The notes below the pieces were generated by a model. It searched no databases and had not been told where the DNA came from. It saw nothing but the letters and a program-made list of their open reading frames with translations. Of a DNA stretch of 64,000 nt, positions 1-64,000 are shown one piece after another; position 1 is the stretch's first letter, and each line of letters opens with the position of its first letter. Made by a program: the position numbers and the translations under genes. This stretch comes from Acidimicrobiia bacterium (GTDB taxonomy: Bacteria; Actinomycetota; Acidimicrobiia; IMCC26256; PALSA-610): assembly GCA_038239145.1 (NCBI GenBank), contig JBBSFB010000004.1, positions 19,563-83,562 on the forward strand, written 5' to 3'.

Positions 1-1
1 T

Positions 2-154
2 GCCGGGCTCACCAGGGCCGACGTGCAAACGCGCGCGCAGGTGATCGACGTGTTGCTCGCCCATCCGGAGGTGATGGAGCGCCCGGTGGTGTTCGTCGGC
101 GACCGCGCGGTGATCGCCCGCCCGTCGGAGAAGGTCCTCGAGCTCCTCGACTGA
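2..154 (+). CDS. ArsC/Spx-family protein, 3' end only (5' end lies outside the window)
   Basis: The in-frame translation is AGLTRADVQTRAQVIDVLLAHPEVMERPVVFVGDRAVIARPSEKVLELLD, ending at TGA 152-154. The C-terminal pattern (ERP.V......I.RP.EKVLELL) is typical of ArsC/Spx-type reductase-fold proteins. GC3 is saturated. Confidence 0.55.
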   Translation, partial: AGLTRADVQTRAQVIDVLLAHPEVMERPVVFVGDRAVIARPSEKVLELLD

Positions 155-175
155 CCTTCGGCTCAGCCGAGAAGG
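155..175 (+). terminator. Hairpin immediately after the ArsC-like stop (possible terminator)
   Basis: CCTTCGGC-tca-GCCGAGAAGG forms about 8 bp with a 2-nt bulge and starts 1 nt after the TGA. There is no U-tract. Confidence 0.3.
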
Positions 176-279
176 TCACTCGCTCACCGCACCGCGGTCC
201 GGTTGCCGGCGCTCAGGAACGCCCGGCGCTCGTCGGCGGACATGTCGGTCGTCATGACCGGACGGTAACCTGCACAACT

Positions 280-1530
280 ATGACGATGCCTTCGCCCGAG
301 GAAGTCCGCGTCGAGGTCACGACGTGGCTGAAAGAGAACTGGGATCCCGAGCTGACGGTCGGGGAGTGGTGGGACATCCTGGCTCGCTCCGGCTACGCCG
401 CGCCCACGTTCCCCGAGGACACCTGGGGCAAGGGTTGGCCGCGCGATCTCGCCAACGTCGTGAACGAGACGATCACCGAGCACGGCGCTATCGGGCCGCC
501 CGCCGGCCTCGGTTACCTGCTCACCGCGCCGACGATCGTCGCGCACGGCACCGATCTCCAGAAACAGGTTGACCTGCTCCGCATCCTGAACGGTCAAGAC
601 GCGTGGTGTCAGCTCTTCTCCGAGCCCGGCGCCGGCTCCGACCTCGCCAGCCTCGGCACGAAGGCCGTCAAGGACGGCGAGGAGTGGATCGTCACCGGCC
701 AGAAGGTCTGGACGTCGACCGCGCAGCTGACCAACCTCGGCATGCTGCTCGCCCGGACCGCGCCCGAGCTGGCGAAGCACAAGGGCATCACGTACTTCAA
801 GTTCGACATGCAACAACCCGGCGTCGAGATCCGGCCCTTGCGGGAGATGACGGGCCGCGCGCTCTTCAACGAGGTCTTCATCGACAACGCGCGCGTCAGC
901 GACGCCGACATCATCGGCGGAGTCAACAACGGTTGGGCCGCGGCGAACACCACGCTCATGGCCGAACGGGCCGGTCTCGGTACCGGCGGTTCGGGCGCGG
1001 CAGGAAACGCGTTCCCGGGACCGATCGCGGCCCAGCTCGAAGACCGCGCCGGCGACCACGTCGGCCAGGTCCGTACGGGCGGGACCGGCGGCGGCGGTAT
1101 CGCGGCCGCGAGCCGGCTGATGAAGTTGGCGCAGGAGCTCGGCAACAACACCGACCCGAACATCCGCCAGAAGCTCGCGCAGCTCTACACGATGCAACAG
1201 ATCGGCCGGTTCTCGGGGCTGCGGGCCAAGTCGCCGAGTCAACGGACCGGCGCAGAGCCGAACATCGCCAAGTTGATGATGAGCGACCTGCTCCGCCTGC
1301 AGCGCGAGGTGGGTCACGAGATCGTCGGCGCGTCGGGGATGCTCATGGGCACCGACGTGCCCGGCGGCGGGTCGGTGCAGGAAACGACGCTGTTTTCGCC
1401 GGGCCCGTCGATCTACGGCGGCACCGACCAGGTCCAGCGCAACATCATCGGCGAGCGCGTGCTCGGGCTGCCGAAGGAACCAGGTCCGGCCAAGGAGACG
1501 CCGTACAAGGAGCTTCTCGTCAACGGCTAG
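280..1530 (+). CDS. Acyl-CoA dehydrogenase family protein
   Basis: 416-aa ORF with ACAD-like segments WCQLFSEPGAGSDLASL and IVTGQKVWTSTA and a C-terminal IYGGTDQVQRNIIGERVLGLP. It is a clear paralog of 48238-49470. Confidence 0.9.
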   Translation: MTMPSPEEVRVEVTTWLKENWDPELTVGEWWDILARSGYAAPTFPEDTWGKGWPRDLANVVNETITEHGAIGPPAGLGYLLTAPTIVAHGTDLQKQVDLLRILNGQDAWCQLFSEPGAGSDLASLGTKAVKDGEEWIVTGQKVWTSTAQLTNLGMLLARTAPELAKHKGITYFKFDMQQPGVEIRPLREMTGRALFNEVFIDNARVSDADIIGGVNNGWAAANTTLMAERAGLGTGGSGAAGNAFPGPIAAQLEDRAGDHVGQVRTGGTGGGGIAAASRLMKLAQELGNNTDPNIRQKLAQLYTMQQIGRFSGLRAKSPSQRTGAEPNIAKLMMSDLLRLQREVGHEIVGASGMLMGTDVPGGGSVQETTLFSPGPSIYGGTDQVQRNIIGERVLGLPKEPGPAKETPYKELLVNG

Positions 1531-1548
1531 AGGGCTGAAGAGGTCTGC

Positions 1549-2136
1549 GTGCTCGACGAACTCCTCGCAACCGACGGTGTACGCGAACGGGTGATCGCGG
1601 GTTCGCGGGTCGGGGTGTGCGCGTTGCACGGTGGGCTCGAGCAGGGGACCGCGGAGATCGCGGAAGCCGTAGCGGTCGGCGCGGGCGCGACGTTCTACGC
1701 GGTCGTGCAACCCGACGACCTGCACTGGCACGTGCCGTCGCACCGCTACGACCCTGCGCTTTCCGACGGGCTGCGCACGTTCCTCGCGAGCATCGACCTC
1801 GTCATCTCCGTGCACGGCTTCGGCGGCGTGCGCGACGCCGACGACCGGTGGACCACCGCGCTGCTCGGCGGAACGAACCGCGAGCTGGCGGCCGACCTCG
1901 CTCGCGCGTTGGACGACGCGTTACCGCAGTACCGCTGGATCGGTGATCTCGACGTCATCCCGAAGCACCTGCGCGGACTGCACCCGGGGAACCCGGTGAA
2001 CCGAGTCCCGCTCGGCGGCGTGCAGATCGAGCTTCCGCCCAGGGTGCGGAGACCGGGCGTCGATTACGACGCGTTGGTCGCCGCGCTCACAGCAGTGGCA
2101 AGAGATGCGCGACGTCGTTGTACCGGCGCAGGATGA
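1549..2136 (+). CDS. Poly-gamma-glutamate hydrolase (DUF867)-like family protein
   Basis: 195-aa ORF with a GTG start 18 nt after the upstream stop. Motifs ALHGGLEQGTAEIA, ISVHGFGG, LLGGTN and GGVQIELP resemble the PghP/DUF867 family. Confidence 0.65.
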   Translation: MLDELLATDGVRERVIAGSRVGVCALHGGLEQGTAEIAEAVAVGAGATFYAVVQPDDLHWHVPSHRYDPALSDGLRTFLASIDLVISVHGFGGVRDADDRWTTALLGGTNRELAADLARALDDALPQYRWIGDLDVIPKHLRGLHPGNPVNRVPLGGVQIELPPRVRRPGVDYDALVAALTAVARDARRRCTGAG

Positions 2137-2797
2137 TGCGTTCGCCGTCGACGACCACTTCGCTGATCGACGCGTTGTCGGCGCCCGCGAAGGCGAAGCG
2201 GCGCGCGCCGGTGACGCGGTGGAGCAGCTGACCGATCACGCCGCCGTGCGCAACCACCACGATGCGCTCGTCGGGATGGGCCGCTGCGCAACGCCGGAAG
2301 CCTCGCCAGGTTCGTTCGTCGAACTCTTCCTGCGGTTCCGCGCCCGGGATGACGTCCCAGCGCTCCTGCACGAAGATCTGTTCGAAGATCGGGTCACGCG
2401 CCGCGGCCCGGCGCCTGAACTCGCCCTCTTCCCAGTCGCCGAGGAACACTTCGCGTAGCTCCGGCTCCTCGATCGGTGTCAGCCCGAACTTGGTCGCGAG
2501 GGGTTCGGCGGTCTGGTGCGTGCGCTGCAGCGTGGTGACGTAGATCGCTGCGATGGGCTCGTGCTGCAGTCGCTCGCCGAGCAACACCGCCTGCTGCTCG
2601 CCGACGGGATCGAGGGGCGGGTCCCCGTGACCGTCGCGCAGCGGGAACGGCCGGTCGGGGTGAGCCGGGGCCGACTCCCCGTGGCGCACGAGCAGCACCG
2701 TGGTCGCGCCCGGCGGGGGCGAGAACCGATGCTGGCGAAAGCCCTCGGGCGGGATCTCGGGCTCGGGCGCGGCCTCGGCCGCCGGCGTCGTGCTCAC
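2087..2797 (-). CDS. Histidine phosphatase (PGM/CobC-like) family protein
   Basis: ORF 2087-3418 was trimmed to the GTG at 2797, because only the last ~236 aa read like protein. It carries LLVRHGESAP (RHG catalytic motif) and VVAHGGVIG. The 3' end overlaps the convergent gene 1549-2136 by 50 nt. Confidence 0.85.
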   Translation of the reverse strand: MSTTPAAEAAPEPEIPPEGFRQHRFSPPPGATTVLLVRHGESAPAHPDRPFPLRDGHGDPPLDPVGEQQAVLLGERLQHEPIAAIYVTTLQRTHQTAEPLATKFGLTPIEEPELREVFLGDWEEGEFRRRAAARDPIFEQIFVQERWDVIPGAEPQEEFDERTWRGFRRCAAAHPDERIVVVAHGGVIGQLLHRVTGARRFAFAGADNASISEVVVDGERIILRRYNDVAHLLPLL

Positions 2798-2869
2798 GAA
2801 GCCGAACCTAGCGGAGCGCGCTTTAACGCCGTGCCGGAGCGGTACCACTCCGAATGCGGGAGACCGTGC

Positions 2870-3625
2870 ATGACGACCGTCCCCGCTAGCTTGCGCGAGA
2901 TGGGTGCGCGGCGGGTGTCGACGATTGTTCGCCACGTCGGTCTTGCCGACGTCAACCCCGAGGCGCGTGCCCGGCTCGACGGCATCGCCCGTGTGGTCCA
3001 AGACGTCTCCGACTTCGACGCGTCGACCGTCGCCGTCGACGGAATGGGCCTGTGGATCCTGCGCCGGATGGATCTGCGGATCGCGGCGACTCCCCGCTTC
3101 CGGGCCGAAGTGACCGCGAGTACATGGTGCAGCGGCATCGGGGCCCGGTGGGCGGAGCGCACGTCGCGCCTCGTCGTCGGCGATCGACTGTGTGTCGAAG
3201 CGGTTGCGATATGGGTGCACACCGACCCCGCTACCGGCGCGCCCACGTCGTTGCCCGTCGGGTTCGACGCGATCTGGGGCGCGACCGCGGAAGGGCGCAA
3301 GGTCTCGGCCCGGCTGCGGCACGCGGCACCGCGACCGGACGCGGTCCGGCGCCCGTGGCCGCTGCGGGCAACCGACATCGACGTCGTCGGGCACGTGAAC
3401 AACGCCGCGTACTGGCATGCGGTCGAAGATGAGCTCGCGCGGCGGGGCCGCCCGCGGGTCGCGACCGCCGAGATCGAGTTCCGTGCGGGCCTGGAGCTCG
3501 ACGACGAGGCGGAGCTGCTCGTCGTCGACACCGACCGCGACGGCGGTTTCGCGGCCTGGCTCTGCGTCGACGGAGACGTGCGCGCATCCGTCCTCCTAGG
3601 CTGCGAGGCATGCAGAACGACCTGA
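2870..3625 (+). CDS. Acyl-ACP thioesterase-like (hot-dog fold) protein
   Basis: ORF 2516-3625 was trimmed to the ATG at 2870. The motif DIDVVGHVNNAAYWHAVEDE and the overall length fit acyl-ACP/4HBT-type thioesterases. Confidence 0.7.
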   Translation: MTTVPASLREMGARRVSTIVRHVGLADVNPEARARLDGIARVVQDVSDFDASTVAVDGMGLWILRRMDLRIAATPRFRAEVTASTWCSGIGARWAERTSRLVVGDRLCVEAVAIWVHTDPATGAPTSLPVGFDAIWGATAEGRKVSARLRHAAPRPDAVRRPWPLRATDIDVVGHVNNAAYWHAVEDELARRGRPRVATAEIEFRAGLELDDEAELLVVDTDRDGGFAAWLCVDGDVRASVLLGCEACRTT

Positions 3626-4650
3626 AGCTCGGGTACATGATCGGCTACTGGGGCGCGCAACCGCCGGTCGGTGTGCCGGAGGCGTTGGCCGTTGCGGAGG
3701 AGATCGGGTTCGACTCGTGCTGGACCGCCGAGGCGTACGGGTCCGACGCGCTCACGCCGCTGGCGTGGTGGGGGGCGGCGACGTCGCGCATCAAGCTCGG
3801 CACGTCGATCTGTCAGATCTCGGCGCGGACGCCCACGGCGATGGCGATGGCCGCGCTCACGCTCGATCATCTCTCGGGCGGAAGGTTCGTGCTCGGCCTC
3901 GGGGTGTCGGGCCCACAGGTTGCCGAAGGTTGGTACGGCGACGACTACAGCAAGCCGCTGGTCCGCACGCGCGAATACGTCGACATCGTCCGCCAGGTCC
4001 TGGCCCGCGAAGCGCCCGTCGAATTCCGAGGCGACCGCTACCAGTTGCCGCTGCCGGGCGGTACCGGGCTCGGGAAGCCGCTGAAGTCGATCACGCACCC
4101 GCGTCGGGCCGACCTGCCGATCTATCTCGCCGCAGAAGGCCCGAAGAACGTGTCGCTCGCGGCCGAGATCGCCGACGGGTGGTTGCCGATGTTCTATTCG
4201 CCCCGCAACGACGGCTTCTATCGGGACGCGATGGCGGCGGGGTTCGCGAGAGACGGGGCGCGCCACCGCGCGGAGACGTTCGAGGTCGCGTGCTTGGTGC
4301 CGGTCATCATCGCCGACGACGTCGAGACCGCGGCCGACATGTACCGCCCGGTCCTTGCGCTCTACATCGGCGGGATGGGTTCACGCGAGGTCAACTTCCA
4401 CAACAACGTGTTCGGGCGGATGGGCTACGAGGACGAAGCCAAGCTCATCCAGGACCTGTATCTCGACGGCAAGAAAGCCGAAGCGGCGGCCGCGGTGCCG
4501 ACGAAGCTCGTCGAGGACGTCGCCCTCATCGGTTCGCGCGAAAAGATCCGCGACGACCTCGCGATGTGGCGGGAATCGGCGGTGACGACGATGGTGGTGT
4601 CCGGCGCGACCGAGCAACTGCGAACCATCGCGGAGCTCGTACTCGGATGA
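3610..4650 (+). CDS. LLM-class (luciferase-like) F420-dependent oxidoreductase
   Basis: 346 aa with segments FDSCWTAEAYGSDALTPLAWW and RFVLGLGVSGPQVAEGWYG, typical of actinobacterial LLM enzymes. It overlaps the upstream gene by 16 nt. Confidence 0.85.
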   Translation: MQNDLKLGYMIGYWGAQPPVGVPEALAVAEEIGFDSCWTAEAYGSDALTPLAWWGAATSRIKLGTSICQISARTPTAMAMAALTLDHLSGGRFVLGLGVSGPQVAEGWYGDDYSKPLVRTREYVDIVRQVLAREAPVEFRGDRYQLPLPGGTGLGKPLKSITHPRRADLPIYLAAEGPKNVSLAAEIADGWLPMFYSPRNDGFYRDAMAAGFARDGARHRAETFEVACLVPVIIADDVETAADMYRPVLALYIGGMGSREVNFHNNVFGRMGYEDEAKLIQDLYLDGKKAEAAAAVPTKLVEDVALIGSREKIRDDLAMWRESAVTTMVVSGATEQLRTIAELVLG

Positions 4651-4663
4651 TCGACCTACTCGC

Positions 4664-6637
4664 ATGATCGAACTGAGTGCCGAAGAGGCGCGCGTGTTGG
4701 GCTGCCTCATGGAGAAGGCGGTCACCACCCCCGACAACTATCCCTTGTCGGTCAACGCTCTCATCAACGCGTGCAACCAGAGCACGAACCGCGACCCGAT
4801 CGTCGCCTACGACGAGAACACGGTCGAACGGGTGCTCGAGTCGCTGCGGGAGAAAGGTGTCTCCCGGCGGGTGCGGGCGACCGGTCAACGCGTCGTGAAG
4901 CACAAGCACGTCGTCGACGAAGCGCTGCAGCTCTCCGTCCCCGAGTTCACGGTGCTCGGTGTGTTGTTGCTGCGCGGTGCGCAGACTCCGGGTGAGCTGA
5001 AGCAACGCACCGAGCGCTGGCACAACTTTCGCTCGCTCGACGACCTCGAGGAGACGCTGCAGCGGTTCGCAGAGAAGGGTTACGTCCGCCAACTCGAACG
5101 CCGGCCCGGACACAAGGAATCGCGCTGGGTGACGTTGGTCACGCCCGACGCATCGTCCAACGCGGCGGCGCCGCGGTTCGTGGCGCCCGTATCGGCAGAG
5201 GCGCCGACGTCCGCGCGCCCGCCCGTCGTCGACGAACTGCCGGTGTTGGCAGAGCCGGAAGACCGCTCGCTCGAAGTGGGCAACCCGGCGACCGGCGAGC
5301 GGATCCGCAGCGTTGCCGTCACCGACGGGCGCGAGGTGGAACAGAAGGTCGAGCGGGCCCGACGGGCACAACCCGCATGGGCGGCACGTTCGTACGACGA
5401 CCGGGCCGCGTGCGTGCGCGTGTTCCGCAACCTGCTCGAGGCCGAGGCCGACGAGTGCGCGCGCGTCACCACGAGCGAGGTCGGCAAGCCCATCTCGCAG
5501 TCGCGCGCCGAGGTGACCGCGGTCCTGGAACGGATCGACTGGAATCTCGAGCACGTGGGTTCCGTGATCGCGGCGAGGGCCGTCACTCCTGCGGCCGAGG
5601 GATTGGTCGAGGAGCGCGTGACGCACGAGCCCGTTGGGCTGGTCGCGCACGTGAGCGCGTGGAACTACCCGTACTTCGTCGGGCTGAACACGGTCGTACC
5701 CGCGCTCCTGACCGGCAACGCGGTGCTCTACAAACCATCGGAGCACGCGACGCTCACCGGTCTGCGGATCGTCGATCTGATGCACCGTTCCGGTATCCCG
5801 GTCGACGTCGTGCAAACGGTGGTCGGACGGGGTGCGGTGGGCGCGGCGCTCGTCGCGTGCGAGATCGACATGGTGTGTTTCACCGGTTCCTACGAGACCG
5901 GCAAACGCGTCGCGCGCGCCGTGGCTGATCGGCTCGTCCGGCTCCAGCTCGAGCTCGGAGGCAAGGACGGCGCGTACGTCGCCGACGACGTCGACGTCGA
6001 GACCGCGGCTTTCGCGGTCGCGGAAGGTGCGTTTTACAACGGCGGACAATCGTGTTCGGCCATCGAGCGGGTCTACGTGCATGCCGCGATCTTCGATCGG
6101 TTCGTCGATGCCTTCGTCGACGTGGTGGGTGCGTACCGAACCGGTTCTCCGGACGACGAGCACACCGACATCGGTCCGCTGGCCCGGACCGAGCAGCTCG
6201 ATGTGCTCGACGCTCAGATCGCCGACGCAGTTGCGAAGGGGGCACGGGTCGTGTGCGGCGGTGGCCGTATCGCACGCCCGGGTTCGTGGTTCGAGCCGAC
6301 GGTGCTGGTCGACGTCGATCCGCGCATGAGCGTGATGCGCGACGAGACGTTCGGACCCGTCATCGGGATCCAGCGGGTGCGCGACGACGCCGAGGCGCGT
6401 ACGTGTCTCGACGACACCGAGTTCGGGCTCGGCGCGTCGGTGTTCTCCGGGGATCGGGAGCGGGCGGAGCAGATCCTCAGCCGGCTCGACGTCGGCAACG
6501 CGTATTGGAACCGCTCGGACCGTTCGAGCGTCCGGCTCCCGTGGTCAGGACGTCGTCATTCCGGGCTGGGTGTCTCGATGTCGGAGTCGGGCGTACGCGC
6601 TTTCGTTCGCGAAAAGGCCTGGCACCTCGGCTCCTAG
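4664..6637 (+). CDS. YceH/DUF480 domain fused to an aldehyde dehydrogenase
   Basis: This is a single 657-aa frame.
- Residues ~1-160 align by eye with E. coli YceH (ARVLGCLMEKAVTTPDNYPLSVNALINACNQSTNRDP, LLLRGAQTPGELKQRT, PGHKESRW).
- After an Ala/Pro linker, a full ALDH follows (WNYPYF, LELGGKD catalytic Glu region, GQSCSAIERVYV catalytic Cys, ETFGPV). Confidence 0.85.
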   Translation: MIELSAEEARVLGCLMEKAVTTPDNYPLSVNALINACNQSTNRDPIVAYDENTVERVLESLREKGVSRRVRATGQRVVKHKHVVDEALQLSVPEFTVLGVLLLRGAQTPGELKQRTERWHNFRSLDDLEETLQRFAEKGYVRQLERRPGHKESRWVTLVTPDASSNAAAPRFVAPVSAEAPTSARPPVVDELPVLAEPEDRSLEVGNPATGERIRSVAVTDGREVEQKVERARRAQPAWAARSYDDRAACVRVFRNLLEAEADECARVTTSEVGKPISQSRAEVTAVLERIDWNLEHVGSVIAARAVTPAAEGLVEERVTHEPVGLVAHVSAWNYPYFVGLNTVVPALLTGNAVLYKPSEHATLTGLRIVDLMHRSGIPVDVVQTVVGRGAVGAALVACEIDMVCFTGSYETGKRVARAVADRLVRLQLELGGKDGAYVADDVDVETAAFAVAEGAFYNGGQSCSAIERVYVHAAIFDRFVDAFVDVVGAYRTGSPDDEHTDIGPLARTEQLDVLDAQIADAVAKGARVVCGGGRIARPGSWFEPTVLVDVDPRMSVMRDETFGPVIGIQRVRDDAEARTCLDDTEFGLGASVFSGDRERAEQILSRLDVGNAYWNRSDRSSVRLPWSGRRHSGLGVSMSESGVRAFVREKAWHLGS

Positions 6638-6676
6638 GGCAGCAATCGCCCGGCAGGTCGAGAATGCGAGCGCGCC

Positions 6677-7624
6677 CTACGGGGCGGTGTCGCTCGTCGA
6701 GTCGGGAGTGCCGATTACCGAGATCGGGGTCTCGCCGGGGAGCACCGAGACGGGTGTGTCGCCCGGGTTGGGCTGCGGCGGGTCGACCGTGACGGGGACG
6801 TCGGTTGTGCGCTGGTGCACCGGAACCGTCGCGTCGGTCTTCGGTGCGGGGACCGTCGTGCGAGGAGTGACGCTTTGGGCGGGACGCGCGGTCGGCGGAG
6901 TGGTCACCGGCGCGGCCGTGGTCGGCGTCGTCGGGGCCGGGTTGGGCTTGGCGACGGTCGTCGGCGGGGTCGTCGTCGACGGACCCTTGACCGAGATCGA
7001 CCGGACCTGAATGTTCGTGCCCGCCGAGGCGGGCGAGTGCGACGCGTACGCCACGCCCGCGAACGCGGCCATACCGGCAGCCAGACCGGCGACGGGCAGG
7101 ATTACCTTGCGCCGCAACAGCTCGCCGTGCAATCGGCGCGCCTCGGTCGGCGTGCAGCCGAGCACCTCGGCGATGCGTTCCTCGATCGTCGCCCGGTCGC
7201 GTCCGAGAGCTCCTGCCAGGGCGACGATGTCGACGCTGCGCAGGCTCAACGGGTCGCCCGGCGCCATGCTGCGGAGGCGGTGCACGATGTCGATGTAGCC
7301 ACTGAGGACGTCGTCGATGTCGGGGCCGACCGGCGCCTCGATGTCGTCGACGAAGATGTTGCCGCCCGCGATGTGCAGCGGGACGCGCAGTGGGACGTGG
7401 GCGGTGAGGTCGTCGCCATAGCACTCGGCCAGCTGGGCACAGACGTCGGCCGGGACCGACAGGTCGCCATGCTCGTACTTGCGCAGCTTCCCGGGAGTGG
7501 TGCCCGCGGCGGCGGCCGCTTTCTTGCGCTTCATCCCGCTCCGCTTGCGCGCCGCGAGGAGCAATGCACCCAGGCGTTGGGGAGGCATCGCATCGTCGAG
7601 GAGTAGTGCCACTACTTCACTCAT
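6677..7624 (-). CDS. Membrane-anchored HTH (XRE-like) protein with Pro/Thr-rich C-terminal region
   Basis: 315 aa.
- N-terminal HTH-like segment: LLAARKRSGMKRKKAAAAAGTTPGKLRKYEHGD.
- One hydrophobic span: ILPVAGLAAGMAAFAGVAY.
- About 110 aa of P/T-rich low-complexity sequence follows. Confidence 0.7.
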   Translation of the reverse strand: MSEVVALLLDDAMPPQRLGALLLAARKRSGMKRKKAAAAAGTTPGKLRKYEHGDLSVPADVCAQLAECYGDDLTAHVPLRVPLHIAGGNIFVDDIEAPVGPDIDDVLSGYIDIVHRLRSMAPGDPLSLRSVDIVALAGALGRDRATIEERIAEVLGCTPTEARRLHGELLRRKVILPVAGLAAGMAAFAGVAYASHSPASAGTNIQVRSISVKGPSTTTPPTTVAKPNPAPTTPTTAAPVTTPPTARPAQSVTPRTTVPAPKTDATVPVHQRTTDVPVTVDPPQPNPGDTPVSVLPGETPISVIGTPDSTSDTAP

Positions 7625-7718
7625 AGCCCGTCACTCCACATGCCTCGCGCCACTGTCGGGTCTCTGATCGGCAAGCGGTCGGTCCCGGTCAAGGACAGAT
7701 TGCCACTTCGCGTGAGAC

Positions 7719-9212
7719 CTAGGCCACTACTTCGGCAAAAGCGCCCCGATCCTGGCCGTCCGGGTCGTCGAGGAGCTCGCATTTGGCGTCGAAGCGCATC
7801 GTGGGCCGGCGGTCGAGGTCGTAGGCCGGCCAGGCCGGGATCCCCGGGTGCTGGGGGTCGCGGTCCCGGGCGAAGGCGATCCAGGCCCGGTGCATGGCGT
7901 CGGCGATGCCCTGGCGTTCTGGTCCGGTCCCCGTGAGCATGTCGGCGCCTCTCCCGTCGAGCGTGTCGAATACGAACGGGATCTCGAGCGCATGGGTGGA
8001 GCGCAGGATGCCGCCGAAGACCGGGCTCTCGAAGGTGAACAGATACGACCAGACGGGCGCGTGGGGGAGTTGGGCCTCGAGGAGCCGGATCGCCGGGATC
8101 CGGAACACACCGTCGGTCGCGAGCGCGAGCCACAGTTCCGCGGGCGTCGCGTCGGGCCGGCGGGCGCGGTAGCCCTCGAGCACCGCCGGACCCCCAGGAC
8201 CGAACGCAGCCGCGAGCCGGGTGCGGATCCCGTCGTCGTCGAGCGTTCCCATCTCGGGGTCGGCGAGGGTGAACAGCGTCATCTCCGTCGCGTTGGTGCC
8301 CGCGAGCACGCGCACGTCCTCGGCATTGCCGCTCCGGATCGCCTCGAGCGGCGACTCGAGGAGCACCGTCTCGTCGATGACCGGTTGGAACGGCAACGAG
8401 GCGACACCGTCCTCGCGAAAGTTTGGCTGCGCGGCGAGGATCTCGTCCGTCGTCGCTGCGAGAAGCGCGGCCGTGTCGCCCGCGCGCACACCGAGATTGG
8501 TGACGATGCGCTGCGCGACGCCCGTCGCCTGCTCGCGTGTCGAGACCCAGGAGGCCGCGCCGCTCTCCAAGATGGCGCCGCCGAACAGGCCGCGCGCGCT
8601 CGGCGCACCCAGGAGCGTGCCCACGCTCGCGGCGCCGGCCGACTCACCGAAGATCGTTACCTGCTCGGGGTCGCCGCCGAAGGCGGCGATGCAATCGCGC
8701 ACCCACTCGAGCGCAGCGATCTGGTCGGCGATGCCCGCATTGCCTGCGCCCGCGAACTCGCCGTCGAAGAGATCGGCGAGGTGCAGGAAACCGAACGGTC
8801 CGAGGCGGTAGTTGAGCGTGACGACGACGACGTCGCCGTTGTTGGCGAAGTTGGTGCCGTCGTACCAAGGCGTGTCGCCCGCGCCCCAGATGAATGCGCC
8901 ACCGTGGATCCACACGAGCACGGGCCGGCTGGCATCGTCACACGCAGGTGTCCACACGTTGAGATAGAGGCTGTCTTCGCTGTACGCCGGCTGCGACTCG
9001 CCCATCAGCTTTGCGAGCGCGAACTCGGTCTGGGCCGACTGCGCCGAGAACGACGTGGCGTCGCGGGTTCCGGGCCAGGAATTCTCTCGTTGCGGCAGTT
9101 GCCATCGCAACGCGCCGACGGGCGGAGCCGCGTACGGGATGCCCCGGAACACGTGCACGCCGTCGCGTTCGAAGCCTTCGACCTTGCCGCTGCGGGTCTC
9201 CACTATCGCCAT
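7719..9212 (-). CDS. Type-B carboxylesterase/lipase family protein
   Basis: 497 aa with FRGIPYAAPPVGALRW, WIHGGAF and the nucleophile elbow GESAGA. Confidence 0.9.
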   Translation of the reverse strand: MAIVETRSGKVEGFERDGVHVFRGIPYAAPPVGALRWQLPQRENSWPGTRDATSFSAQSAQTEFALAKLMGESQPAYSEDSLYLNVWTPACDDASRPVLVWIHGGAFIWGAGDTPWYDGTNFANNGDVVVVTLNYRLGPFGFLHLADLFDGEFAGAGNAGIADQIAALEWVRDCIAAFGGDPEQVTIFGESAGAASVGTLLGAPSARGLFGGAILESGAASWVSTREQATGVAQRIVTNLGVRAGDTAALLAATTDEILAAQPNFREDGVASLPFQPVIDETVLLESPLEAIRSGNAEDVRVLAGTNATEMTLFTLADPEMGTLDDDGIRTRLAAAFGPGGPAVLEGYRARRPDATPAELWLALATDGVFRIPAIRLLEAQLPHAPVWSYLFTFESPVFGGILRSTHALEIPFVFDTLDGRGADMLTGTGPERQGIADAMHRAWIAFARDRDPQHPGIPAWPAYDLDRRPTMRFDAKCELLDDPDGQDRGAFAEVVA

Positions 9213-9231
9213 GGCGGCAGGATATCCGGGG

Positions 9232-10014
9232 CTACAGCTTGGAGAAATCGGGCTCCCGCTTCTCCAAGAACGCGGTGATTGCCTCCATGTTCGCGGGCTG
9301 CCCGATCATCCCGGTGAATGCCACGTCTTCCCGGGCCCGGGCCGCGCGCACGGCGTCGATGCGGGCTTCGACCACGATGCGTTTGGTCGCACTCAGCGAC
9401 GCGACGGGCATCGTGGCGATGCGCCGGGCGATGTCCATCGCCTCCGGCATCAGGGCGTCGGGTTCGACCGCGCGCAACGCGAGTCCGCACTCAACCGCCT
9501 CGTCGGCCGTGATCCAGTCGCCGGTGTAGAGCTTCAGCGCGGCGCGCTGGTTGCCCATCACGACGGGCATCAACAAGCTGCCCGCGGCTTCGGGCACGAC
9601 GCCGAGCGGGACGAACGGTGCCCGCAATCGCGCGGTTGTGGAGATGATCGCGAGGTCGACGTGCAGCAGCAGCGTCATGCCGATGCCGACGCCGATTCCG
9701 TTGACCGCCGCGATCACCGGTTTGCCGAACGCGGCGAGCGTGTCGAGGAAGTGGGGGAACCCGGGTCCGGCGTCGCCGAAGTCGTTGCGCTCGCTTGCGC
9801 TGAGGCGACCCATCTCGCCGAGATCCTGACCCGCGGAGAACGCGCGCCCGGTGCCGGTGATAACGACGCAAGCGACGTCGTTGCTCGCTTCCGCGTCCTC
9901 GAGCGCGGCGCCGGCGGTGTGGTACAGCTCGTCGTTGAACGCGTTCAGCGCTTCCGGGCGGTTGATCGTGAGCACGCGCACGCGCGCGTCGTCGGCGACT
10001 TCCAGCATGGCCAT
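9232..10014 (-). CDS. Enoyl-CoA hydratase/isomerase (crotonase) family protein
   Basis: 260 aa with LTINRPEALNAF, GRAFSAGQDL and AAVNGIGVGIGMTLLLHVD. Confidence 0.9.
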   Translation of the reverse strand: MAMLEVADDARVRVLTINRPEALNAFNDELYHTAGAALEDAEASNDVACVVITGTGRAFSAGQDLGEMGRLSASERNDFGDAGPGFPHFLDTLAAFGKPVIAAVNGIGVGIGMTLLLHVDLAIISTTARLRAPFVPLGVVPEAAGSLLMPVVMGNQRAALKLYTGDWITADEAVECGLALRAVEPDALMPEAMDIARRIATMPVASLSATKRIVVEARIDAVRAARAREDVAFTGMIGQPANMEAITAFLEKREPDFSKL

Positions 10015-10017
10015 GGT

Positions 10018-10872
10018 TCAGATCCCGTCGAAGACGACGGCGGTCGAGCCGTCACCGAGCAGCAGCCGGTCGGGCGACTGCTTGTTGATGTGTCCGATCA
10101 GCATGTTGTAGACGCCGTAGCCGACCAGCTCGCGCAGGCGAGGGTCGAACGTCTGCACCTTCTCCCGGGAGAGCCCGAGCTGTTGGTTCTCCTGCTGGCG
10201 GATGTAGCCCGCGCAGTAGTTCATGGCGATGCCGACGCGGGGCGCGGCGGTCGTGTTCGCGCCGCCGCCGTGCCACAGGCTGCCGTGCCACACGAGCACC
10301 GATCCCTTCGGCATCTCGGCCGCGATCGATTCGTACTCGGCGCCGTAGTCGGGGCTGTGGTCGGAGAGGTGGGTTCCCGGGATGAGGCGCGTCGCACCGT
10401 TGGCCTCGGTGAAGTCGGTGAGCGCCCACATCGAGTTGCAGACCGTCGGTGGGTGCGGCTTCGGGAGCGGGATGAGTTGGTCGTCGGCGTGGATGGGCTG
10501 GGCGATCTCGCCGGGCAGGATGTCGATCGACGACAGCGACGAGATGATGCAACCGGGATCGAGCACCCGTTCCACGATCGGGAGGACGTGTTCGTGCACC
10601 GGGACCCGTTGCCACAGGTCGTCGTACGCGAGCAGGTTGTACACCCGCAGCGTCTGGTGCCCCTCGAACGAGTTGGGTGCAGGCTGAACGTCGAAAGAGC
10701 GCTCGAGTCGTGCCAACGACTCGCTGAGCTCGTCGACCAGGTCCGGCTCGATCGCGTTCTCGACGATCGTGTAGCCGTGCTCGGCGACCTCCCGTACGTG
10801 CAGGTCGGTATCGATCCCCGTCGACCCTTGATTCCCGGTGGAGTCGGCCATTCCCGTCAAACTATCGCCCAT
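10018..10872 (-). CDS. Phytanoyl-CoA dioxygenase (PhyH) family Fe(II)/2OG oxygenase
   Basis: 284 aa with the H-x-D facial triad segment PIHADDQ and a distal His in VLVWHGSLWHGGG. The ATG at 10872 overlaps the divergent ATG at 10871 (CATG). An alternative ATG lies at 10851. Confidence 0.8.
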   Translation of the reverse strand: MGDSLTGMADSTGNQGSTGIDTDLHVREVAEHGYTIVENAIEPDLVDELSESLARLERSFDVQPAPNSFEGHQTLRVYNLLAYDDLWQRVPVHEHVLPIVERVLDPGCIISSLSSIDILPGEIAQPIHADDQLIPLPKPHPPTVCNSMWALTDFTEANGATRLIPGTHLSDHSPDYGAEYESIAAEMPKGSVLVWHGSLWHGGGANTTAAPRVGIAMNYCAGYIRQQENQQLGLSREKVQTFDPRLRELVGYGVYNMLIGHINKQSPDRLLLGDGSTAVVFDGI

Positions 10873-11389
10873 GAGCCTCTACGCCCTCGGCGACATCGAG
10901 CCCCGGATCGACCCCGATGCCTTCGTGCATCCGGATTGCACGATCATCGGAAACGTCGTGATCGGACCGGGCTCGACGATCTGGCCCCAGGCCGTGCTGC
11001 GGGGTGACCAGAGCCGGATCGTGGTGGGCGCGCGGACCAGCGTGCAGGATGGCGCGGTGCTCCACTGCACGCGGGAGCTGGAGACGATCGTCGGCGACGA
11101 CTGCACGATCGGGCACCTCGCGCACCTCGAGGGCTGCACCGTCGAGGACGGTGCGCTCATCGGGACCGGTTCGATCGTGTTGCACCGAGCGCTCGTACGC
11201 ACGGGCGCGCTCGTCGGCGCGGGCGCGGTCGTGCCGAACGGCATGGAGGTGCCGAGCGGTGCCATGGCCCTCGGTGTGCCCGCCAAGCTGCGCGAGGGCG
11301 CGGTGAAGCCCGAGCAGGTCACGTTTCCCGCGCAGGAGTACGTGCGCAAATGGCAGCGATATCGTGCTGAGTTGCGCCGGATCGATTGA
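10871..11389 (+). CDS. Gamma-carbonic-anhydrase-like (LbH hexapeptide, YrdA/PaaY-type) protein
   Basis: ORF trimmed to MSLYALGDIEPRIDPDAFVHPDCTIIGNVVIGPGSTIWPQAVLRGD. Hexapeptide repeats run throughout. Confidence 0.85.
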   Translation: MSLYALGDIEPRIDPDAFVHPDCTIIGNVVIGPGSTIWPQAVLRGDQSRIVVGARTSVQDGAVLHCTRELETIVGDDCTIGHLAHLEGCTVEDGALIGTGSIVLHRALVRTGALVGAGAVVPNGMEVPSGAMALGVPAKLREGAVKPEQVTFPAQEYVRKWQRYRAELRRID

Positions 11390-11424
11390 AGACGCCGGCG
11401 AGCGGAGACCCCGACGCGCGGGAC

Positions 11425-12126
11425 CTAGACGTTCGCGCCGACGACGCGGCCGATGCCGTACGTCAGCAGCATCGACAGCACCGACAACGTGACGACCCGT
11501 AGCGCCGCTCGGCTCCTGGGCGCGCCCCCGAGCTGCGCCCCGAGCGCGCCAAGCCCGAGGAGCCCGAGGACCGTGACGCCGGCAGTCACGCCGATGCGGA
11601 TGCTCTTGGCCGAGAGCGACATCGCGAACACCGGTATGAGTGCGCCGAGCGTGAACGCGGCCACCGACGCGAGCGCGGCTTGCAGTGGACGCGCGGTCAC
11701 GACCTCGGAGATGCCGAGCTCATCGCGTGCGTGCGCGCCGACCGCGTCGTGGGTCATGAGCTGATCGGCGACGAGGCGGGCGAGGCCGGGCTCCACCCCG
11801 CGACCCTCATAGATCTTGGCCAACTCGCCAAGCTCAGCGGTCCGGTCTTCGGCGATGGCGTTGGCTTCGACCCGGAGATCGGCCTGCTCGGCGTCGCGTT
11901 GGGCGCTGACCGAGATGTACTCGCCCACGGCCATCGACATGGCCCCGGCTACGAGGCCGGCGAGACCGGCAGTGACCAGTGCGGAGCGAGACGCATTCGC
12001 GGCCGCGACGCCGATGACGAGACCCGCCACCGACAAGATGCCATCGTTCGCACCGAGGATCGCGGCCCGCAACCAACCGGTCCGGCCACTCCTGTGATCC
12101 TCGGCGACGTGCGCAGCGACAGCCAC
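11425..12126 (-). CDS. VIT1/CCC1-family (iron/manganese) transporter
   Basis: 233 aa with AILGANDGILSVAGLVIGVAAA and several hydrophobic spans, including C-terminal TM helices. Confidence 0.85.
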   Translation of the reverse strand: MAVAAHVAEDHRSGRTGWLRAAILGANDGILSVAGLVIGVAAANASRSALVTAGLAGLVAGAMSMAVGEYISVSAQRDAEQADLRVEANAIAEDRTAELGELAKIYEGRGVEPGLARLVADQLMTHDAVGAHARDELGISEVVTARPLQAALASVAAFTLGALIPVFAMSLSAKSIRIGVTAGVTVLGLLGLGALGAQLGGAPRSRAALRVVTLSVLSMLLTYGIGRVVGANV

Positions 12127-12223
12127 GGATTCACGTTACCGGCATTCGCGGGAATTCCCCTTCCACGACTAGCGTGCGCCCCCGCCGCTCGTCGTGGCGC
12201 CATTCGTGATCCGGAGGGGAACA

Positions 12224-13423
12224 ATGCCCGAAGCAGTCATCGTCGCAACCGCCCGCACGCCGATCGGTCGTGCGAACAAGGGCTCCCTCATCGAGTGCAG
12301 GCCCGACGACCTCTCGGCGCTGATCATCCAGGCCGTGCTGGCCAAGGCGCCCGGGCTCGACCCGTCCCAGGTCGAAGACGTGATCTGGGGCTGTGGTCAA
12401 CCCGCGGGCGAGGCCGGCACGAACATCGCGAGGGTCGCGTCGTTGCTCGCCGGTGTCGACTCGCCCGGTGTGACCGTGAATCGTTACTGCTCGTCGTCGT
12501 TGCAGACCATCCGAATGGCTGCGCACGCGATCAAGGCCGGCGAAGGCGACGCGTTCATCTCCGGCGGGGTCGAGACCGTCAGCCGGTTCATGAACGGCAT
12601 GGCCGACGGTGGCCCGGTGAACGAGAAGTTCGCCGCGGCGCGGGAGCGGACCAAGTTGCGCTCCGAGGGCGGCCAGCCACCCTGGACGCCGGGCACCGGT
12701 CTCGCCGACGTGTACATCGCAATGGGCTTCACCGCCGAGAACGTGGCCGAGGCCGAGAACGTCAGCCGGGAGGAGATGGACGAGTACGCCGCCCGCTCGC
12801 AGCAGCTCGCGGTGGAGTTCCAGGAGAACGGGTTCTTCGATCGAGAGATCACGCCGGTCACGCTGGCCGACGGTACGGTGGTCTCCAAGGACGACGGGCC
12901 CCGCGCCGGCACCACGGTCGAGAAGCTTTCGACGCTGAAGCCGGTATTCCGCCCCGATGGCAAGGTCACGGCCGGCAATGCCTGCCCCTTGAACGACGGT
13001 GCTGCGGCGGTGATCGTGATGAGCGACACGAAGGCCAAGGAGCTCGGCATCACGCCGCTCGCGCGCATCATCGCTTCCGGGGTCAGCCCCATCAACCCCG
13101 AGATCATGGGTCTTGGCCCGATCGAGGCGTGCCGCCAGGCGCTGAAGCGGGCGAACATGACCATCGACGACATCGACCTCGTCGAGATCAACGAGGCGTT
13201 CGCCGCGCAGGTGGTGCCGAGCGCCAAGCACCTCGGGATCCCGCTCGAGAAGCTGAATGTCCACGGCGGCGCCATCGCCCTCGGTCACCCGTTCGGCATG
13301 ACCGGGGCCCGCATCATGACCACGCTCATCAACGGGCTCCAGACCGAGGACAAGCGCTTCGGCATGGAGTCGATGTGCGTCGGCGGCGGCCAGGGCATGG
13401 CCATGATCATCGAGCGTTTGTAG
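12224..13423 (+). CDS. Acetyl-CoA C-acyltransferase (thiolase)
   Basis: ATG at 12224 preceded by GGAGGGG. Contains VNRYCSSSLQ (active-site Cys), NEAFAAQ, GGAIALGHPFGMTGAR and CVGGGQG. Confidence 0.9.
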   Translation: MPEAVIVATARTPIGRANKGSLIECRPDDLSALIIQAVLAKAPGLDPSQVEDVIWGCGQPAGEAGTNIARVASLLAGVDSPGVTVNRYCSSSLQTIRMAAHAIKAGEGDAFISGGVETVSRFMNGMADGGPVNEKFAAARERTKLRSEGGQPPWTPGTGLADVYIAMGFTAENVAEAENVSREEMDEYAARSQQLAVEFQENGFFDREITPVTLADGTVVSKDDGPRAGTTVEKLSTLKPVFRPDGKVTAGNACPLNDGAAAVIVMSDTKAKELGITPLARIIASGVSPINPEIMGLGPIEACRQALKRANMTIDDIDLVEINEAFAAQVVPSAKHLGIPLEKLNVHGGAIALGHPFGMTGARIMTTLINGLQTEDKRFGMESMCVGGGQGMAMIIERL

Positions 13424-13470
13424 CGCGCTCGAGTATCAGGGTTGATCCCGTCAGCCGACACAACGACTGG

Positions 13471-14178
13471 CTACTCGCCCTTCTCCAGCTCGACGAGCAC
13501 CTCCGCGTTGGGCGGCCCTTGGTACTCGAGCCGACCATCGTGGAGCATCACGCATTCGTCGGCGTAGGAGAGGAAACGCGGCTGGTGCGTCGCGACGATG
13601 ACGGTGCTACCGGAGCGCGCCCGGGCCACGAGCGCATCGATCAGAGCCGTCTGCGCGCGCATGTCGAGCCCTACGAACGGCTCGTCAATGACGACGACCG
13701 CGGTGGGACGTACGAGCGCGACCGCGAGTGCGGTCTTCTGGCGCATGCCCCGGCTGAACCGTGAGGGCAGGTCGTCGGCCCGGTCGAGGAGCCCGAACAT
13801 CTTGACGAGCTCTCGACCCGGCGTCTTCCAATCGTCGACGCCGTGCAGCGCGGCGACGTATTCGAGGTGCTCCCACACGTTGAGATCGTCGTACAGCACC
13901 GGGTTGTCGCCCGCGTAGCTGAGCGCGGCGCGCGCCGGCAGCGTGCCCGCGATCTCCCCGGCGACGAGGACCTCCCCGTCGGTCGGCTCGATGAGCCCGG
14001 CGATGACGCCGAGCATCGTCGACTTGCCCGCGCCGTTGTGACCGACGAGGGCGACGAGGTGACCGGAATCCATCCGGAGGTTGACGTCGCGAAGCGCCGC
14101 GTGTCCGTCGTAGGTCTTGGTGAGATGTGAGACGCGCAGGAGCGACGTCGGCGAGTGTCGATGCGGCACGGTCGTCAC
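13471..14178 (-). CDS. ABC transporter ATP-binding protein
   Basis: ORF 13471-15474 was trimmed to the GTG at 14178, which overlaps the upstream stop (GTGA). Walker A GHNGAGKST, signature FSRGMRQK, Walker B VVVIDEPFVGLD. Confidence 0.85.
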   Translation of the reverse strand: MTTVPHRHSPTSLLRVSHLTKTYDGHAALRDVNLRMDSGHLVALVGHNGAGKSTMLGVIAGLIEPTDGEVLVAGEIAGTLPARAALSYAGDNPVLYDDLNVWEHLEYVAALHGVDDWKTPGRELVKMFGLLDRADDLPSRFSRGMRQKTALAVALVRPTAVVVIDEPFVGLDMRAQTALIDALVARARSGSTVIVATHQPRFLSYADECVMLHDGRLEYQGPPNAEVLVELEKGE

Positions 14179-15713
14179 ACTCCTCGCAGCGAAGCGTAGA
14201 GGAGCACCGCAATCGAAAGCGCGCCGATGCCGACGGCCACCACGATGCCGACCGCGTCGCTGTTCGCACTCGCGACGACGACGGGCGCGAGCCCACCGAC
14301 CGCGATGGCGGGCGGGAGCCCCTGGCGGACCAGGAGGACGATTCCGAAGATGTCCGGCGAGAAGATCAACATCGCGAGCTGGGAGGCGGGCGGGGGTCCG
14401 AGCGTCACGTTGAGCGTGCTCCCTGCGACTGCTGCGAGCGCGGCGCTGACGGCGCAGGCAACCAGGAGGCCGGCGTGGCCGCCGGCCGCGGGGACGACTG
14501 CGATCGCGCCGATCAGCGCGAGACCGACGAGCGCGACCACCGGCGCGACGAGGTTGCGCAGCAACAGCATCCGGATGCTCACGCCGTAGGTCAGCAACGT
14601 CGTCGGGTGATCCAGCTCGGCCGCGAACGGCTCGATGACGTCGAGTGCGGCGACGAACAACGCCACTCCGGCCGGAACGATCAGGAGGTGCGTCGATCGC
14701 GCGGCGAACGCGAGAACACTGCCCACCGCGAGCAGGGTCACGACCCGGACCAACCGGTCGAGGGGCCAACGTGCGTACCCGTGCCAGCCTCGCCGCCATA
14801 CGGGCCGACGCACCTTGGAAGGCTCCCGGAGCCGCAGCCACGGTCGCCGCCGCGATTTCTCCATCGCGAGCTGACGGTGGAGCAACACGACGGTACGCAT
14901 GTCCTGGAACGATGCCGCGAACCGCATCTGGCTCGTGAGCGCGCCGCGGGCGAGCAGCGGCTCGAGCGAGGTTCGCCCGATCGACGCGAGCGCGGCGACC
15001 GGCAACCCGACGGCGAGCGCGATCCCGGCGACCGCCACGATCGGGGGCACGAGGTGGTGCAGCGGGAGCAGGGAAAGCGACGACACCCATGTCGACGGTG
15101 CGAGCCAGGTGCGGAACGTTGCGTCGGCCGCGGCCGCGACGACGAGGAGACCACCGATGGCGTTGGCAAAGCGAGTCGTCAGTCGTCGTGCCGACGCGAT
15201 GGCCACCGATCCCCAGAGCACGGCGGCAAGGGTCGGGCCGGCCACGATGCCGGCGAGTGCCCACGCCCCGCCTCCAGACGGCAGGCGCGCCGCCGCGGCG
15301 AGGCCGGCCGAGACCCCGACGACCGTGCCGGCGCTGACGGCTGTACGGAGTTGCTGCGCAGCGAGCGGACGCAGGACGGCGGCGCGTGGGAGCGGTGCGA
15401 GCAGGAGATACACGACGTCGGGGCCTTCGGGCGCGAGCGGCGCCCCGCGGGCGCCGGCACGGAGCGCGACCCATACCGTCACCGCCACGACAATCGACGC
15501 GACGCCCGGGCCGCGATCACGGAACTGCGCGAGAGCGTGCGCATCGAGCTTGTCGCCGGTCAACACGATCGGCACGACGACCACGACCACGATCGCGAAG
15601 AACCCCCGCAGCCAGAGCTCGTACCACGCGTCGATCCAGTCGCGCTCGTCGCCGCGGTTCTTCCGGCGCGCCGCGCGCATGCGGCGCAGAACCGCGGTCT
15701 CGGTGTCGGCCAT
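14175..15713 (-). CDS. Polytopic membrane protein, putative permease partner of the ABC ATPase (DUF6297-like)
   Basis: ORF trimmed to the ATG at 15713 (MADTETAVLRRMRAARRKNRG...). It is 512 aa with many hydrophobic spans. The stop overlaps the ATPase start, and the upstream SDR stop lies 3 nt before this start. Confidence 0.7.
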   Translation of the reverse strand: MADTETAVLRRMRAARRKNRGDERDWIDAWYELWLRGFFAIVVVVVVPIVLTGDKLDAHALAQFRDRGPGVASIVVAVTVWVALRAGARGAPLAPEGPDVVYLLLAPLPRAAVLRPLAAQQLRTAVSAGTVVGVSAGLAAAARLPSGGGAWALAGIVAGPTLAAVLWGSVAIASARRLTTRFANAIGGLLVVAAAADATFRTWLAPSTWVSSLSLLPLHHLVPPIVAVAGIALAVGLPVAALASIGRTSLEPLLARGALTSQMRFAASFQDMRTVVLLHRQLAMEKSRRRPWLRLREPSKVRRPVWRRGWHGYARWPLDRLVRVVTLLAVGSVLAFAARSTHLLIVPAGVALFVAALDVIEPFAAELDHPTTLLTYGVSIRMLLLRNLVAPVVALVGLALIGAIAVVPAAGGHAGLLVACAVSAALAAVAGSTLNVTLGPPPASQLAMLIFSPDIFGIVLLVRQGLPPAIAVGGLAPVVVASANSDAVGIVVAVGIGALSIAVLLYASLRGV

Positions 15714-15715
15714 GG

Positions 15716-16537
15716 CTAGCCCAGCGGGCGGAGATGGCTCTCGGTGACCAACGTCTGCTGGGTGACATAGGGCCGAGGTGACCTCGACGCCATGATGCAG
15801 TGATCGGATCGCAGCGCAGCCATGCCTTCGTTGTGCCCGCTGTAGCCGGGAGGCTGTTCGAGCATCCACACGATGCCCTCGGCCGCGACCTCCGAGGGCT
15901 CCCAATCAGAGTGGTCGGCGTCGGGCATGTTGAACACGAAGCCTTCCGACGCGACGGGTACGTCGATGCGGAAGGTGTTGACCGTAATTCCGAACGCTCG
16001 CAGCTGGTGCGCGGCCGAAACGGTCAGGTGTTCGAGCGCGGCCTTTGCCATCCCGTAGGCCATGAGGTCGGGGATGAAATTCAAGCCCGCGACCGAGGAG
16101 ACGTTGACGACCGCGCCCCCGCCGTTCGCCTTCATCGTCGGGAGGGCGGCGCGGATCGCGATCAGCGGCGCGCGCAGATCGACCTGCATCACGAGATCGA
16201 AACGCTTCATGTCCATCTCGAGGTCGCCGGGAAAGGTGATCGCGGCGTTGTTGACGAGCGCGTCCACGCGACCGAAGTGTTCGACGGTGGTCGTGACCAT
16301 GCGTTCGACATCGTCATCGCGTGCGAGATTGGTCGGGATCGCGATGGCGTTGCCGCCGGCGGCGGTGATGCGGCGGACGGTGTCGTCGATCGTGCCCGGG
16401 ATCGCGAGCGGCGAGTCGTCGGTGGCCCGGGCTGCGCACGCGACCTTGCAGCCCCGCTGGGCGAGGAGCTCGGCGGTGGCCGCACCGACGCCCCGCGACG
16501 CACCCGTGACGATTGCGACTTTGCCCGACAGGTCCAT
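15716..16537 (-). CDS. SDR-family oxidoreductase
   Basis: 273 aa with KVAIVTGASRGVG (TGxxxGxG), NNAA, and YGMAK (YxxxK). Confidence 0.85.
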   Translation of the reverse strand: MDLSGKVAIVTGASRGVGAATAELLAQRGCKVACAARATDDSPLAIPGTIDDTVRRITAAGGNAIAIPTNLARDDDVERMVTTTVEHFGRVDALVNNAAITFPGDLEMDMKRFDLVMQVDLRAPLIAIRAALPTMKANGGGAVVNVSSVAGLNFIPDLMAYGMAKAALEHLTVSAAHQLRAFGITVNTFRIDVPVASEGFVFNMPDADHSDWEPSEVAAEGIVWMLEQPPGYSGHNEGMAALRSDHCIMASRSPRPYVTQQTLVTESHLRPLG

Positions 16538-16547
16538 TCCGATGACC

Positions 16548-17453
16548 CTAGAGCGCGGGCAGCGCCTGATGCAGTGTGAGCGAGTCGGCGTAGAGGTCGC
16601 CGTGCTCCTCGATCCGGGCGAGCACCGCGGCCGACTCGAACGCGAGCGAGTCGCCGTCGGCGGAGTCGAGCGCGACCTCCACCTCCGACCACGCCAGGGG
16701 CGTCGATACTGTCGGGCGGTCGCGGAGCCGCAAGGAATACGCGCACACGGTCGTCTTGTGCCGGTCGTTCTGACTCCAGTCGACGAAGACCTTGCCCGGG
16801 CGCTTGGCCCGCGTCATCTCGACGAGCACACGATCGGGATCCCGGGATTCGAGGAGCTGGCCGAGCGCGAGCGAGAACCGTTTCGTGTCTTCGTCGGTCG
16901 CGTCGGACCCCTGGATCGGCACCGACAGGTGGAGTCCCTTGCCTCCCGACGTCTTGACGACACACTGCAGATCGAGGCGCTCGAGCGTTTCCCGGAGGTC
17001 GAGCGCGACCCGGCAGCAGTCGATGATCGTCGCCGGTTCACCCGGGTCGAGGTCGATGACCATTGCCGTGGGTCGGGTGGGATCCGCGAGCGTCCATTGG
17101 TGGGTGTGCAGTTCGAGCGCGGCGAGGTTCGCCAGCCAGACGAGGGCCGCCACCTCTTCGATGAGGCAGCCCTTGGTATTGCCGGTCGCCTCGTGGCCTG
17201 CGAACGTGTCCACCCAGTCGGGATGGTGCGACGGGCAGTTCTTCTCGAAGAAGCGGGGTCCCTCCGGCCCGTTGGGCGCCCGGACGAGCGTCGGCGGCCG
17301 TCCTGCGAGGTGCTTCAACATCGTCGGCGCGATCCGGCGGTAGTAGTCGATCACGTCCGCCTTGCGGAATCCCGCGGCCGGATAGAGCACCTTGTCGAGG
17401 TTCGACAGCGACAGTTCGCGTCCCTCGACCTCGACTGCCTCCCGCTTCGCCAT
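16548..17453 (-). CDS. NHEJ polymerase/primase domain protein (stand-alone LigD Pol domain)
   Basis: 301 aa. LSNLDKVLYPAAGFRKADVIDYYRRIAPTMLKHLAGRPPTLVRAPNG, KTSGGKGLHLSVP and VFVDWSQN match LigD PolDom. No ligase or nuclease domain is attached. Confidence 0.85.
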   Translation of the reverse strand: MAKREAVEVEGRELSLSNLDKVLYPAAGFRKADVIDYYRRIAPTMLKHLAGRPPTLVRAPNGPEGPRFFEKNCPSHHPDWVDTFAGHEATGNTKGCLIEEVAALVWLANLAALELHTHQWTLADPTRPTAMVIDLDPGEPATIIDCCRVALDLRETLERLDLQCVVKTSGGKGLHLSVPIQGSDATDEDTKRFSLALGQLLESRDPDRVLVEMTRAKRPGKVFVDWSQNDRHKTTVCAYSLRLRDRPTVSTPLAWSEVEVALDSADGDSLAFESAAVLARIEEHGDLYADSLTLHQALPAL

Positions 17454-17509
17454 ACGACCGGGAACCCTAGGCCGGGAGTGGCCGGCACCCGGCTGGGTAA
17501 TCTCGGGGG

Positions 17510-18439
17510 ATGCCCAGTGCCATTTGGACCGGCTCGATCAGCTTCGGCCTCGTACAGGTGCCGGTGCGCCTCGTTGGTGCGACCAAGAGTCGCGACGTGA
17601 GCTTCAACCAGCTCGAAGAGGGGACCGGCGCCCGGATCCGATACAAGAAGGTTTCCGACGCCACCGGCGAAGAGGTCCCGCCCGACAAGATCAAGCGGGG
17701 CTACGAGATCTCCAAGGGTCGCTACGTGATGATCGAGCCGGACGAGCTCGACGTGTTGCGCCCGAAGGGCAGTCACGCGATCGAGATCGAGGAGTTCGTC
17801 GACCTCGACGAGATCGATCCGCTGTACTTCGAACAGCCGTATTACCTCATCCCCGACGCCCGGGGCGTGAAGCCCTACAAGCTGCTCGTCGAGGCGATGA
17901 CCGAGCTCAACAAGGTCGCCATCGGCCGCATCATCGTGCGGAGCAAGGAGCGTCTGGTCGCGATCCGCACCGTCGACGACATGCTCTGCATCGAGACGAT
18001 GCGCTACGCGGACGAGGTCGTGTCCCGCGACAATCTCGTCCCCGACGACGGCGACGTGGAACTGACCGAGCGTGAAGTCGCGATGGCCCGCCAACTCGTC
18101 GAGTCACTCGCGAGCGACCACTTCGAACCGGAGAAGTACCACGACCAGTACCGCGAGCAGGTGCTCGATCTGATCGAGCGCAAGGCTGCGGGCGAGTCGA
18201 TCGTTGCCGAGCCGGTCGCCGAGCCCCCGGCCAAGGTCCTCGACCTGGTCGCGGCTTTGGAGGCTTCGCTCGCGAAAGCGCAAAACGCCAAGGAGCGCCA
18301 CCCGAGCGCCGCCGCAACGGCGCCGGACCGGCCTTCGGCGAAACCGGCGCCGGCCAAGAAGACCGCCAAGAAAACGCCGGCCAAGAAGGCGGCCGACAAG
18401 GCACCGGCCAAGGCTCCCGCCAAGCGGCGCAGCGCCTAG
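17510..18439 (+). CDS. ku: Ku DNA end-binding protein
   Basis: 309 aa starting MPSAIWTGSISFGLVQVPVRL, with YFEQPYYLIPD and a Lys/Ala/Pro-rich C-terminal tail (AKKTAKKTPAKKAADKAPAKAPAKRR). It is divergent from the LigD-Pol gene across 56 bp. Confidence 0.95.
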   Translation: MPSAIWTGSISFGLVQVPVRLVGATKSRDVSFNQLEEGTGARIRYKKVSDATGEEVPPDKIKRGYEISKGRYVMIEPDELDVLRPKGSHAIEIEEFVDLDEIDPLYFEQPYYLIPDARGVKPYKLLVEAMTELNKVAIGRIIVRSKERLVAIRTVDDMLCIETMRYADEVVSRDNLVPDDGDVELTEREVAMARQLVESLASDHFEPEKYHDQYREQVLDLIERKAAGESIVAEPVAEPPAKVLDLVAALEASLAKAQNAKERHPSAAATAPDRPSAKPAPAKKTAKKTPAKKAADKAPAKAPAKRRSA

Positions 18440-18469
18440 CGCGACGAGTTCGTCGCCGCCCGGCGACGG

Positions 18470-18712
18470 CTACGACGCGAGGCGCTTGGGGAGCGGCGGA
18501 GCCGCGGCGCGCCGCGGGAACGCGTGGACCTCGGCCCCGGCCGCCTCGTGATCGGCATCGAGCCACCCGCAGGCGGCGCACACCGGAGAACCGCCGTGGG
18601 CGGGCGCGAAGGCCGTGCACGGTTCGAACGCGGTGCTGACCAGCTCGTACACGTCCATCGTCTGTTCGATCGTCTGCATGGGCGCAACGATGACAGGCGG
18701 GTGTGACACCAA
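18470..18712 (-). CDS. Small hypothetical protein with a CxxC motif
   Basis: 80-codon ORF (or 69 codons from the ATG at 18679) with strongly G/C-biased third positions: ...MQTIEQTMDVYELVSTAFEPCTAFAPAHGGSPVCAACGWLDADHEAAG... I recognise no family. Confidence 0.45.
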   Translation of the reverse strand: MVSHPPVIVAPMQTIEQTMDVYELVSTAFEPCTAFAPAHGGSPVCAACGWLDADHEAAGAEVHAFPRRAAAPPLPKRLAS

Positions 18713-18736
18713 CCCCGAACCGACTGCGATGAAGGC

Positions 18737-19743
18737 CTAGAGGGGCACTCGGCCGTCGAAGGCGGCCCCGGCCGCGAACCGGACCCGAAGGTCGTCGTCG
18801 GCGCGGCGCCGGTGGACGGTCTGGTCGCGCGGCCCACACCGATCTGGGCCAGGCCCCGCAGGGCGTAGTGCCGCACGCAGGCATCCTTGTCGGCGAGCGC
18901 GCGCTCGAAGAGGAGGCGCAGATTCGGCCGGGCGCTGCGGGCGGCGGCGCGGATCGCGGCTCTCCGTACGGCTCGAGACGAGTCCTCTGAGGGATCGGGT
19001 CCAGGGCTGCGCGACCAGCAACGGATCCGCGATCTCGAGCTTGGCCGTCGCGAGGCGGCGGCACGCGGCGTCAGGGGACGGGGTCGCGTCCATGAGGCGC
19101 GCGAGGTCGCGGGGTTCGAGACCTCGAGGGCGCCGATCTCGGACACGGCGCGCTCGTACGCGCGATCGGGGGCGATCGCCCGGGGTGGGACGAACTCGGC
19201 GGTGATCGTGTCGAACACGCGCAAGAGGGTCACGTGCCACTGCTCGGCATCCCCGAGCGCCACCGACACCGCGCCGAGCTCGACCCGCACGCTGTCGATG
19301 TCGTCGAACTCGCGGAACAACGCCGCGACCGCGGCCGAAGAACCCTGGTCATCGCGCGTGAAGCGCCCGCCCTTGCCCGTCGCAACGGGACCGGTCGCGA
19401 ACCTGACCTCGTTCGGTGTGCGCCCGGTCTCGATGATGACGAGCTCTTCGAACGTGTCGCCGAGTGTGCGTTGGTGCGCGGGGACGACCGGATTCGCGAT
19501 CGTCGCATCGGGCACGGCGGCGGTCGCGTCGGCGGGGAGCGGGTCGGCGTTGACCTCGATCTTGAAGTGCGACGATCGCCAGCCGTAGTGCAGGCGAATC
19601 CCGGGCGCGAGCTCTTCCTCGGTCCAGCCGTCGCCGGGTACGACGAGCCCCGACAGGCCCGCATCGTCCTCGACCGTCCAGGGACCTTCGGAGAAGAAGC
19701 GACGGAGCTGGGCGCGAGCGCGATCGACCAAGGTGATCGGCAT
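18737..19743 (-). pseudogene. Nfu_N-like domain plus HEAT/PBS-lyase-like repeat protein, reading frame broken about 3 times
   Basis: - The N-terminal ~205 aa sit in one frame (MPITLVDRARAQL..., IIETGRTPNEVRFATGP, LFREFDDIDSVRVELGAVSVALGDAEQW).
- After that, protein-like sequence and high GC3 alternate between two frames, near 19122, ~19000 and ~18832.
- Frame 2 reads LEPRDLARLMDATPSPDAACRRLATAKLEIADPLLV.
- Frame 1 reads DPSEDSSRAVRRAAIRAA...LLFERALADKDACVRHYALRGLAQIG.
- Frame 2 then reads ADDDLRVRFAAGAAFDGRVPL followed by the stop. Confidence 0.55.
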
Positions 19744-19858
19744 CCGTCCGAACGACGCCCGGGAGACGCGTTCGACGGCGGTTCGCGGCCGCCCCGCACG
19801 GGCAATCCGCAGGCGGGCCGCATCTCGATCATGGGCCAACCCGGAATCGTACGGTCGC

Positions 19859-20905
19859 TCAGACCTGGACTGAGCGACCGTCCTTCCACTCTCTCAGCAC
19901 CAAATAGTGACCTTTGAGTGCCGCGTGGTCCCACGTGCCGAATCCGATGAGCGTTCCCTGGTAGCCGGAGCTGGCCGGGAGCTGCTTCACCCGGCGTAGG
20001 CCGTCGGCGATCCCGGCCCGGGTCAGGTGCTCCGCGGCGGCGATGCCTTCGCCGAGCATGCGCCCCATGTCGTAGGCGGCGCACCCCATCGGCCCGCCCG
20101 CGGCGGCGGGGAACTGCTCGCCGAGCTTGGCCCGCAGGAGGTTGTCGTCGGAGATGGTGTCGATGTACTCCCAACCCGCATAGCCGTCGCGCCAGTCGGG
20201 TTTGGCGTACCCGAACATCAGCGCGGAGTTCGCGAGCACCGGCACCTTCCATCCGAGCGCGTCCAGCCCGAGCGCAACCGCTCGGGACGAGACGCCCAGA
20301 CCGAGGTACACGAGCACGTCGGGGTTCGACTGCCGCAAGCGCTGCAGTTGGTCGGTCGCATCCTCGGCGAGCGAGGAGATGCTCGCGCTGCCGGTGACCT
20401 CGAGCCCGAGCCGCCCCCGTGCCGCCTCGAAAAATTCGGCGTAGCGACGACCGACCGGTGACTGGTCGAAGATGACCGCGACGCGCTTGAATCCGCGCTT
20501 GACCGCGCGTGCGGCGAGCACCGGGGGTTCCTCTTCGAGGGAACCGACCTGGTAGTGGAACATCCATTCGGATCGGGTGCGCTCGCCGCCCGTGTAGTTG
20601 ATGGCCGGGATCTTGGCGGCGTCGCACAACGGCGCGACGATCAATCCGTTGTCGGAGATCGACGGACCGATGATCGCGACGACGCCTTCGTCGTCGAGCT
20701 CCGCAAACGCCCGCTTGACGTCGGCCTCGGTGCCTGAAGGGAGTCCTTGCGACTGGCGTTCGACGAGTTCGATGCCGCGATCGAGGCGGCCGGTTGCGGC
20801 CACCTCGTCGACTCCCAACTGGAGCGACTTCGACACAAGATCGCCCATCTGCGGGAAGTCGTAGAGCAAACCGATACGAACCGGGAGAGCGGAAGAGTTG
20901 GCCAT
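19859..20905 (-). CDS. Type-I periplasmic-binding-protein fold (LivK/AmiC-like) protein without a signal peptide
   Basis: 348 aa. It begins directly with the mature-domain-like VRIGLLYDFPQ and has no hydrophobic leader or lipobox. The rest resembles Leu/Ile/Val-binding-type receptors (VVAIIGPSISDNG, RVAVIFDQSPVGR). Confidence 0.8.
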   Translation of the reverse strand: MANSSALPVRIGLLYDFPQMGDLVSKSLQLGVDEVAATGRLDRGIELVERQSQGLPSGTEADVKRAFAELDDEGVVAIIGPSISDNGLIVAPLCDAAKIPAINYTGGERTRSEWMFHYQVGSLEEEPPVLAARAVKRGFKRVAVIFDQSPVGRRYAEFFEAARGRLGLEVTGSASISSLAEDATDQLQRLRQSNPDVLVYLGLGVSSRAVALGLDALGWKVPVLANSALMFGYAKPDWRDGYAGWEYIDTISDDNLLRAKLGEQFPAAAGGPMGCAAYDMGRMLGEGIAAAEHLTRAGIADGLRRVKQLPASSGYQGTLIGFGTWDHAALKGHYLVLREWKDGRSVQV

Positions 20906-20922
20906 CGTCGTATCCTTTCACG

Positions 20923-21567
20923 ATGCTGCGGGAGAACGTCGAGCGCGTCGCGGGCGACGCGATCCATGCCGCTTGGACCGGCGTTACGCGGCTCGGCGCG
21001 ATAGGCCCGCGGCATCGACGCGCCCGCGCGTTCCACACGTTCGGCGCCGGCAGCATGATCGCGTTTCCGCAGACCGTCGTGTTCGGCGAAGGCCGGATCG
21101 CGTTCGGTCGCGGGAGCACGATCGGTCCGCTCGCGACCATCAGCGCGGGAATGCCGTCGCAGGCCGATCTGCGCGGTGATCCCGTCATCACCATCGGCGA
21201 CCGGTGCATGCTCGGGAAGGGCATCGGCATCGTCGGGCACGAACGGATCGAGATCGGCAACGACATCTGGACCGGCCACTACGTGTACATCACCGATCAA
21301 AACCACGGTTACGAAGACGTCGACGAGCCCATCGGCGTGCAGATGTGGAAGAACGAGCCGGTCTCGATCGGTGACGGCAGTTGGCTCGGTCACGATGCGA
21401 TCGTGCTGCCGGGCTCGCGTATCGGCCGGCACGTCGTCGTGGCCGCGGGCGCGGTCGTCGCGGGCCTACAGGTGCCCGACTATTCGGTGGTCGCGGGGGT
21501 ACCGGCCCGGATCGTGCGCCGGTACGTCGCGGGGGAGGGTTGGCTCACCGTCCCCCGCGACGACTGA
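20923..21567 (+). CDS. Hexapeptide-repeat (LbH) acyltransferase
   Basis: ORF trimmed to the ATG at 20923. Hexapeptide repeats include ITIGDRCMLGKGIGIVG, IEIGNDIWTGHYVYITD, VSIGDGSWLGHDAIVLPGSRIGRHVVVAAGAVV and GVPARIV. Confidence 0.8.
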   Translation: MLRENVERVAGDAIHAAWTGVTRLGAIGPRHRRARAFHTFGAGSMIAFPQTVVFGEGRIAFGRGSTIGPLATISAGMPSQADLRGDPVITIGDRCMLGKGIGIVGHERIEIGNDIWTGHYVYITDQNHGYEDVDEPIGVQMWKNEPVSIGDGSWLGHDAIVLPGSRIGRHVVVAAGAVVAGLQVPDYSVVAGVPARIVRRYVAGEGWLTVPRDD

Positions 21568-21593
21568 CGAACACGACACCGAAGAGTGCAGTT

Positions 21594-23351
21594 TCAGCCC
21601 GCGTTCGGCGCGCCGGCCGGCAGCGGGGTCTTCTTGGGTCGCAGCGCCGCCGGGATGTCGGCCGGCGCGTAGACCGTCACCGTGTTGGCTTTGCCGAAGA
21701 GCGGCATGGGCGCGGTGGGCCATTGGCTCGGGAGGTAGCGCACGCCGCCGTCCATGAGCCGGTACATCCCGGTGCCCTGGTTCCCGGTCTCGTCGGGCCC
21801 GGTCGCGGTGGGGTCCCACCACTCGACGCCGGCGTTATCGAGACCGGCGGGGTCGTCGCCGGACCAGAAGCCGTGGTTGCCGTAGGTCACAATCGTCTGG
21901 ATCGTCGGCACCGTTGTCGACGCGATCGGCGAGGAGGCGTCCATGCCGTTCTTGAATGCCGCGGGCGTGAGCGTCGGGCCCGCGAGCTGCAGGCCATCGA
22001 AGAGCAACTCGACGTCACCCTTCACGATGCCGTAGGCGTTGTCGTCCGGGGGAGCCGCGTTGTTGAACCACCACTGATGCAGCGTGAACGCGTCCTGTTC
22101 GGCCTGCGGGATGCGGGCCGGGATCAGTTGCAACCCGAACGCGTGCACCCACTGCTTCTGATCGAACTGCCGCGCGAACACGTTCGTGTCGGCGAGCACC
22201 GTTCCGGACATCACCCACTCGGGGAAGTAGCCCTCCTTCGTCATCTCCGTGGTCAAGAAGATGGGGAAGATGGGGTCGCCGGTGAACAAGATGCTCGTCG
22301 CGTTCTTCTGCTTGAGCCGGGTGGCGATGGTGCGAGCGTCGGCCTGCAGCGTCGGGATGTTCAAGTAGTAGTCGACGTGGTCGACGACGTTGACGCCGGT
22401 CGCCCTGAGCTTCGTCTCGAGGTCGTCCCAGGCCGAGCGGTACTGGTTGTCGGGAGTGTCGTAGGTGAGCATCGTGAACGTACGCGGCTTGCCCGCGAGC
22501 TGGGGGCCGGCCCACTTCGCAGGCTTACCCGCGAGCTGGTTCTTGATGAACGTCGTGATCATCGTCGAGGTCTGGTCGGGTGAGGGACCGGTCGGCCAGA
22601 GGTACGGCTGGTTGTCCTCGTAGTACTTCTGCGGTTGCGACGTGATGCACGATCCGATGCACAGGATCTTCTTCTGGGAGAGCTCGTCGGAGAAGGCTTT
22701 GGTCTGCGTCGGTCCGCCCACGACCGCGAACACACCGGCGGCCGCGGCGCGGTCGGCGTCGGCCCGAGCCTGGACGGAGTCGGCGCTCGCGCCGGAACCG
22801 TCGATGCGGACCAACTGGACCTTGCGGCCGTAGAGCTCGAAGGTTCCGCCGTAGATCGCGCTGTAGTCCTTGATCGCCTGGGCTGTCTTGTCGGGAGGGT
22901 CGTACGCGCCGGCCTTCGCGAGCACTCCGTCGAGGGTGGGGTCGGGCTTGGCGATGTAGTACCCGATCTTGATAGCGGTCGCGGTCACCCCCGGCGCCGT
23001 GGCCCCGCCGTTGCCGGCGGTGAAGTCCTCGACACACGGCGGCGGATTGAGGATGGGGATCGCGACCCGCCCGGTCGTGGTGTCGCAGTTGTGCCACTGC
23101 TTCGAGGCCGCAGTGCCCTGAGCCTTGGCGTCGTTGTAGAAGAGGGGCACGCCGTTCTTGCCGGACACGCTCGCGGCGGGCGTGGACGGGCTGGCACCCC
23201 CGACCTTCACATCGGTCGCCTTCTTGTCGCCCCCGCCGCGCGTTGCGAGCACGGCTACGACGATTGCGACGACCACGGCGACCGCGATGAACGGCGCGTA
23301 TCGCATCAAGGGCGACTTCTGTCGTCGCTGTGGCGTCTGTTGCAATCCCAT
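21594..23351 (-). CDS. Membrane-anchored ABC substrate-binding protein (large type-I PBP)
   Basis: 585 aa. An N-terminal TM/signal anchor (YAPFIAVAVVVAIVVAVLAT) is followed by a disordered linker and a LivK-like domain. It is the last gene of the transporter operon. Confidence 0.8.
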   Translation of the reverse strand: MGLQQTPQRRQKSPLMRYAPFIAVAVVVAIVVAVLATRGGGDKKATDVKVGGASPSTPAASVSGKNGVPLFYNDAKAQGTAASKQWHNCDTTTGRVAIPILNPPPCVEDFTAGNGGATAPGVTATAIKIGYYIAKPDPTLDGVLAKAGAYDPPDKTAQAIKDYSAIYGGTFELYGRKVQLVRIDGSGASADSVQARADADRAAAAGVFAVVGGPTQTKAFSDELSQKKILCIGSCITSQPQKYYEDNQPYLWPTGPSPDQTSTMITTFIKNQLAGKPAKWAGPQLAGKPRTFTMLTYDTPDNQYRSAWDDLETKLRATGVNVVDHVDYYLNIPTLQADARTIATRLKQKNATSILFTGDPIFPIFLTTEMTKEGYFPEWVMSGTVLADTNVFARQFDQKQWVHAFGLQLIPARIPQAEQDAFTLHQWWFNNAAPPDDNAYGIVKGDVELLFDGLQLAGPTLTPAAFKNGMDASSPIASTTVPTIQTIVTYGNHGFWSGDDPAGLDNAGVEWWDPTATGPDETGNQGTGMYRLMDGGVRYLPSQWPTAPMPLFGKANTVTVYAPADIPAALRPKKTPLPAGAPNAG

Positions 23352-23424
23352 TCGAACGTCCCCCTGTCGTGGTGTTGCTACCTGTCTGGTCGAGCGAGCG
23401 CCCGGCTGATTCGGATACGTGTTC

Positions 23425-26400
23425 TTAGACCGGTTGGACCCCGCTGCGGGCGATGGCCGCTTCGCTGGTGCCCAGATACGAGTGCACGACGATCGGGTCG
23501 TTCACGACTTCGTCTGGCGCGCCGGTCGCGACCACCTCGCCGAGATCGAGCGCGACGAGCCGGTCGGAGATGCTGAGCAGAAGCGGGACGTCGTGCTCGA
23601 TGACGAGGAGCGTCGCGCCGGTCTGCTCGCGGATGCTCAGGAGCAACGGTCCGAGCGCCTCGGCTTCGCGCTGGGCGATGCCCGACGACGGCTCGTCGAG
23701 GAGCATGACCGTGGGGTTGTGCGCCAGTTGGCACGCGAGGTCGACGATGCGTCGGCTGCCTGTCGACAGCTCGCGTATGAGCTTGTCGCGGAAGTCGGTG
23801 ATGCCGAGGAGCTCGAGCAGGCGCTCGACGTTCTCGTTGACGTCCTTCTCCGTGTGCGCGACCGACGGCAATCGCAGCGCCGCCGCGATGGGATCGCGTA
23901 TCTCGAGGTGGCGTTCGAAGGCGATCGACACCGTCTCGGCCACGCTGAGGTTCGGGAAGAGCCGACCGTCTTGGAACGAACGACCGAGCCCGAGCTTCGA
24001 GCGGGCGACCGCCGACATCCCGGTCACGTCTTGGGCTTCGTCGCCCTCGCCGAGGATGATGGTGCCACGATCCGGCGTGACGAAGCCCGAGATGGTGTCG
24101 AACAACGTGGTCTTGCCCGCTCCGTTCGGTCCGATGAAGCCGATGATCTCGCCCGCCGCGGCCTGGAGCGACACGTCGGTCAGCGCGGCGAGGCCACCGA
24201 ATCGTTTTGAGATGTCGAGGAGGCCGAGCCGGACCGGGGCGTCCTCGAGCGAGTGTCCGTTCGACGTGGGTGCCTCGAGGTGCGCGACCGTCGCGGGCAC
24301 GATCTGCGTGGGCGTCGCCGCGTGACCATTCCCGGCGTGACCATTCGCGGCGTGACCGTTCGTGCTCGCCTCGTGCTCCATGCCCGACTGTGCGCCTTCG
24401 AGGAAGACCGAGCGCAACACGTCGGGGCGTTCGAGCAGCTCGGCGGTGGGACCGTGGAAACGGATCTCGCCCTTCTCCATGAAGTACGCCGTCTGCGCGA
24501 TCGTCAGCGCAAGGTTCACCGATTGCTCGACGAGGATGATCGTCGTGCCCTGCGCAGAGATGTCGCGGACGATCGGGAGAAGCTGCTCGACGACAGCCGG
24601 CGCGAGACCGAGGGAGAGCTCGTCGATCATCAGGAGCCGCGGCTTCTCGATGAACGCCATCCCGAGCGCGAGCATCTGCTGCTGGCCGCCGGAGAGATTG
24701 CCCGCGGGCTCGTCCAGGCGCCCCCGCAGGACCGGGAACAGCTTCAGGACGTGCTCGGTCGACTCCGCGACGAGCGCCTTGTCCTTGCGGTGCAACCAGC
24801 TCGCCAGGCGCAGGTGGTCGGCGACGCTCAGCGTGGGGAACACGCCCTGCCCGCCCGGCATCTGCACCACGCCACGTCCCGCGACCTCGTTCGGAGGCGC
24901 GTAGGTCATGTCGCGACCGTCGAATACGACCGCGCCGTTCGTCGCCTCGACGAGTCCGGAGATCGTCTTCAGCAGGGTCGATTTCCCGGCGCCGTTGGTG
25001 CCGAGGAGGGCGACGATCTCGCCTTCGTCGACCTCGAAGTTCACGCCGAACAAGACCTGCACGTTGTCGTAATGCACATCGACGTTGCGGACGAGCAGCA
25101 GCTTCACCTCGCCCTGCTGGCGCTTCAGCATCACCTCGGCCTGGGCCGCGGTGGAGGTCCACACCCGGTTGATGTCGCTGCGCACGTACATCGATCCCGA
25201 GGCGAGGATCCACGCCCCTATGAGGAAGATGGGCGCCACCACGAGTAGACCCGCACGCAGTCCGTAGGTGTCGGCGATCGCGCCGACGACGTAGAGCGCG
25301 ACGAGGCCGGGCACGATGAACAGCGTCGCCATCGCGTAGCCCATGGAACGCACTTTTGGAGGTATCGCGAGTGAGAGCGACGCGTAGATACCGGGCACGA
25401 GCAACGACGCGAACGCGGCGACGAGGAAGTTCATCGCGATCGCGAGCCACAGCCACGGTGCGAGAGCGAACAGCACCCAGGCGGCCGCGACGAGCACGCC
25501 GACCACTGCGAGCATCTTGAGGCCGAGGCCGGGGTCGCGCAGCATGAGCCGCGATGCAAGCGGGATGCCGAGCAGGAGGGCCACGATCTGGCCCGGCTCT
25601 GCGAACGCGGCGACGAGGCCGCGCTGGAAGTCGTCGAGATGGAAGACCTGCTCGTAGTACAGCGATGTGAGGGTGATCAGCCCGATGAACGCAGCCGCGA
25701 GGAAGGGCAGTGAGTACCAGATCCGGCGCAGGGTGCCGACCTGCCAGAGGATGCGGATCGACTCCGAGAACGACGGCGGCACCTCGTCGGTGTCGATCAC
25801 AGCCGCGTTGGCGCCCGCGGCCTCACGTTCCCAGTGCCCGCGCCCGGGTTCCTTCAAGCGCAGACCGAGGAGCACGAACCCGATCGTCGGGATCACGAAG
25901 ATGATGAACGGCAGGCGCCAGCCGAAGACCTGCCCGAGCATGCCGCCCAAGGCGCCGCCGAAGAACGCACCGAAGGCGAGACCGATCTGGTGCGAGCCGA
26001 ACACGTCGGCGCGCACTTCGGGCGGGTGATAGTCGGAGAGCAGCGAGTTGTGGGTCGGCGCGATGACTGCCCGCCCGACGCCGCTCCCGGAGCGGGCGAC
26101 GATCAGGAACGCGAGCGCGAACGAGAGCCCGGTGAAGAGCCCGAACACGGCCCAGATCACTGCGCCGGCGAGCGCGAGCGCGACGCGCGGGATCCGGTCG
26201 GAGTAGTAGGCGAGTGGAACCGGTAAGAGGAGCGCGCCGAGCGTCGTCAGCGCGACGAGGGTGAGGAAGCCGCCGTTCGACAGGTGGAACGAGTCGCGGA
26301 TGTCGGGGGCGAGGATGCCGAACGCGGTCTGGTCGAGTTGGCTGGAGAAGTTCAGTCCGACCAGGACGATCAACGGCAGGAGTGCTTCGCCGCCGCTCAC

Positions 26401-26499
26401 CTCGTCGAAGAATTGACGGGGCGCGCGCGGGAGGTGACAGTCGACGCCCCAGATGCGGAACAGCACCCGGCGGGGCTGTTTGACGAAGGGTGTGCGCAC
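23425..26499 (-). CDS. Triple-domain fusion: MFS permease domain - LivF-like ATPase - LivG-like ATPase
   Basis: The 1706-aa ORF was trimmed to the GTG at 26499, which overlaps the upstream TAG by 1 nt.
- MFS-like part: YYSDRIPRV, ARSGSGVGRAV and many hydrophobic spans.
- NBD1: GTNGAGKST, LSGGQQQ, LLMIDELSLGL.
- Linker: NGHAANGHAGNGHAA.
- NBD2: GPNGAGKTT, LSTGSRR, VMLLDEPSSGI. Confidence 0.8.
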   Translation of the reverse strand: MRTPFVKQPRRVLFRIWGVDCHLPRAPRQFFDEVSGGEALLPLIVLVGLNFSSQLDQTAFGILAPDIRDSFHLSNGGFLTLVALTTLGALLLPVPLAYYSDRIPRVALALAGAVIWAVFGLFTGLSFALAFLIVARSGSGVGRAVIAPTHNSLLSDYHPPEVRADVFGSHQIGLAFGAFFGGALGGMLGQVFGWRLPFIIFVIPTIGFVLLGLRLKEPGRGHWEREAAGANAAVIDTDEVPPSFSESIRILWQVGTLRRIWYSLPFLAAAFIGLITLTSLYYEQVFHLDDFQRGLVAAFAEPGQIVALLLGIPLASRLMLRDPGLGLKMLAVVGVLVAAAWVLFALAPWLWLAIAMNFLVAAFASLLVPGIYASLSLAIPPKVRSMGYAMATLFIVPGLVALYVVGAIADTYGLRAGLLVVAPIFLIGAWILASGSMYVRSDINRVWTSTAAQAEVMLKRQQGEVKLLLVRNVDVHYDNVQVLFGVNFEVDEGEIVALLGTNGAGKSTLLKTISGLVEATNGAVVFDGRDMTYAPPNEVAGRGVVQMPGGQGVFPTLSVADHLRLASWLHRKDKALVAESTEHVLKLFPVLRGRLDEPAGNLSGGQQQMLALGMAFIEKPRLLMIDELSLGLAPAVVEQLLPIVRDISAQGTTIILVEQSVNLALTIAQTAYFMEKGEIRFHGPTAELLERPDVLRSVFLEGAQSGMEHEASTNGHAANGHAGNGHAATPTQIVPATVAHLEAPTSNGHSLEDAPVRLGLLDISKRFGGLAALTDVSLQAAAGEIIGFIGPNGAGKTTLFDTISGFVTPDRGTIILGEGDEAQDVTGMSAVARSKLGLGRSFQDGRLFPNLSVAETVSIAFERHLEIRDPIAAALRLPSVAHTEKDVNENVERLLELLGITDFRDKLIRELSTGSRRIVDLACQLAHNPTVMLLDEPSSGIAQREAEALGPLLLSIREQTGATLLVIEHDVPLLLSISDRLVALDLGEVVATGAPDEVVNDPIVVHSYLGTSEAAIARSGVQPV
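24321..24365 (-). repeat. In-frame 15-bp tandem repeat (x3) encoding NGHA(A/G) in the inter-NBD linker
   Basis: Plus-strand units are cgtgaccattcccgg / cgtgaccattcgcgg / cgtgaccgttcgtgc. Confidence 0.85.
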
Positions 26500-28637
26500 T
26501 ACTCCCTGACCTCGACGAGGGTATCGGTCTCGATGCCACCTGCGGTCAGCGCGCCGTACAGGTCGGAGCCTTCGGGCGGCGCGGCGGCTTCCAGACGGGT
26601 GTCGGCCAGCAGGCTCGGCACGCGGATGTGGTTCTTGCGGGCGTACCAGCGCAACGCGCCGTCGCGCGCGTCGCCGAGCGCGGCCCCGAGACCGCCGGGC
26701 AGGATCATCAGCACCAACAACAACCCCGCGCCCGTCGACAGGAACGCCCATTCCGGCTGCACGAGGAAGTACTCGATGCCCTTGACGAAGATGGCGCCGA
26801 TCACCGCGCCACCGATCGAGCCGAGACCACCGACGACCACCATCGCGAAGACGCGCAGCCCCGCGATCGGGTCGAAGTTGTCGGCGTCGAGCGCGTGCTG
26901 CTGGAGCACGAGGAGGGCGCCGGCGATGCCCGCGAGGAAGCCGGAAACCGCAAACGCCATCACGAGGGCGCCGCGCGTGCCGACCGCGTAGGCCTGGGCC
27001 GCGCGCTCGTTGTCGCGTACCCCGATGAGGACCCGTCCGATCCGACTGCTGCGCAGACCCCGCACCATCCACAGCGACAGTGCGAAGAGCACGACGACCA
27101 ACACGTAGAAGCCGCGCTCGCCGTTGACCGCGATGACGCCGAGGACGTGGGTGCGCGGAACCCGGACCGAACCGTCGGGGACCCAACTCTTGAGCGGCGA
27201 ATACCCGACGTTGAGCAGATAGCTCGAGGTCAACAACGAGAACGCGAGTGTGGCCACCGCGAACGCGAGCCCGCGGGCCCGCAGCGTAGGGAGGCCGACG
27301 AGCACGGTCGTGAACGCGCCGACTGAGCCCGCGGCCAACAAGATGAACGCGATGTCCCAGTGGTAGCGGGTCGCGAGCGTTCCCGCGACCGCGCCGGCGA
27401 CGCCGACGAATGCCATCTGGCCCAGGCTCACCTGACCGGCCCAACCGGTGAGCACGACCAACGACAGCCCGATGATCGCGAAGATCCCGATCGTCCCGAT
27501 GAGCTTCACGTGCACCGACGAGAAGATGAACGGGATCAGCGCGAGGAAGCCCACCACGAGCGCGGCGAGCGCGGCGCGCGTCGCCCGGATCGCGGGGACA
27601 CGCCGGAGCTCGGCGGGGATGGCCTTGATCTCGCGGGTCGCCTGCCACGTGGAGGTGGCGGCGCTCGACAGCCGGTCGATCGTCTGCGTGCGCTGCAGCA
27701 GCAGCGCGATCAGGACGATTGCGGCGGGGAGCGCGGTGCCGAAGGAGATCGACGGATAGTGGTATATCGCCGCCTTCTCCACGATGCTCAGGCCGACGGC
27801 TGCGAGCACCGCCGTCGGCATCCGCTCCATGCGGGCGATGACCGCCGCGCCGAGCGCCATCAGCAACAGGCTCGGGTCGAGGGCGCGTCCGATACCGAGG
27901 CCGACGACGCCAATGCGCAGGTACATCGCGACGAACGCGAGCGCGGCTGCGAGGCCCCACACGACGCTCTGGAGGCGCCGCACAGGGATGCCGAGGAGTG
28001 AGGCCCGATCGGCGTTCTCCGCGCTGGCCTGGAGCGCGACACCCGTGGCGCTGAGCCGGAAGAAGGCGGCGAGGCCGATCAGCACGATCGGCACGACGAT
28101 GATGACGAGCACGTCGTTGCCGTCGAACACCGCGCCCGAGACGCTGAACGTCGCGTGGAAGAAGGGCGGGTACGTGCTGTCGCTCGGCTGCCCGAGCCAC
28201 GAGGGCAAGAAGAGACCGAGCGCGATCAACAAGTCGGTCACCCCGATCGTGACGACCGTGAGGATGAGCCGGGGCGCCTTGAAGAAGATCCGCAGGAACA
28301 AGAACTCGACCAGTACGCCGAGCAGGATCGCAGATCCGAAGCCGATGGCGAGCGAGAGGTAGATGTTCCAACCCAGGGACGCCCAGAGCAGGAACGCGAA
28401 GCTCGCGGGCGCGGCGCCGATGTCGGCGGCGGCGAAGTTCACGATGCGGTTCGCGCGGTAGACGATCACGAACGCGAGCGCGATGAGCCCGAGTAGCAGA
28501 CCTTGTATCGCCCCGTCGACGTAGATCCCGAGCGGCACCCTCCAACCCGGCGCCAGCTTCACCGCCGCGACCATGAGCGCGAGCGGGACCAGCGCGACGC
28601 CGGCCGACCGGAACATGACGCGCGGGTCGCGCGTCAC
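26499..28637 (-). CDS. Fused LivH-LivM-type branched-chain amino acid ABC permease
   Basis: 712 aa made of two consecutive BPD_transp_2-like halves. The first has VIVYRANRIVNFAAADIG. The second has LSLVVLTGWAGQVSLGQMAFVGVAG and VRDNERAAQAYAV. The GTG start overlaps the TetR TGA (GTGA). Confidence 0.85.
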   Translation of the reverse strand: MTRDPRVMFRSAGVALVPLALMVAAVKLAPGWRVPLGIYVDGAIQGLLLGLIALAFVIVYRANRIVNFAAADIGAAPASFAFLLWASLGWNIYLSLAIGFGSAILLGVLVEFLFLRIFFKAPRLILTVVTIGVTDLLIALGLFLPSWLGQPSDSTYPPFFHATFSVSGAVFDGNDVLVIIVVPIVLIGLAAFFRLSATGVALQASAENADRASLLGIPVRRLQSVVWGLAAALAFVAMYLRIGVVGLGIGRALDPSLLLMALGAAVIARMERMPTAVLAAVGLSIVEKAAIYHYPSISFGTALPAAIVLIALLLQRTQTIDRLSSAATSTWQATREIKAIPAELRRVPAIRATRAALAALVVGFLALIPFIFSSVHVKLIGTIGIFAIIGLSLVVLTGWAGQVSLGQMAFVGVAGAVAGTLATRYHWDIAFILLAAGSVGAFTTVLVGLPTLRARGLAFAVATLAFSLLTSSYLLNVGYSPLKSWVPDGSVRVPRTHVLGVIAVNGERGFYVLVVVLFALSLWMVRGLRSSRIGRVLIGVRDNERAAQAYAVGTRGALVMAFAVSGFLAGIAGALLVLQQHALDADNFDPIAGLRVFAMVVVGGLGSIGGAVIGAIFVKGIEYFLVQPEWAFLSTGAGLLLVLMILPGGLGAALGDARDGALRWYARKNHIRVPSLLADTRLEAAAPPEGSDLYGALTAGGIETDTLVEVRE

Positions 28638-29269
28638 TCGACCGCCGCCCGGAGGTGCAGCATGATGGAGTCGACGACGCAGCTCAGCGCGGCTTCGACG
28701 GAGAGGTCATGTCGTTCGCGCAAGGTCTGCCACGCATCGGGGCTCGTGAGCACGTCGAGCACGGCCACGGTGTGCGCCCGGTTCGGCTCGTCGAGTCGTT
28801 GCAACTCCCGGGCGAAGACGCGCTCGAGATCGGAGCGGGACAGCGCCCGCGCGTCGCGCAAGATCCGCGCGAGCGTGGGCGAGAATTCGGCGTGCAGACG
28901 GGTTGCGCGACCGACCGCGCCGGTCTTCGCGTACAGCCGCACCCGTTGGAGGGCGAGCGCATGCGCCCGTTCGCCCAAGGGCCCGGTCGAGGGTGCGGGG
29001 GTGAGCATCGGCGCGATCCGGGTGAAGTGACGATCGGCGGCGACACAGAAGAGATCTTCGAGGTCGTCGAAGTGGACGTACACGGACCGCACCGACACCT
29101 CGGCCCGTTCGGCGATCTCCTTGGCCGTCGGGCGCAAGGCTCCGTCGGCGAGCAGGTCGAGCAGGGCGTCTGCGATCGCGCCTCGGGTCTTGGTCGAGCG
29201 GGCCGTTCGCCCGTCGACCGCCCGTGTGCCTGCGGGTGTTGTCACCTCGACCGGCTGAGGCCCGTTCAC
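28634..29269 (-). CDS. TetR-family transcriptional regulator
   Basis: ORF trimmed to the GTG at 29269. The HTH segment is TRGAIADALLDLLADGALRPTAKEIAERAEVSVRSVYVHFDDLEDLF. It is the first gene of the transporter operon. Confidence 0.8.
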   Translation of the reverse strand: MNGPQPVEVTTPAGTRAVDGRTARSTKTRGAIADALLDLLADGALRPTAKEIAERAEVSVRSVYVHFDDLEDLFCVAADRHFTRIAPMLTPAPSTGPLGERAHALALQRVRLYAKTGAVGRATRLHAEFSPTLARILRDARALSRSDLERVFARELQRLDEPNRAHTVAVLDVLTSPDAWQTLRERHDLSVEAALSCVVDSIMLHLRAAVE

Positions 29270-29289
29270 GAAGGCGCAATGTACGGAAG

Positions 29290-29304
29290 GTGCACGGCCT
29301 GTGC
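29290..29304. promoter_or_regulatory. Small inverted repeat in the TetR/HelD divergent region (candidate operator)
   Basis: TGCAC-ggcct-GTGCA. An 8-bp palindrome CGTTAACG also lies at about 29387-29394. No binding data exist. Confidence 0.2.
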
Positions 29305-29404
29305 AAGATGGTGGGGCGAACGGTCGAGCAGGCGGTCGGCGAGCCGGCCACGCGGGATCGGAAAATCGGGCGGGCGCCGGAGTGCCGATCGTTAACGTTG
29401 GTGT

Positions 29405-31435
29405 ATGCCGCACCCGGACGTCTCGTTCGAACGCGCGCGCCTGGACTTCGCGCAATCGTGTCTCCGGGCCATGCGGGAACGCACCGCCGGCAAGCTCGAA
29501 AACGACGACATCCTCGCCGCCAACGAGGCCGACACCGAGGCCGTGCGCTGGCAGTTGCAGCGCCGGCTTGCGTCGCTCGACGATGACCTTGCGGTGCTGT
29601 GTTTCGGCCGGATCGACGAGGAGTCAGGCGAGCGTTGGTACGTGGGGCGCCGTCACATCGAGGACGCCGACGGCACGCCGGTGGTGGTCGACTGGCGGGC
29701 GGGCGTCGCCACCCCGTTCTACCGGGCCACGCTGGCCGACCCATTCGGGCTCGAGCGCCGCCGGCGATTCGTGTTCAGTGCACGCGAGCTCGCCGACGTC
29801 TTCGAAGAGGACTTCAGCGATCCCGACTCGCTCGCGGGTTCGGGCGGCGTGCCCGACCCGTTGCTGGCAGAGCTCGGTCGGGCCCGGACCGGCCAGATGC
29901 GCGACATCGTCGCGACGATCCAGGCGGAACAGGACGCGATCATCCGGGCGCCGATCGAGACGTGCCTCGTCGTCCAGGGCGGTCCCGGCACCGGGAAGAC
30001 CGCGGTGGGTCTGCACCGCGCTGCGTTCCTGCTCTACGAGCACCGCGCTCGACTGGCCCGGGAAGGTGTGCTCGTCGTCGGGCCGAACCCGGTGTTCCTG
30101 CGCTACATCTCCCAGGTCCTGCCGTCGCTGGGAGAAACGTCGGCGACGCAGACGACGGTCGACGGTCTGCTCTCGCTGCGCTTCCGGATCGTCGCGCACG
30201 ACCCGATCTCGGCGGCGGCGGTCAAGGGCGACGCACGGATGACGGAGGTGATCGCACGCGGGGCCGCCGACGCGATCCGGCCTCCTGTGGAAGGCGTCAC
30301 GGTCCGGTTCCGTACCCGCCAGATTGCGATCGGCGCCGACGACGTCGCCGATCTCGTCCAGGACGCGCGCCGCCGTGACGCCCCCTTCTCGACCCAACGC
30401 GAGCGCTTCCGCCAAGCGCTGGTACGACGCGCGTACGACCGGTACACCGGCGGTGTCGCGATCGAGCTCGACGAACACGACTTCGGGGTCGCGGTCCTCG
30501 CCGACGCCGAGTCGCGCAAGGCAATCGACGGCTGTTGGCGCAGCGTGAGCGCCGCCACACTCGTGCGCACGCTGCTGACCCAGCGCGCCTTCCTCGCCCG
30601 CGCCGCCGACGGTGTGTTGACCGCAGCCGAGCAGCAGCTGATCCTCCGGCCGCGGGCGGCGGCCGAGTCGTGGACCGCCGACGACCTCCCCCTGATCGAC
30701 GAAGCGGAGTCGTTCGTGAAGGGAGCACCCCGTCGATTCGGTCACGTCGTCGTCGACGAGGCCCAAGACCTCTCACCGATGCAGCTGCGCGTGCTCGCGC
30801 GCCGGGCCCGACGCCATTCGATGACCGTGCTCGGGGACCTCGCGCAGGCGACCGGCCCCGCGTCGCCCGCGACGTGGGACGCGACGCTCGCGCACCTCGG
30901 CGCGCCGGAGAACGCGCAACCGGCCGAGCTGACGATGGGCTACCGCTTGCCGGGCGCGTTCCTCGAGCTCGCGAACCGGTTACTCCCGATCGCGGCGCCG
31001 GGTGTCGTGCCGTCGCGATCTGTCCGGGCCGACGGCGATCCCGCCGACGTGCGCGAGTTCGATCCCGACGTGCTGGTCGCCTCGATCGCCGACCACGCGC
31101 TCGTGCTCGCCAAGGAGTTCGGAAGCGTCGCGGTGATCGCGGCCGACGCGCACGTCGACGAGCTCCGGCGCGCGATCGAGGACCGCGGCGTCGTGCTCGC
31201 CGAGCCCGGCGAGGTCGATCCCGATCGCCCACTCGTCGTGCTGGCGGCGCGGCTCGCCAAGGGCCTCGAGTTCGACGCGGTCGTGGTGGCGGAGCCGGCC
31301 GCGATCGTGGCCGAGGAGCCGCACGGTGTGCGGCTGTTGTTCGTGGCCCTGACGCGGGCCGTGCAACACCTCGCGTTGGCCCATGCACAACCGCTGCCCG
31401 CCGCGCTCGCCGACGAGCGGACGGACGCCGGGTGA
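29405..31435 (+). CDS. helD: HelD/HelR-type UvrD-like ATPase (RNA polymerase-associated helicase IV family)
   Basis: 676 aa with YVGRRHI, VVQGGPGTGKTAVGLHRAAFLLY, VVVDEAQDLSPMQLRVL, LTMGYRLP and GLEFDAVVV...LFVALTRAVQHL. Confidence 0.85.
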   Translation: MPHPDVSFERARLDFAQSCLRAMRERTAGKLENDDILAANEADTEAVRWQLQRRLASLDDDLAVLCFGRIDEESGERWYVGRRHIEDADGTPVVVDWRAGVATPFYRATLADPFGLERRRRFVFSARELADVFEEDFSDPDSLAGSGGVPDPLLAELGRARTGQMRDIVATIQAEQDAIIRAPIETCLVVQGGPGTGKTAVGLHRAAFLLYEHRARLAREGVLVVGPNPVFLRYISQVLPSLGETSATQTTVDGLLSLRFRIVAHDPISAAAVKGDARMTEVIARGAADAIRPPVEGVTVRFRTRQIAIGADDVADLVQDARRRDAPFSTQRERFRQALVRRAYDRYTGGVAIELDEHDFGVAVLADAESRKAIDGCWRSVSAATLVRTLLTQRAFLARAADGVLTAAEQQLILRPRAAAESWTADDLPLIDEAESFVKGAPRRFGHVVVDEAQDLSPMQLRVLARRARRHSMTVLGDLAQATGPASPATWDATLAHLGAPENAQPAELTMGYRLPGAFLELANRLLPIAAPGVVPSRSVRADGDPADVREFDPDVLVASIADHALVLAKEFGSVAVIAADAHVDELRRAIEDRGVVLAEPGEVDPDRPLVVLAARLAKGLEFDAVVVAEPAAIVAEEPHGVRLLFVALTRAVQHLALAHAQPLPAALADERTDAG

Positions 31436-31462
31436 GCCGAGACCGGCCTAGGCTTCACCACG

Positions 31463-32137
31463 ATGGGCGAGTCTGCGCCGGTACACATCACGACCCGCTC
31501 CGGAAAGGTGCGGGTCGTTGCCGTTCCCGGCTGTGAGCTCTCGGTCGTAGGCGGCACGATCGAGCTCCACGACGACGGCAGCGTGCACATCCGGCGGGAG
31601 AGTTCCTCGGACTCGATCGAGGTGCAGTGTGCGCCCGGCACCGACGTCACGGTCGGCACCTCGTCCGGGAAGGTCGATCTCGCCGGCCGGCTCGGAGCGG
31701 TTCGAGTGGCGACGTCCAGCGGCCGGATCCGCATCGAGGAAGCCGACCGCATCGATGTACGCACGCACTCCGGGAACATCGATGTCGGTTGGTGCGTCGG
31801 CGCGTGCCGGATCATGACCAAGAGCTCGGGCGTCCACGTCCGCCGAGCGGGTAGGGCGACCGTGGCTGCGGTCTCGGGCATCGTGTTGCTGGAGGAGGTC
31901 GGCGGGGCCGAGGTAAAGGCGGTCAGCGGGAAGGTCCTGATCGGCGCGACCGGTGACCAACGCGTCTCGGTGCACAGTGTCTCGGGCAAGGTCGAGATCA
32001 AGGTTCCCGCGTCGGCGCGGCCGTCGACCCGCCTGCGCTCCATGAGCGGCCGCATCGTGAACGATCTCGAACCCGGCGACCAGTTCGAGATCTCGGTCAA
32101 GAGCATCACCGGTGCGATCCGGGTGTCGAGCGCCTGA
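31463..32137 (+). CDS. DUF4097-like beta-helical repeat protein
   Basis: 224 aa with a recurrent S/T-S-G-(K/R/N)-(V/I) motif: TRSGKVRV, TSSGKVDL, TSSGRIRI, THSGNIDV, AVSGKVLI, SVSGKVEI, SMSGRIVN, SITGAIRV. Confidence 0.7.
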   Translation: MGESAPVHITTRSGKVRVVAVPGCELSVVGGTIELHDDGSVHIRRESSSDSIEVQCAPGTDVTVGTSSGKVDLAGRLGAVRVATSSGRIRIEEADRIDVRTHSGNIDVGWCVGACRIMTKSSGVHVRRAGRATVAAVSGIVLLEEVGGAEVKAVSGKVLIGATGDQRVSVHSVSGKVEIKVPASARPSTRLRSMSGRIVNDLEPGDQFEISVKSITGAIRVSSA

Positions 32138-32739
32138 TGGCCGAGCATGGCGCGATCGTCTTCACCGACATCGTCGGGTTCACCGCGCTGACCGAGATGC
32201 ACGGCGACGACGCGGCCCTCGCGTTGCTCGAACGCCAAGAGCAGATGGTACGGGCCGCGCTGCCGGTCGGGGCGCGCGTGGTCAAGGAGCTGGGCGACGG
32301 GCTCCTGCTCTGGTTCGACGATCCGCGCGACGCGATCGACACGTGTCTGCGCCTGCAGCGTGAGTTCGACGCGACCAACGAAGCGATCGACGCGGCCGAC
32401 GATTCCGTCGCGAACATGCGCGACGGAGCGGTTGCCGGCGACATACCCCTTTGGGTGCGCATGGGAGTGCACTGGGGATGTCCACGGCGGCGGGGCGACG
32501 ACATTGTCGGCCGCGACGTCAACCTCGCGGCTCGCATCGTCGATCTCGCCGGCCCCGGCGAGGTCTTGTGCTCGGAAGCGACCGCCGACGTCATCGGGCC
32601 GCGCCCGGGCGTCGGGTTCGAGCCGCTCGGTCCCGTCTTCGTGCGCGGGATCACCGAGCCGGTCCCGATTGTGCGGGTGCTCACCGCCGCCGACGTCGAT
32701 TGCGCCTCCGTGTCGGTTCGGGTCGAGGGCCCGACGTAG
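32137..32739 (+). CDS. Class III adenylate/guanylate cyclase, catalytic domain only
   Basis: 200 aa with IVFTDIVGFTALTE (metal Asp), ELGDGLLLWF, RMGVHWG and GRDVNLAARI. The ATG overlaps the upstream TGA by 1 nt. Confidence 0.85.
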   Translation: MAEHGAIVFTDIVGFTALTEMHGDDAALALLERQEQMVRAALPVGARVVKELGDGLLLWFDDPRDAIDTCLRLQREFDATNEAIDAADDSVANMRDGAVAGDIPLWVRMGVHWGCPRRRGDDIVGRDVNLAARIVDLAGPGEVLCSEATADVIGPRPGVGFEPLGPVFVRGITEPVPIVRVLTAADVDCASVSVRVEGPT

Positions 32740-32752
32740 AGGGGTCCGGGCG

Positions 32753-33652
32753 TCAGAGATAGAGGCGGTCGGTGATCTCGGGCCGTTCCGGCGGACCGGG
32801 CGGTGACGGCACGGGGCCGGTGTAGCCGGGCGGTCGCTCGGGACCGGAGCGGCCCATCCGAGTGGCGCGGTGCGGCCACACCAGTGCGCCGACGAACACC
32901 GCGAGCCCCGAGACGATGAGCGCGACAGCCGACGGCAGCACGCGATCGCCGTAGACACGCAGCAATGCCGCCGCGATCTGGGGCGGGTCGCCCGGCGCGT
33001 GGGCGAGGACGCGGGGGGAAACCACGAGCGCGACGATCGGACCGGTGCCGAGGTACGCCATGCGCCGGCCGACGCGCCCGACCGTGCGCCGGTCGTGCCG
33101 CAGCAGGAGCGCGGCGGCGATCAGCAGCAGCGCGGCCGTGATCGCGAGGAGCATGGCGGTGTTCGCCGTCGGCCGGGCGTCATGGACGTGTGGAAGGTCC
33201 TTCGACGAGATGCTCACGTCGAGCGGGGGCGCCCGCAGTATCTGGGCCGCGAGGTGCGGGTCGGACGGCGCGATCTCGTCGTGCAGCGCGTTCGTCAATG
33301 CCCGTCCGTCGATCGTGAACGTCTGCGCGTTGCTGTCGGACAGGACCGCCTGATGGATCTGGGCGACGGTGTCGGCGAACGCGGCCTCGACTCTTGGGTC
33401 GCGCAGGGCCCGGTCGAGCGCGGGACCGACCCGGGGATCGCTCGCGATCGCGGGGAGCTGTTGGGCGATCTCGTTCTTCAGCTGGTCGGCCAGGCTCTTG
33501 CGGACCGCCGGCGCGTCGAGGAGCGCGTGGGCGGCGGCCCGGGTGGCCTCCGGATTGAACGCCACGTGCGACACGATCCACGCGTCGTATCCAATCCACG
33601 CCGCGAGGAATCCGACAACGAGCAGTAGGCGTGCGCCGAGGTTGGATCCCAT
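32753..33652 (-). CDS. Hypothetical membrane protein
   Basis: 299 aa with an N-terminal TM (LLLVVGFLAAWIGY), two or three further spans and a Pro-rich C-terminus. No family recognised. Confidence 0.6.
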   Translation of the reverse strand: MGSNLGARLLLVVGFLAAWIGYDAWIVSHVAFNPEATRAAAHALLDAPAVRKSLADQLKNEIAQQLPAIASDPRVGPALDRALRDPRVEAAFADTVAQIHQAVLSDSNAQTFTIDGRALTNALHDEIAPSDPHLAAQILRAPPLDVSISSKDLPHVHDARPTANTAMLLAITAALLLIAAALLLRHDRRTVGRVGRRMAYLGTGPIVALVVSPRVLAHAPGDPPQIAAALLRVYGDRVLPSAVALIVSGLAVFVGALVWPHRATRMGRSGPERPPGYTGPVPSPPGPPERPEITDRLYL

Positions 33653-33710
33653 CAGTGCCTTGTCGGCGCGCGTGCGACCCGGATCAAGGTCCCGAGGCTA
33701 CGCGTACGGC

Positions 33711-34493
33711 TCAGCCCGCTTGTTTCGCCACGGCCGCAGCGGCCGCCAGCGCCCGTTTCGGGTCGAGGAAGCGGCCCTTGACGCCGCCGGGTCCCCTGCG
33801 TTGCACCGGCCGGAGATCGTCGTTCAGCTGGTAGACGAGCGGCTCGCCGGTCGGGAGGTTGAGCTCCACCACTTCGTCGGCGGTCAGACCGTCGAGATGC
33901 TTCACGAGGGCCCGCAGCGAGTTGCCGTGCGCGGCGACGAGCACGGTCGCACCGGTACGGAGGTCGGGCACGATCGCGTCGTACCACCAGGGGAGCATGC
34001 GCTCCAGCACGTCCTTCAGGCACTCCGAGCGCGGAAGGAGATCACGGGGCAGCGCGGCGTAGCGCTCGTCGTACCCCCAACGCTTGGCGTTCCGGGCGAC
34101 GGTGGGATCGAGATCGGGCGGCGGAACGTCGTACGAGCGGCGCCACACCTTCACCATGTCGGCGCCGAACTCGGCTGCCGTCTCCAACTTGGCCTTACCC
34201 TGCAGATCGCCGTAGTGGCGTTCGTTGAGCCGCCACGAGCGCCGGACCGGCGCCCACTTACGCGCGCACTCGTCGAGTGCGAGCTCGGATGTGCGAATCG
34301 CGCGCACTTGCAGCGACGTGTGCACGATGTCAGGCCGCACGTCGGCGGTGGCGAGGTCGCGGCCACCGCGGCGGGCTTCCTCGCGCCCCTGATCCGTGAG
34401 GTCGACGTCGACCCAACCCGTGAACAGGTTCTTGAGGTTCCACTCGCTTTGCCCGTGGCGCAACAGGACGAGGGTGTACGGCACGAGCCGCAT
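33711..34493 (-). CDS. gpmA: 2,3-bisphosphoglycerate-dependent phosphoglycerate mutase
   Basis: 260 aa with [39 protein letters not shown] and [15 protein letters not shown]. Confidence 0.9.
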
Positions 34494-34546
34494 TCTGCCC
34501 GACGAGGCCGGTTCGGGCCGACCGGGTTCCTCGAGACCGGAAAGTA

Positions 34547-35080
34547 GTGTCCGCCAACCATGGATACCCGCCGATGATCGAGCTCCACGTCGTGACCTTG
34601 TGCACGGGCAACGCGGCGCGGTCCGTCATGGCCGGCGCAGTGCTGCGTGAACATGTGCCCGGGCTCAAGGTGACGACATCGGGAACGCACGTGATCGAGG
34701 GCATGCCGATGAGCTGGCGTACACGCGATGCCATCACCTCGCTCGGGCTCCCGATCCCCGACCACCGCAGCCGGCAGGCGACCGTTGCCGAGCTCGACTC
34801 CGCCGATCTCGTGATCGCTCTCGCGCGTGAACACGTGGCCTGGATGCGCCGGGTCCATCCGAGGGCCGCGCCCCGGACCGCGACGCTCAAGCGGCTCGCG
34901 CGCGATCTTCCCGGCGACGGGACTCCGCTGGCCGAACGCGTCGCGGCGATGAGGTTGGCCGAGGTCGACCTCGAACCGGACGAGGACGTGCTCGATCCCG
35001 CCGGCGGTGATCTCGATGTGTTCCTGGAGTGCGCGCAGGAGATCTCCGACCTTCTGCACGTGGTCATTCCTCGGCTGTAG
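34547..35080 (+). CDS. Low-molecular-weight protein-tyrosine phosphatase / ArsC-like (LMWPc) protein
   Basis: P-loop CTGNAARS (C-x5-R-S). The alternative ATG at 34574 ([13 protein letters not shown]) is equally plausible. Confidence 0.8.
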
Positions 35081-35089
35081 GGTGCGCGC

Positions 35090-36811
35090 GTGGTGGCCGA
35101 CGCTCCCGACGACCTGCCGAACGACCTGCCCGACGACATCGCCCGCGTCGAGTCGACGCTGCTGGGCAAGGGTGGCCCGTTCGAGGTTGGCGAGATCGAG
35201 GTCGGGGGGGTCACGATCCGCTCGTTCGAGAACCGCATCCGGACGCTGCGCGACCTACTACTGAAGTCGGTCGACTTCGGTGACGGCACGTACATGCTCG
35301 CGACCGACGGTACGAGCGAACGCCGGCTCACGTTCGCCGGGCACGCGCGCATCGTCGCGTCGGTCGCGGCCGCGCTCCGGGATCGCTACGACGTCAGGCC
35401 CGGCGACCGCGTCGCGATACTCGGTGCGAACTCGCCGGAATGGGTGATCGCGTTCTGGGCCGCGATCAGTCTCGGTGCGATCGCGGTCGGGCTGAACGGC
35501 TGGTCGACGGGACCCGAGATCGGGTACTTCGTCGACGACTGCGAACCCAAGGTGCTGGTCGCCGACCGCAAGCGCGTCGAGCGCATCGAAGGCGATCTCG
35601 GCGTGCCGCTGATCGTGATGGAGGACGACTTCGCCGAGCTCGAGGCGTACGCCCCCGATGCCGGCTTCGCCGAGATGGTTGTCGACGAGGACGATCCCGC
35701 GATCATCCTCTACACGTCGGGGACGACGGGGCGGCCGAAGGGTGCGATCAACACGCACCGCAACGTGGCGTCGTACCTGATGCTGAACTTCTACAACGGG
35801 GCGAAGGCGATGATGCTCGCCCCGCCGCCGGGACCCGACGATCCGCCGCCCCTCCCGACGTGCCAGCTCGTGTCGAGCCCATTGTTCCACGTGTCGGGCC
35901 TGCACAGCGCCGCGGTGATGATGCTCGCGACCGGTCTGAAGAGCGTCTGGTTGATGGGGCGCTTCGATCCCGCGGTCGCGATGCGCGTGATCGAAGAGGA
36001 ACGCTGCACCGGTTGGTCGTTCACGGAGACGCTGCTGCACCGGATGGTGAACTTCCCCGATGCCGACAAGTACGACCTGTCGAGCATCAAGAACGTCGGG
36101 GGCGGCGGTTCGCCGGTGTCGGCGTCGCTGATCGAGCGAACCCGCGAGATCTTCCCGAACGCACGGAACAGTGTCGGCATCGGCTACGGACAGACCGAGT
36201 GCGCGGCACTGGCCACGCTCAACAACGGTCAGGAGCTCATCGACTTCCCGCTGTCGGTCGGACGGCCGCTGCCGACTGTCGAGCTCGAGATCCGCGACCC
36301 GATGGGCGTCGCCGTGGCCGACGGTCTCGAAGGCGAAGTGTGCGTGCGCGGACCCATGGTGATGCCGGGCTACTGGCGTCGGCCGGAGGCGACCGCGGAG
36401 ACGATCACGGCCGATCGCTGGTTGCGCACGGGCGACATCGGCCGCATGGAAGGTGGCCGCCTCTATCTGTCGTCGCGCAAGCGCGACCTCATCTTCCGGG
36501 GCGGCGAGAACGTCTATCCGGTCGAGATCGAGAAGATCATCGAGGACCACCCCGACGTCGAGGAATGCGGCGTGATCGGCGTCGACGACCCGGAGCTCGG
36601 CCAGCGGGTCAAGGCCGTGATCGTGCCAAGGCTCGGGCACACGATCGACGTCGAGGCGGTGCGCGCGTGGTGCGCGACGCAACTCGCGTACTACAAGGTC
36701 CCGGAGCAGTGGGAGGTGCGTGAAGGATCGTTGCCGCGCAACGCCGCGGGCAAGATCCTGAAGGACGTGCTGCGAGACGCCGGGGCCGACACCGGCTTCG
36801 TCGAGGAGTAG
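35090..36811 (+). CDS. Acyl-CoA synthetase (AMP-forming, class I adenylate-forming enzyme)
   Basis: 573 aa with YTSGTTGRPKGA, GYGQTE, TGDIGRMEGGRLYLSSRKRDLI and the terminal PRNAAGKILK. Confidence 0.9.
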   Translation: MVADAPDDLPNDLPDDIARVESTLLGKGGPFEVGEIEVGGVTIRSFENRIRTLRDLLLKSVDFGDGTYMLATDGTSERRLTFAGHARIVASVAAALRDRYDVRPGDRVAILGANSPEWVIAFWAAISLGAIAVGLNGWSTGPEIGYFVDDCEPKVLVADRKRVERIEGDLGVPLIVMEDDFAELEAYAPDAGFAEMVVDEDDPAIILYTSGTTGRPKGAINTHRNVASYLMLNFYNGAKAMMLAPPPGPDDPPPLPTCQLVSSPLFHVSGLHSAAVMMLATGLKSVWLMGRFDPAVAMRVIEEERCTGWSFTETLLHRMVNFPDADKYDLSSIKNVGGGGSPVSASLIERTREIFPNARNSVGIGYGQTECAALATLNNGQELIDFPLSVGRPLPTVELEIRDPMGVAVADGLEGEVCVRGPMVMPGYWRRPEATAETITADRWLRTGDIGRMEGGRLYLSSRKRDLIFRGGENVYPVEIEKIIEDHPDVEECGVIGVDDPELGQRVKAVIVPRLGHTIDVEAVRAWCATQLAYYKVPEQWEVREGSLPRNAAGKILKDVLRDAGADTGFVEE

Positions 36812-36815
36812 GCGG

Positions 36816-37439
36816 ATGCCGCTCGACCTGCGTAGTCTCGTCGCGTCCGAGCACACCGCGCTCGTGCTGCAGGAAGTGCAGAACGGTGTGGTCGGATCAC
36901 CGTCGGCGCTGCCCGCGCTCGCGGAAGCCGCCGCGGCGGTTGATCTGATCGGGAACTGCGCGCGCCTCGCCCGGGCCGCGCGTGAGGTCGGGGTAACCGT
37001 CGTGCACTGCACTGCGGAGACGCGCGACGACGGCCGCGGCGCCAACCGCAACGCGCGCCTGTTCGCGGGCGTGAGGAAGTCGGCGGTCCGGCTCTCGCCC
37101 GGCAGTGACGCGGTGCAGGTTCCCGCCGAGATCGGGGTCGACCCGCGGGATCTCGTGTTGCCCCGCTACCACGGTCTGGGTCCGATGACGGGAACGCAAC
37201 TCGACTCGATCCTGCGCAACCTCGGTATCACCACGATCGTCGGCGTCGGCGTCTCGGTGAACATCGGGATGACCGATTTCGCCTTCGACGCGGTCAACCG
37301 CGGGTACCAGATGGTCATGCCCCGCGACGGTGTCGCCGGGGTTCCGCCCGCGTACGCCGACGCCGTGCTCGACAACACGCTCGCCCTTGTTGCAACCCTC
37401 ACGACCACCACCGACGTCCTGGCGGCCTGGGCCTCGTGA
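36816..37439 (+). CDS. Isochorismatase-family cysteine hydrolase
   Basis: 207 aa with TALVLQEVQNG and ITTIVGVGVSVNIGMTDFAFDAVNRGY. It starts 4 nt after the upstream stop. Confidence 0.8.
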   Translation: MPLDLRSLVASEHTALVLQEVQNGVVGSPSALPALAEAAAAVDLIGNCARLARAAREVGVTVVHCTAETRDDGRGANRNARLFAGVRKSAVRLSPGSDAVQVPAEIGVDPRDLVLPRYHGLGPMTGTQLDSILRNLGITTIVGVGVSVNIGMTDFAFDAVNRGYQMVMPRDGVAGVPPAYADAVLDNTLALVATLTTTTDVLAAWAS

Positions 37440-37491
37440 CCGGGCCGTTGTGACCGGGCCCGGCCCGAATCGCCGCATGTAGCCTGGGCCG

Positions 37492-38703
37492 ATGGCGCCG
37501 CAGATTCCCCGCATCATCTCCGTCGACGATCACGTCATCGAGCCGCCCAACGTGTGGCAGGACCGGTTGCCGGAGAAGTTCAAGGCGGTCGGGCCGCGCA
37601 TCGAGCGGCGCAAGGTCAAGAACATGAGCTACGTCGGCGGCGTGTTCAGCTACGACACCGCGAGCGAGAACGAAGACGGCACCTGGTGCGACTGGTGGCT
37701 CGTAGAAGACCTGCAGTACCCGCTCACGCGTCTCTCGGCCGCGGCGGGGTACCCGCGCGACGAGATCACGGTCAGCCCCATCACCATGGACGACATGCGC
37801 AAGGGCTGTTGGGATCAGAAGGCGCGGCTCGAGGACATGGACGTGAACCACGTCGAGGCGTCGCTCGCGTTCCCGAGCTTCCCGCGCTTTTGCGGGCAGA
37901 CCTTCACCGAGCGCAAGGACCACGTTCTCGGCGATCTCTGCGTCAAGGCGTACAACGACTGGATGCTCGACGAGTGGTGCGCGGGCACGAAGGACCGCCT
38001 CATCCCGTTGATCATCGTGCAGCTCTGGGACCCGGCGCTCGCGGCGGCGGAGGTGCGGCGCAACGCGGCCAAGGGCTGTCACGCGGTCACGTTCTCGGAG
38101 ATCCCCGCGTTCCTCGGTCTGCCGTCGATGCACGACAAGAACGGGTGGTGGGACCCGTTCCTCCAGGCGTGCGAAGAGACAGACACCGTGGTGTGCATGC
38201 ACATCGGATCATCGTCGAAGATGCCGTCGACCTCACTCGACGCGCCCGCCGCGGTCAGCAGCACGCTCACATACATGAACGCGGCGATGTCGATGACCGA
38301 CTGGTTGATGTCGGGTCTGTTCGAGAAGTTCCCCCGGCTGAAGATCGCGTACAGCGAAGGTCAGATCGGCTGGATCCCCTACGTGCTCGAGCGTGCCGAC
38401 AAGGTGTGGGAGGACAACCGGGGTTGGGGCGGGGTGGCCGACAAGGTCCTGCGCCCGCCGTCGGAGTACTACTACGAAAGCGTCTACGGCTGTTTCTTCG
38501 ACGACGCGCACGGCCTGAAGAATCTCGAAGCCGTCGGTGAGAACAACGTGACGTTCGAGACCGACTACCCGCACAGCGACTCCACCTGGCCGCACACCAA
38601 GAAGATCGCGGAGGAGATCATGAAGGATCTCACCCAGGAGCAAGTCGACAAGATCTGCCGTACCAACGCGATCGAGATGCTGCACCTCGATCTCGAATCC
38701 TGA
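37492..38703 (+). CDS. Amidohydrolase-2 (ACMSD-like metal-dependent hydrolase) family protein
   Basis: 403 aa with IISVDDHVIEPPNVW, MDVNHVEASLAFPS and FETDYPHSDSTWP. Confidence 0.85.
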   Translation: MAPQIPRIISVDDHVIEPPNVWQDRLPEKFKAVGPRIERRKVKNMSYVGGVFSYDTASENEDGTWCDWWLVEDLQYPLTRLSAAAGYPRDEITVSPITMDDMRKGCWDQKARLEDMDVNHVEASLAFPSFPRFCGQTFTERKDHVLGDLCVKAYNDWMLDEWCAGTKDRLIPLIIVQLWDPALAAAEVRRNAAKGCHAVTFSEIPAFLGLPSMHDKNGWWDPFLQACEETDTVVCMHIGSSSKMPSTSLDAPAAVSSTLTYMNAAMSMTDWLMSGLFEKFPRLKIAYSEGQIGWIPYVLERADKVWEDNRGWGGVADKVLRPPSEYYYESVYGCFFDDAHGLKNLEAVGENNVTFETDYPHSDSTWPHTKKIAEEIMKDLTQEQVDKICRTNAIEMLHLDLES

Positions 38704-38713
38704 ACTCTTCGAC

Positions 38714-39301
38714 ATGCGGGACAAGGCCGGGAGACCGCGCCGCGGGATCTCCGCGGTCGTCGTCGTTGCGTTCGGACTCGCAGCGTTCGGATTCGTTCCG
38801 CCAAACCGGCCGCCGCGGTCGGCTCGAGTCGGTCGCTCGCGACCGATCCGATCACCGCGAACGTCGCGACCGGGTGGAAGTACCTCCTGGCGAACACGAC
38901 GCTCACGCGGGTCCAGATCGCGGGGCTCGAAGGCAATCGGCTGTACGAGCCCGGCGGTGCTCTGAATCCTGCGCAAATCGAGTTCGGCTGCCACGTACCT
39001 CCGGGCCCGTGCGGTGTCGGCATCGCGCAGTGGACCGATCCGGGCGCGCTTCACCGGCCTCGTCGCCTTGGCCCACGGCAGGCACGTCTCGTGGGCGACG
39101 CTTGCCGTGCAACTGCAATACGTCGGGCAGGAGTTGACCCGCAGCCCCGGGGTTGGGCTCGCGTCGCTGCGGGCCTGCACGACGGGCAGCTGTGCGACCC
39201 GTGTGGTCGAGACCGCATACGAGCGCCCGACCGACGATCTCGTTCCCATCGGCGAGCCGCATGCAAAAGGACGCATTCGGATCGGACGACCGATGCGATG
39301 A
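38714..39301 (+). pseudogene. Secreted phage-tail-lysozyme-like (lysozyme-fold) protein, two frameshifts
   Basis: - Signal-like start MRDKAGRPRRGISAVVVVAFGLAAFGFVPP in frame 1.
- Protein-like sequence continues in another frame after ~38803: KPAAAVGSSRS...GLEGNRLYEPGG...CGVGIAQWTDP.
- It continues in a third frame after ~39042: ARFTGLVALAHGRHVSWATLAVQLQYVGQEL...AYERP.
- Both switches sit at short homopolymer runs (AAA, GGG). Confidence 0.55.
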
Positions 39302-39510
39302 TCGGGCCATTCAGCGCGATCACGGATAGGTCGCCGTAGAAGCGGCGGCGGGTTCAGCTTCGGGACGCGCGCTTCCACGGCTCGACCGGGAACCTTCTGC
39401 TCAACCGAACGGTCGTCGGCATCGCCCGCGTTCACGATCTCCTGAGTCGCGTTCCCAGGGGCGGCCGAGCGGGTAGTCGGGCAAAAAGAGAACGCGTTAC
39501 AGTTCCGCTC

Positions 39511-40968
39511 ATGGCAGCACCTCAGCTCTTGATCGGTGGGGAGTGGGTCGACGGCGCCGACGGCGGCTACGAGATCGTCAATCCCGCGACCGAAGACGTG
39601 GTCGGGATCGCCCCCGAAGCGTCCGAGCAGCAAGCGCTCGACGCGGCGCGGGCGGCCCAGGACGCGTTTCCCGCTTGGTCGCAGACCTCGCCCGAAGTGC
39701 GAGCCAATCTGCTCCAGGCCGTCGCCGACGCGATGCGCGACAAGTTCGACGCGCTGTTGCCGTTGGTGATCGCGGAGACGGGATGCACCGCGGTCGTCGG
39801 CAAGCAGATGCAGGTACCGCAGGCACGAGTGCGCTTCGAGACCTATTCGCGCATGGCGTACGACGCGAACGTGATCCCGCTCCCGCCGATGGAGATGCCG
39901 GGAACCGCGCTCGCCCCCGGCGGTCTGATGGGTGCGATCGCACGCCGTCAGCCGGTCGGTGCCGTCGCCGCGATCACGCCGTACAACTTCCCGGTCGTCA
40001 ATATGGCCGGAAAGCTCGGGCCCGCGCTCGCCATGGGCAACACAGTGGTCGTTCGGCCCGCGTCGCAGAATCCGCTCGCGGTGATCGAGCTCGTCCGCAT
40101 TATGCACGAGGTGGGCTTCCCGCCGGGCGTCGTCAACGTCGTCACCGGATCGACGCCCGCGACCGGCGAAGCGCTCGTCGCGACACGCGACATCGACATG
40201 GTGTCGTTCACGGGTTCGACCGGAGTCGGGATACGCATCGGCGAGGTCGGCGGCCGCACGATGAAGCGGCTGCTGCTCGAGCTCGGCGGCAAGGGCGGCG
40301 CGCTCGTCTACGACGACGCGAACCTGAAGACCGCGATCGGCATGATCGGCTCGACGTGGACCTTCCACTCCGGACAGATCTGCACCGCGCCGACGCGAGC
40401 GATCGTGCAGAGGGGTGTGTACGACCAGGTCGTCGAAGGCCTCACGAAGATGGCGAACGCGTTGAAGGTCGGCGACCCCTACGAGCCCGAAACGGTGCTC
40501 GGACCGGTCATCACCGCGTCCCATCGTGATCGCGTCGAGAGTTACGTCGCAGCCGGCCGCGCCGAAGGCGCCGAGGTCATGGCGGGCGGCAGCCGACCCG
40601 AGAAGCCCGACACCGGTTTCTACGTCTCGCCGACGTTGTTGGCCGGATGCTCGCTCGAGATGAAGGTCGTGCAGGAGGAGATCTTCGGACCGGTGGTCGT
40701 GGTGCTCCCGTTCGACGACGAGGACGAAGGCATCGCGCTGATGAACGGCACCGACTTTGGCCTCTACGACTACGTCTTCAGCGCCGACACGAACAAGGCG
40801 TTCCGTGCGAGCAAGCGGCTGCGGGCCGGGAACATCGGGATCAACACGACCCAGCGCAACCACAACACGCCCTTCGGCGGCACCAAGTTCAGCGGTGTCG
40901 GTCGCGACGGCGGCGCCTTCGGGCTCCAGGCGTACAGCGATCTGCAGTCGGTCGTCTGGCCCGGCTGA
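39511..40968 (+). CDS. Aldehyde dehydrogenase family protein
   Basis: 485 aa with ITPYNFP, LELGGKG, GQICTAPTR and EEIFGPV. Confidence 0.9.
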   Translation: MAAPQLLIGGEWVDGADGGYEIVNPATEDVVGIAPEASEQQALDAARAAQDAFPAWSQTSPEVRANLLQAVADAMRDKFDALLPLVIAETGCTAVVGKQMQVPQARVRFETYSRMAYDANVIPLPPMEMPGTALAPGGLMGAIARRQPVGAVAAITPYNFPVVNMAGKLGPALAMGNTVVVRPASQNPLAVIELVRIMHEVGFPPGVVNVVTGSTPATGEALVATRDIDMVSFTGSTGVGIRIGEVGGRTMKRLLLELGGKGGALVYDDANLKTAIGMIGSTWTFHSGQICTAPTRAIVQRGVYDQVVEGLTKMANALKVGDPYEPETVLGPVITASHRDRVESYVAAGRAEGAEVMAGGSRPEKPDTGFYVSPTLLAGCSLEMKVVQEEIFGPVVVVLPFDDEDEGIALMNGTDFGLYDYVFSADTNKAFRASKRLRAGNIGINTTQRNHNTPFGGTKFSGVGRDGGAFGLQAYSDLQSVVWPG

Positions 40969-41945
40969 TGGCGACGGACTCGTCCACCGTTTCGCACACG
41001 GTCTCGGTCGTTCCCGACGGCGTCCTCGCCTACGGGATGCAGCTGCCGGTGCAAGCGCTGTCGGTGCGCGTCTCGATGCCGTGGGAGCAGGAGGCCTCGG
41101 TCGACGACATGGTGCGGGTCGCGCAAGCCGCCGATGGGGCCGGATTCCTCTACGTCGCCGTGTGTCATCACGTCGCGATCCCGCACGAGCCCGCGGAGAT
41201 GATGTCGACGCAGTGGTTCGACCCGATCGCAACGCTCGGGTATCTCGCGGCGCACACGACTCGTACGCGGCTGATGACCAACGTGTTCATCGCCGCGTAC
41301 CAACCGCCCCTCACCGCCGCCAAAGCGTTCGCAACGCTCGACCGCCTCTCCAACGGCCGCATGATCGTGGGGATCGGCGCCGGCCACGTCGAGGGTGAGT
41401 TCGACGCGCTCGGTGTCTCCTTCGCGGAGAGGGGCAAGCGCACCGACGCCGCCCTCGCGGTTCTTGCCGACGCGCTGACGAACGAATGGACGACCCCGCC
41501 GTCGGGCGAAGAGGTGGGCCAACGCCCGCGTCCGGTACAGCTGCCGCACCCGCCCATCTGGATCGGCGGGTCGGGCAAGCCCGCGTTGCGGCGGGTGGCG
41601 ACGATGGCTGACGGCTGGATCCCGCAGGCGACCTCGCTCGAGCAACTGCCCGACGACATCGCGACCATCCTGCGTGAGCGCGACCGGGTTCGGCCGGGCG
41701 CGGTACCGGAGATCGGGTACCACCTCGTTGCGCACGTCGGTGAGCCCACGTGGGACCTGCCGAAAGGTGTGATGCACGGATCGCCCGATCGCATCGCGGA
41801 GTTCGCGAACACCCGCCTCGGCGCGATCGGCGTGTCGCACCTGCAGGTCCGTCTGTTCGCACGGGATGCGGCCGAGCACTGCGACCAGATCGCGGCGTTC
41901 GGCGCCGAAGTCGGACCACATCTCGTTCGCACGAACCTCTCCTGA
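40968..41945 (+). CDS. LLM-class F420-dependent oxidoreductase
   Basis: ORF trimmed to the ATG at 40968, which overlaps the ALDH TGA by 1 nt. Contains RMIVGIGAGHVEGEFDALGV and HPPIWIGGSGKPALRRVATMADGWIP. Paralog of 50324-51217. Confidence 0.85.
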   Translation: MATDSSTVSHTVSVVPDGVLAYGMQLPVQALSVRVSMPWEQEASVDDMVRVAQAADGAGFLYVAVCHHVAIPHEPAEMMSTQWFDPIATLGYLAAHTTRTRLMTNVFIAAYQPPLTAAKAFATLDRLSNGRMIVGIGAGHVEGEFDALGVSFAERGKRTDAALAVLADALTNEWTTPPSGEEVGQRPRPVQLPHPPIWIGGSGKPALRRVATMADGWIPQATSLEQLPDDIATILRERDRVRPGAVPEIGYHLVAHVGEPTWDLPKGVMHGSPDRIAEFANTRLGAIGVSHLQVRLFARDAAEHCDQIAAFGAEVGPHLVRTNLS

Positions 41946-41973
41946 CTCTTCCGGCTCGACGTAAAGGACCCGA

Positions 41974-42963
41974 ATGGCGTTTCTCTCGATGCGGCAGGAT
42001 TTCCGCGCCCCGGCGTTCGCGCCCGAGTCGTCGCAGGAGATCTACGCGACCGCGCTCGAGCAGTTCGCGTGGGCCGACGAACACGGTTTCGATTCGCTCG
42101 TGCTTTCCGAACATCACGGCGTCGACGACGGCTGGATGCCCGCTCCGCTCACGATGGCCGCGGCCGTGCTCGCCCGGACTACCCGCGCGCGTCTGATGAT
42201 CAGCGCCGCGATCCTCCCGCTGCACGACCCGATCCGTATCGCCGAACAGATCGCGGTGCTCGACAACGCGTTCCCGGGGCGCATGTGGGTCGTGTTCGGC
42301 GCCGGGTATCGCGTCGAGGAGTTCGAGATGGCCGGAATGGAGCACGCGGCGCGCGGCCGCGTCCTCGAGGACTACGTCGGCAGTGTCCTCGAAGCACTGA
42401 CGGGGGAGACCTTCGACTGGCGTGGTCGCGATGTGCTCGTCACTCCCAAGCCCGTCTCCGACCCGCGCCGCATGCTCTTCGTCGGCGGCGGAGTCCCTGC
42501 CGCCGCCCGCCGGGCGGCCCGGCTCCGGCTCGCGATGTTCCCGATGAACTCCGACACGGTCGTGCGGGAGGCGTACTTCGACGAGGCGGAGAAGATCGGG
42601 TTCACGGGCGGCTTCATCCTCCAACCCGTCGGCCCCACCTTCGTGCACGTTGCCGACGACCCCGAGCAGGCTTGGGCAGAGATCGGGAAGTACGTGCTCT
42701 ACGAAGCGCAGACGTACGCGTCGTTCCAGACGCCGGGCCAGCACTCGACACCAGGAGTGCATGCGGCATCTGTCGACGACCTCAAGGCGTCGGCCCAGTA
42801 CGTGGTGGGGACACCTGACGAGGTGTACGAGCGGCTGCGGGACGTCCCCGGGAACGGCGGGATCGTCTTCAACCCGCTGGCGGGGGGCCTGCCGTCGGAG
42901 CTGGCGTGGTCGAGTCTCGAGCTGTTCGCGGCCCAGGTGCTGCCCCGACTCCGGAAGCTCTAG
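41974..42963 (+). CDS. LLM-class flavin/F420-dependent oxidoreductase
   Basis: 329 aa with FDSLVLSEHHG and MWVVFGAGYRVEEFEMAG. Confidence 0.85.
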   Translation: MAFLSMRQDFRAPAFAPESSQEIYATALEQFAWADEHGFDSLVLSEHHGVDDGWMPAPLTMAAAVLARTTRARLMISAAILPLHDPIRIAEQIAVLDNAFPGRMWVVFGAGYRVEEFEMAGMEHAARGRVLEDYVGSVLEALTGETFDWRGRDVLVTPKPVSDPRRMLFVGGGVPAAARRAARLRLAMFPMNSDTVVREAYFDEAEKIGFTGGFILQPVGPTFVHVADDPEQAWAEIGKYVLYEAQTYASFQTPGQHSTPGVHAASVDDLKASAQYVVGTPDEVYERLRDVPGNGGIVFNPLAGGLPSELAWSSLELFAAQVLPRLRKL

Positions 42964-43008
42964 GTCTCCTGCCCAGAAGCTCTAGGTCTCCTGCCCAGAA
43001 GCTCTAGG
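42954..43008. repeat. Perfect 22-bp tandem repeat (2.5 copies) spanning the stop codon of 41974-42963
   Basis: The unit gaagctctaggtctcctgccca occurs at 42954 and 42976, with a partial copy at 42998. The palindrome CTAG recurs at 42960, 42982 and 43004. Confidence 0.95.
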
Positions 43009-43075
43009 CAGCGGTCCGATTTGGGCGTACCGTCCCTCACAACCCCTCGTCGGATGTCCGGTCCAGGAGGTCAGT

Positions 43076-43597
43076 GTGGCTCGGTATCGCAACTTTGACG
43101 GTGCCCTCGGCGCCGGCTCCGATACGCAGGCGATGAATCCTGCGCTGGACGACGTCCGGTTGCGCCGGGCGGGCCTGAAGGCGGCGCTCAGCGATCTCGA
43201 GCTCGCGCTCGCGGCGCCGTTCGCGAACCGGGTCGACTGGGTGACGCACGTGCGGGAGGCGTTGAGTGCCGTGCACGACGTGTGGACCCGCCACATCGCG
43301 GCGACGGAAGCGCCGGGCGCGTTCCTCGACGAGCTCGTCACGGAGTCACCCCGGCTGTCGTCGCCGACCGCGCACCTGCGCCGCGACCACAACGACATCC
43401 TTGCCACCATCGTGCGCGCACAGAACGGTCTCGCAAACCCTCCCGACGACGATACGCCCGACGACCAGAGGTACGTCGCCTGGGCGGAGGAGATCCGCGT
43501 CGACCTCACCGCGTTGCTCGCGGCGTTGGCCCGCCATCGCCAGCGCGGCGCCGACCTGGTGTACGAGGCCTACGCCGTCGACCTCGGCGGCGGCTGA
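43076..43597 (+). CDS. Hypothetical helical protein (possibly hemerythrin-like)
   Basis: 173 aa with a GTG start preceded by GGAGG. It is helix-rich, with several His/Glu/Asp pairs (HDVWTRHIAATE, HLRRDHND). The family call is not secure. Confidence 0.55.
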   Translation: MARYRNFDGALGAGSDTQAMNPALDDVRLRRAGLKAALSDLELALAAPFANRVDWVTHVREALSAVHDVWTRHIAATEAPGAFLDELVTESPRLSSPTAHLRRDHNDILATIVRAQNGLANPPDDDTPDDQRYVAWAEEIRVDLTALLAALARHRQRGADLVYEAYAVDLGGG

Positions 43598-43612
43598 AAA
43601 ACACCACCAACA

Positions 43613-43655
43613 GTTGTCGGAGTTCTCGGCTGCATATACCGACAACTCCGACAAC
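43613..43655. terminator. Strong hairpin between convergent genes (candidate bidirectional terminator)
   Basis: A perfect 12-bp stem, GTTGTCGGAGTT (43613-43624) with AACTCCGACAAC (43644-43655), is extended by 4 further pairs after one mismatch. On the minus strand a T5 run follows about 12 nt downstream. Confidence 0.5.
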
Positions 43656-43659
43656 AGAT

Positions 43660-43723
43660 GGTGACTTCCCCGAGGTACGTGGTCACTTCCCGAGGTACGT
43701 GGTGGTCACTTTCCGAGGTCAGT
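43660..43723. repeat. Three imperfect ~21-bp direct repeats in or at the convergent intergenic region
   Basis: ggtgacttccccgaggtacgt / ggtcacttcccgaggtacgt / ggtggtcactttccgaggtcagt. The last copy contains the stop codon of the Rieske gene. Confidence 0.8.
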
Positions 43724-45440
43724 GGTCTTCTTCCTCGTCCTCGTAGAGGGCTTCGCCGCGGCGTAGGCGGGCGGCGATGTGCACGACGGTGGGAAGCTCG
43801 CGCCGGGTCGGCGTGTGCGCGGCGAGGAAACGGGCGATGCCCGCGAGGATCAGCGCGGACTCCTCCGAGCCATCGGGCCACGCGGTCGCCTGGCGCACGC
43901 CCGCTTCGACGGTCTGATACCAGTGGAAGCCCGCGTCCTCGGCGAGCAACGCGTGCCCGAGCGCGGCGATCAGCTCGGAGCGCGCGCCGCCGGCGGCGAG
44001 GAATCCGTATGCCTCGTTGGCGGCCGCATCGACCATTCCCTGGGAATCGAAGCAGCGATTCAGCGCATCGATGCTCCCGCTCGTCGCCTGCGGGAGTCGG
44101 GCCGCGGGAACGTTGAGGAACCGGTCGAGATATATCCGGAGCGCGGCGTGAACCGAGGCCCGGCGCAACGCCGGTGTCGGGCGGCGGCTGAGCGCCTGGT
44201 GCAGGGCGCTCGCGGCGGTGAACGAATGGTGGACGGTGTCCCAGTCGGCGTGGTCGTTGCGGGTGTGGAAGCGCACGATGCGCAGCGCAGCTGCGTACGC
44301 GAGTGCGCGTCCGAGCTCCTCGTCGGTGGCGCCGCCCGACCAAGCCTCGACCAGCGCGTCGGTGACGGCCTCGGGGTCGTCGGCGAGCAACCGCCACGCG
44401 ATCGCGCCCACGTCGACCTCGGTGGGCGGAGCCGGGTTCGGCCCCTCGAGGCGCGCCGCGGTCTGCGCCGCGAGCGCGACGAGATCCTTCGGATGGCGCC
44501 ACTCCGAGAACTCCTCCGACCGCTGTGCCTGCGTGGTCTGCAACACGAGCGTCGGGAGGAGTCGGACGGCCGAGTCCGGGCCGAGAAGGTCGATCGCTTC
44601 GAACGCCTTGTTCGTGAAGTCGACGGTGTGGCCGCCGTCGATGAACACGTGATCGGTGACCGCCGCGAACATCATCTCCTCGACGAAGGCGATCCGCGCC
44701 GGGTCGTTCAACGCAGTCGCGAGCGTGCGCTCGGCGGAATCGCTCGAGCGGGTGTCGATGAACCGCCGGTACCAGCCTTCCAGTCGGGCCATCGGTACGG
44801 CCTCGGTCGGCAGGGGACCGACGGGGAAGCGGGGTGACTGTCCGCTGGTGTCATTGGCGACGAACGCGAGCCCGTGGACGAGCGCGAGCGCGCGGTCGTC
44901 GTCGTCGAGATGTGGGAACAGGTTCGCCATCGCGACGAGCACGGTGAGGCCGGCGCCCCAACCCCGACCCCGATAGGTTGCGCCGAAGTCGACCCCGGTG
45001 CGCACGATGTCGGCCGCGGGCACGCCCGCGTCGAGGAGTCCGAGCACCGATTTCGCCACGACGAGCGTGATGCTCTCCTCGAGCCCGTTGCGCAGACGCG
45101 CCTGCAGGTGTCCGATCGGGTCGGCATCGGCGCGCGCCCCGACGAACACGTCACCGTCGCGCACGGTCGCGGCGAAGCCCCGGGCGTCGTCGGCCCACAT
45201 GTCGAGGGTGCATCCCGACTCGAGGTCGAAGCGGGCGTGATGCCAGTGGCACGTCACCAGACCGGACTCGACGGTGCCCTGGTGCAGGGGGAAACCGAGG
45301 TGCGGGCAGCGATCCTCGATCGCGTAGGGCGCGTCCTCGTGCCAGAAGACGACTACCGGCACCGAGCCGACCTTGGTGAGGATCTGGCCGGAGCCCTGCA
45401 ACTCCACGAGGGTCCCGGCCCGTACCGCCTGATCGAGCAT
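43719..45440 (-). CDS. Rieske [2Fe-2S] domain protein with a ~450-aa uncharacterised helical C-terminal domain
   Basis: ATG at 45440 preceded by GGAGGG (the track ORF extends to a TTG at 45473). Rieske motifs are CPHLGFPL and CHWHHARF. I cannot assign the remainder to any family. Confidence 0.8.
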   Translation of the reverse strand: MLDQAVRAGTLVELQGSGQILTKVGSVPVVVFWHEDAPYAIEDRCPHLGFPLHQGTVESGLVTCHWHHARFDLESGCTLDMWADDARGFAATVRDGDVFVGARADADPIGHLQARLRNGLEESITLVVAKSVLGLLDAGVPAADIVRTGVDFGATYRGRGWGAGLTVLVAMANLFPHLDDDDRALALVHGLAFVANDTSGQSPRFPVGPLPTEAVPMARLEGWYRRFIDTRSSDSAERTLATALNDPARIAFVEEMMFAAVTDHVFIDGGHTVDFTNKAFEAIDLLGPDSAVRLLPTLVLQTTQAQRSEEFSEWRHPKDLVALAAQTAARLEGPNPAPPTEVDVGAIAWRLLADDPEAVTDALVEAWSGGATDEELGRALAYAAALRIVRFHTRNDHADWDTVHHSFTAASALHQALSRRPTPALRRASVHAALRIYLDRFLNVPAARLPQATSGSIDALNRCFDSQGMVDAAANEAYGFLAAGGARSELIAALGHALLAEDAGFHWYQTVEAGVRQATAWPDGSEESALILAGIARFLAAHTPTRRELPTVVHIAARLRRGEALYEDEEEDH

Positions 45441-45470
45441 TCGGAGGTCCCTCCGGTCAGGAGCTTTCCG

Positions 45471-45484
45471 CAAGTCTTCTGTTG
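45471..45484. promoter_or_regulatory. CAAG-N6-GTTG near-palindrome in the divergent promoter region (candidate SufR-type operator)
   Basis: The sequence caagtcttctgttg lies within the 61-bp region between the Rieske gene and the SufR-like gene. From memory of the Streptomyces SufR literature, it is one mismatch from the CAAC-N6-GTTG site reported there. Confidence 0.35.
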
Positions 45485-45501
45485 CGATAATCTACCGCTC
45501 G

Positions 45502-46149
45502 ATGGAGAACGTCAAGACCAATCTCGGAGTCACCAAGCGCCGGATCGTCGAACGGCTGAAGCGCGCCGACGCCAAGGTCTCCGATCTGGCGGCCGCACTC
45601 GACATGACCGAAGCCGGGGTGCGCCAGCATCTCGACGCGCTGGCCGACAACGGTCTCGTCGTATCCCGGACGGGTGCTGTCGCCGGCCGGGGCCGCCCGC
45701 CAACCGTGTGGACCCTGACCGATCTCGCAGAGGACCTCTTCCCCGATCGTCACGACGACCTCACCGTCGAGCTGATCAGCGCGGTGCGCAGCGCGCTCGG
45801 CGAACAGGGTCTGGCCCGGGTCATCGATGCTCGTGGCCAAGTACAGCGGGCGGCGTACGAGCGCGCACTGCCCAAGCGCGTCTCGCTCCGGAAGCGGGTG
45901 GAAGCGCTCGCGCGCATCCGGACAGAGGAGGGCTACGTCGCCGAGGTCGTTGACGATTCGGATGGCGACGGAGTGTTGCTCGTCGAGCATCACTGCCCGA
46001 TCTGCACTGCGGCCGCGTCCTGCCCGGGATTGTGCGGCTCGGAGCTCGGCCTCTTCCGGGAGGTGCTCGGACCGGGTGTCTCGGTCGAACGGACCCAGCA
46101 CATCATCGCCGGCGACCGTCGGTGCACATATTTGATCCAGCCGGTCTGA
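45502..46149 (+). CDS. ArsR-type HTH regulator with C-terminal Cys cluster (SufR-like)
   Basis: 215 aa. N-terminal winged helix (RRIVERLKRADAKVSDLAAALDMTEAGVRQHLDAL). C-terminal EHHCPICTAAASCPGLCGSELGLFREVLG...IAGDRRCTYLI resembles Fe-S-binding SufR-family regulators. Confidence 0.7.
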   Translation: MENVKTNLGVTKRRIVERLKRADAKVSDLAAALDMTEAGVRQHLDALADNGLVVSRTGAVAGRGRPPTVWTLTDLAEDLFPDRHDDLTVELISAVRSALGEQGLARVIDARGQVQRAAYERALPKRVSLRKRVEALARIRTEEGYVAEVVDDSDGDGVLLVEHHCPICTAAASCPGLCGSELGLFREVLGPGVSVERTQHIIAGDRRCTYLIQPV

Positions 46150-46199
46150 TCGGGCCGGTCAGGTCTCGCGCCGGACGCCCCGGGTATCGTCTCGGGCGC

Positions 46200-47450
46200 A
46201 TGGCGGAGACCGGACGCATCACCGACGAGGGCGTCGAACGACTGCGGGCCCGGATCGGGATCCCCGAACCGCATCCAATGCCGCCGTACTACACGGTCCC
46301 GACGATCGACACGTTCCGCAACGTCGCAGTCTCGTACGGCGACGACAATCCGCTGTGGTGCGATCCTGCGTACGGCGCCGGAACCCGTTGGCAGCAGTCG
46401 ATCGCGCCGCCGGTCCTGGTCGGTGGCGACACGCTGATCGGTGAAGACGAGGTCGCCGCGGTCGCGCCCGAGCATGCCGAGTTGATGAAGGGCGACCCTC
46501 TGCGGGGGGTGCACGCGTTCTACGCTGCCAGCGCTCGCGAGTGGTGGGCGCCGCTCGTACCGTTGCGGCGCACGTTTCGTCGCAACGCCTTGGTGGCCGC
46601 GCTCGATAAGCCGAGCGAATTCGCGGGTCGTGCCATCCACGAGTGGACCGCGCAGGTGTTCCGCGACGACAGCGGTGCGTTGCTGTCGGGCCAATACCGG
46701 CTGATGGTTCGTACCGAGCGGGAGAAGGCCCGGGAGCGCAAGAAGTACGACGCGATCACGATCGACCCGTACTCCGACGATCAGATCGCCGAGATCGACG
46801 CCCAGTACGCGAGTGAGGGTCCGCGCGGAGCCGATCCGCGTTGGTTCGAGGACGTGCGCGAGGGCGATGCCGTCGGGCCGATGGTGAAAGGTCCGCTCAC
46901 CGTCACCGACATCGTGTGTTGGCACGCGGGTATGGGCATGGGTCTGTACGGGATCAAGCCCTTGCGGTTGGGCGCGCAGAACCGTCACCGCATCCCGCGC
47001 TTCTTCCACCGCGACGACCTCAACGTCCCCGACGTGATGCAACGCGTCCACTGGGATCCCGAGTTCGCGCGCCGATCGGGAAACCCGACCACCTTCGACT
47101 ACGGGCGCATGCGAGAGACCTGGCTCGTCCATCTATGCACCGACTGGATGGGCGACGACGCCTGGCTTTGGAAGCTCGACTGCGAGTTCCGGCGCTTCAA
47201 CTACGTCGGCGACACGCAATGGCTGCGCGGGACCGTGACCCGCAAGTTCCTCGCCGCCGGCGACCGGCCCGCAGTCGACATCGAGCTCGACACCGTCAAT
47301 CAGCGCGGCGAGGCCACGACGCCCGGTCACGCGACGATCCTCTTGCCCAGCCGGGAGCACGGTCTGGTGCGATTGCCCGATCCGCCCGGTGGCGCTTCCG
47401 ATCTGCAGGGCGCGCTCGCGGCGATCTCCGAGGAGTTCAGTCGCCGATGA
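46200..47450 (+). CDS. MaoC-like / double hot-dog acyl dehydratase family protein
   Basis: ORF trimmed to the ATG at 46200. It is 416 aa and resembles FAS1-DH-like N-terminal plus MaoC-like C-terminal hot-dog halves (YGDDNPLWCDPAYG, FDYGRMRETW). The call is moderate. Confidence 0.7.
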   Translation: MAETGRITDEGVERLRARIGIPEPHPMPPYYTVPTIDTFRNVAVSYGDDNPLWCDPAYGAGTRWQQSIAPPVLVGGDTLIGEDEVAAVAPEHAELMKGDPLRGVHAFYAASAREWWAPLVPLRRTFRRNALVAALDKPSEFAGRAIHEWTAQVFRDDSGALLSGQYRLMVRTEREKARERKKYDAITIDPYSDDQIAEIDAQYASEGPRGADPRWFEDVREGDAVGPMVKGPLTVTDIVCWHAGMGMGLYGIKPLRLGAQNRHRIPRFFHRDDLNVPDVMQRVHWDPEFARRSGNPTTFDYGRMRETWLVHLCTDWMGDDAWLWKLDCEFRRFNYVGDTQWLRGTVTRKFLAAGDRPAVDIELDTVNQRGEATTPGHATILLPSREHGLVRLPDPPGGASDLQGALAAISEEFSRR

Positions 47451-48241
47451 GCCTGCTCGTACTGCACGACGATCAGGGCGTGCTGACCCTGCGCCTCAAT
47501 CGGCCCGACAAGCGCAACGCCATCGACGAGGAGACGTTCTTCGCGCTCGTCGCCACCATCGAAGGCGCGCGGACCGACGATGGGGTGCGTGTCATCGTCA
47601 TCGAGGGCGAGGGCGATCACTTCTGCGGCGGCGCCGACATCGTGGCCCGCAACGCGGGCGGCGAGGAGCGCAAGCCGCGCGCGGGCAGCATCCAACGGCG
47701 CCTCCCCGGTCAGGCGCACCGACTCATCCCGCTCATCGGCACGGTGCAGATCCCGGTGGTCTGCAAGGTCCAGGGATGGGCCGCGGGAATCGGGTTCCAG
47801 ATCGCGCTGGCGGCCGACCTCACCGTTGCGGCCGACGACGCCCGATTCTGGGAACCGTTCAGCGAACGCGGGTTCACACCCGACAGCGGCGCCACCTGGT
47901 TGTTGCCGCGCCGGGTCGGCGAAGCGCGGGCGCGCGAGCTGCTGCTCCTCGGGCGGTCGCTGAGCGGGACCGAGGCGGCGGCGTGGGGCGCCATCCACCG
48001 AGCCGTTCCCCCCGCCGAGTTGGACGACGCGGTCGGCGCGCTCGTCGACCAACTCGCACACGGTCCGACGGTCGCGCTCGGACTCACGAAGTGGCTGTTG
48101 AGCGCAGGGGCGCACGCCGACCTCGAAGCGCAGCTCGCGAACGAAGCGTTCGCGTTGGAGCTCTCGTCGCGCGCGGAGGATTTTCGCGAAGGGCTCGCGG
48201 CCTTCCGCGAGAAGCGAGCGCCGCGTTTCGAAGGCAGATGA
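47447..48241 (+). CDS. Enoyl-CoA hydratase/isomerase family protein
   Basis: ATGA overlap with the upstream gene. Contains LRLNRPDKRNAI, FCGGADI, GWAAGIGFQIALAADL and FREKRAPRF. Confidence 0.9.
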   Translation: MSLLVLHDDQGVLTLRLNRPDKRNAIDEETFFALVATIEGARTDDGVRVIVIEGEGDHFCGGADIVARNAGGEERKPRAGSIQRRLPGQAHRLIPLIGTVQIPVVCKVQGWAAGIGFQIALAADLTVAADDARFWEPFSERGFTPDSGATWLLPRRVGEARARELLLLGRSLSGTEAAAWGAIHRAVPPAELDDAVGALVDQLAHGPTVALGLTKWLLSAGAHADLEAQLANEAFALELSSRAEDFREGLAAFREKRAPRFEGR

Positions 48242-49470
48242 AGCTCGATCGCGACACTCCCGTCGAGACCGCGGTGGCGGAGGTGCGGGAGTGGGTGGAG
48301 ACGAACCTTCCGCCCGCCTGGATCGAGGCGGGCCGCCGGGGTGGCGCCGCGGCCGTACGTCAGGTTCGCCCCCGCGCCGCGTACGAGGAGTGGTACCCGG
48401 TGTTCGCGGAGTCCGGACTCGTCGTGCCCACGTGGCCGGTCGCGTACGGCGGGCTCGATCTTGCGCCCGTCACTGCACGCGCCGTCGACGGTGAGTTGCA
48501 ACCGTTCAACCTCGGCCGGCTCAACCCGCTGGGACTGAACAACACCGCGCCCGCGCTCTACGCGTTCGGCACCGAGGGGCAGCGGCTCCGTTTCCTACCG
48601 CCGATGGTGCGCAACGAGGAGAAGTGGTGCCAGCTCTTCAGCGAGCCCGGCGCCGGCTCCGATCTCGCGTCCCTCGCCACCCGGGCCGTGCTCGACGGCG
48701 ATACGTGGATCGTCACCGGTCAGAAAGTATGGAGCACGTGGGCGCACTTCTCCGACTTCGCGATCCTGCTCGCGCGTACGGAGCCCGACGCGCCCAAACG
48801 CCAGGGGATCACGTACTTCCTGATCGATCTGCACCAGGCCGGCGTCGAGGTGCGCCCGCTTCGCCACATCGGCGGAGAGGTCGACTTCAACGAGGTCTTC
48901 CTCGACCATGCACTCGTTCCCGACGCGTACCGGATCGGTGAGGTCGGGCAGGGGTGGAAGGTCGCGAACGCCACGCTCTCCGGTGAGCGCGCGATGGTCT
49001 CCGGTGCATCGGGCTCGGGCGGCGTCGACCGGATCGGTGGCCGTGGTGTGGAACACCTGCTGGAGTTGGCGCGAGCTTCGGGTCGCGACCGCGATCCGCT
49101 CGTTCGTCAGCGGCTCACGCGCGTCTACAGCGAGGAACAGATTCGCGCATGGACGAACCAGCGCACGCGGGCCCAGATGAAGGCCGGCCGCGCGCCCGGG
49201 CCCGAGAGCTCGGTCGGCAAGGTGCACCAGGGCGCGCTCAACCAACGCATCCAACTCCTCGCGACCGATCTCCTCGGCCCCGGCGCAATGGCGTGGCCGG
49301 GGGCCAACCTCCCGCTCGAGGTACGAGGAATGCTGCGCAGCCGGGCGAACACCATCGAGGGCGGCACCACCGAGGTCAACAAGAACATCGTGGGTGAGCG
49401 CGTGCTCGGTCTGCCGCGCGAGCCCGATCCGTGGCAGGGTGCGCCCTGGCGCGAAGTCCCGAGGAGCTGA
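48238..49470 (+). CDS. Acyl-CoA dehydrogenase family protein
   Basis: ATGA overlap. Contains WCQLFSEPGAGSDLASL, IVTGQKVWSTWA and IEGGTTEVNKNIVGERVLGLP. Paralog of 280-1530. Confidence 0.9.
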   Translation: MKLDRDTPVETAVAEVREWVETNLPPAWIEAGRRGGAAAVRQVRPRAAYEEWYPVFAESGLVVPTWPVAYGGLDLAPVTARAVDGELQPFNLGRLNPLGLNNTAPALYAFGTEGQRLRFLPPMVRNEEKWCQLFSEPGAGSDLASLATRAVLDGDTWIVTGQKVWSTWAHFSDFAILLARTEPDAPKRQGITYFLIDLHQAGVEVRPLRHIGGEVDFNEVFLDHALVPDAYRIGEVGQGWKVANATLSGERAMVSGASGSGGVDRIGGRGVEHLLELARASGRDRDPLVRQRLTRVYSEEQIRAWTNQRTRAQMKAGRAPGPESSVGKVHQGALNQRIQLLATDLLGPGAMAWPGANLPLEVRGMLRSRANTIEGGTTEVNKNIVGERVLGLPREPDPWQGAPWREVPRS

Positions 49471-49478
49471 CGACGCAC

Positions 49479-50327
49479 GTGGAATACCCGAGACTCGAAG
49501 ATGTCCATCTTGAAACGCTGTTGCTCGAACGCAAGGGCCCGGTCGGCTGGCTGATCAACAACCGGCCCGACCAGCTCAACGCGATGAACGCGCTGATGCG
49601 CGACGAGTTCGAGCACGCATGGCGCGCGCTCGACGCCGACCCGGACGTGCGAGTCATCGTGCACACCGGCGCCGGTCGTGCATTCCAGACCGGGGTCGAC
49701 GTCACCGAGATCGCAACCGACGGTGCCGGCATGCAGCGGTATCGCGAGTCGGTAGAGAAGTTCGACTTCCACTTCACGTCGTGGCACAACGACGTGTGGA
49801 AGCCCGTCATCACGGCAGTGAACGGCATCTGTGCGGGTGGAGGATTCCACTGGATCGCCGATGCCGACATCGTGATCGCGGCATCGGACGCGCAGTTCTT
49901 CGATCCGCACGTGTCGATCGGCCAGGTCGTGTCGATCGAGGCGATCGGACTGATGAAGAAGATGCCGGTCGAAGCCGTGATGCGCATGGCGTTCGTCGGT
50001 CGTCACGAACGCCTCGGGGCGCAACGGGCCTACGAGCTCGGGATGATCAGCGAGATCGTCGATCCGCCCGAGAACCTGCGCGAGGCCGCCCAGGCCTTGG
50101 GCGAGAAGATTGCCCGGAACTCGCCCGCGGCCATGGCCGCGACCAAGCGGGCCTTGCGGAGCGCGCTCGAGCTCGGGCTCACCGATGCGTGCAAGGCGGG
50201 CGCGGCCGAGCTGGTCTCCATGTGGGGTCACCCCGACCAGGAAGAAGGCCCGCGCGCATTCGCGGAGAAACGCGACGCGCAGTGGGCGCCGCCGGAGCCG
50301 GCGACCACCGACGCCCGGACCGAATGA
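49479..50327 (+). CDS. Enoyl-CoA hydratase/isomerase family protein
   Basis: GTG at 49479, 9 nt after the upstream stop. Contains INNRPDQLNAM, GAGRAFQTGVD and AVNGICAGGGFHWIADADIVI. Close paralog of 54135-54851. Confidence 0.85.
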   Translation: MEYPRLEDVHLETLLLERKGPVGWLINNRPDQLNAMNALMRDEFEHAWRALDADPDVRVIVHTGAGRAFQTGVDVTEIATDGAGMQRYRESVEKFDFHFTSWHNDVWKPVITAVNGICAGGGFHWIADADIVIAASDAQFFDPHVSIGQVVSIEAIGLMKKMPVEAVMRMAFVGRHERLGAQRAYELGMISEIVDPPENLREAAQALGEKIARNSPAAMAATKRALRSALELGLTDACKAGAAELVSMWGHPDQEEGPRAFAEKRDAQWAPPEPATTDARTE

Positions 50328-51217
50328 AGTTTTCGCTGGAGCTCCCGGTCACAGAGCCGGACGCGCTCGTGCAGTGCGCGCTCGAGATCGAAGACGCGGG
50401 CTTTGACGCGTGCTTCGTCACCGATCATCCCTATCCGTCGCGCGAGTGGCTCACGACGGGTGGGCACGAGACCCTCGACCCCTTCGTCGCGCTGTCGTTC
50501 GCAGCGGCGACAACCCGCCGCCTGCGCCTGCACACGAACTGCCTCATCCCTGCGTACCGGAATCCGCACCTCACCGCCAAGGCGGTCGCGACACTCGACG
50601 CCTGCTCGCGCGGACGCGTCATTCTCGGCGTCGCGGTCGGATACCTCGAAGCCGAGTTCGACGGACTCGGCGTACCGTTCGTGGAACGCGGTCGTCAGCT
50701 CGACGAGTCGTTGTGGGCGATGAAAGCCGCCTGGGCCGGCGCCGGAACTTCGGAGAATCGAACTTCGGAGAATCGAACTTGGGAGAATGTCGTGACGCCG
50801 CGCTGCGTGCAGCAACCACATCCTCCGATCTGGGCCGGCGGCAACTCGGTCGCCGCGATCCGCCGCGCGATTTCCCACGGCGACGGCTGGAGCCCGTTCC
50901 CGGCCACGCCTCGCACCGCGGCTGCGGTCGACACCGCGTCGATGACCGACATCGCGATGCTCGCAAGCGCGATCACGCGTCTGCACGAGCGCGCGGAGGC
51001 CGCGGGCCGCCCGGATCGGCTCGATGTGTGCTTCACGCCGTTCTCGCACCCGGGTCACCGCGACATCGTCGACCCGGTGGCGTTCGTCGCCGAGGCGCAC
51101 GCGCTCGCGGAGATCGGCGTGACGTGGCTCGCGTTCCACCTGCCCGCGCCGAGCACCCCCGAGTTCTGCGACACCGTCGCCGCGTTCGGCGAAGCGATCG
51201 CCGAGGTCCACTCATGA
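50324..51217 (+). CDS. LLM-class F420-dependent oxidoreductase
   Basis: ATGA overlap. Contains FDACFVTDHPYP, RVILGVAVGYLEAEFDGLGV and HPPIWAGGNSVAAIRRAISHGDGWSP. It contains an in-frame 15-bp repeat. Confidence 0.85.
   Translation: MKFSLELPVTEPDALVQCALEIEDAGFDACFVTDHPYPSREWLTTGGHETLDPFVALSFAAATTRRLRLHTNCLIPAYRNPHLTAKAVATLDACSRGRVILGVAVGYLEAEFDGLGVPFVERGRQLDESLWAMKAAWAGAGTSENRTSENRTWENVVTPRCVQQPHPPIWAGGNSVAAIRRAISHGDGWSPFPATPRTAAAVDTASMTDIAMLASAITRLHERAEAAGRPDRLDVCFTPFSHPGHRDIVDPVAFVAEAHALAEIGVTWLAFHLPAPSTPEFCDTVAAFGEAIAEVHS
50746..50790 (+). repeat. In-frame 15-bp tandem repeat (2 perfect + 1 diverged copy), lower G+C than its surroundings
   Basis: aacttcggagaatcg x2, then aacttgggagaatgt. 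It encodes TSENR-TSENR-TWENV inside the LLM gene. Confidence 0.9.
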
Positions 51218-51969
51218 CTCCCGCGAACCCGGTCGTGAACGACAAGGTGTACATCCACGAGCTGATCGACATCATCGGTCCGAACCGTTCGAAGTACATG
51301 CACCACATGACCGCGAACTGGTGTCCGGCGGCGCGCGAAGAACGCGACATGCTCTGCTTCGGAGTGTGGGGAACTGTCGGCTCGACGGGCAACTGGCCCG
51401 AGGTCGTCAACCTGTGGGAGCTCGACGGTTGGGACGGCCTCGTCGCCAACTTCTCGCACGAGTTGAGCTCACCGTCGCTGCAGGACCCGACGCTCGCCAA
51501 ATGGTGGGCGGCCGCGGCCGAGTTGCGGCGCGGCGGGCTCGACCGCATCGTGGTCCCGGAACCCTGGAGCCCGACGATCGAACAGCTGACCCTCGCGGGT
51601 GTGCGCGGCGCGGTGTATGCGCACGAGATCGTGCGCGTCCCGATCGGCACGGTGCGGGCGTTCCTCGACACGCTCGTCGAGGTCGGCCTGCCGGCGTTGG
51701 AGCACTTCGGGCTCACGTGCGTGGGCGCCTACCGCGTGGCCATGATGAGCGATAGCGAAGCGATCGTCATCTGGGCGCTCCCGTCGTGGGAGACATGGGG
51801 CGAGTACGAGCAGGCCTGGGACGGTTCGCACCTCGCGGCGTGGCGGGCACGCTTGCAGACGCTCAACGCCGACGTACGCCGCACGTTGATGGTCGACGCG
51901 CCGCTGAGCCCGATGCGCACTGGTCGCCAGCCCCGCGTCGAGGACCGTCGGCCGCTCGACGAGCTCTAG
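51214..51969 (+). CDS. NIPSNAP-like (dimeric alpha/beta barrel) family protein
   Basis: ATGA overlap. 251 aa with VYIHELIDIIGPNRSKYMHHM, VNLWELDGWDGL and IVIWALPSWETWGEYE. The family call is tentative. Confidence 0.55.
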   Translation: MTPANPVVNDKVYIHELIDIIGPNRSKYMHHMTANWCPAAREERDMLCFGVWGTVGSTGNWPEVVNLWELDGWDGLVANFSHELSSPSLQDPTLAKWWAAAAELRRGGLDRIVVPEPWSPTIEQLTLAGVRGAVYAHEIVRVPIGTVRAFLDTLVEVGLPALEHFGLTCVGAYRVAMMSDSEAIVIWALPSWETWGEYEQAWDGSHLAAWRARLQTLNADVRRTLMVDAPLSPMRTGRQPRVEDRRPLDEL

Positions 51970-52553
51970 CTCCGGCGCGCGGGCGGTGCCTGCGGGCACC
52001 CGACTGCGTGGTCGTTCACGAGGCCGACCGCTTCGAGGTAGCTGTAGACGATCGTTGTGCCGACGAAGTTGAAGCCACGCTGCTTCAGGTCGTTGCCCAG
52101 GCGGTCGGAGAGCTCGGTGTGGGTCGCCAGATCCGACAACGAGCGCGGCCGATTCACGATCGGCTTCCCGTCGACCCACGCCCAGAGGTACTCGGCGAAC
52201 GAGCCGTGCTCCTCCGCGGTCGCGAGGAACGCCTGCGCATTGCCAATGGCCGATTTCACCTTGAGCCGGTTCCGGACGATCCCCGGGTCGTCGAGCAACG
52301 CGGCCTGCTTGGCGTCGTCGTAGCGGGCGACTTTCTCGGGATCGAAGCCGTCGAACGCGCGCCGGTAGGTCTCCCGTTTGTTGAGGATCGTCGACCACGA
52401 GAGCCCGGCCTGGGCACCTTCCAGGATCAACATCTCGAAAAGGTGGGTCTCGTCGCGCGACGCGACTCCCCACTCGTCGTCGTGATAGGCGCGCATGAGG
52501 TCGGAGCTTTCCGCCCACGCGCACCGCTTCCCCGGGACGGGCCTGGTTGCCAC
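51966..52553 (-). CDS. tag: DNA-3-methyladenine glycosylase I
   Basis: 195 aa with RCAWA, YHDDEWGV, LFEMLILEGAQAGLSWSTIL and GTTIVYSYLEAVGLVNDH. Confidence 0.9.
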   Translation of the reverse strand: MATRPVPGKRCAWAESSDLMRAYHDDEWGVASRDETHLFEMLILEGAQAGLSWSTILNKRETYRRAFDGFDPEKVARYDDAKQAALLDDPGIVRNRLKVKSAIGNAQAFLATAEEHGSFAEYLWAWVDGKPIVNRPRSLSDLATHTELSDRLGNDLKQRGFNFVGTTIVYSYLEAVGLVNDHAVGCPQAPPARRS

Positions 52554-52556
52554 GTG

Positions 52557-54104
52557 CTATCCGAGCTTGGCGCGGGCTTGCTCGCGCAGCTCGTACTTCA
52601 GCACTTTGCCGCTCGCGTTGAGCGGCAGCGTGTCGACGATCTCGAAGTAGCGCGGCACCTTGTAGTTCGCCATCTTCTCCCGGCACCAGGTCCGCAGCTC
52701 GTCGGGGGTGATGCTCGCGTTGAGCCGGGGGATGACGTACGCGTACCCGACCTCGCCCATGCGCTCGTCGGGGATGCCGATGATCGCGACCTGGCCGACG
52801 GCGGGGTGCTCGTTGATCATGTTCTCGATCTCGGCCGGGTATGCGTTGAAGCCGCCGACGATGAACATGTCCTTGGTGCGATCGGTGATGCGTATGTATC
52901 CCCGCTCGTCCATCACCGCGACGTCGCCTGTGTGCAGCCAGCCGTCGGTGTCGATCGCCTCCGCGGTCGCCTCGGGGTCGTGGATGAAACCGCGCATGAT
53001 GTTGTACCCGCGGATCACGACCTCGCCCGGCTCCCCGCGCGGTACTTCGGCGTTCTCGTCGTTGACGATACGCACCTCGACGTCGGGAATGGCGCGGCCC
53101 GACGTGGTCGAGATGGTCTCGGGATCGTCGTCATGGCGGCACATCGTCGCGATGCCCGTAGCCTCGGTGAGTCCGTAGCCGGTCACGATCGTCTCGAAGC
53201 CGAGCTCGGCGCGCATGCGCCGCACGAGCTCGACCGGCACCGCGGCGGCACCGGTCACTGCGAGCCGCAGTGATGACATGTCGAACTCGGCGAGCCGCGG
53301 GTGGTCGAGAATCGACTGGTACACGGTGGGCGGTCCAGGGAGCATCGAGACGCGTTCCTCGGCCGCGTGTTGCATCACCTCGTCGACGTCGAACACGGCA
53401 TGGGGGATGATCGTCGCGCCTTTGACGAGGCACGCGACGATGCCGGCGTTCAACCCGAACGAATGGAAAAACGGGTTGACCACGAGGTAACGGTCGCCGG
53501 GCCGCAATCCGACGACCGTCGACCACGCGTCGTACGCGCGTACGGTCGCCCCGTGCGTGAGCATCGCCCCCTTGGGTCGACCCGTCGTGCCCGACGTGAA
53601 CAAGATCGCGCAGAGATCGTCGCCGGTGAGGCCCTCGGGCAGCGCCGCTCCGTCGTCGCGGCCGAGGAACTTCATCCACCCCGGTCCGCGGAGATCGACG
53701 ATCTCGGCCAGGTCTGCCGGCGCGGGCTCGACCCGCAACAACGCCGCGTAGTTCGTGTCCAGGAAGTCGGTGACGGTGAAGAGCAACTTCACGTCGGCCC
53801 GCTCGAGCACGTAGCGCGCTTCGGCCCCCTTGAACCGGGTGTTCAGGGGAACGAGCACCGCTCCGGCCCGGAAGATCCCGAGCGCGGCTACGACCCACTC
53901 CGTGCAGTTGGGCGCCCAGATCGCAACCCGGTCTCCGGGCGCGATCCCGGTCGCGACGAGCGCGCTCGCGGCCCGGTCGGCCTGCCCGGCCAACTCCGCA
54001 AAGGTGACCCGGTCCCGCTCGTCGACGAGGGCCTCGGTGTTCGCGAACGATGCGGCGGCGCGGTCCACGAGCCCCGGTATCGTCGAGGGCAGCTGATCGG
54101 TCAT
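52557..54104 (-). CDS. Acyl-CoA synthetase (AMP-forming)
   Basis: ORF trimmed to the ATG at 54104 (MTDQLPSTIPGLV). Contains FTSGTTGRPKGA, GYGLTE, TGDVAVMDERGYIRITDRTKDM and ASGKVLK. Confidence 0.9.
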   Translation of the reverse strand: MTDQLPSTIPGLVDRAAASFANTEALVDERDRVTFAELAGQADRAASALVATGIAPGDRVAIWAPNCTEWVVAALGIFRAGAVLVPLNTRFKGAEARYVLERADVKLLFTVTDFLDTNYAALLRVEPAPADLAEIVDLRGPGWMKFLGRDDGAALPEGLTGDDLCAILFTSGTTGRPKGAMLTHGATVRAYDAWSTVVGLRPGDRYLVVNPFFHSFGLNAGIVACLVKGATIIPHAVFDVDEVMQHAAEERVSMLPGPPTVYQSILDHPRLAEFDMSSLRLAVTGAAAVPVELVRRMRAELGFETIVTGYGLTEATGIATMCRHDDDPETISTTSGRAIPDVEVRIVNDENAEVPRGEPGEVVIRGYNIMRGFIHDPEATAEAIDTDGWLHTGDVAVMDERGYIRITDRTKDMFIVGGFNAYPAEIENMINEHPAVGQVAIIGIPDERMGEVGYAYVIPRLNASITPDELRTWCREKMANYKVPRYFEIVDTLPLNASGKVLKYELREQARAKLG

Positions 54105-54134
54105 GCCGACAACTTGCCACACGACGAAAGCCGG

Positions 54135-54851
54135 ATGCGCATGCCCGATCCCGGACGCGACGGATACGCCCAGTCGTTCGAGACACTCCGAGTGGATCGC
54201 CGGGGTCCCGTTGGCTGGATCGTCTTCGACCGGCCCGAGGCCGCCAACGCGATGAACGCGCGGATGATGGACGAGCTCGAACACGCCTGGCGCCGCCTCG
54301 ACGACGATCCCGAGGTGCGGGTTATCGTCAACACCGGCGCCGGAAAGGCCTTCCAGACCGGGCTCGACCTGGCGCAGCTCGCCCGGGATCCGGCTGCGTT
54401 GCGGGAGCAGTCGCGCCGCACCAAGCGCTTCGAGCTGCGCTTCACGTCGTGGCACAACGAGGTCTGGAAACCGGTGATCGCCGCAGTCAACGGTGTGTGT
54501 GCGGGTGGGGGACTGCACTTCGTCGCCGATGCCGACATCGTGATCTGTTCGGCGAACGCCTCGTTTGTCGACCCGCACGTGTCGGTCGGGCAGGCAACCG
54601 TGTTCGAGACGATCGGCCTCGCGAAGAAGTCGCCGATGGAGTCGGTGTTCCGCATGGCGTTCGTCGGACGGCACGAGCGGCTCTCGGCCGCTCGTGCCTA
54701 CGAGCTCGGCATCTGTTCACAGGTCGTGGAGCCGGACAATCTGGAGGCTGAGGCGCAAGCGCTCGGTGAGTTGATCGCGCGGAACTCGCCCGCTGCGCTC
54801 GCGCACACCAAACGCGTGCTGTGGGGCGTGCTGGACCGGGTCGGATCATGA
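54135..54851 (+). CDS. Enoyl-CoA hydratase/isomerase family protein
   Basis: ATG at 54135 (or 54141). Contains FDRPEAANAM, GAGKAFQTGLD and AVNGVCAGGGLHFVADADIVI. It is divergent from 52557-54104 with only about 30 bp between the starts. Confidence 0.85.
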   Translation: MRMPDPGRDGYAQSFETLRVDRRGPVGWIVFDRPEAANAMNARMMDELEHAWRRLDDDPEVRVIVNTGAGKAFQTGLDLAQLARDPAALREQSRRTKRFELRFTSWHNEVWKPVIAAVNGVCAGGGLHFVADADIVICSANASFVDPHVSVGQATVFETIGLAKKSPMESVFRMAFVGRHERLSAARAYELGICSQVVEPDNLEAEAQALGELIARNSPAALAHTKRVLWGVLDRVGS

Positions 54852-55567
54852 CGACTGCCCATCCTGGCGAACGTCCGGGTGAACCTCCCGACGAACTTCC
54901 GGGTGAGGTCGAGAACGGCGTGCAGATTGGCACCGCGATCGTCTCGTACATCGAGCCGCATCCCGGAAAGGCGATCGCCTTCAATCGTTGGTACGAGCGC
55001 GATCACTTCCCCGCCACAGTGAAGGCCGGCCCGGGGGTCTTCGCCGGCGCCCGCTTCGTCGCGACCCGTACGTGCAAGGAGTTGCGCCCGCCTGGCCGCC
55101 TCTTCGGCGACCCGGCCCGGGGCTCGTACCTCGCGGTGGCATGGGTGCTCCCGGAAAAACAGGCCGAGTGGGACGAGTGGGTCGCGCGGGAGATGGAGCA
55201 GATCGCGGCGCAGGGTCGGTTGTTTGCCGGCCGCGACCACGTGCACACCGCCGTCTACCGGGCCGTTTCGCAGTCGAACGCGGTCGAGGCGATCGTCGCG
55301 CTCGACCGGGGGCTGGGCGGCGCGATCATCGCCGCCGACGAGCATGCGGTCCCGCTCCTCGACGTCCCGGTCGCGGTCGGGCTGACCCTCGAACGCACGA
55401 TCGTGTCGCAGGCCGAGCCTCCCGCCCACGACCTCGTGATCGGCTTTTGTGCCGGCGATCCCCTCGCCGCGTTCCGTGCGCTCGCGCCGACGGTGGCGAC
55501 CGCCGGGTTCGCGAGCCCGTTCCTCGCCACGGTCCCCGGCACCGACCACTACGCGACCGAGCTCTGA
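54848..55567 (+). CDS. Hypothetical protein
   Basis: ATGA overlap with the upstream hydratase. 239 aa (IVSYIEPHPGKAIAFNRWYERDHFPATVKAG...). No family recognised. Confidence 0.6.
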   Translation: MTTAHPGERPGEPPDELPGEVENGVQIGTAIVSYIEPHPGKAIAFNRWYERDHFPATVKAGPGVFAGARFVATRTCKELRPPGRLFGDPARGSYLAVAWVLPEKQAEWDEWVAREMEQIAAQGRLFAGRDHVHTAVYRAVSQSNAVEAIVALDRGLGGAIIAADEHAVPLLDVPVAVGLTLERTIVSQAEPPAHDLVIGFCAGDPLAAFRALAPTVATAGFASPFLATVPGTDHYATEL

Positions 55568-55591
55568 GGGAGCTGGCCTAACGTCGGCCTG

Positions 55592-56011
55592 GTGAACACC
55601 ACCCTGCTCCTGTGCGACCACGCCCAAGAAGTCGCGGGCAAGCTCTACGTGCTCGGGGGTGGCTGGAGCATCTATCGCGGCGCGCCGGTGACCATGGGCC
55701 TGGCCGTGAAGATCGCCGTCCCGTGGGAGGCCGCGAACATCCCCCACGATTTCGCGGCCCGCCTCGTGACCGAGGACGGCCTCGACCCGGTCCTGCCGAC
55801 TCCCGAAGGGGGCCTCGGCGCGACCAGGGTGGAATTCCAGGGCCGTTTCGAAGCCGGGCGACCGGCCGGGCTCGCCCCGGGTAGCGACCTCGACGCCCCC
55901 TTCGCCGTGAACATCGCCGGGCTCCCGCTCACGCCCGGACGCTACGAGTGGCAGGTCGAGATCGACCAGGAGGTCGTCGGCCGGGTGCCGTTCACGGTCA
56001 TGGAGGCCTGA
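55592..56011 (+). CDS. Hypothetical protein
   Basis: 139 aa with a GTG start: MNTTLLLCDHAQEVAGKLYVLGGGWSI... The composition is protein-like. No secure family. Confidence 0.55.
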   Translation: MNTTLLLCDHAQEVAGKLYVLGGGWSIYRGAPVTMGLAVKIAVPWEAANIPHDFAARLVTEDGLDPVLPTPEGGLGATRVEFQGRFEAGRPAGLAPGSDLDAPFAVNIAGLPLTPGRYEWQVEIDQEVVGRVPFTVMEA

Positions 56012-56107
56012 GCGATACCGGATTCCTTATCCGGCCGTCAGATGCGCCGATGATGCCAGCGGAACCGCTCTGAGCCCCCTTCCCCCCAAGGGGCGGGAGA
56101 GCGCGCG

Positions 56108-56137
56108 ACGGCCCGCCGGTGAAGACCGGCGGGCCGT
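56108..56137 (+). terminator. Perfect 13-bp stem / GAAG tetraloop hairpin
   Basis: ACGGCCCGCCGGT-gaag-ACCGGCGGGCCGT lies 97 nt after the stop of 55592-56011. There is no U-tract, as is common in high-GC actinobacteria. Confidence 0.4.
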
Positions 56138-56337
56138 TGACCATATGTACGGGTCTTCTCCGGCTACGGCCGCTTCCCGATGGCTCGACCCCTCTCCGCC
56201 TCTGTCGGCGCCTGCGCCTGCGTCTCCCGGACCAGTCGGTCACGTCCGGGCGCGGTCTCTGTCTTTGAACCACCGGTTGTCCTCTCCATCTCCCGGCGCG
56301 TGGAAGGTCCCTTCGCAGGCGCGTTAGGTTCGCCGTC

Positions 56338-57090
56338 ATGGGACGCTTCGACGAACGGGTAGCAGTGGTGACCGGCGCGGGATCGGGGCTCGGGCACGCA
56401 ACCGCCCGCCAGCTCGCAGAGGAAGGCGCCCGGGTCGCGTGCTTCGACATCGCGATCGACGCGGCCGAGAAGGCGGCGGCGGAGATCGGCGAGCAGGGTG
56501 GGACCGCCCGGGCCTACAAGGTCGACGTCTCCGACCCCGACTCCGTGCAGGCGGCGATGGCCGGGGCCGCGAGCGATCTCGGCCGGCCCCAGGTGGTCGT
56601 GAACAGCGCCGGGATCGGCAAGTTCGCGAACACGCACGAGGTGCCGTTTGCCGAATGGCAGCGCATCATCGGCGTCAACCTCACCGGCACCTTCCTCGTG
56701 TGCCAGGCCGCGCTCCCGCACCTTCTCGACGGCGGCGGGAACATCGTCAACATCGCGTCGAACGCCGGCATCCGTTCGCAGCCGTTCTCCGCCGCGTACT
56801 GCTCGTCGAAGGCCGGCGTGATCCATCTGACCAAGGTCATCGCCGACGAATACCTGAAGCGGGGCGTGCGCGCGAACGTCGTGGCGCCCGGCGGCATGGA
56901 GACGCCGCTGCAGGAGGCGTTCTTCGAGTTCCCCGAAGGCGCCGACTGGAAGTCGATGCGCAAGGCGATGTCGCCGCTCGGCAACTCGCAACCGGCCGAG
57001 GTCGCCAACGTGGTCGCGTTCGTCGCGTCCGACGAATGTCGCTACATGACGGGCTCGGTCGTCTCGATCGACGGTGGCATCACGGTATGA
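56338..57090 (+). CDS. SDR-family oxidoreductase (FabG-like)
   Basis: 250 aa with VAVVTGAGSGLG, NSAG, YCSSK and PGGMETP. Confidence 0.9.
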   Translation: MGRFDERVAVVTGAGSGLGHATARQLAEEGARVACFDIAIDAAEKAAAEIGEQGGTARAYKVDVSDPDSVQAAMAGAASDLGRPQVVVNSAGIGKFANTHEVPFAEWQRIIGVNLTGTFLVCQAALPHLLDGGGNIVNIASNAGIRSQPFSAAYCSSKAGVIHLTKVIADEYLKRGVRANVVAPGGMETPLQEAFFEFPEGADWKSMRKAMSPLGNSQPAEVANVVAFVASDECRYMTGSVVSIDGGITV

Positions 57091-58625
57091 CGTACGTGGC
57101 ATCCGAAGCGATGATCCTCGACGCGGGCAGCGTCTGGGAACTGGTCGACCGGCGCACGGCCGCGACCCCGGATCGCGTCATGCTGTACGACGGCGAGCGC
57201 ACGACGACGTTCGCGCAGTACCGCGAGCTCTGCGAGCGCGCTGCGGCCGGTCTCCACGCACTCGGCGTCAGGGAAGGCACCAACGTCTCGTGGCAACTGC
57301 CCACGTGGACGGAGTCGGCGGTCCTTGTCGGCGCGCTGTGCCGGCTCGGCGCGGTGCAGAACCCGATGCTCCCGATCTACCGCTACCGCGAAGTCTCGTT
57401 CATTGCGAAGCAGACGCACTGCAAGCTGTTGATCACGCCATCGACCTGGAACAAGTTCGACTACGGCGCGTTGGCCGAACAGGTTGCCGGGGAGAGCGAC
57501 GACATGCACACGTTCGTCGCCGACCACTTCAATCCCGAAGGTGATTCCGCGTCGTTGCCACCCGCGCCCGAGGTGTTCGACGAACCCGATCGCGATCCGG
57601 TCCGCTGGATCTTCTACACGTCGGGAACAACTGCCGATCCGAAGGGGGCGCAGCACACCGACCGCTCGGTGTTGGCCGGCGCCATCGGGTACGCGGAGAA
57701 AACGCACGTCGTGGCCGACGACATCGCGCTCGTCGCGTTCCCGTTCACGCATATCGGCGGGATCATCATCGGTGTGTATACGCCCCTGCTCACGGGTTCG
57801 GCCGCGGTGCTCATGGAAGCATGGACCGCGCCGGCGTCGACCGAGCTCATCGGCCGGCACAAGGTGACGTTGGCCAACGGCGCGGCCGCGATCCACACCG
57901 CGCTGCTCGACGAGGCGCGCGCCAACCCGGCCGCGTACTCGACGGTGCGCGACTTCCCGAGCGGTGGATCCACGAAACCGCCGCAGCTGCACGACGAGCT
58001 GAAGAAGGTGATTCCGAGCTCGATCGGGACCACCTCCGGGTACGGCATGACCGAAGCCCCGATCGTCGCCCAGACCGACATCGACGCCCCCGACATCTCG
58101 AAGGCGACCGCCGAGGGCACGCCGACGCGCGGCGTCACGATGAAGATCCTGGAGAACGGCGAGATCGCGGTCAAGGGTCCGCAGGTGATGCGGGGGTATG
58201 TCGACGGCTCACTCGACGCGGCCGCGTTCACCGCCGACGGGTTCTTGCTGACCGGCGACCTCGGTCGGTTCGACGAGCACGGCGCCATCCTCATCACCGG
58301 CCGGGTCAAAGACATCATCATCCGCAAGGGCGAGAACGTCTCGGCCAAAGAGGTCGAGGACGTGCTCTACACCCACCCCAAGATCGCCGACGTGGCGGTG
58401 CTCGGCATCCCCGATGTCGACCGGGGCGAGATGGTCGTGGCGTTCGTCGTGCCCAAGGACCCCGGCGCCCCGCCGACAATGATCGACGTGCGCGAGCACT
58501 GCAAGGCCGTCGGCCTGATGATGCAGAAGATCCCGGAGCGGCTCGAGGTCATCGACGCGCTGCCGCGCAACCCGAGCGGCAAGGTGCCGAAGCACGAGCT
58601 GCGCGCCCTGATCAGCCCGACCTGA
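57087..58625 (+). CDS. Acyl-CoA synthetase / AMP-binding enzyme
   Basis: ATGA overlap with the SDR. Contains YTSGTTADPKGA, GYGMTE, TGDLGRFDEHGAILITGRVKDII and PSGKVPK. Confidence 0.9.
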   Translation: MTYVASEAMILDAGSVWELVDRRTAATPDRVMLYDGERTTTFAQYRELCERAAAGLHALGVREGTNVSWQLPTWTESAVLVGALCRLGAVQNPMLPIYRYREVSFIAKQTHCKLLITPSTWNKFDYGALAEQVAGESDDMHTFVADHFNPEGDSASLPPAPEVFDEPDRDPVRWIFYTSGTTADPKGAQHTDRSVLAGAIGYAEKTHVVADDIALVAFPFTHIGGIIIGVYTPLLTGSAAVLMEAWTAPASTELIGRHKVTLANGAAAIHTALLDEARANPAAYSTVRDFPSGGSTKPPQLHDELKKVIPSSIGTTSGYGMTEAPIVAQTDIDAPDISKATAEGTPTRGVTMKILENGEIAVKGPQVMRGYVDGSLDAAAFTADGFLLTGDLGRFDEHGAILITGRVKDIIIRKGENVSAKEVEDVLYTHPKIADVAVLGIPDVDRGEMVVAFVVPKDPGAPPTMIDVREHCKAVGLMMQKIPERLEVIDALPRNPSGKVPKHELRALISPT

Positions 58626-58648
58626 TCAGCCCGCCCTGATCAGCTTCC
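58607..58648. repeat. Three tandem copies (14-bp period) of a motif containing the palindrome CTGATCAG; both convergent genes stop inside it
   Basis: cctgatcagcccga / cctgatcagcccgc / cctgatcagcttcc. Plus-strand TGA occurs at 58609, 58623 (the real stop) and 58637. Minus-strand TGA (tca) occurs at 58612-14, 58626-28 and 58640-42 (the real stop). Confidence 0.9.
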
Positions 58649-59350
58649 GGCCCGCCTGACGATCCCGTCGAACAGGCGCTGTTGCACCGCGTCGTCGTCG
58701 GCGGTGTCCTCCGGGTGCCACTGCACCGCGAGGAGGAACGCGCCGTCGAGCTCGAGCGCCTCGACGATGCCGTCCGCGGCGCGGCCGACGACGCGCAGCC
58801 CGTCGCCGAGTGTGTCGATCGCCTGGTGGTGGTGACACGACGCCGTCACCTTGGTCGCGTCCATCACCTCGGCAAGCAACGAGTCGCGGTCGAGCGTGAT
58901 CTCGTGTTGACGCGCGCCACCCGCCACACCCGGTTGGCCGTGTGCGGGCACGCCGGGATCTTCGGTGATGTGTTGATGCAGCGTGCCTCCCCGGGCCACG
59001 TTCAGGATCTGGATGCCGCGACAGATCGCGAGCGTCGGGACCGAACGGGCGGTGGCGGCCTCGGCCAACGCGCATTCGAAGTCGTCGTCGGCGGAATCGA
59101 CGCCGTAGACGCTCGGATGCGGCTTGTCGCCGTAGCGGGCGGGGTCGACGTCGGGACCGCCGGTGAGCACGAGTGCGTCGACCCGGGCGAGGAGTTCCTT
59201 GGGGTCCTTCGCGTCGTTGACGATGACGGGCTGGCCACCGGCGCGCAGCACCGCGTCGACGTAGCGGTAGGGGAGCGCGGCCGCGCCCGAGTACGGCCAC
59301 TTGTCGGTCCGCCCGAGCCGACGGCCCGTGAGCGCCACGATCACGGGCAC
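58640..59350 (-). CDS. Gamma-glutamyl hydrolase / class-I glutamine amidotransferase (PuuD-like, peptidase C26)
   Basis: ORF trimmed to the GTG at 59350, 5 nt after the upstream stop. Contains LVLTGGPDVDP, LAICRGIQILN (nucleophile Cys) and VQWHPE. Confidence 0.85.
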   Translation of the reverse strand: MPVIVALTGRRLGRTDKWPYSGAAALPYRYVDAVLRAGGQPVIVNDAKDPKELLARVDALVLTGGPDVDPARYGDKPHPSVYGVDSADDDFECALAEAATARSVPTLAICRGIQILNVARGGTLHQHITEDPGVPAHGQPGVAGGARQHEITLDRDSLLAEVMDATKVTASCHHHQAIDTLGDGLRVVGRAADGIVEALELDGAFLLAVQWHPEDTADDDAVQQRLFDGIVRRAGS

Positions 59351-59354
59351 GGGT

Positions 59355-60737
59355 TCACCATTGGTCGAAATTCCGGCGCCGTTCCCAGTCGGTGACGGCC
59401 CGATTGAAGTGCAACCACTCCTGGCGAGCCGTGTTGAGCAGATGCTCGTGTACGCCGGCACCGAACGCGTCGGTCGCGACTTGCGATCCCGCGAACGCGT
59501 CGGTTGCCTCGACGAGGCTCGCAGGAACGCGGTCGACGTCGGTCGCGGCGTACGCATTGCCGTTGAAGCGCGGACCGGGATCAATGCCGTGTTCGATGCC
59601 GTGCAGCCCCGCCGCGATCGTGGCCGCGAACGCGAGATACGGATTGGCGTCGGCGCCGGGGATGCGCGACTCGAGCCGGAACGACGAGCCGTGCCCGACG
59701 AGCCGATACCCGCACGTGCGGTTGTCGACACTCCATGCGAGTGCGGTCGGCGCCCACGACTCCGGCTGGTACCGCTTGTAGGAGTTCACGGTGGGCGCGT
59801 ACATCCACGCGAGCTCGCGTCCGCACGCGATCTGCCCGCCGAGCCAGCCCCGCATCGCCGGCGAGAGATGGTCGGGAGCGTCGGCGTCCCACATGAGCGC
59901 GTCGCGGCCGTCGGGCGACCACAGACTCGAGTGCACGTGGCACGACGAACCGACGTCGTCGGACGAGAACTTCGCCATGAACGTGACCGCGCGGTTGTGT
60001 TGCGCCGCGATCTCCTTCACGCCGTTCTTGTAGATCACGTGACGGTCGGCCATCTCGACCGCGTCGGCGTAGACGAGGTTGATCTCGTGCTGACCTTTGC
60101 CCGCTTCGCCCTTGGAGAACTCGACGGGGATGCCCGCACCGTCGATGCCGTTACGGATGTCGCGGATCAGGTACTCGTCGCGCGTCGTCTGGAGGATGTG
60201 GTAGTCCTCGACGACGAGCGAGTGGGGTGTGAGGTTCGCGAAGTCCTTCGCCGAGGCCTCCTCCAAGGACTCCCGGAAGACGAAGAACTCGAGCTCGCTC
60301 GCGAAGTTGAGGGTGAAACCGGCGGCGGCGGCCCGTTCGACCTGTCGTTGCAGGATGCGCCGGGGTGACACCTCGACCGGTGTGCCCGTCGTCTCGTCGA
60401 GGACGTCGCAGAGCACGAGCGCCGTCTTCTCGAGCCACGGGATCGTGCGGATGGTCGTGAGGTCCGGTTGGCACGCGACGTCGCCGTAGCCCTGGTCCCA
60501 GCTCGCGAACTCGTAGCCGGGCAGCACGTTCATCTCGCTGTCGACGGCGAGGAGGTAGTTGCACATGTGCAACGGGTCGCGCCCGGCGTGCATGTGCTCG
60601 CGCCAGTACGAACCCGTGACCCGCTTGCCGACGAGCCGGCCCTGGAGATCGGGGAACGCGACGAGAACGGTGTCGACCATGCCCGCGTCGATGAACTGTT
60701 CGAGCTCCGCGGTTTGCAACATTCCTCGGGCGGTCAT
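59355..60737 (-). CDS. Glutamine synthetase-like gamma-glutamyl-amine synthetase (GlnA3/GlnA4/PuuA-type)
   Basis: 460 aa with ELEFFVF, EFSKGEAGKGQHEINL, NSYKR and FRLESRIPGADANPYLAFAA. Confidence 0.9.
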   Translation of the reverse strand: MTARGMLQTAELEQFIDAGMVDTVLVAFPDLQGRLVGKRVTGSYWREHMHAGRDPLHMCNYLLAVDSEMNVLPGYEFASWDQGYGDVACQPDLTTIRTIPWLEKTALVLCDVLDETTGTPVEVSPRRILQRQVERAAAAGFTLNFASELEFFVFRESLEEASAKDFANLTPHSLVVEDYHILQTTRDEYLIRDIRNGIDGAGIPVEFSKGEAGKGQHEINLVYADAVEMADRHVIYKNGVKEIAAQHNRAVTFMAKFSSDDVGSSCHVHSSLWSPDGRDALMWDADAPDHLSPAMRGWLGGQIACGRELAWMYAPTVNSYKRYQPESWAPTALAWSVDNRTCGYRLVGHGSSFRLESRIPGADANPYLAFAATIAAGLHGIEHGIDPGPRFNGNAYAATDVDRVPASLVEATDAFAGSQVATDAFGAGVHEHLLNTARQEWLHFNRAVTDWERRRNFDQW

Positions 60738-60771
60738 CCGCCCAGCCTATTTACTCGGGAGTCACGCCCAT

Positions 60772-61551
60772 TTACTCCGGCGTCACGTAGGCGGCGGTGA
60801 TGCCGCCGTCGACGACGAGGGAGGCGCCGGTCATGAACGACGCGTCGTCGGACGCAAGGAAGAGGGCCGCCTTCGCCAGTTCCTCGGCCCGGCCGAGGCG
60901 GCCCATGGGGATGTGCACCAGGCGCCGGGCGCGCCGGGCCGGGTCCGACAACAGTTCCTCGAGCAGCGGGGTCTGGATCGGCCCGGGGCACAGCGCGTTG
61001 GCCCGGATTCCCTGGCGCGCGTACTCCACCGCGATCTCGCGGGTCATCGACAACACGCCGCCCTTACTCGACGTGTACGCGATCTGGGCGGTCGCCGCAC
61101 CCATGAGCGCGACGAACGATGCGACGTTGACGATGCTCCCACCACCCGACGCGATCATCGCGGGGATGCCGGCCCGGCAACCCAGCCACACGCCCTTTAG
61201 GTTGATGTTCATCACCGTGTCCCAGGTCGACTCGGGCGTGTCGAGGACGCCACCGTCGTCGGCGGGGAAGATGCCCGCGTTGTTGTAGAGCACGTGCAGC
61301 GCACCAAACGTGTCGGTCGCGTGCTTCACCATCGCTTCGCAGTCGGTCCACTTGGCCACGTCGGCGCGTACGTACGTGGCCTCGCCCCCCGCGGCGCGCA
61401 CCGCGTGGACCGTCGCGTGACCTGCGTCGTCGACGACATCGGTCACGACCACCTTGGCGCCTTCGCTCGCGAACAGCTTCGCGGCCGATCGACCCATGCC
61501 GCTGCCCGCGCCGGTGATGAGGGCGACCTTCCCCTCGAGCCTTCCGGTCAT
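60772..61551 (-). CDS. SDR-family oxidoreductase
   Basis: 259 aa with KVALITGAGSGMG, NNAG, YTSSK and PGPIQTP. The ATG overlaps the upstream stop (ATGA). Confidence 0.9.
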   Translation of the reverse strand: MTGRLEGKVALITGAGSGMGRSAAKLFASEGAKVVVTDVVDDAGHATVHAVRAAGGEATYVRADVAKWTDCEAMVKHATDTFGALHVLYNNAGIFPADDGGVLDTPESTWDTVMNINLKGVWLGCRAGIPAMIASGGGSIVNVASFVALMGAATAQIAYTSSKGGVLSMTREIAVEYARQGIRANALCPGPIQTPLLEELLSDPARRARRLVHIPMGRLGRAEELAKAALFLASDDASFMTGASLVVDGGITAAYVTPE

Positions 61552-62228
61552 GACGTCACCTTCTGGTAGTCGCGCGGCCCCTCGACGACCTCGAGTTGCA
61601 GCGCCTGCGTGAAACAGGAGTTGAGACGCGGCGTGCTCTCTCGCACGTAGTCGTCCATGTTGGTCGTGATCGGCGTGATGGCGTTGCTCGCCGGATAGAT
61701 GAACTGCACGCGCGCGTTCGGGTCGGTCGATGTTGCCAGCGCGGCGAGGGAATCGGCGTACGTGACGCGCGCGTCGATCATGCGGGCCCAGTCCTTCGTC
61801 CAGCCCGCGAGCCCGGCCGCCTGCGTCGACGACTTCGGGTGCACCGTCACGATCTGGGCCACCATCGCCCGCAGGAGCACGTTCTCGGCGCGGATGCGGG
61901 TCGCGCGCTCGGTGCCGTTCCCGCGGGGGTCCGGATCGGGGAGGTCTTTCAACTTCGTTTGGGCCTGGTCACACGCGGCGGAGACCGCCGCCGCCGAGGT
62001 GGTGTCGACCTTCTCCGGCGATTTCGAGCCGACGAGGGTCCACCCGAGGATGATCCCGATACAGAGGATCAACACGAACAGCGTGAGGATGATGAATTCC
62101 CACGGCGCGTGCTTGCGTTTCGACCGAGGCTCGGGGTCGTAGTGCACGGCGCCGTTCGAGTGCGGGCCCTCGAATGTCGGCGGTGCCGGCGCATCCGCGG
62201 CTATCGGCTCCAGGGGCTCGTCGGGCAC
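61548..62228 (-). CDS. Single-pass membrane-anchored hypothetical protein
   Basis: 226 aa. A Pro-rich N-terminus is followed by a TM (WEFIILTLFVLILCIGIILGW) and then a ~150-aa extracytoplasmic domain. No family recognised. Confidence 0.6.
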   Translation of the reverse strand: MPDEPLEPIAADAPAPPTFEGPHSNGAVHYDPEPRSKRKHAPWEFIILTLFVLILCIGIILGWTLVGSKSPEKVDTTSAAAVSAACDQAQTKLKDLPDPDPRGNGTERATRIRAENVLLRAMVAQIVTVHPKSSTQAAGLAGWTKDWARMIDARVTYADSLAALATSTDPNARVQFIYPASNAITPITTNMDDYVRESTPRLNSCFTQALQLEVVEGPRDYQKVTS

Positions 62229-62310
62229 TGCTGCATCCTCGCTTCACACCCGCCCCATTGGCGAACCGAAGCCCCCAAAACCCCACCAACTGTGGTGCGA
62301 CTTTTCGGGG

Positions 62311-62799
62311 TCAGGTGAGGTCGAGGAGCATGGTCAGGGCGGTGCCGTGGTCCTTGACGACCTCGAAACCGTTGCGCACGTACAGGCGCTTGGCCGGATT
62401 CGCGGGATTGACGCTCAGGCTGATGGCAGACACCCGGTCGCGCTCGGCCCGGGCGATCAGCGAACCGAGGAGCAACGTGCCGACGCGCTGGCCCCGGAAT
62501 TCCGGAAACACACCGATCGCGAGCTCGGGCACGTCATCGGCGACGTATCCGTACCCGGGCAGCTCCGCGGTGAACAAACGCAACCAGGCGGCCCCGATCG
62601 GTTCGTCACGCCGATCGAGCGCGTACAACGCGAAGTCGCCGGTGCGACCCCAGTCGGTCACGTAGCGGGCGTTCTCCGGTACGGCCATGACGCTCTCGAG
62701 CGCCGGTCGCTCCTCTGCCCCGTCGTCGTGCCAGTTCACCGCTTCGTAGAGCATCTCGGCGAGGAACGCGGGATCTGCATGCGCGCTGAGCCGGAACAC
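62311..62799 (-). CDS. GNAT-family N-acetyltransferase
   Basis: 162 aa with the acetyl-CoA binding segment FPEFRGQRVGTLLL and YVRNGFEVV. Confidence 0.85.
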   Translation of the reverse strand: MFRLSAHADPAFLAEMLYEAVNWHDDGAEERPALESVMAVPENARYVTDWGRTGDFALYALDRRDEPIGAAWLRLFTAELPGYGYVADDVPELAIGVFPEFRGQRVGTLLLGSLIARAERDRVSAISLSVNPANPAKRLYVRNGFEVVKDHGTALTMLLDLT

Positions 62800-62820
62800 G
62801 CCACCAGCCTAGGGTGAGGT

Positions 62821-64000
62821 ATGGGTCGGCGAGGGTCCGTCGCGGTCGTCGTCGTACTCCTCGCCGTTGTCGCCGGCGCGTGTGCGGGGAGTGGACCGGT
62901 CGTTGCGCTCCGCAACGAGCGCACAGGCACGATCGCGTGGTCGCCCTGCACCGAGATCGAGTGCGCGACCCTGTCCGTCCCGCTCGACTTCCGCAAGCCC
63001 GACGGCACCCGCATCGGCATCGCCCTCGCGCGCCTCCCGGCCCGCAAGAAACAACCGCTCGGGGTCATCTTCACGAATCCCGGCGGCCCGGGTGGCTCGG
63101 GTGTCGACTTCCTGCGCGAAGCCGACAGCTTCTTTCCCGCGATAATCCGCGACTCGTTCGACCTGGTGTCGTGGGATCCGCGCGGGGTCGGGGCCAGCGC
63201 GCCGATCCAGTGCGGCACCGAGCTCGACTCGTTCTACGCCGTCGACCATGATCCGCAGACCCCCGCTGCGGTGGCGCAGAACGTGGCCGCGTCCCGGGCC
63301 CTCGTCGCCACGTGTGCGAAGAACAGCGGCGCCGTCCTCCCGTTCGTCTCCACGCAGGCCACCGTCCACGACATGGACGCGATCCGGGCTGCGATGGGTG
63401 TCGCCAAGATCAACTACGTGGGTTTCTCCTACGGCACGCTGATCGGCGCGGTCTACGCCGACATGTACCCGACCCACGTGCGGGCGATGGTGCTCGACGG
63501 CGCCGTAGACCCAGCCCGCACGTCGGCCGCCAGCACGGTCGACCAGGCCAAGAGCTTCGATGCCGACCTCGACGCCTTCTTCGCTCACTGCCGGACCGAC
63601 ACCAAATGTTCGTTCGCGCACGGCGGCGATCCCGCGACCGCGTACACCGATCTCGCGCACACGGTCGAGCAGGAACCGATCCCGGCCGTGGTCAAAGGTG
63701 AGCACCGCACCCTCGGGTCGGGGGAGTTCGACCTCGGCGTCGCGAGCGCGCTGTATTCCGGCGCCGACGGCTACGACGATCTCGCGTCCGCACTCGCGCA
63801 GGCAGCCCGCGGCGTCGGCGACCAGATGCTCGCGCTCACCGATGCGTACACCGGCCGTACGACGGGAGGGAAGTACTCGAACGAGACGGCCGGACTCTAC
63901 GCGGTTGGCTGCATCGACTCGCCGAACCCGACCACGACCGCGGCGGTGCAAGAGCTCGCGAACAGTACGGCCAAGGTTGCGCCGCACTTCGGTGCGTCGA
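62821..64000 (+). CDS. Secreted alpha/beta hydrolase (tripeptidyl-aminopeptidase/TAP-like), 3' end outside the window
   Basis: This ORF is not in the supplied track because the frame stays open to the window edge. My translation from the ATG at 62821 is MGRRGSVAVVVVLLAVVAGACAGSG... (signal or possible lipoprotein), with FTNPGGPGGSG, WDPRGVG and the nucleophile elbow VGFSYGT. The antisense ORF 62809-63987 is rejected. Confidence 0.8.
   Translation, partial: MGRRGSVAVVVVLLAVVAGACAGSGPVVALRNERTGTIAWSPCTEIECATLSVPLDFRKPDGTRIGIALARLPARKKQPLGVIFTNPGGPGGSGVDFLREADSFFPAIIRDSFDLVSWDPRGVGASAPIQCGTELDSFYAVDHDPQTPAAVAQNVAASRALVATCAKNSGAVLPFVSTQATVHDMDAIRAAMGVAKINYVGFSYGTLIGAVYADMYPTHVRAMVLDGAVDPARTSAASTVDQAKSFDADLDAFFAHCRTDTKCSFAHGGDPATAYTDLAHTVEQEPIPAVVKGEHRTLGSGEFDLGVASALYSGADGYDDLASALAQAARGVGDQMLALTDAYTGRTTGGKYSNETAGLYAVGCIDSPNPTTTAAVQELANSTAKVAPHFGAS

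Follow-up and report, generated by a model that had tools for sequence, protein, structure and literature searches.

We report that a soil actinobacterium, an Acidimicrobiia bacterium (GCA_038239145.1, contig JBBSFB010000004.1), encodes both ATPases of an inferred ATP-driven nutrient importer of the Liv/Urt (HAAT) kind within a single protein that also contains a complete transporter domain of a different class, the major facilitator superfamily (MFS). The fusion is real, ancient and widespread in Actinomycetota, and we found no study of it in full-text searches of the literature. ABC and MFS transporters are the two largest transporter superfamilies and are treated as mechanistically separate, with one being driven by ATP and the other by ion gradients. 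A conserved and strongly selected covalent union of the two implies functional cross-talk that current models do not cover, be it coordinated import and export, allosteric gating, or ATP coupling of an MFS. The module is abundant in soil Actinomycetota, especially Acidimicrobiia, whose physiology is poorly known, and its understanding could reveal how these organisms handle a class of nutrients or lipids.

Anatomy of the fusion gene and its operon

The fusion gene lies in an operon on the minus strand of the window, i.e., the whole stretch of 64,000 nucleotides that was analyzed. In the order of transcription, the operon and the segments of the fusion protein are as follows:

28634..29269 (-), TetR-family regulator, the first gene of the operon; its start is uncertain, being either the GTG at 29269 or, for the longest ORF, the TTG at 29455
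26499..28637 (-), fused LivH-LivM permease, 712 aa, with the LivH-like half at about 27633-28637, the LivM-like half at about 26502-27632 and the stop at 26499-26501
23425..26499 (-), whole MFS-LivF-LivG fusion gene, 1024 aa plus stop
26395..26499 (-), N-terminal cytoplasmic segment of the fusion (residues 1-35), with a predicted beta-hairpin at residues 12-22
25189..26394 (-), complete, Spinster-like MFS domain with 12 TM helices (residues 36-437); motif A (YYSDRIPRV) lies at 26182-26208
25102..25188 (-), stalk helix linking TM12 to the first ATPase domain (residues 438-466), with the invariant D442
24400..25101 (-), NBD1, LivF/UrtE-type ATPase (residues 467-700), with Walker A GTNGAGKST (500-508), signature LSGGQQQ and Walker B LLMIDE
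24229..24399 (-), low-complexity Gly/His/Asn/Ala linker between NBD1 and NBD2 (residues 701-757)
23428..24228 (-), NBD2, LivG/UrtD-type ATPase (residues 758-1024), with Walker A GPNGAGKTT (790-798), signature LSTGSRR, Walker B VMLLDE and a near-threshold match to a BCA_ABC_TP_C tail
21594..23351 (-), membrane-anchored substrate-binding protein, 585 aa, with its TM anchor at residues 19-37 (23241-23297), a predicted LivJ/LivK-like fold and extra N-terminal Cys-containing and C-terminal beta-rich parts

The initial annotation had described one uninterrupted frame with an MFS-like domain followed by LivF-like and LivG-like ATPases, a fused LivH-LivM permease, overlapping start and stop codons, a TetR gene and an anchored type-I binding protein, and each of these structural claims was verified. 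The fusion gene translates without a stop into 1024 aa, and its GTG start (26499-26497) shares one base with the TAG (26501-26499) of the upstream permease gene, whose own GTG (28637-28635) overlaps the TGA of the TetR gene (28636-28634) to give GTGA; the operon is translationally coupled. One motif had, however, been misassigned: while YYSDRIPRV is motif A, ARSGSGVGRAV, which had also been placed in a motif-A-like position, lies in TM4 and is motif-B-like.

Profile searches with Pfam recovered MFS_1 (E=8e-34, 117.5 bits against a 33.4 cut-off), two ABC_tran stretches (E=6e-58) and, at the C-terminus, a BCA_ABC_TP_C match of 24.0 bits, just under its 25.5 cut-off. NCBIfam models place NBD1 (467-701) nearest UrtE/LivF and NBD2 (758-1011) nearest UrtD/LivG, and the best PDB hit of NBD1 is 1ji0 (E=1.3e-54). 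In the AlphaFold2 model, the MFS domain shows 12 TM helices (pLDDT 91.4, pTM 0.88), TM12 is directly followed by a helix at residues 439-461, and the N-terminal segment has a pLDDT of about 86; the FRIWGVDC peptide is conserved in close orthologues. A Foldseek search with the MFS domain gave 479 PDB matches at E<=1e-3, with HnSpns, Spns1 and SPNS2 at the top.

The permease contains two BPD_transp_2 (PF02653) stretches (E=1.3e-46, 159 bits against a 26.8 cut-off) and about 18-20 hydrophobic segments, and has no PDB relative by sequence. The binding protein gave no Pfam, NCBIfam or PDB sequence hit of its own. However, 16 of 37 orthologues match Peripla_BP_6 (PF13458), and its AlphaFold2 model (pLDDT 88.2) matches LivJ/LivK-type structures at E~1e-13, with 3eaf, 4q6b, 4xfk, 4n0q and LivJ as the top Foldseek hits; C89, C106, C231 and C235 are invariant. 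The TetR_N domain (PF00440) scores 25.9 bits against a cut-off of 24, and the regulator is conserved upstream of LivHM in 13 of the 16 related loci (no match in the loci L008, L015 and the truncated L012/L013). An inverted-repeat search for a TetR operator yielded no pairs, a sigma-70 promoter scan found no sites, terminator-like sites all lie inside coding sequence, and an Rfam search of the whole window gave no hits.

Distribution and conservation of the MFS-LivF module

Several lines of evidence indicate that the fusion is not an assembly artefact. Third-position GC stays at 0.85-0.95 in this frame along the whole gene, across both domain junctions. Nine other species-level genomes, including short-read assemblies, carry the same fusion as a single full-length frame (orthologues of 1010-1053 codons), a further related locus, L006, is single-frame apart from its first ~25 residues, and a complete isolate genome also keeps the junction in frame. 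Some related loci from long-read MAGs do show frame breaks: L014-L016 have several in this gene, and L004 has one. Nevertheless, these loci also break in LivHM, and L014-L016 in the binding-protein gene too, which is the pattern of generic indel errors. Moreover, the junction region is the best-conserved part of the protein. Hence, a missed stop, frameshift or chimeric assembly is extremely unlikely.

A search of representative proteins found 291 clusters at E<=1e-30, and among the 140 top-listed clusters that were parsed, at least 48 show MFS plus NBD, comprising among others 17 complete three-domain proteins and 11 complete MFS-LivF proteins. The conserved unit is MFS-LivF, whereas the appending of LivG is specific to the lineages that carry the three-domain form, including the window clade. 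The core module recurs in at least four operon layouts, with MFS identity down to about 28% in the loci examined, and the named hosts are Acidimicrobiia, Gaiellales, Frankiaceae and Embleya sp. NBC_00888, a cultured member of the Streptomycetaceae with a complete genome. LivH/M and LivG sequence lies beside the module in all eight sampled loci, and a binding-protein candidate in seven. NBD2 is 55-57% identical to the stand-alone LivG of the loci L019 and L024, and the linker is absent where LivG is a separate gene. Stand-alone MFS relatives (P0312, P0459) are not next to ABC genes; hence, no split ‘Rosetta-stone’ arrangement was found.

The MFS domain is under purifying selection, with a dN/dS of 0.06-0.12 among close orthologues, comparable to NBD2. 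D101 and R105 of motif A, D156, P218/R220/G221 (the EPxRG motif) and R384 are invariant across 17 divergent fusions at 30-50% identity, with D101 and R105 also being invariant in all operon variants, and the ATPase motifs are likewise conserved across the family. The stalk is even more constrained, with a dN/dS of about 0-0.06, the lowest of any segment in five of the six closest comparisons, and its Asp (D442) is invariant in every variant, including that of Embleya. In contrast, the linker between the ATPase domains shows only 21% mean identity across the family and a dN/dS of 0.33-0.97, not far from neutral. These estimates should be read with the caveat that dS in this high-GC genome is biased and near saturation for the distant pairs.

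Possible roles of the MFS domain

The initial annotation had inferred a complete primary-active importer with an extra MFS domain tethered to its ATPases, which could be a second translocation path, a sensor or merely an anchor, and our analysis supports this interpretation. We consider the system to be a binding-protein-dependent ABC importer under a TetR regulator, in which the LivF-type ATPase has been permanently fused, behind a rigid conserved stalk helix, to the C-terminus of the MFS domain and, in this lineage, the LivG-type ATPase has been further appended through a floppy linker. We infer that the anchored binding protein delivers a still unknown solute to LivHM, with the LivF-LivG dimer powering uptake, and that the MFS domain sits laterally against LivHM in the membrane. 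With moderate confidence, we propose that the MFS is itself a conformationally active, probably proton-coupled transporter that moves a related or product molecule, most likely outward or in exchange, and that its state and the ATPase cycle are coupled through the TM12-stalk-NBD1 connection, such that the two fluxes are coordinated at 1:1 stoichiometry. This remains an inference from conservation and predicted structure, as no substrate is identified for either route and no complex model or experiment shows that the MFS touches LivHM or that the stalk transmits anything. Further, the module accompanies very different binding proteins (419, 451, 534, 585 and about 650 aa) and different neighborhoods, which fits a generic structural or regulatory role better than a substrate-matched second pathway, and the conservation of the gating motifs could partly reflect folding and stability constraints.

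The MFS might no longer transport anything and might only pin LivF (and here LivG) to the membrane next to LivHM, thereby securing stoichiometric assembly. This would be in keeping with the pervasive tendency to fuse subunits in these systems (LivH-LivM here, and LivH-LivM-LivG of 937-954 aa in the locus L022 and Embleya), the indifference of the module to binding-protein type and neighborhood, and the poor conservation of motif C. However, we regard it as unlikely because a single TM helix would be enough for anchoring, whereas the full domain keeps motif A, the L4-5 and L10-11 residues and the EPxRG motif invariant under the above-noted purifying selection, with an acidic residue in TM1 kept in most members. 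It is also possible, though unlikely, that the MFS is a sensor (transceptor), which binds the substrate, a product or a lipid and gates NBD closure through the stalk without net MFS transport, resulting in trans-inhibition or trans-activation. The constraint on the stalk and the retained conformational motifs are compatible with this, and ABC importers are known to be regulated through domains fused to their NBDs, such as the MetN C2 and MalK regulatory domains. Yet these known domains are C-terminal and soluble, there is no direct evidence for such a role, and our data cannot separate it from a true transporter.

An ATP-powered MFS, in which the LivF-LivG dimer also, or instead, drives the rocker-switch through the TM12 stalk, is still less probable. 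The order TMD-stalk-NBD does mimic ABC half-transporters, the stalk is extremely conserved, and in L022 and Embleya each NBD is fused to its own membrane domain. On the other hand, LivH/M with an ordinary architecture is always present and is the expected docking partner of both NBDs, the MFS has no recognizable coupling helix, only one NBD is attached to it, and no precedent was found. A related but doubtful possibility is that the conserved TM12-stalk-LivF connection is a mechanical coupling, whereby ATP-driven closure of the dimer directly drives or gates the alternating-access switch of the MFS. The complex would then be a primary/secondary chimera working in tandem with the ABC importer, for example, in obligatory import/export exchange, a mode of energy coupling that has not been described for the major facilitator superfamily.

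Comparison with known transporters

As in ABC half-transporters, a membrane domain is followed here by an NBD on one chain, but it is not an ABC-type TMD, and a separate ABC TMD pair is also present. MFS domains are known to be fused to enzymes or signaling domains: the transporter census of Getsin et al. (PMC3924187) lists the sensor-kinase-MFS family (TC 2.A.1.34) and cites the study of LplT, which appears to be found fused as LplT-Aas. That census does not list the present fusion, and we found no described MFS fused to an ABC ATPase in full-text searches, made without recourse to InterPro, CDART or TCDB; likewise, no specific NCBIfam model appeared among the 25 best of 217 matches. Source annotations merely say ‘MFS transporter’ or ‘ABC-type branched-chain amino acid transport ATPase component/predicted MFS permease’.

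Among MFS transporters, the best sequence, profile and fold match is HnSpns (PDB 6e8j/6e9c) of the Spinster family (TC 2.A.1.49), with E=1.9e-17 by phmmer and E=3.5e-44 for the profile of the fusion family against 6e8j. Shared features include motif A (YYSDRIPRV at residues 98-106 aligns with MWADRGNRV of HnSpns), the TM4 Arg/Gly motif, the L4-5 ‘DYYPP..R’ stretch and a TM1 Asp, with the similarity being strongest in the N-domain. However, the TM1 Asp-Arg pair, kept in the consensus of the fusion family, is Asp-Gln (D56-Q57) in the window protein, and the TM4 Glu of HnSpns is replaced. The Spns proteins recovered in our searches are stand-alone MFS chains of about 450-570 aa, apart from engineered expression tags, and the family does not appear to possess ATPase domains. 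The next-best sequence and fold matches are the DHA-type exporters (EfpA, QacA, EmrB, NorA, MdfA), which gives the domain an exporter-like flavor. Nevertheless, it has 12 TM helices, not 14, no drug-efflux context is evident, and the antiporter motif C (GxxxGPxxGG in TM5), seen as GAxxGPLxGG in the consensus of close relatives, is GAFFGGALGG in the window protein and is only weakly conserved across the fusion family.

With the HAAT importers (TC 3.A.1.4), namely LivJ/K-LivHMGF, BraCDEFG and UrtABCDE, the operon shares two BPD_transp_2 membrane domains, a LivF-type and a LivG-type ATPase with intact Walker A/B and signature motifs, and a binding protein with a predicted cluster-B LivJ fold. Yet scores fall below the equivalog cut-offs for UrtB (49.7 against 250), UrtC (72.8 against 296), UrtD (286 against 304), LivG (277 against 362), LivF (244 against 441), LivM (58 against 366) and LivH (40 against 379), while UrtE scores 290.5 against 285.8 only because both NBDs are summed; hence, the substrate cannot be assumed to be urea or branched-chain amino acids. 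The point of departure from these systems is the N-terminal 12-TM MFS domain of LivF; further differences are the fusion of LivH to LivM and of LivF to LivG, and a binding protein that is TM-anchored, about 200 aa larger and too divergent for Pfam.

Integrity and predicted structures of the fusion and its partners

The operon centers on the following features of the window:

23425-26499, minus strand: the MFS-LivF-LivG fusion, 1024 residues, with its GTG start at 26499-26497
26501-26499: TAG stop of the upstream gene, which encodes a 712-aa fused LivH-LivM permease (LivHM)
28637-28635: GTG start of that permease gene
21594-23351: the 585-aa binding protein (SBP)

The frame of the fusion translates without a stop, and its GTG shares one base with the TAG of the permease gene, whose own GTG overlaps the TGA of a TetR gene to form GTGA. 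Pfam searches recovered an MFS_1 domain (E=8e-34, 117.5 bits against a 33.4 cut-off), two ABC_tran stretches (E=6e-58) and a near-threshold BCA_ABC_TP_C tail in the 1024-aa product, whereas NCBIfam placed residues 467-701 (NBD1) nearest UrtE/LivF and residues 758-1011 (NBD2) nearest UrtD/LivG. The 712-aa product shows two BPD_transp_2 stretches, and is hence a fused LivH-LivM. Third-codon-position GC remains at 0.85-0.95 in this frame over the whole gene, including both domain junctions. The coordinates and anatomy proposed in the initial annotation are therefore correct. However, that annotation placed both YYSDRIPRV and ARSGSGVGRAV in motif-A-like positions; in the structural model and in the alignment with HnSpns, YYSDRIPRV (98-106) is motif A in the TM2-TM3 loop, while ARSGSGVGRAV lies in TM4, the motif-B position.

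To assess whether the fusion might be an artefact, we scanned one genome per GTDB species for the pattern and recovered 16 loci, all from MAGs of Acidimicrobiia or Actinomycetes. tblastn searches with the four window proteins showed the same order, TetR-LivHM-fusion-SBP, in most of them. The fusion is a single full-length frame in nine of these loci (L002, L003, L005, L007, L008, L009, L010, L011 and L013), with overall identity falling to 60% and with short-read assemblies included; reading from the match start to the first stop gives 1010-1053 codons. Of the others, L006 is single-frame apart from its first ~25 residues, and L004 has one frame break in the fusion and one in LivHM. Several breaks in this gene occur only in the long-read MAGs L014-L016, where LivHM and the SBP gene break as well, which is the pattern of indel errors. 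Notably, the frame of the fusion stays open for 1706 codons back through the LivHM gene (23425-28545, minus strand), such that a single indel near the TAGTG junction would create a LivH-LivM-MFS-LivF-LivG mega-protein. Representatives such as P0297 (LivH-LivM-MFS, 940 aa) show this arrangement, either as real variants or as sequencing errors.

The 585-aa protein has no Pfam, NCBIfam or PDB sequence match of its own, and a single N-terminal TM helix at residues 19-37. It has more than 230 homologues, and 16 of 37 sampled members match Peripla_BP_6. An AlphaFold model built on 37 sequences (pLDDT 88.2) finds its best PDB matches in LivJ/LivK-type cluster-B binding proteins such as 3eaf, 4q6b, 4xfk, 4n0q and 1z15, at E~1e-13. 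The protein additionally carries extra N-terminal and C-terminal parts and four invariant cysteines. Its description as a membrane-anchored type-I binding protein is therefore supported by the predicted fold.

A model of residues 1-466 of the fusion, likewise built on 37 sequences (pLDDT 91.4, pTM 0.88), shows 12 TM helices, a small N-terminal beta-hairpin and a helix at 439-461 that directly continues TM12 towards NBD1. Foldseek searches against the PDB place Spinster homologues first (HnSpns 6e9c, human Spns1 9boi and SPNS2), followed by DgoT, sialin, NorA, MdfA and EfpA. By sequence, too, HnSpns is the best hit (1.9e-17), reaching E=3.5e-44 with the family profile.

Phyletic spread and operon contexts

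An exhaustive HMMER search of 1.84 billion cluster representatives with the MFS domain gave 291 clusters at E<=1e-30. We parsed the domains of the 140 top-listed clusters that had not already appeared in a prior homologue search; MFS identity to the window falls to about 30% within the fusions among them.

Table. Domain composition of the 140 parsed clusters (class: number of clusters)
Complete MFS-NBD1-NBD2 (903-1034 aa): 17
Complete MFS-NBD1 (675-755 aa): 11
Truncated fusions: 20
Whole MFS with no NBD visible: 27
Fragments: 65

A profile search in a word-indexed collection found 243 more proteins, among them 680-730-aa MFS-LivF proteins. This search listed no protein longer than 811 aa, although orthologues of about 1000 aa exist in the same collections, and its length distribution therefore under-represents the three-domain form. 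The source annotations name these proteins ‘MFS transporter’, ‘ATP-binding protein’ or ‘ABC-type branched-chain amino acid transport ATPase component/predicted MFS permease’, and the source organisms are Acidimicrobiales, Acidimicrobiaceae, Gaiellales, Frankiaceae and unclassified Actinomycetota MAGs.

Gene neighborhoods reveal four layouts. The window type also appears with SBPs only 47-51% identical, namely in the P0202 locus, for which no DNA was recovered, and in loci L017/L018. In the second, LivHM is followed by MFS-LivF and then by a separate LivG (loci L019, L024 and L025); in L019 and L024 a divergent 651-664-aa SBP-like gene lies upstream on the opposite strand, whereas in L025 no SBP candidate was identified. 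The separate LivG (9121-10311) of L024, an Acidimicrobiales MAG, has a C-terminal tail of about 130 aa rich in Lys, Ala and Pro, resembling histone-like or HU-tail low-complexity sequence. The third layout comprises an SBP, then MFS-LivF, then LivH-LivM-LivG as one 937-954-aa protein (L022/L023). The fourth, seen in L026, comprises MFS-LivF, then a 71-aa ORF, then an anchored 534-aa SBP-like protein, then LivHM.

A tblastn search of PLSDB uncovered the third layout in the cultured Streptomycetaceae strain Embleya sp. NBC_00888, on replicon NZ_CP108785.1 (about 4,149,130-4,155,600). Here, the operon reads MFS-LivF (754 aa), LivH-LivM-LivG (937 aa), a lipoprotein Peripla_BP_6 (451 aa) and then a GH3 enzyme, with a cutinase and an alpha/beta hydrolase upstream; the record, a 5.7-Mb ‘plasmid’, has almost no annotation (8 features). 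Stand-alone relatives of the MFS (P0312 and P0459) are not next to ABC genes. The ancient conserved unit is therefore MFS-LivF, and in the sampled neighborhoods it always accompanies HAAT-type parts. The appending of LivG defines a three-domain form that also appears in clusters only about 30% identical in the MFS domain.

Other features of the window are:

4586-6634, plus strand: one stop-free frame with a DUF480 domain (residues 30-175) followed by a full aldehyde dehydrogenase domain (224-677), which may be a DUF480-Aldedh fusion protein
19859-20905, minus strand, 20794-21567, plus strand, and 18436-19839, minus strand: a 348-aa Peripla_BP_6/ANF_receptor protein with no signal peptide (cytoplasmic, AmiC-like), next to a hexapeptide-repeat transferase and a HEAT-like ORF
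17501-18436, 29405-31435 and 31463-32137, all plus strand: a Ku protein, a UvrD-like helicase divergent from the TetR gene, and a DUF4097 ‘toastrack’ protein, flanking the operon
29390-29397: a perfect 8-bp palindrome, CGTTAACG, in the divergent region between the TetR and helicase genes

The trio with the 348-aa protein also follows the operon in a relative whose SBP is only 51% identical, a link that could be functional or only syntenic, and Ku, LigD and the helicase are likewise neighbors in L017/L018. The palindrome is a possible operator half-site, though the repeat finder reported no longer inverted repeat.

Selective constraint and possible mechanisms

Across 17 full-length fusions at 30-50% MFS identity, the invariant or near-invariant residues are the canonical MFS functional positions: motif A (D101, R102, R105), the L4-5 ‘SLLSDY..P..R’ stretch including D156, WR before TM6, EPxRG after TM6 (P218, R220, G221) and R384 in loop 10-11, together with an Asp (D442) at the start of the stalk. 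The same residues hold in all four layouts, including Embleya. We further obtained Nei-Gojobori estimates of dN/dS between the window and its six closest full-length orthologues.

Table. dN/dS by segment of the fusion (residues in parentheses)
MFS (35-437): 0.06-0.12
Stalk (438-466): 0-0.06
NBD1 (467-700): 0.03-0.07
NBD2 (758-1015): 0.07-0.21
NBD1-NBD2 linker (701-757): 0.33-0.90

While these estimates are subject to biased, partly saturated synonymous sites in a 68% GC genome, the MFS is thus maintained as a conformationally competent domain, its connection to LivF is the most constrained piece of the protein, and the LivF-LivG linker is only a tether.

A complete SBP-dependent HAAT importer and a complete Spinster-like MFS are covalently linked through a conserved helix. 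We infer that both MFS termini are cytoplasmic and that TM12 runs straight into a helix of about 23 residues ending at NBD1; on this inference, the MFS must sit laterally against LivHM, with LivF held underneath. We consider it most likely, albeit with no better than even confidence, that the MFS is a working, probably proton-coupled, transporter for a related or product molecule, and that its cycle is allosterically coordinated with the ATPase cycle. As to the substrate, which is unknown, the equivalog cut-offs for Liv and Urt are not reached, and the neighborhoods differ between members: Amidohydro_2 and CoA-transferase in L022, GH3 and cutinase in Embleya, and a hexapeptide transferase plus a cytoplasmic Peripla_BP_6 protein in the window.

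Among the alternatives, a role purely as an anchor or assembly scaffold remains possible but is clearly less likely: it is favored by the general trend toward fusion in these systems and by the indifference of the module to SBP type, but disfavored by the conservation of the MFS motifs. Only slightly more doubtful is a ligand sensor that gates the ATPase, whereas an ATP-driven MFS appears improbable, and an artefact can be all but dismissed. ATP-coupled or ATP-gated MFS transport through the conserved stalk is not excluded, though we regard it as unlikely.

Relationship to known transporters

We found no description of an MFS fused to an ABC ATPase in full-text literature searches, although, without queries of InterPro, CDART and TCDB, an unnoticed database entry cannot be excluded; automatic annotations already show both domains. 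No PDB relative of the LivHM permease was detectable by sequence. The MFS part is a bona fide MFS and is closest to Spinster, but with D56-Q57 in place of the Asp-Arg pair, and in the absence of a phylogeny, it can only be termed Spinster-like. The architecture is real, ancient and widespread, but apparently uncharacterized. The system works like, and mostly qualifies as, a HAAT-family ABC importer, while departing from that family's implicit feature of containing only ABC-type domains.
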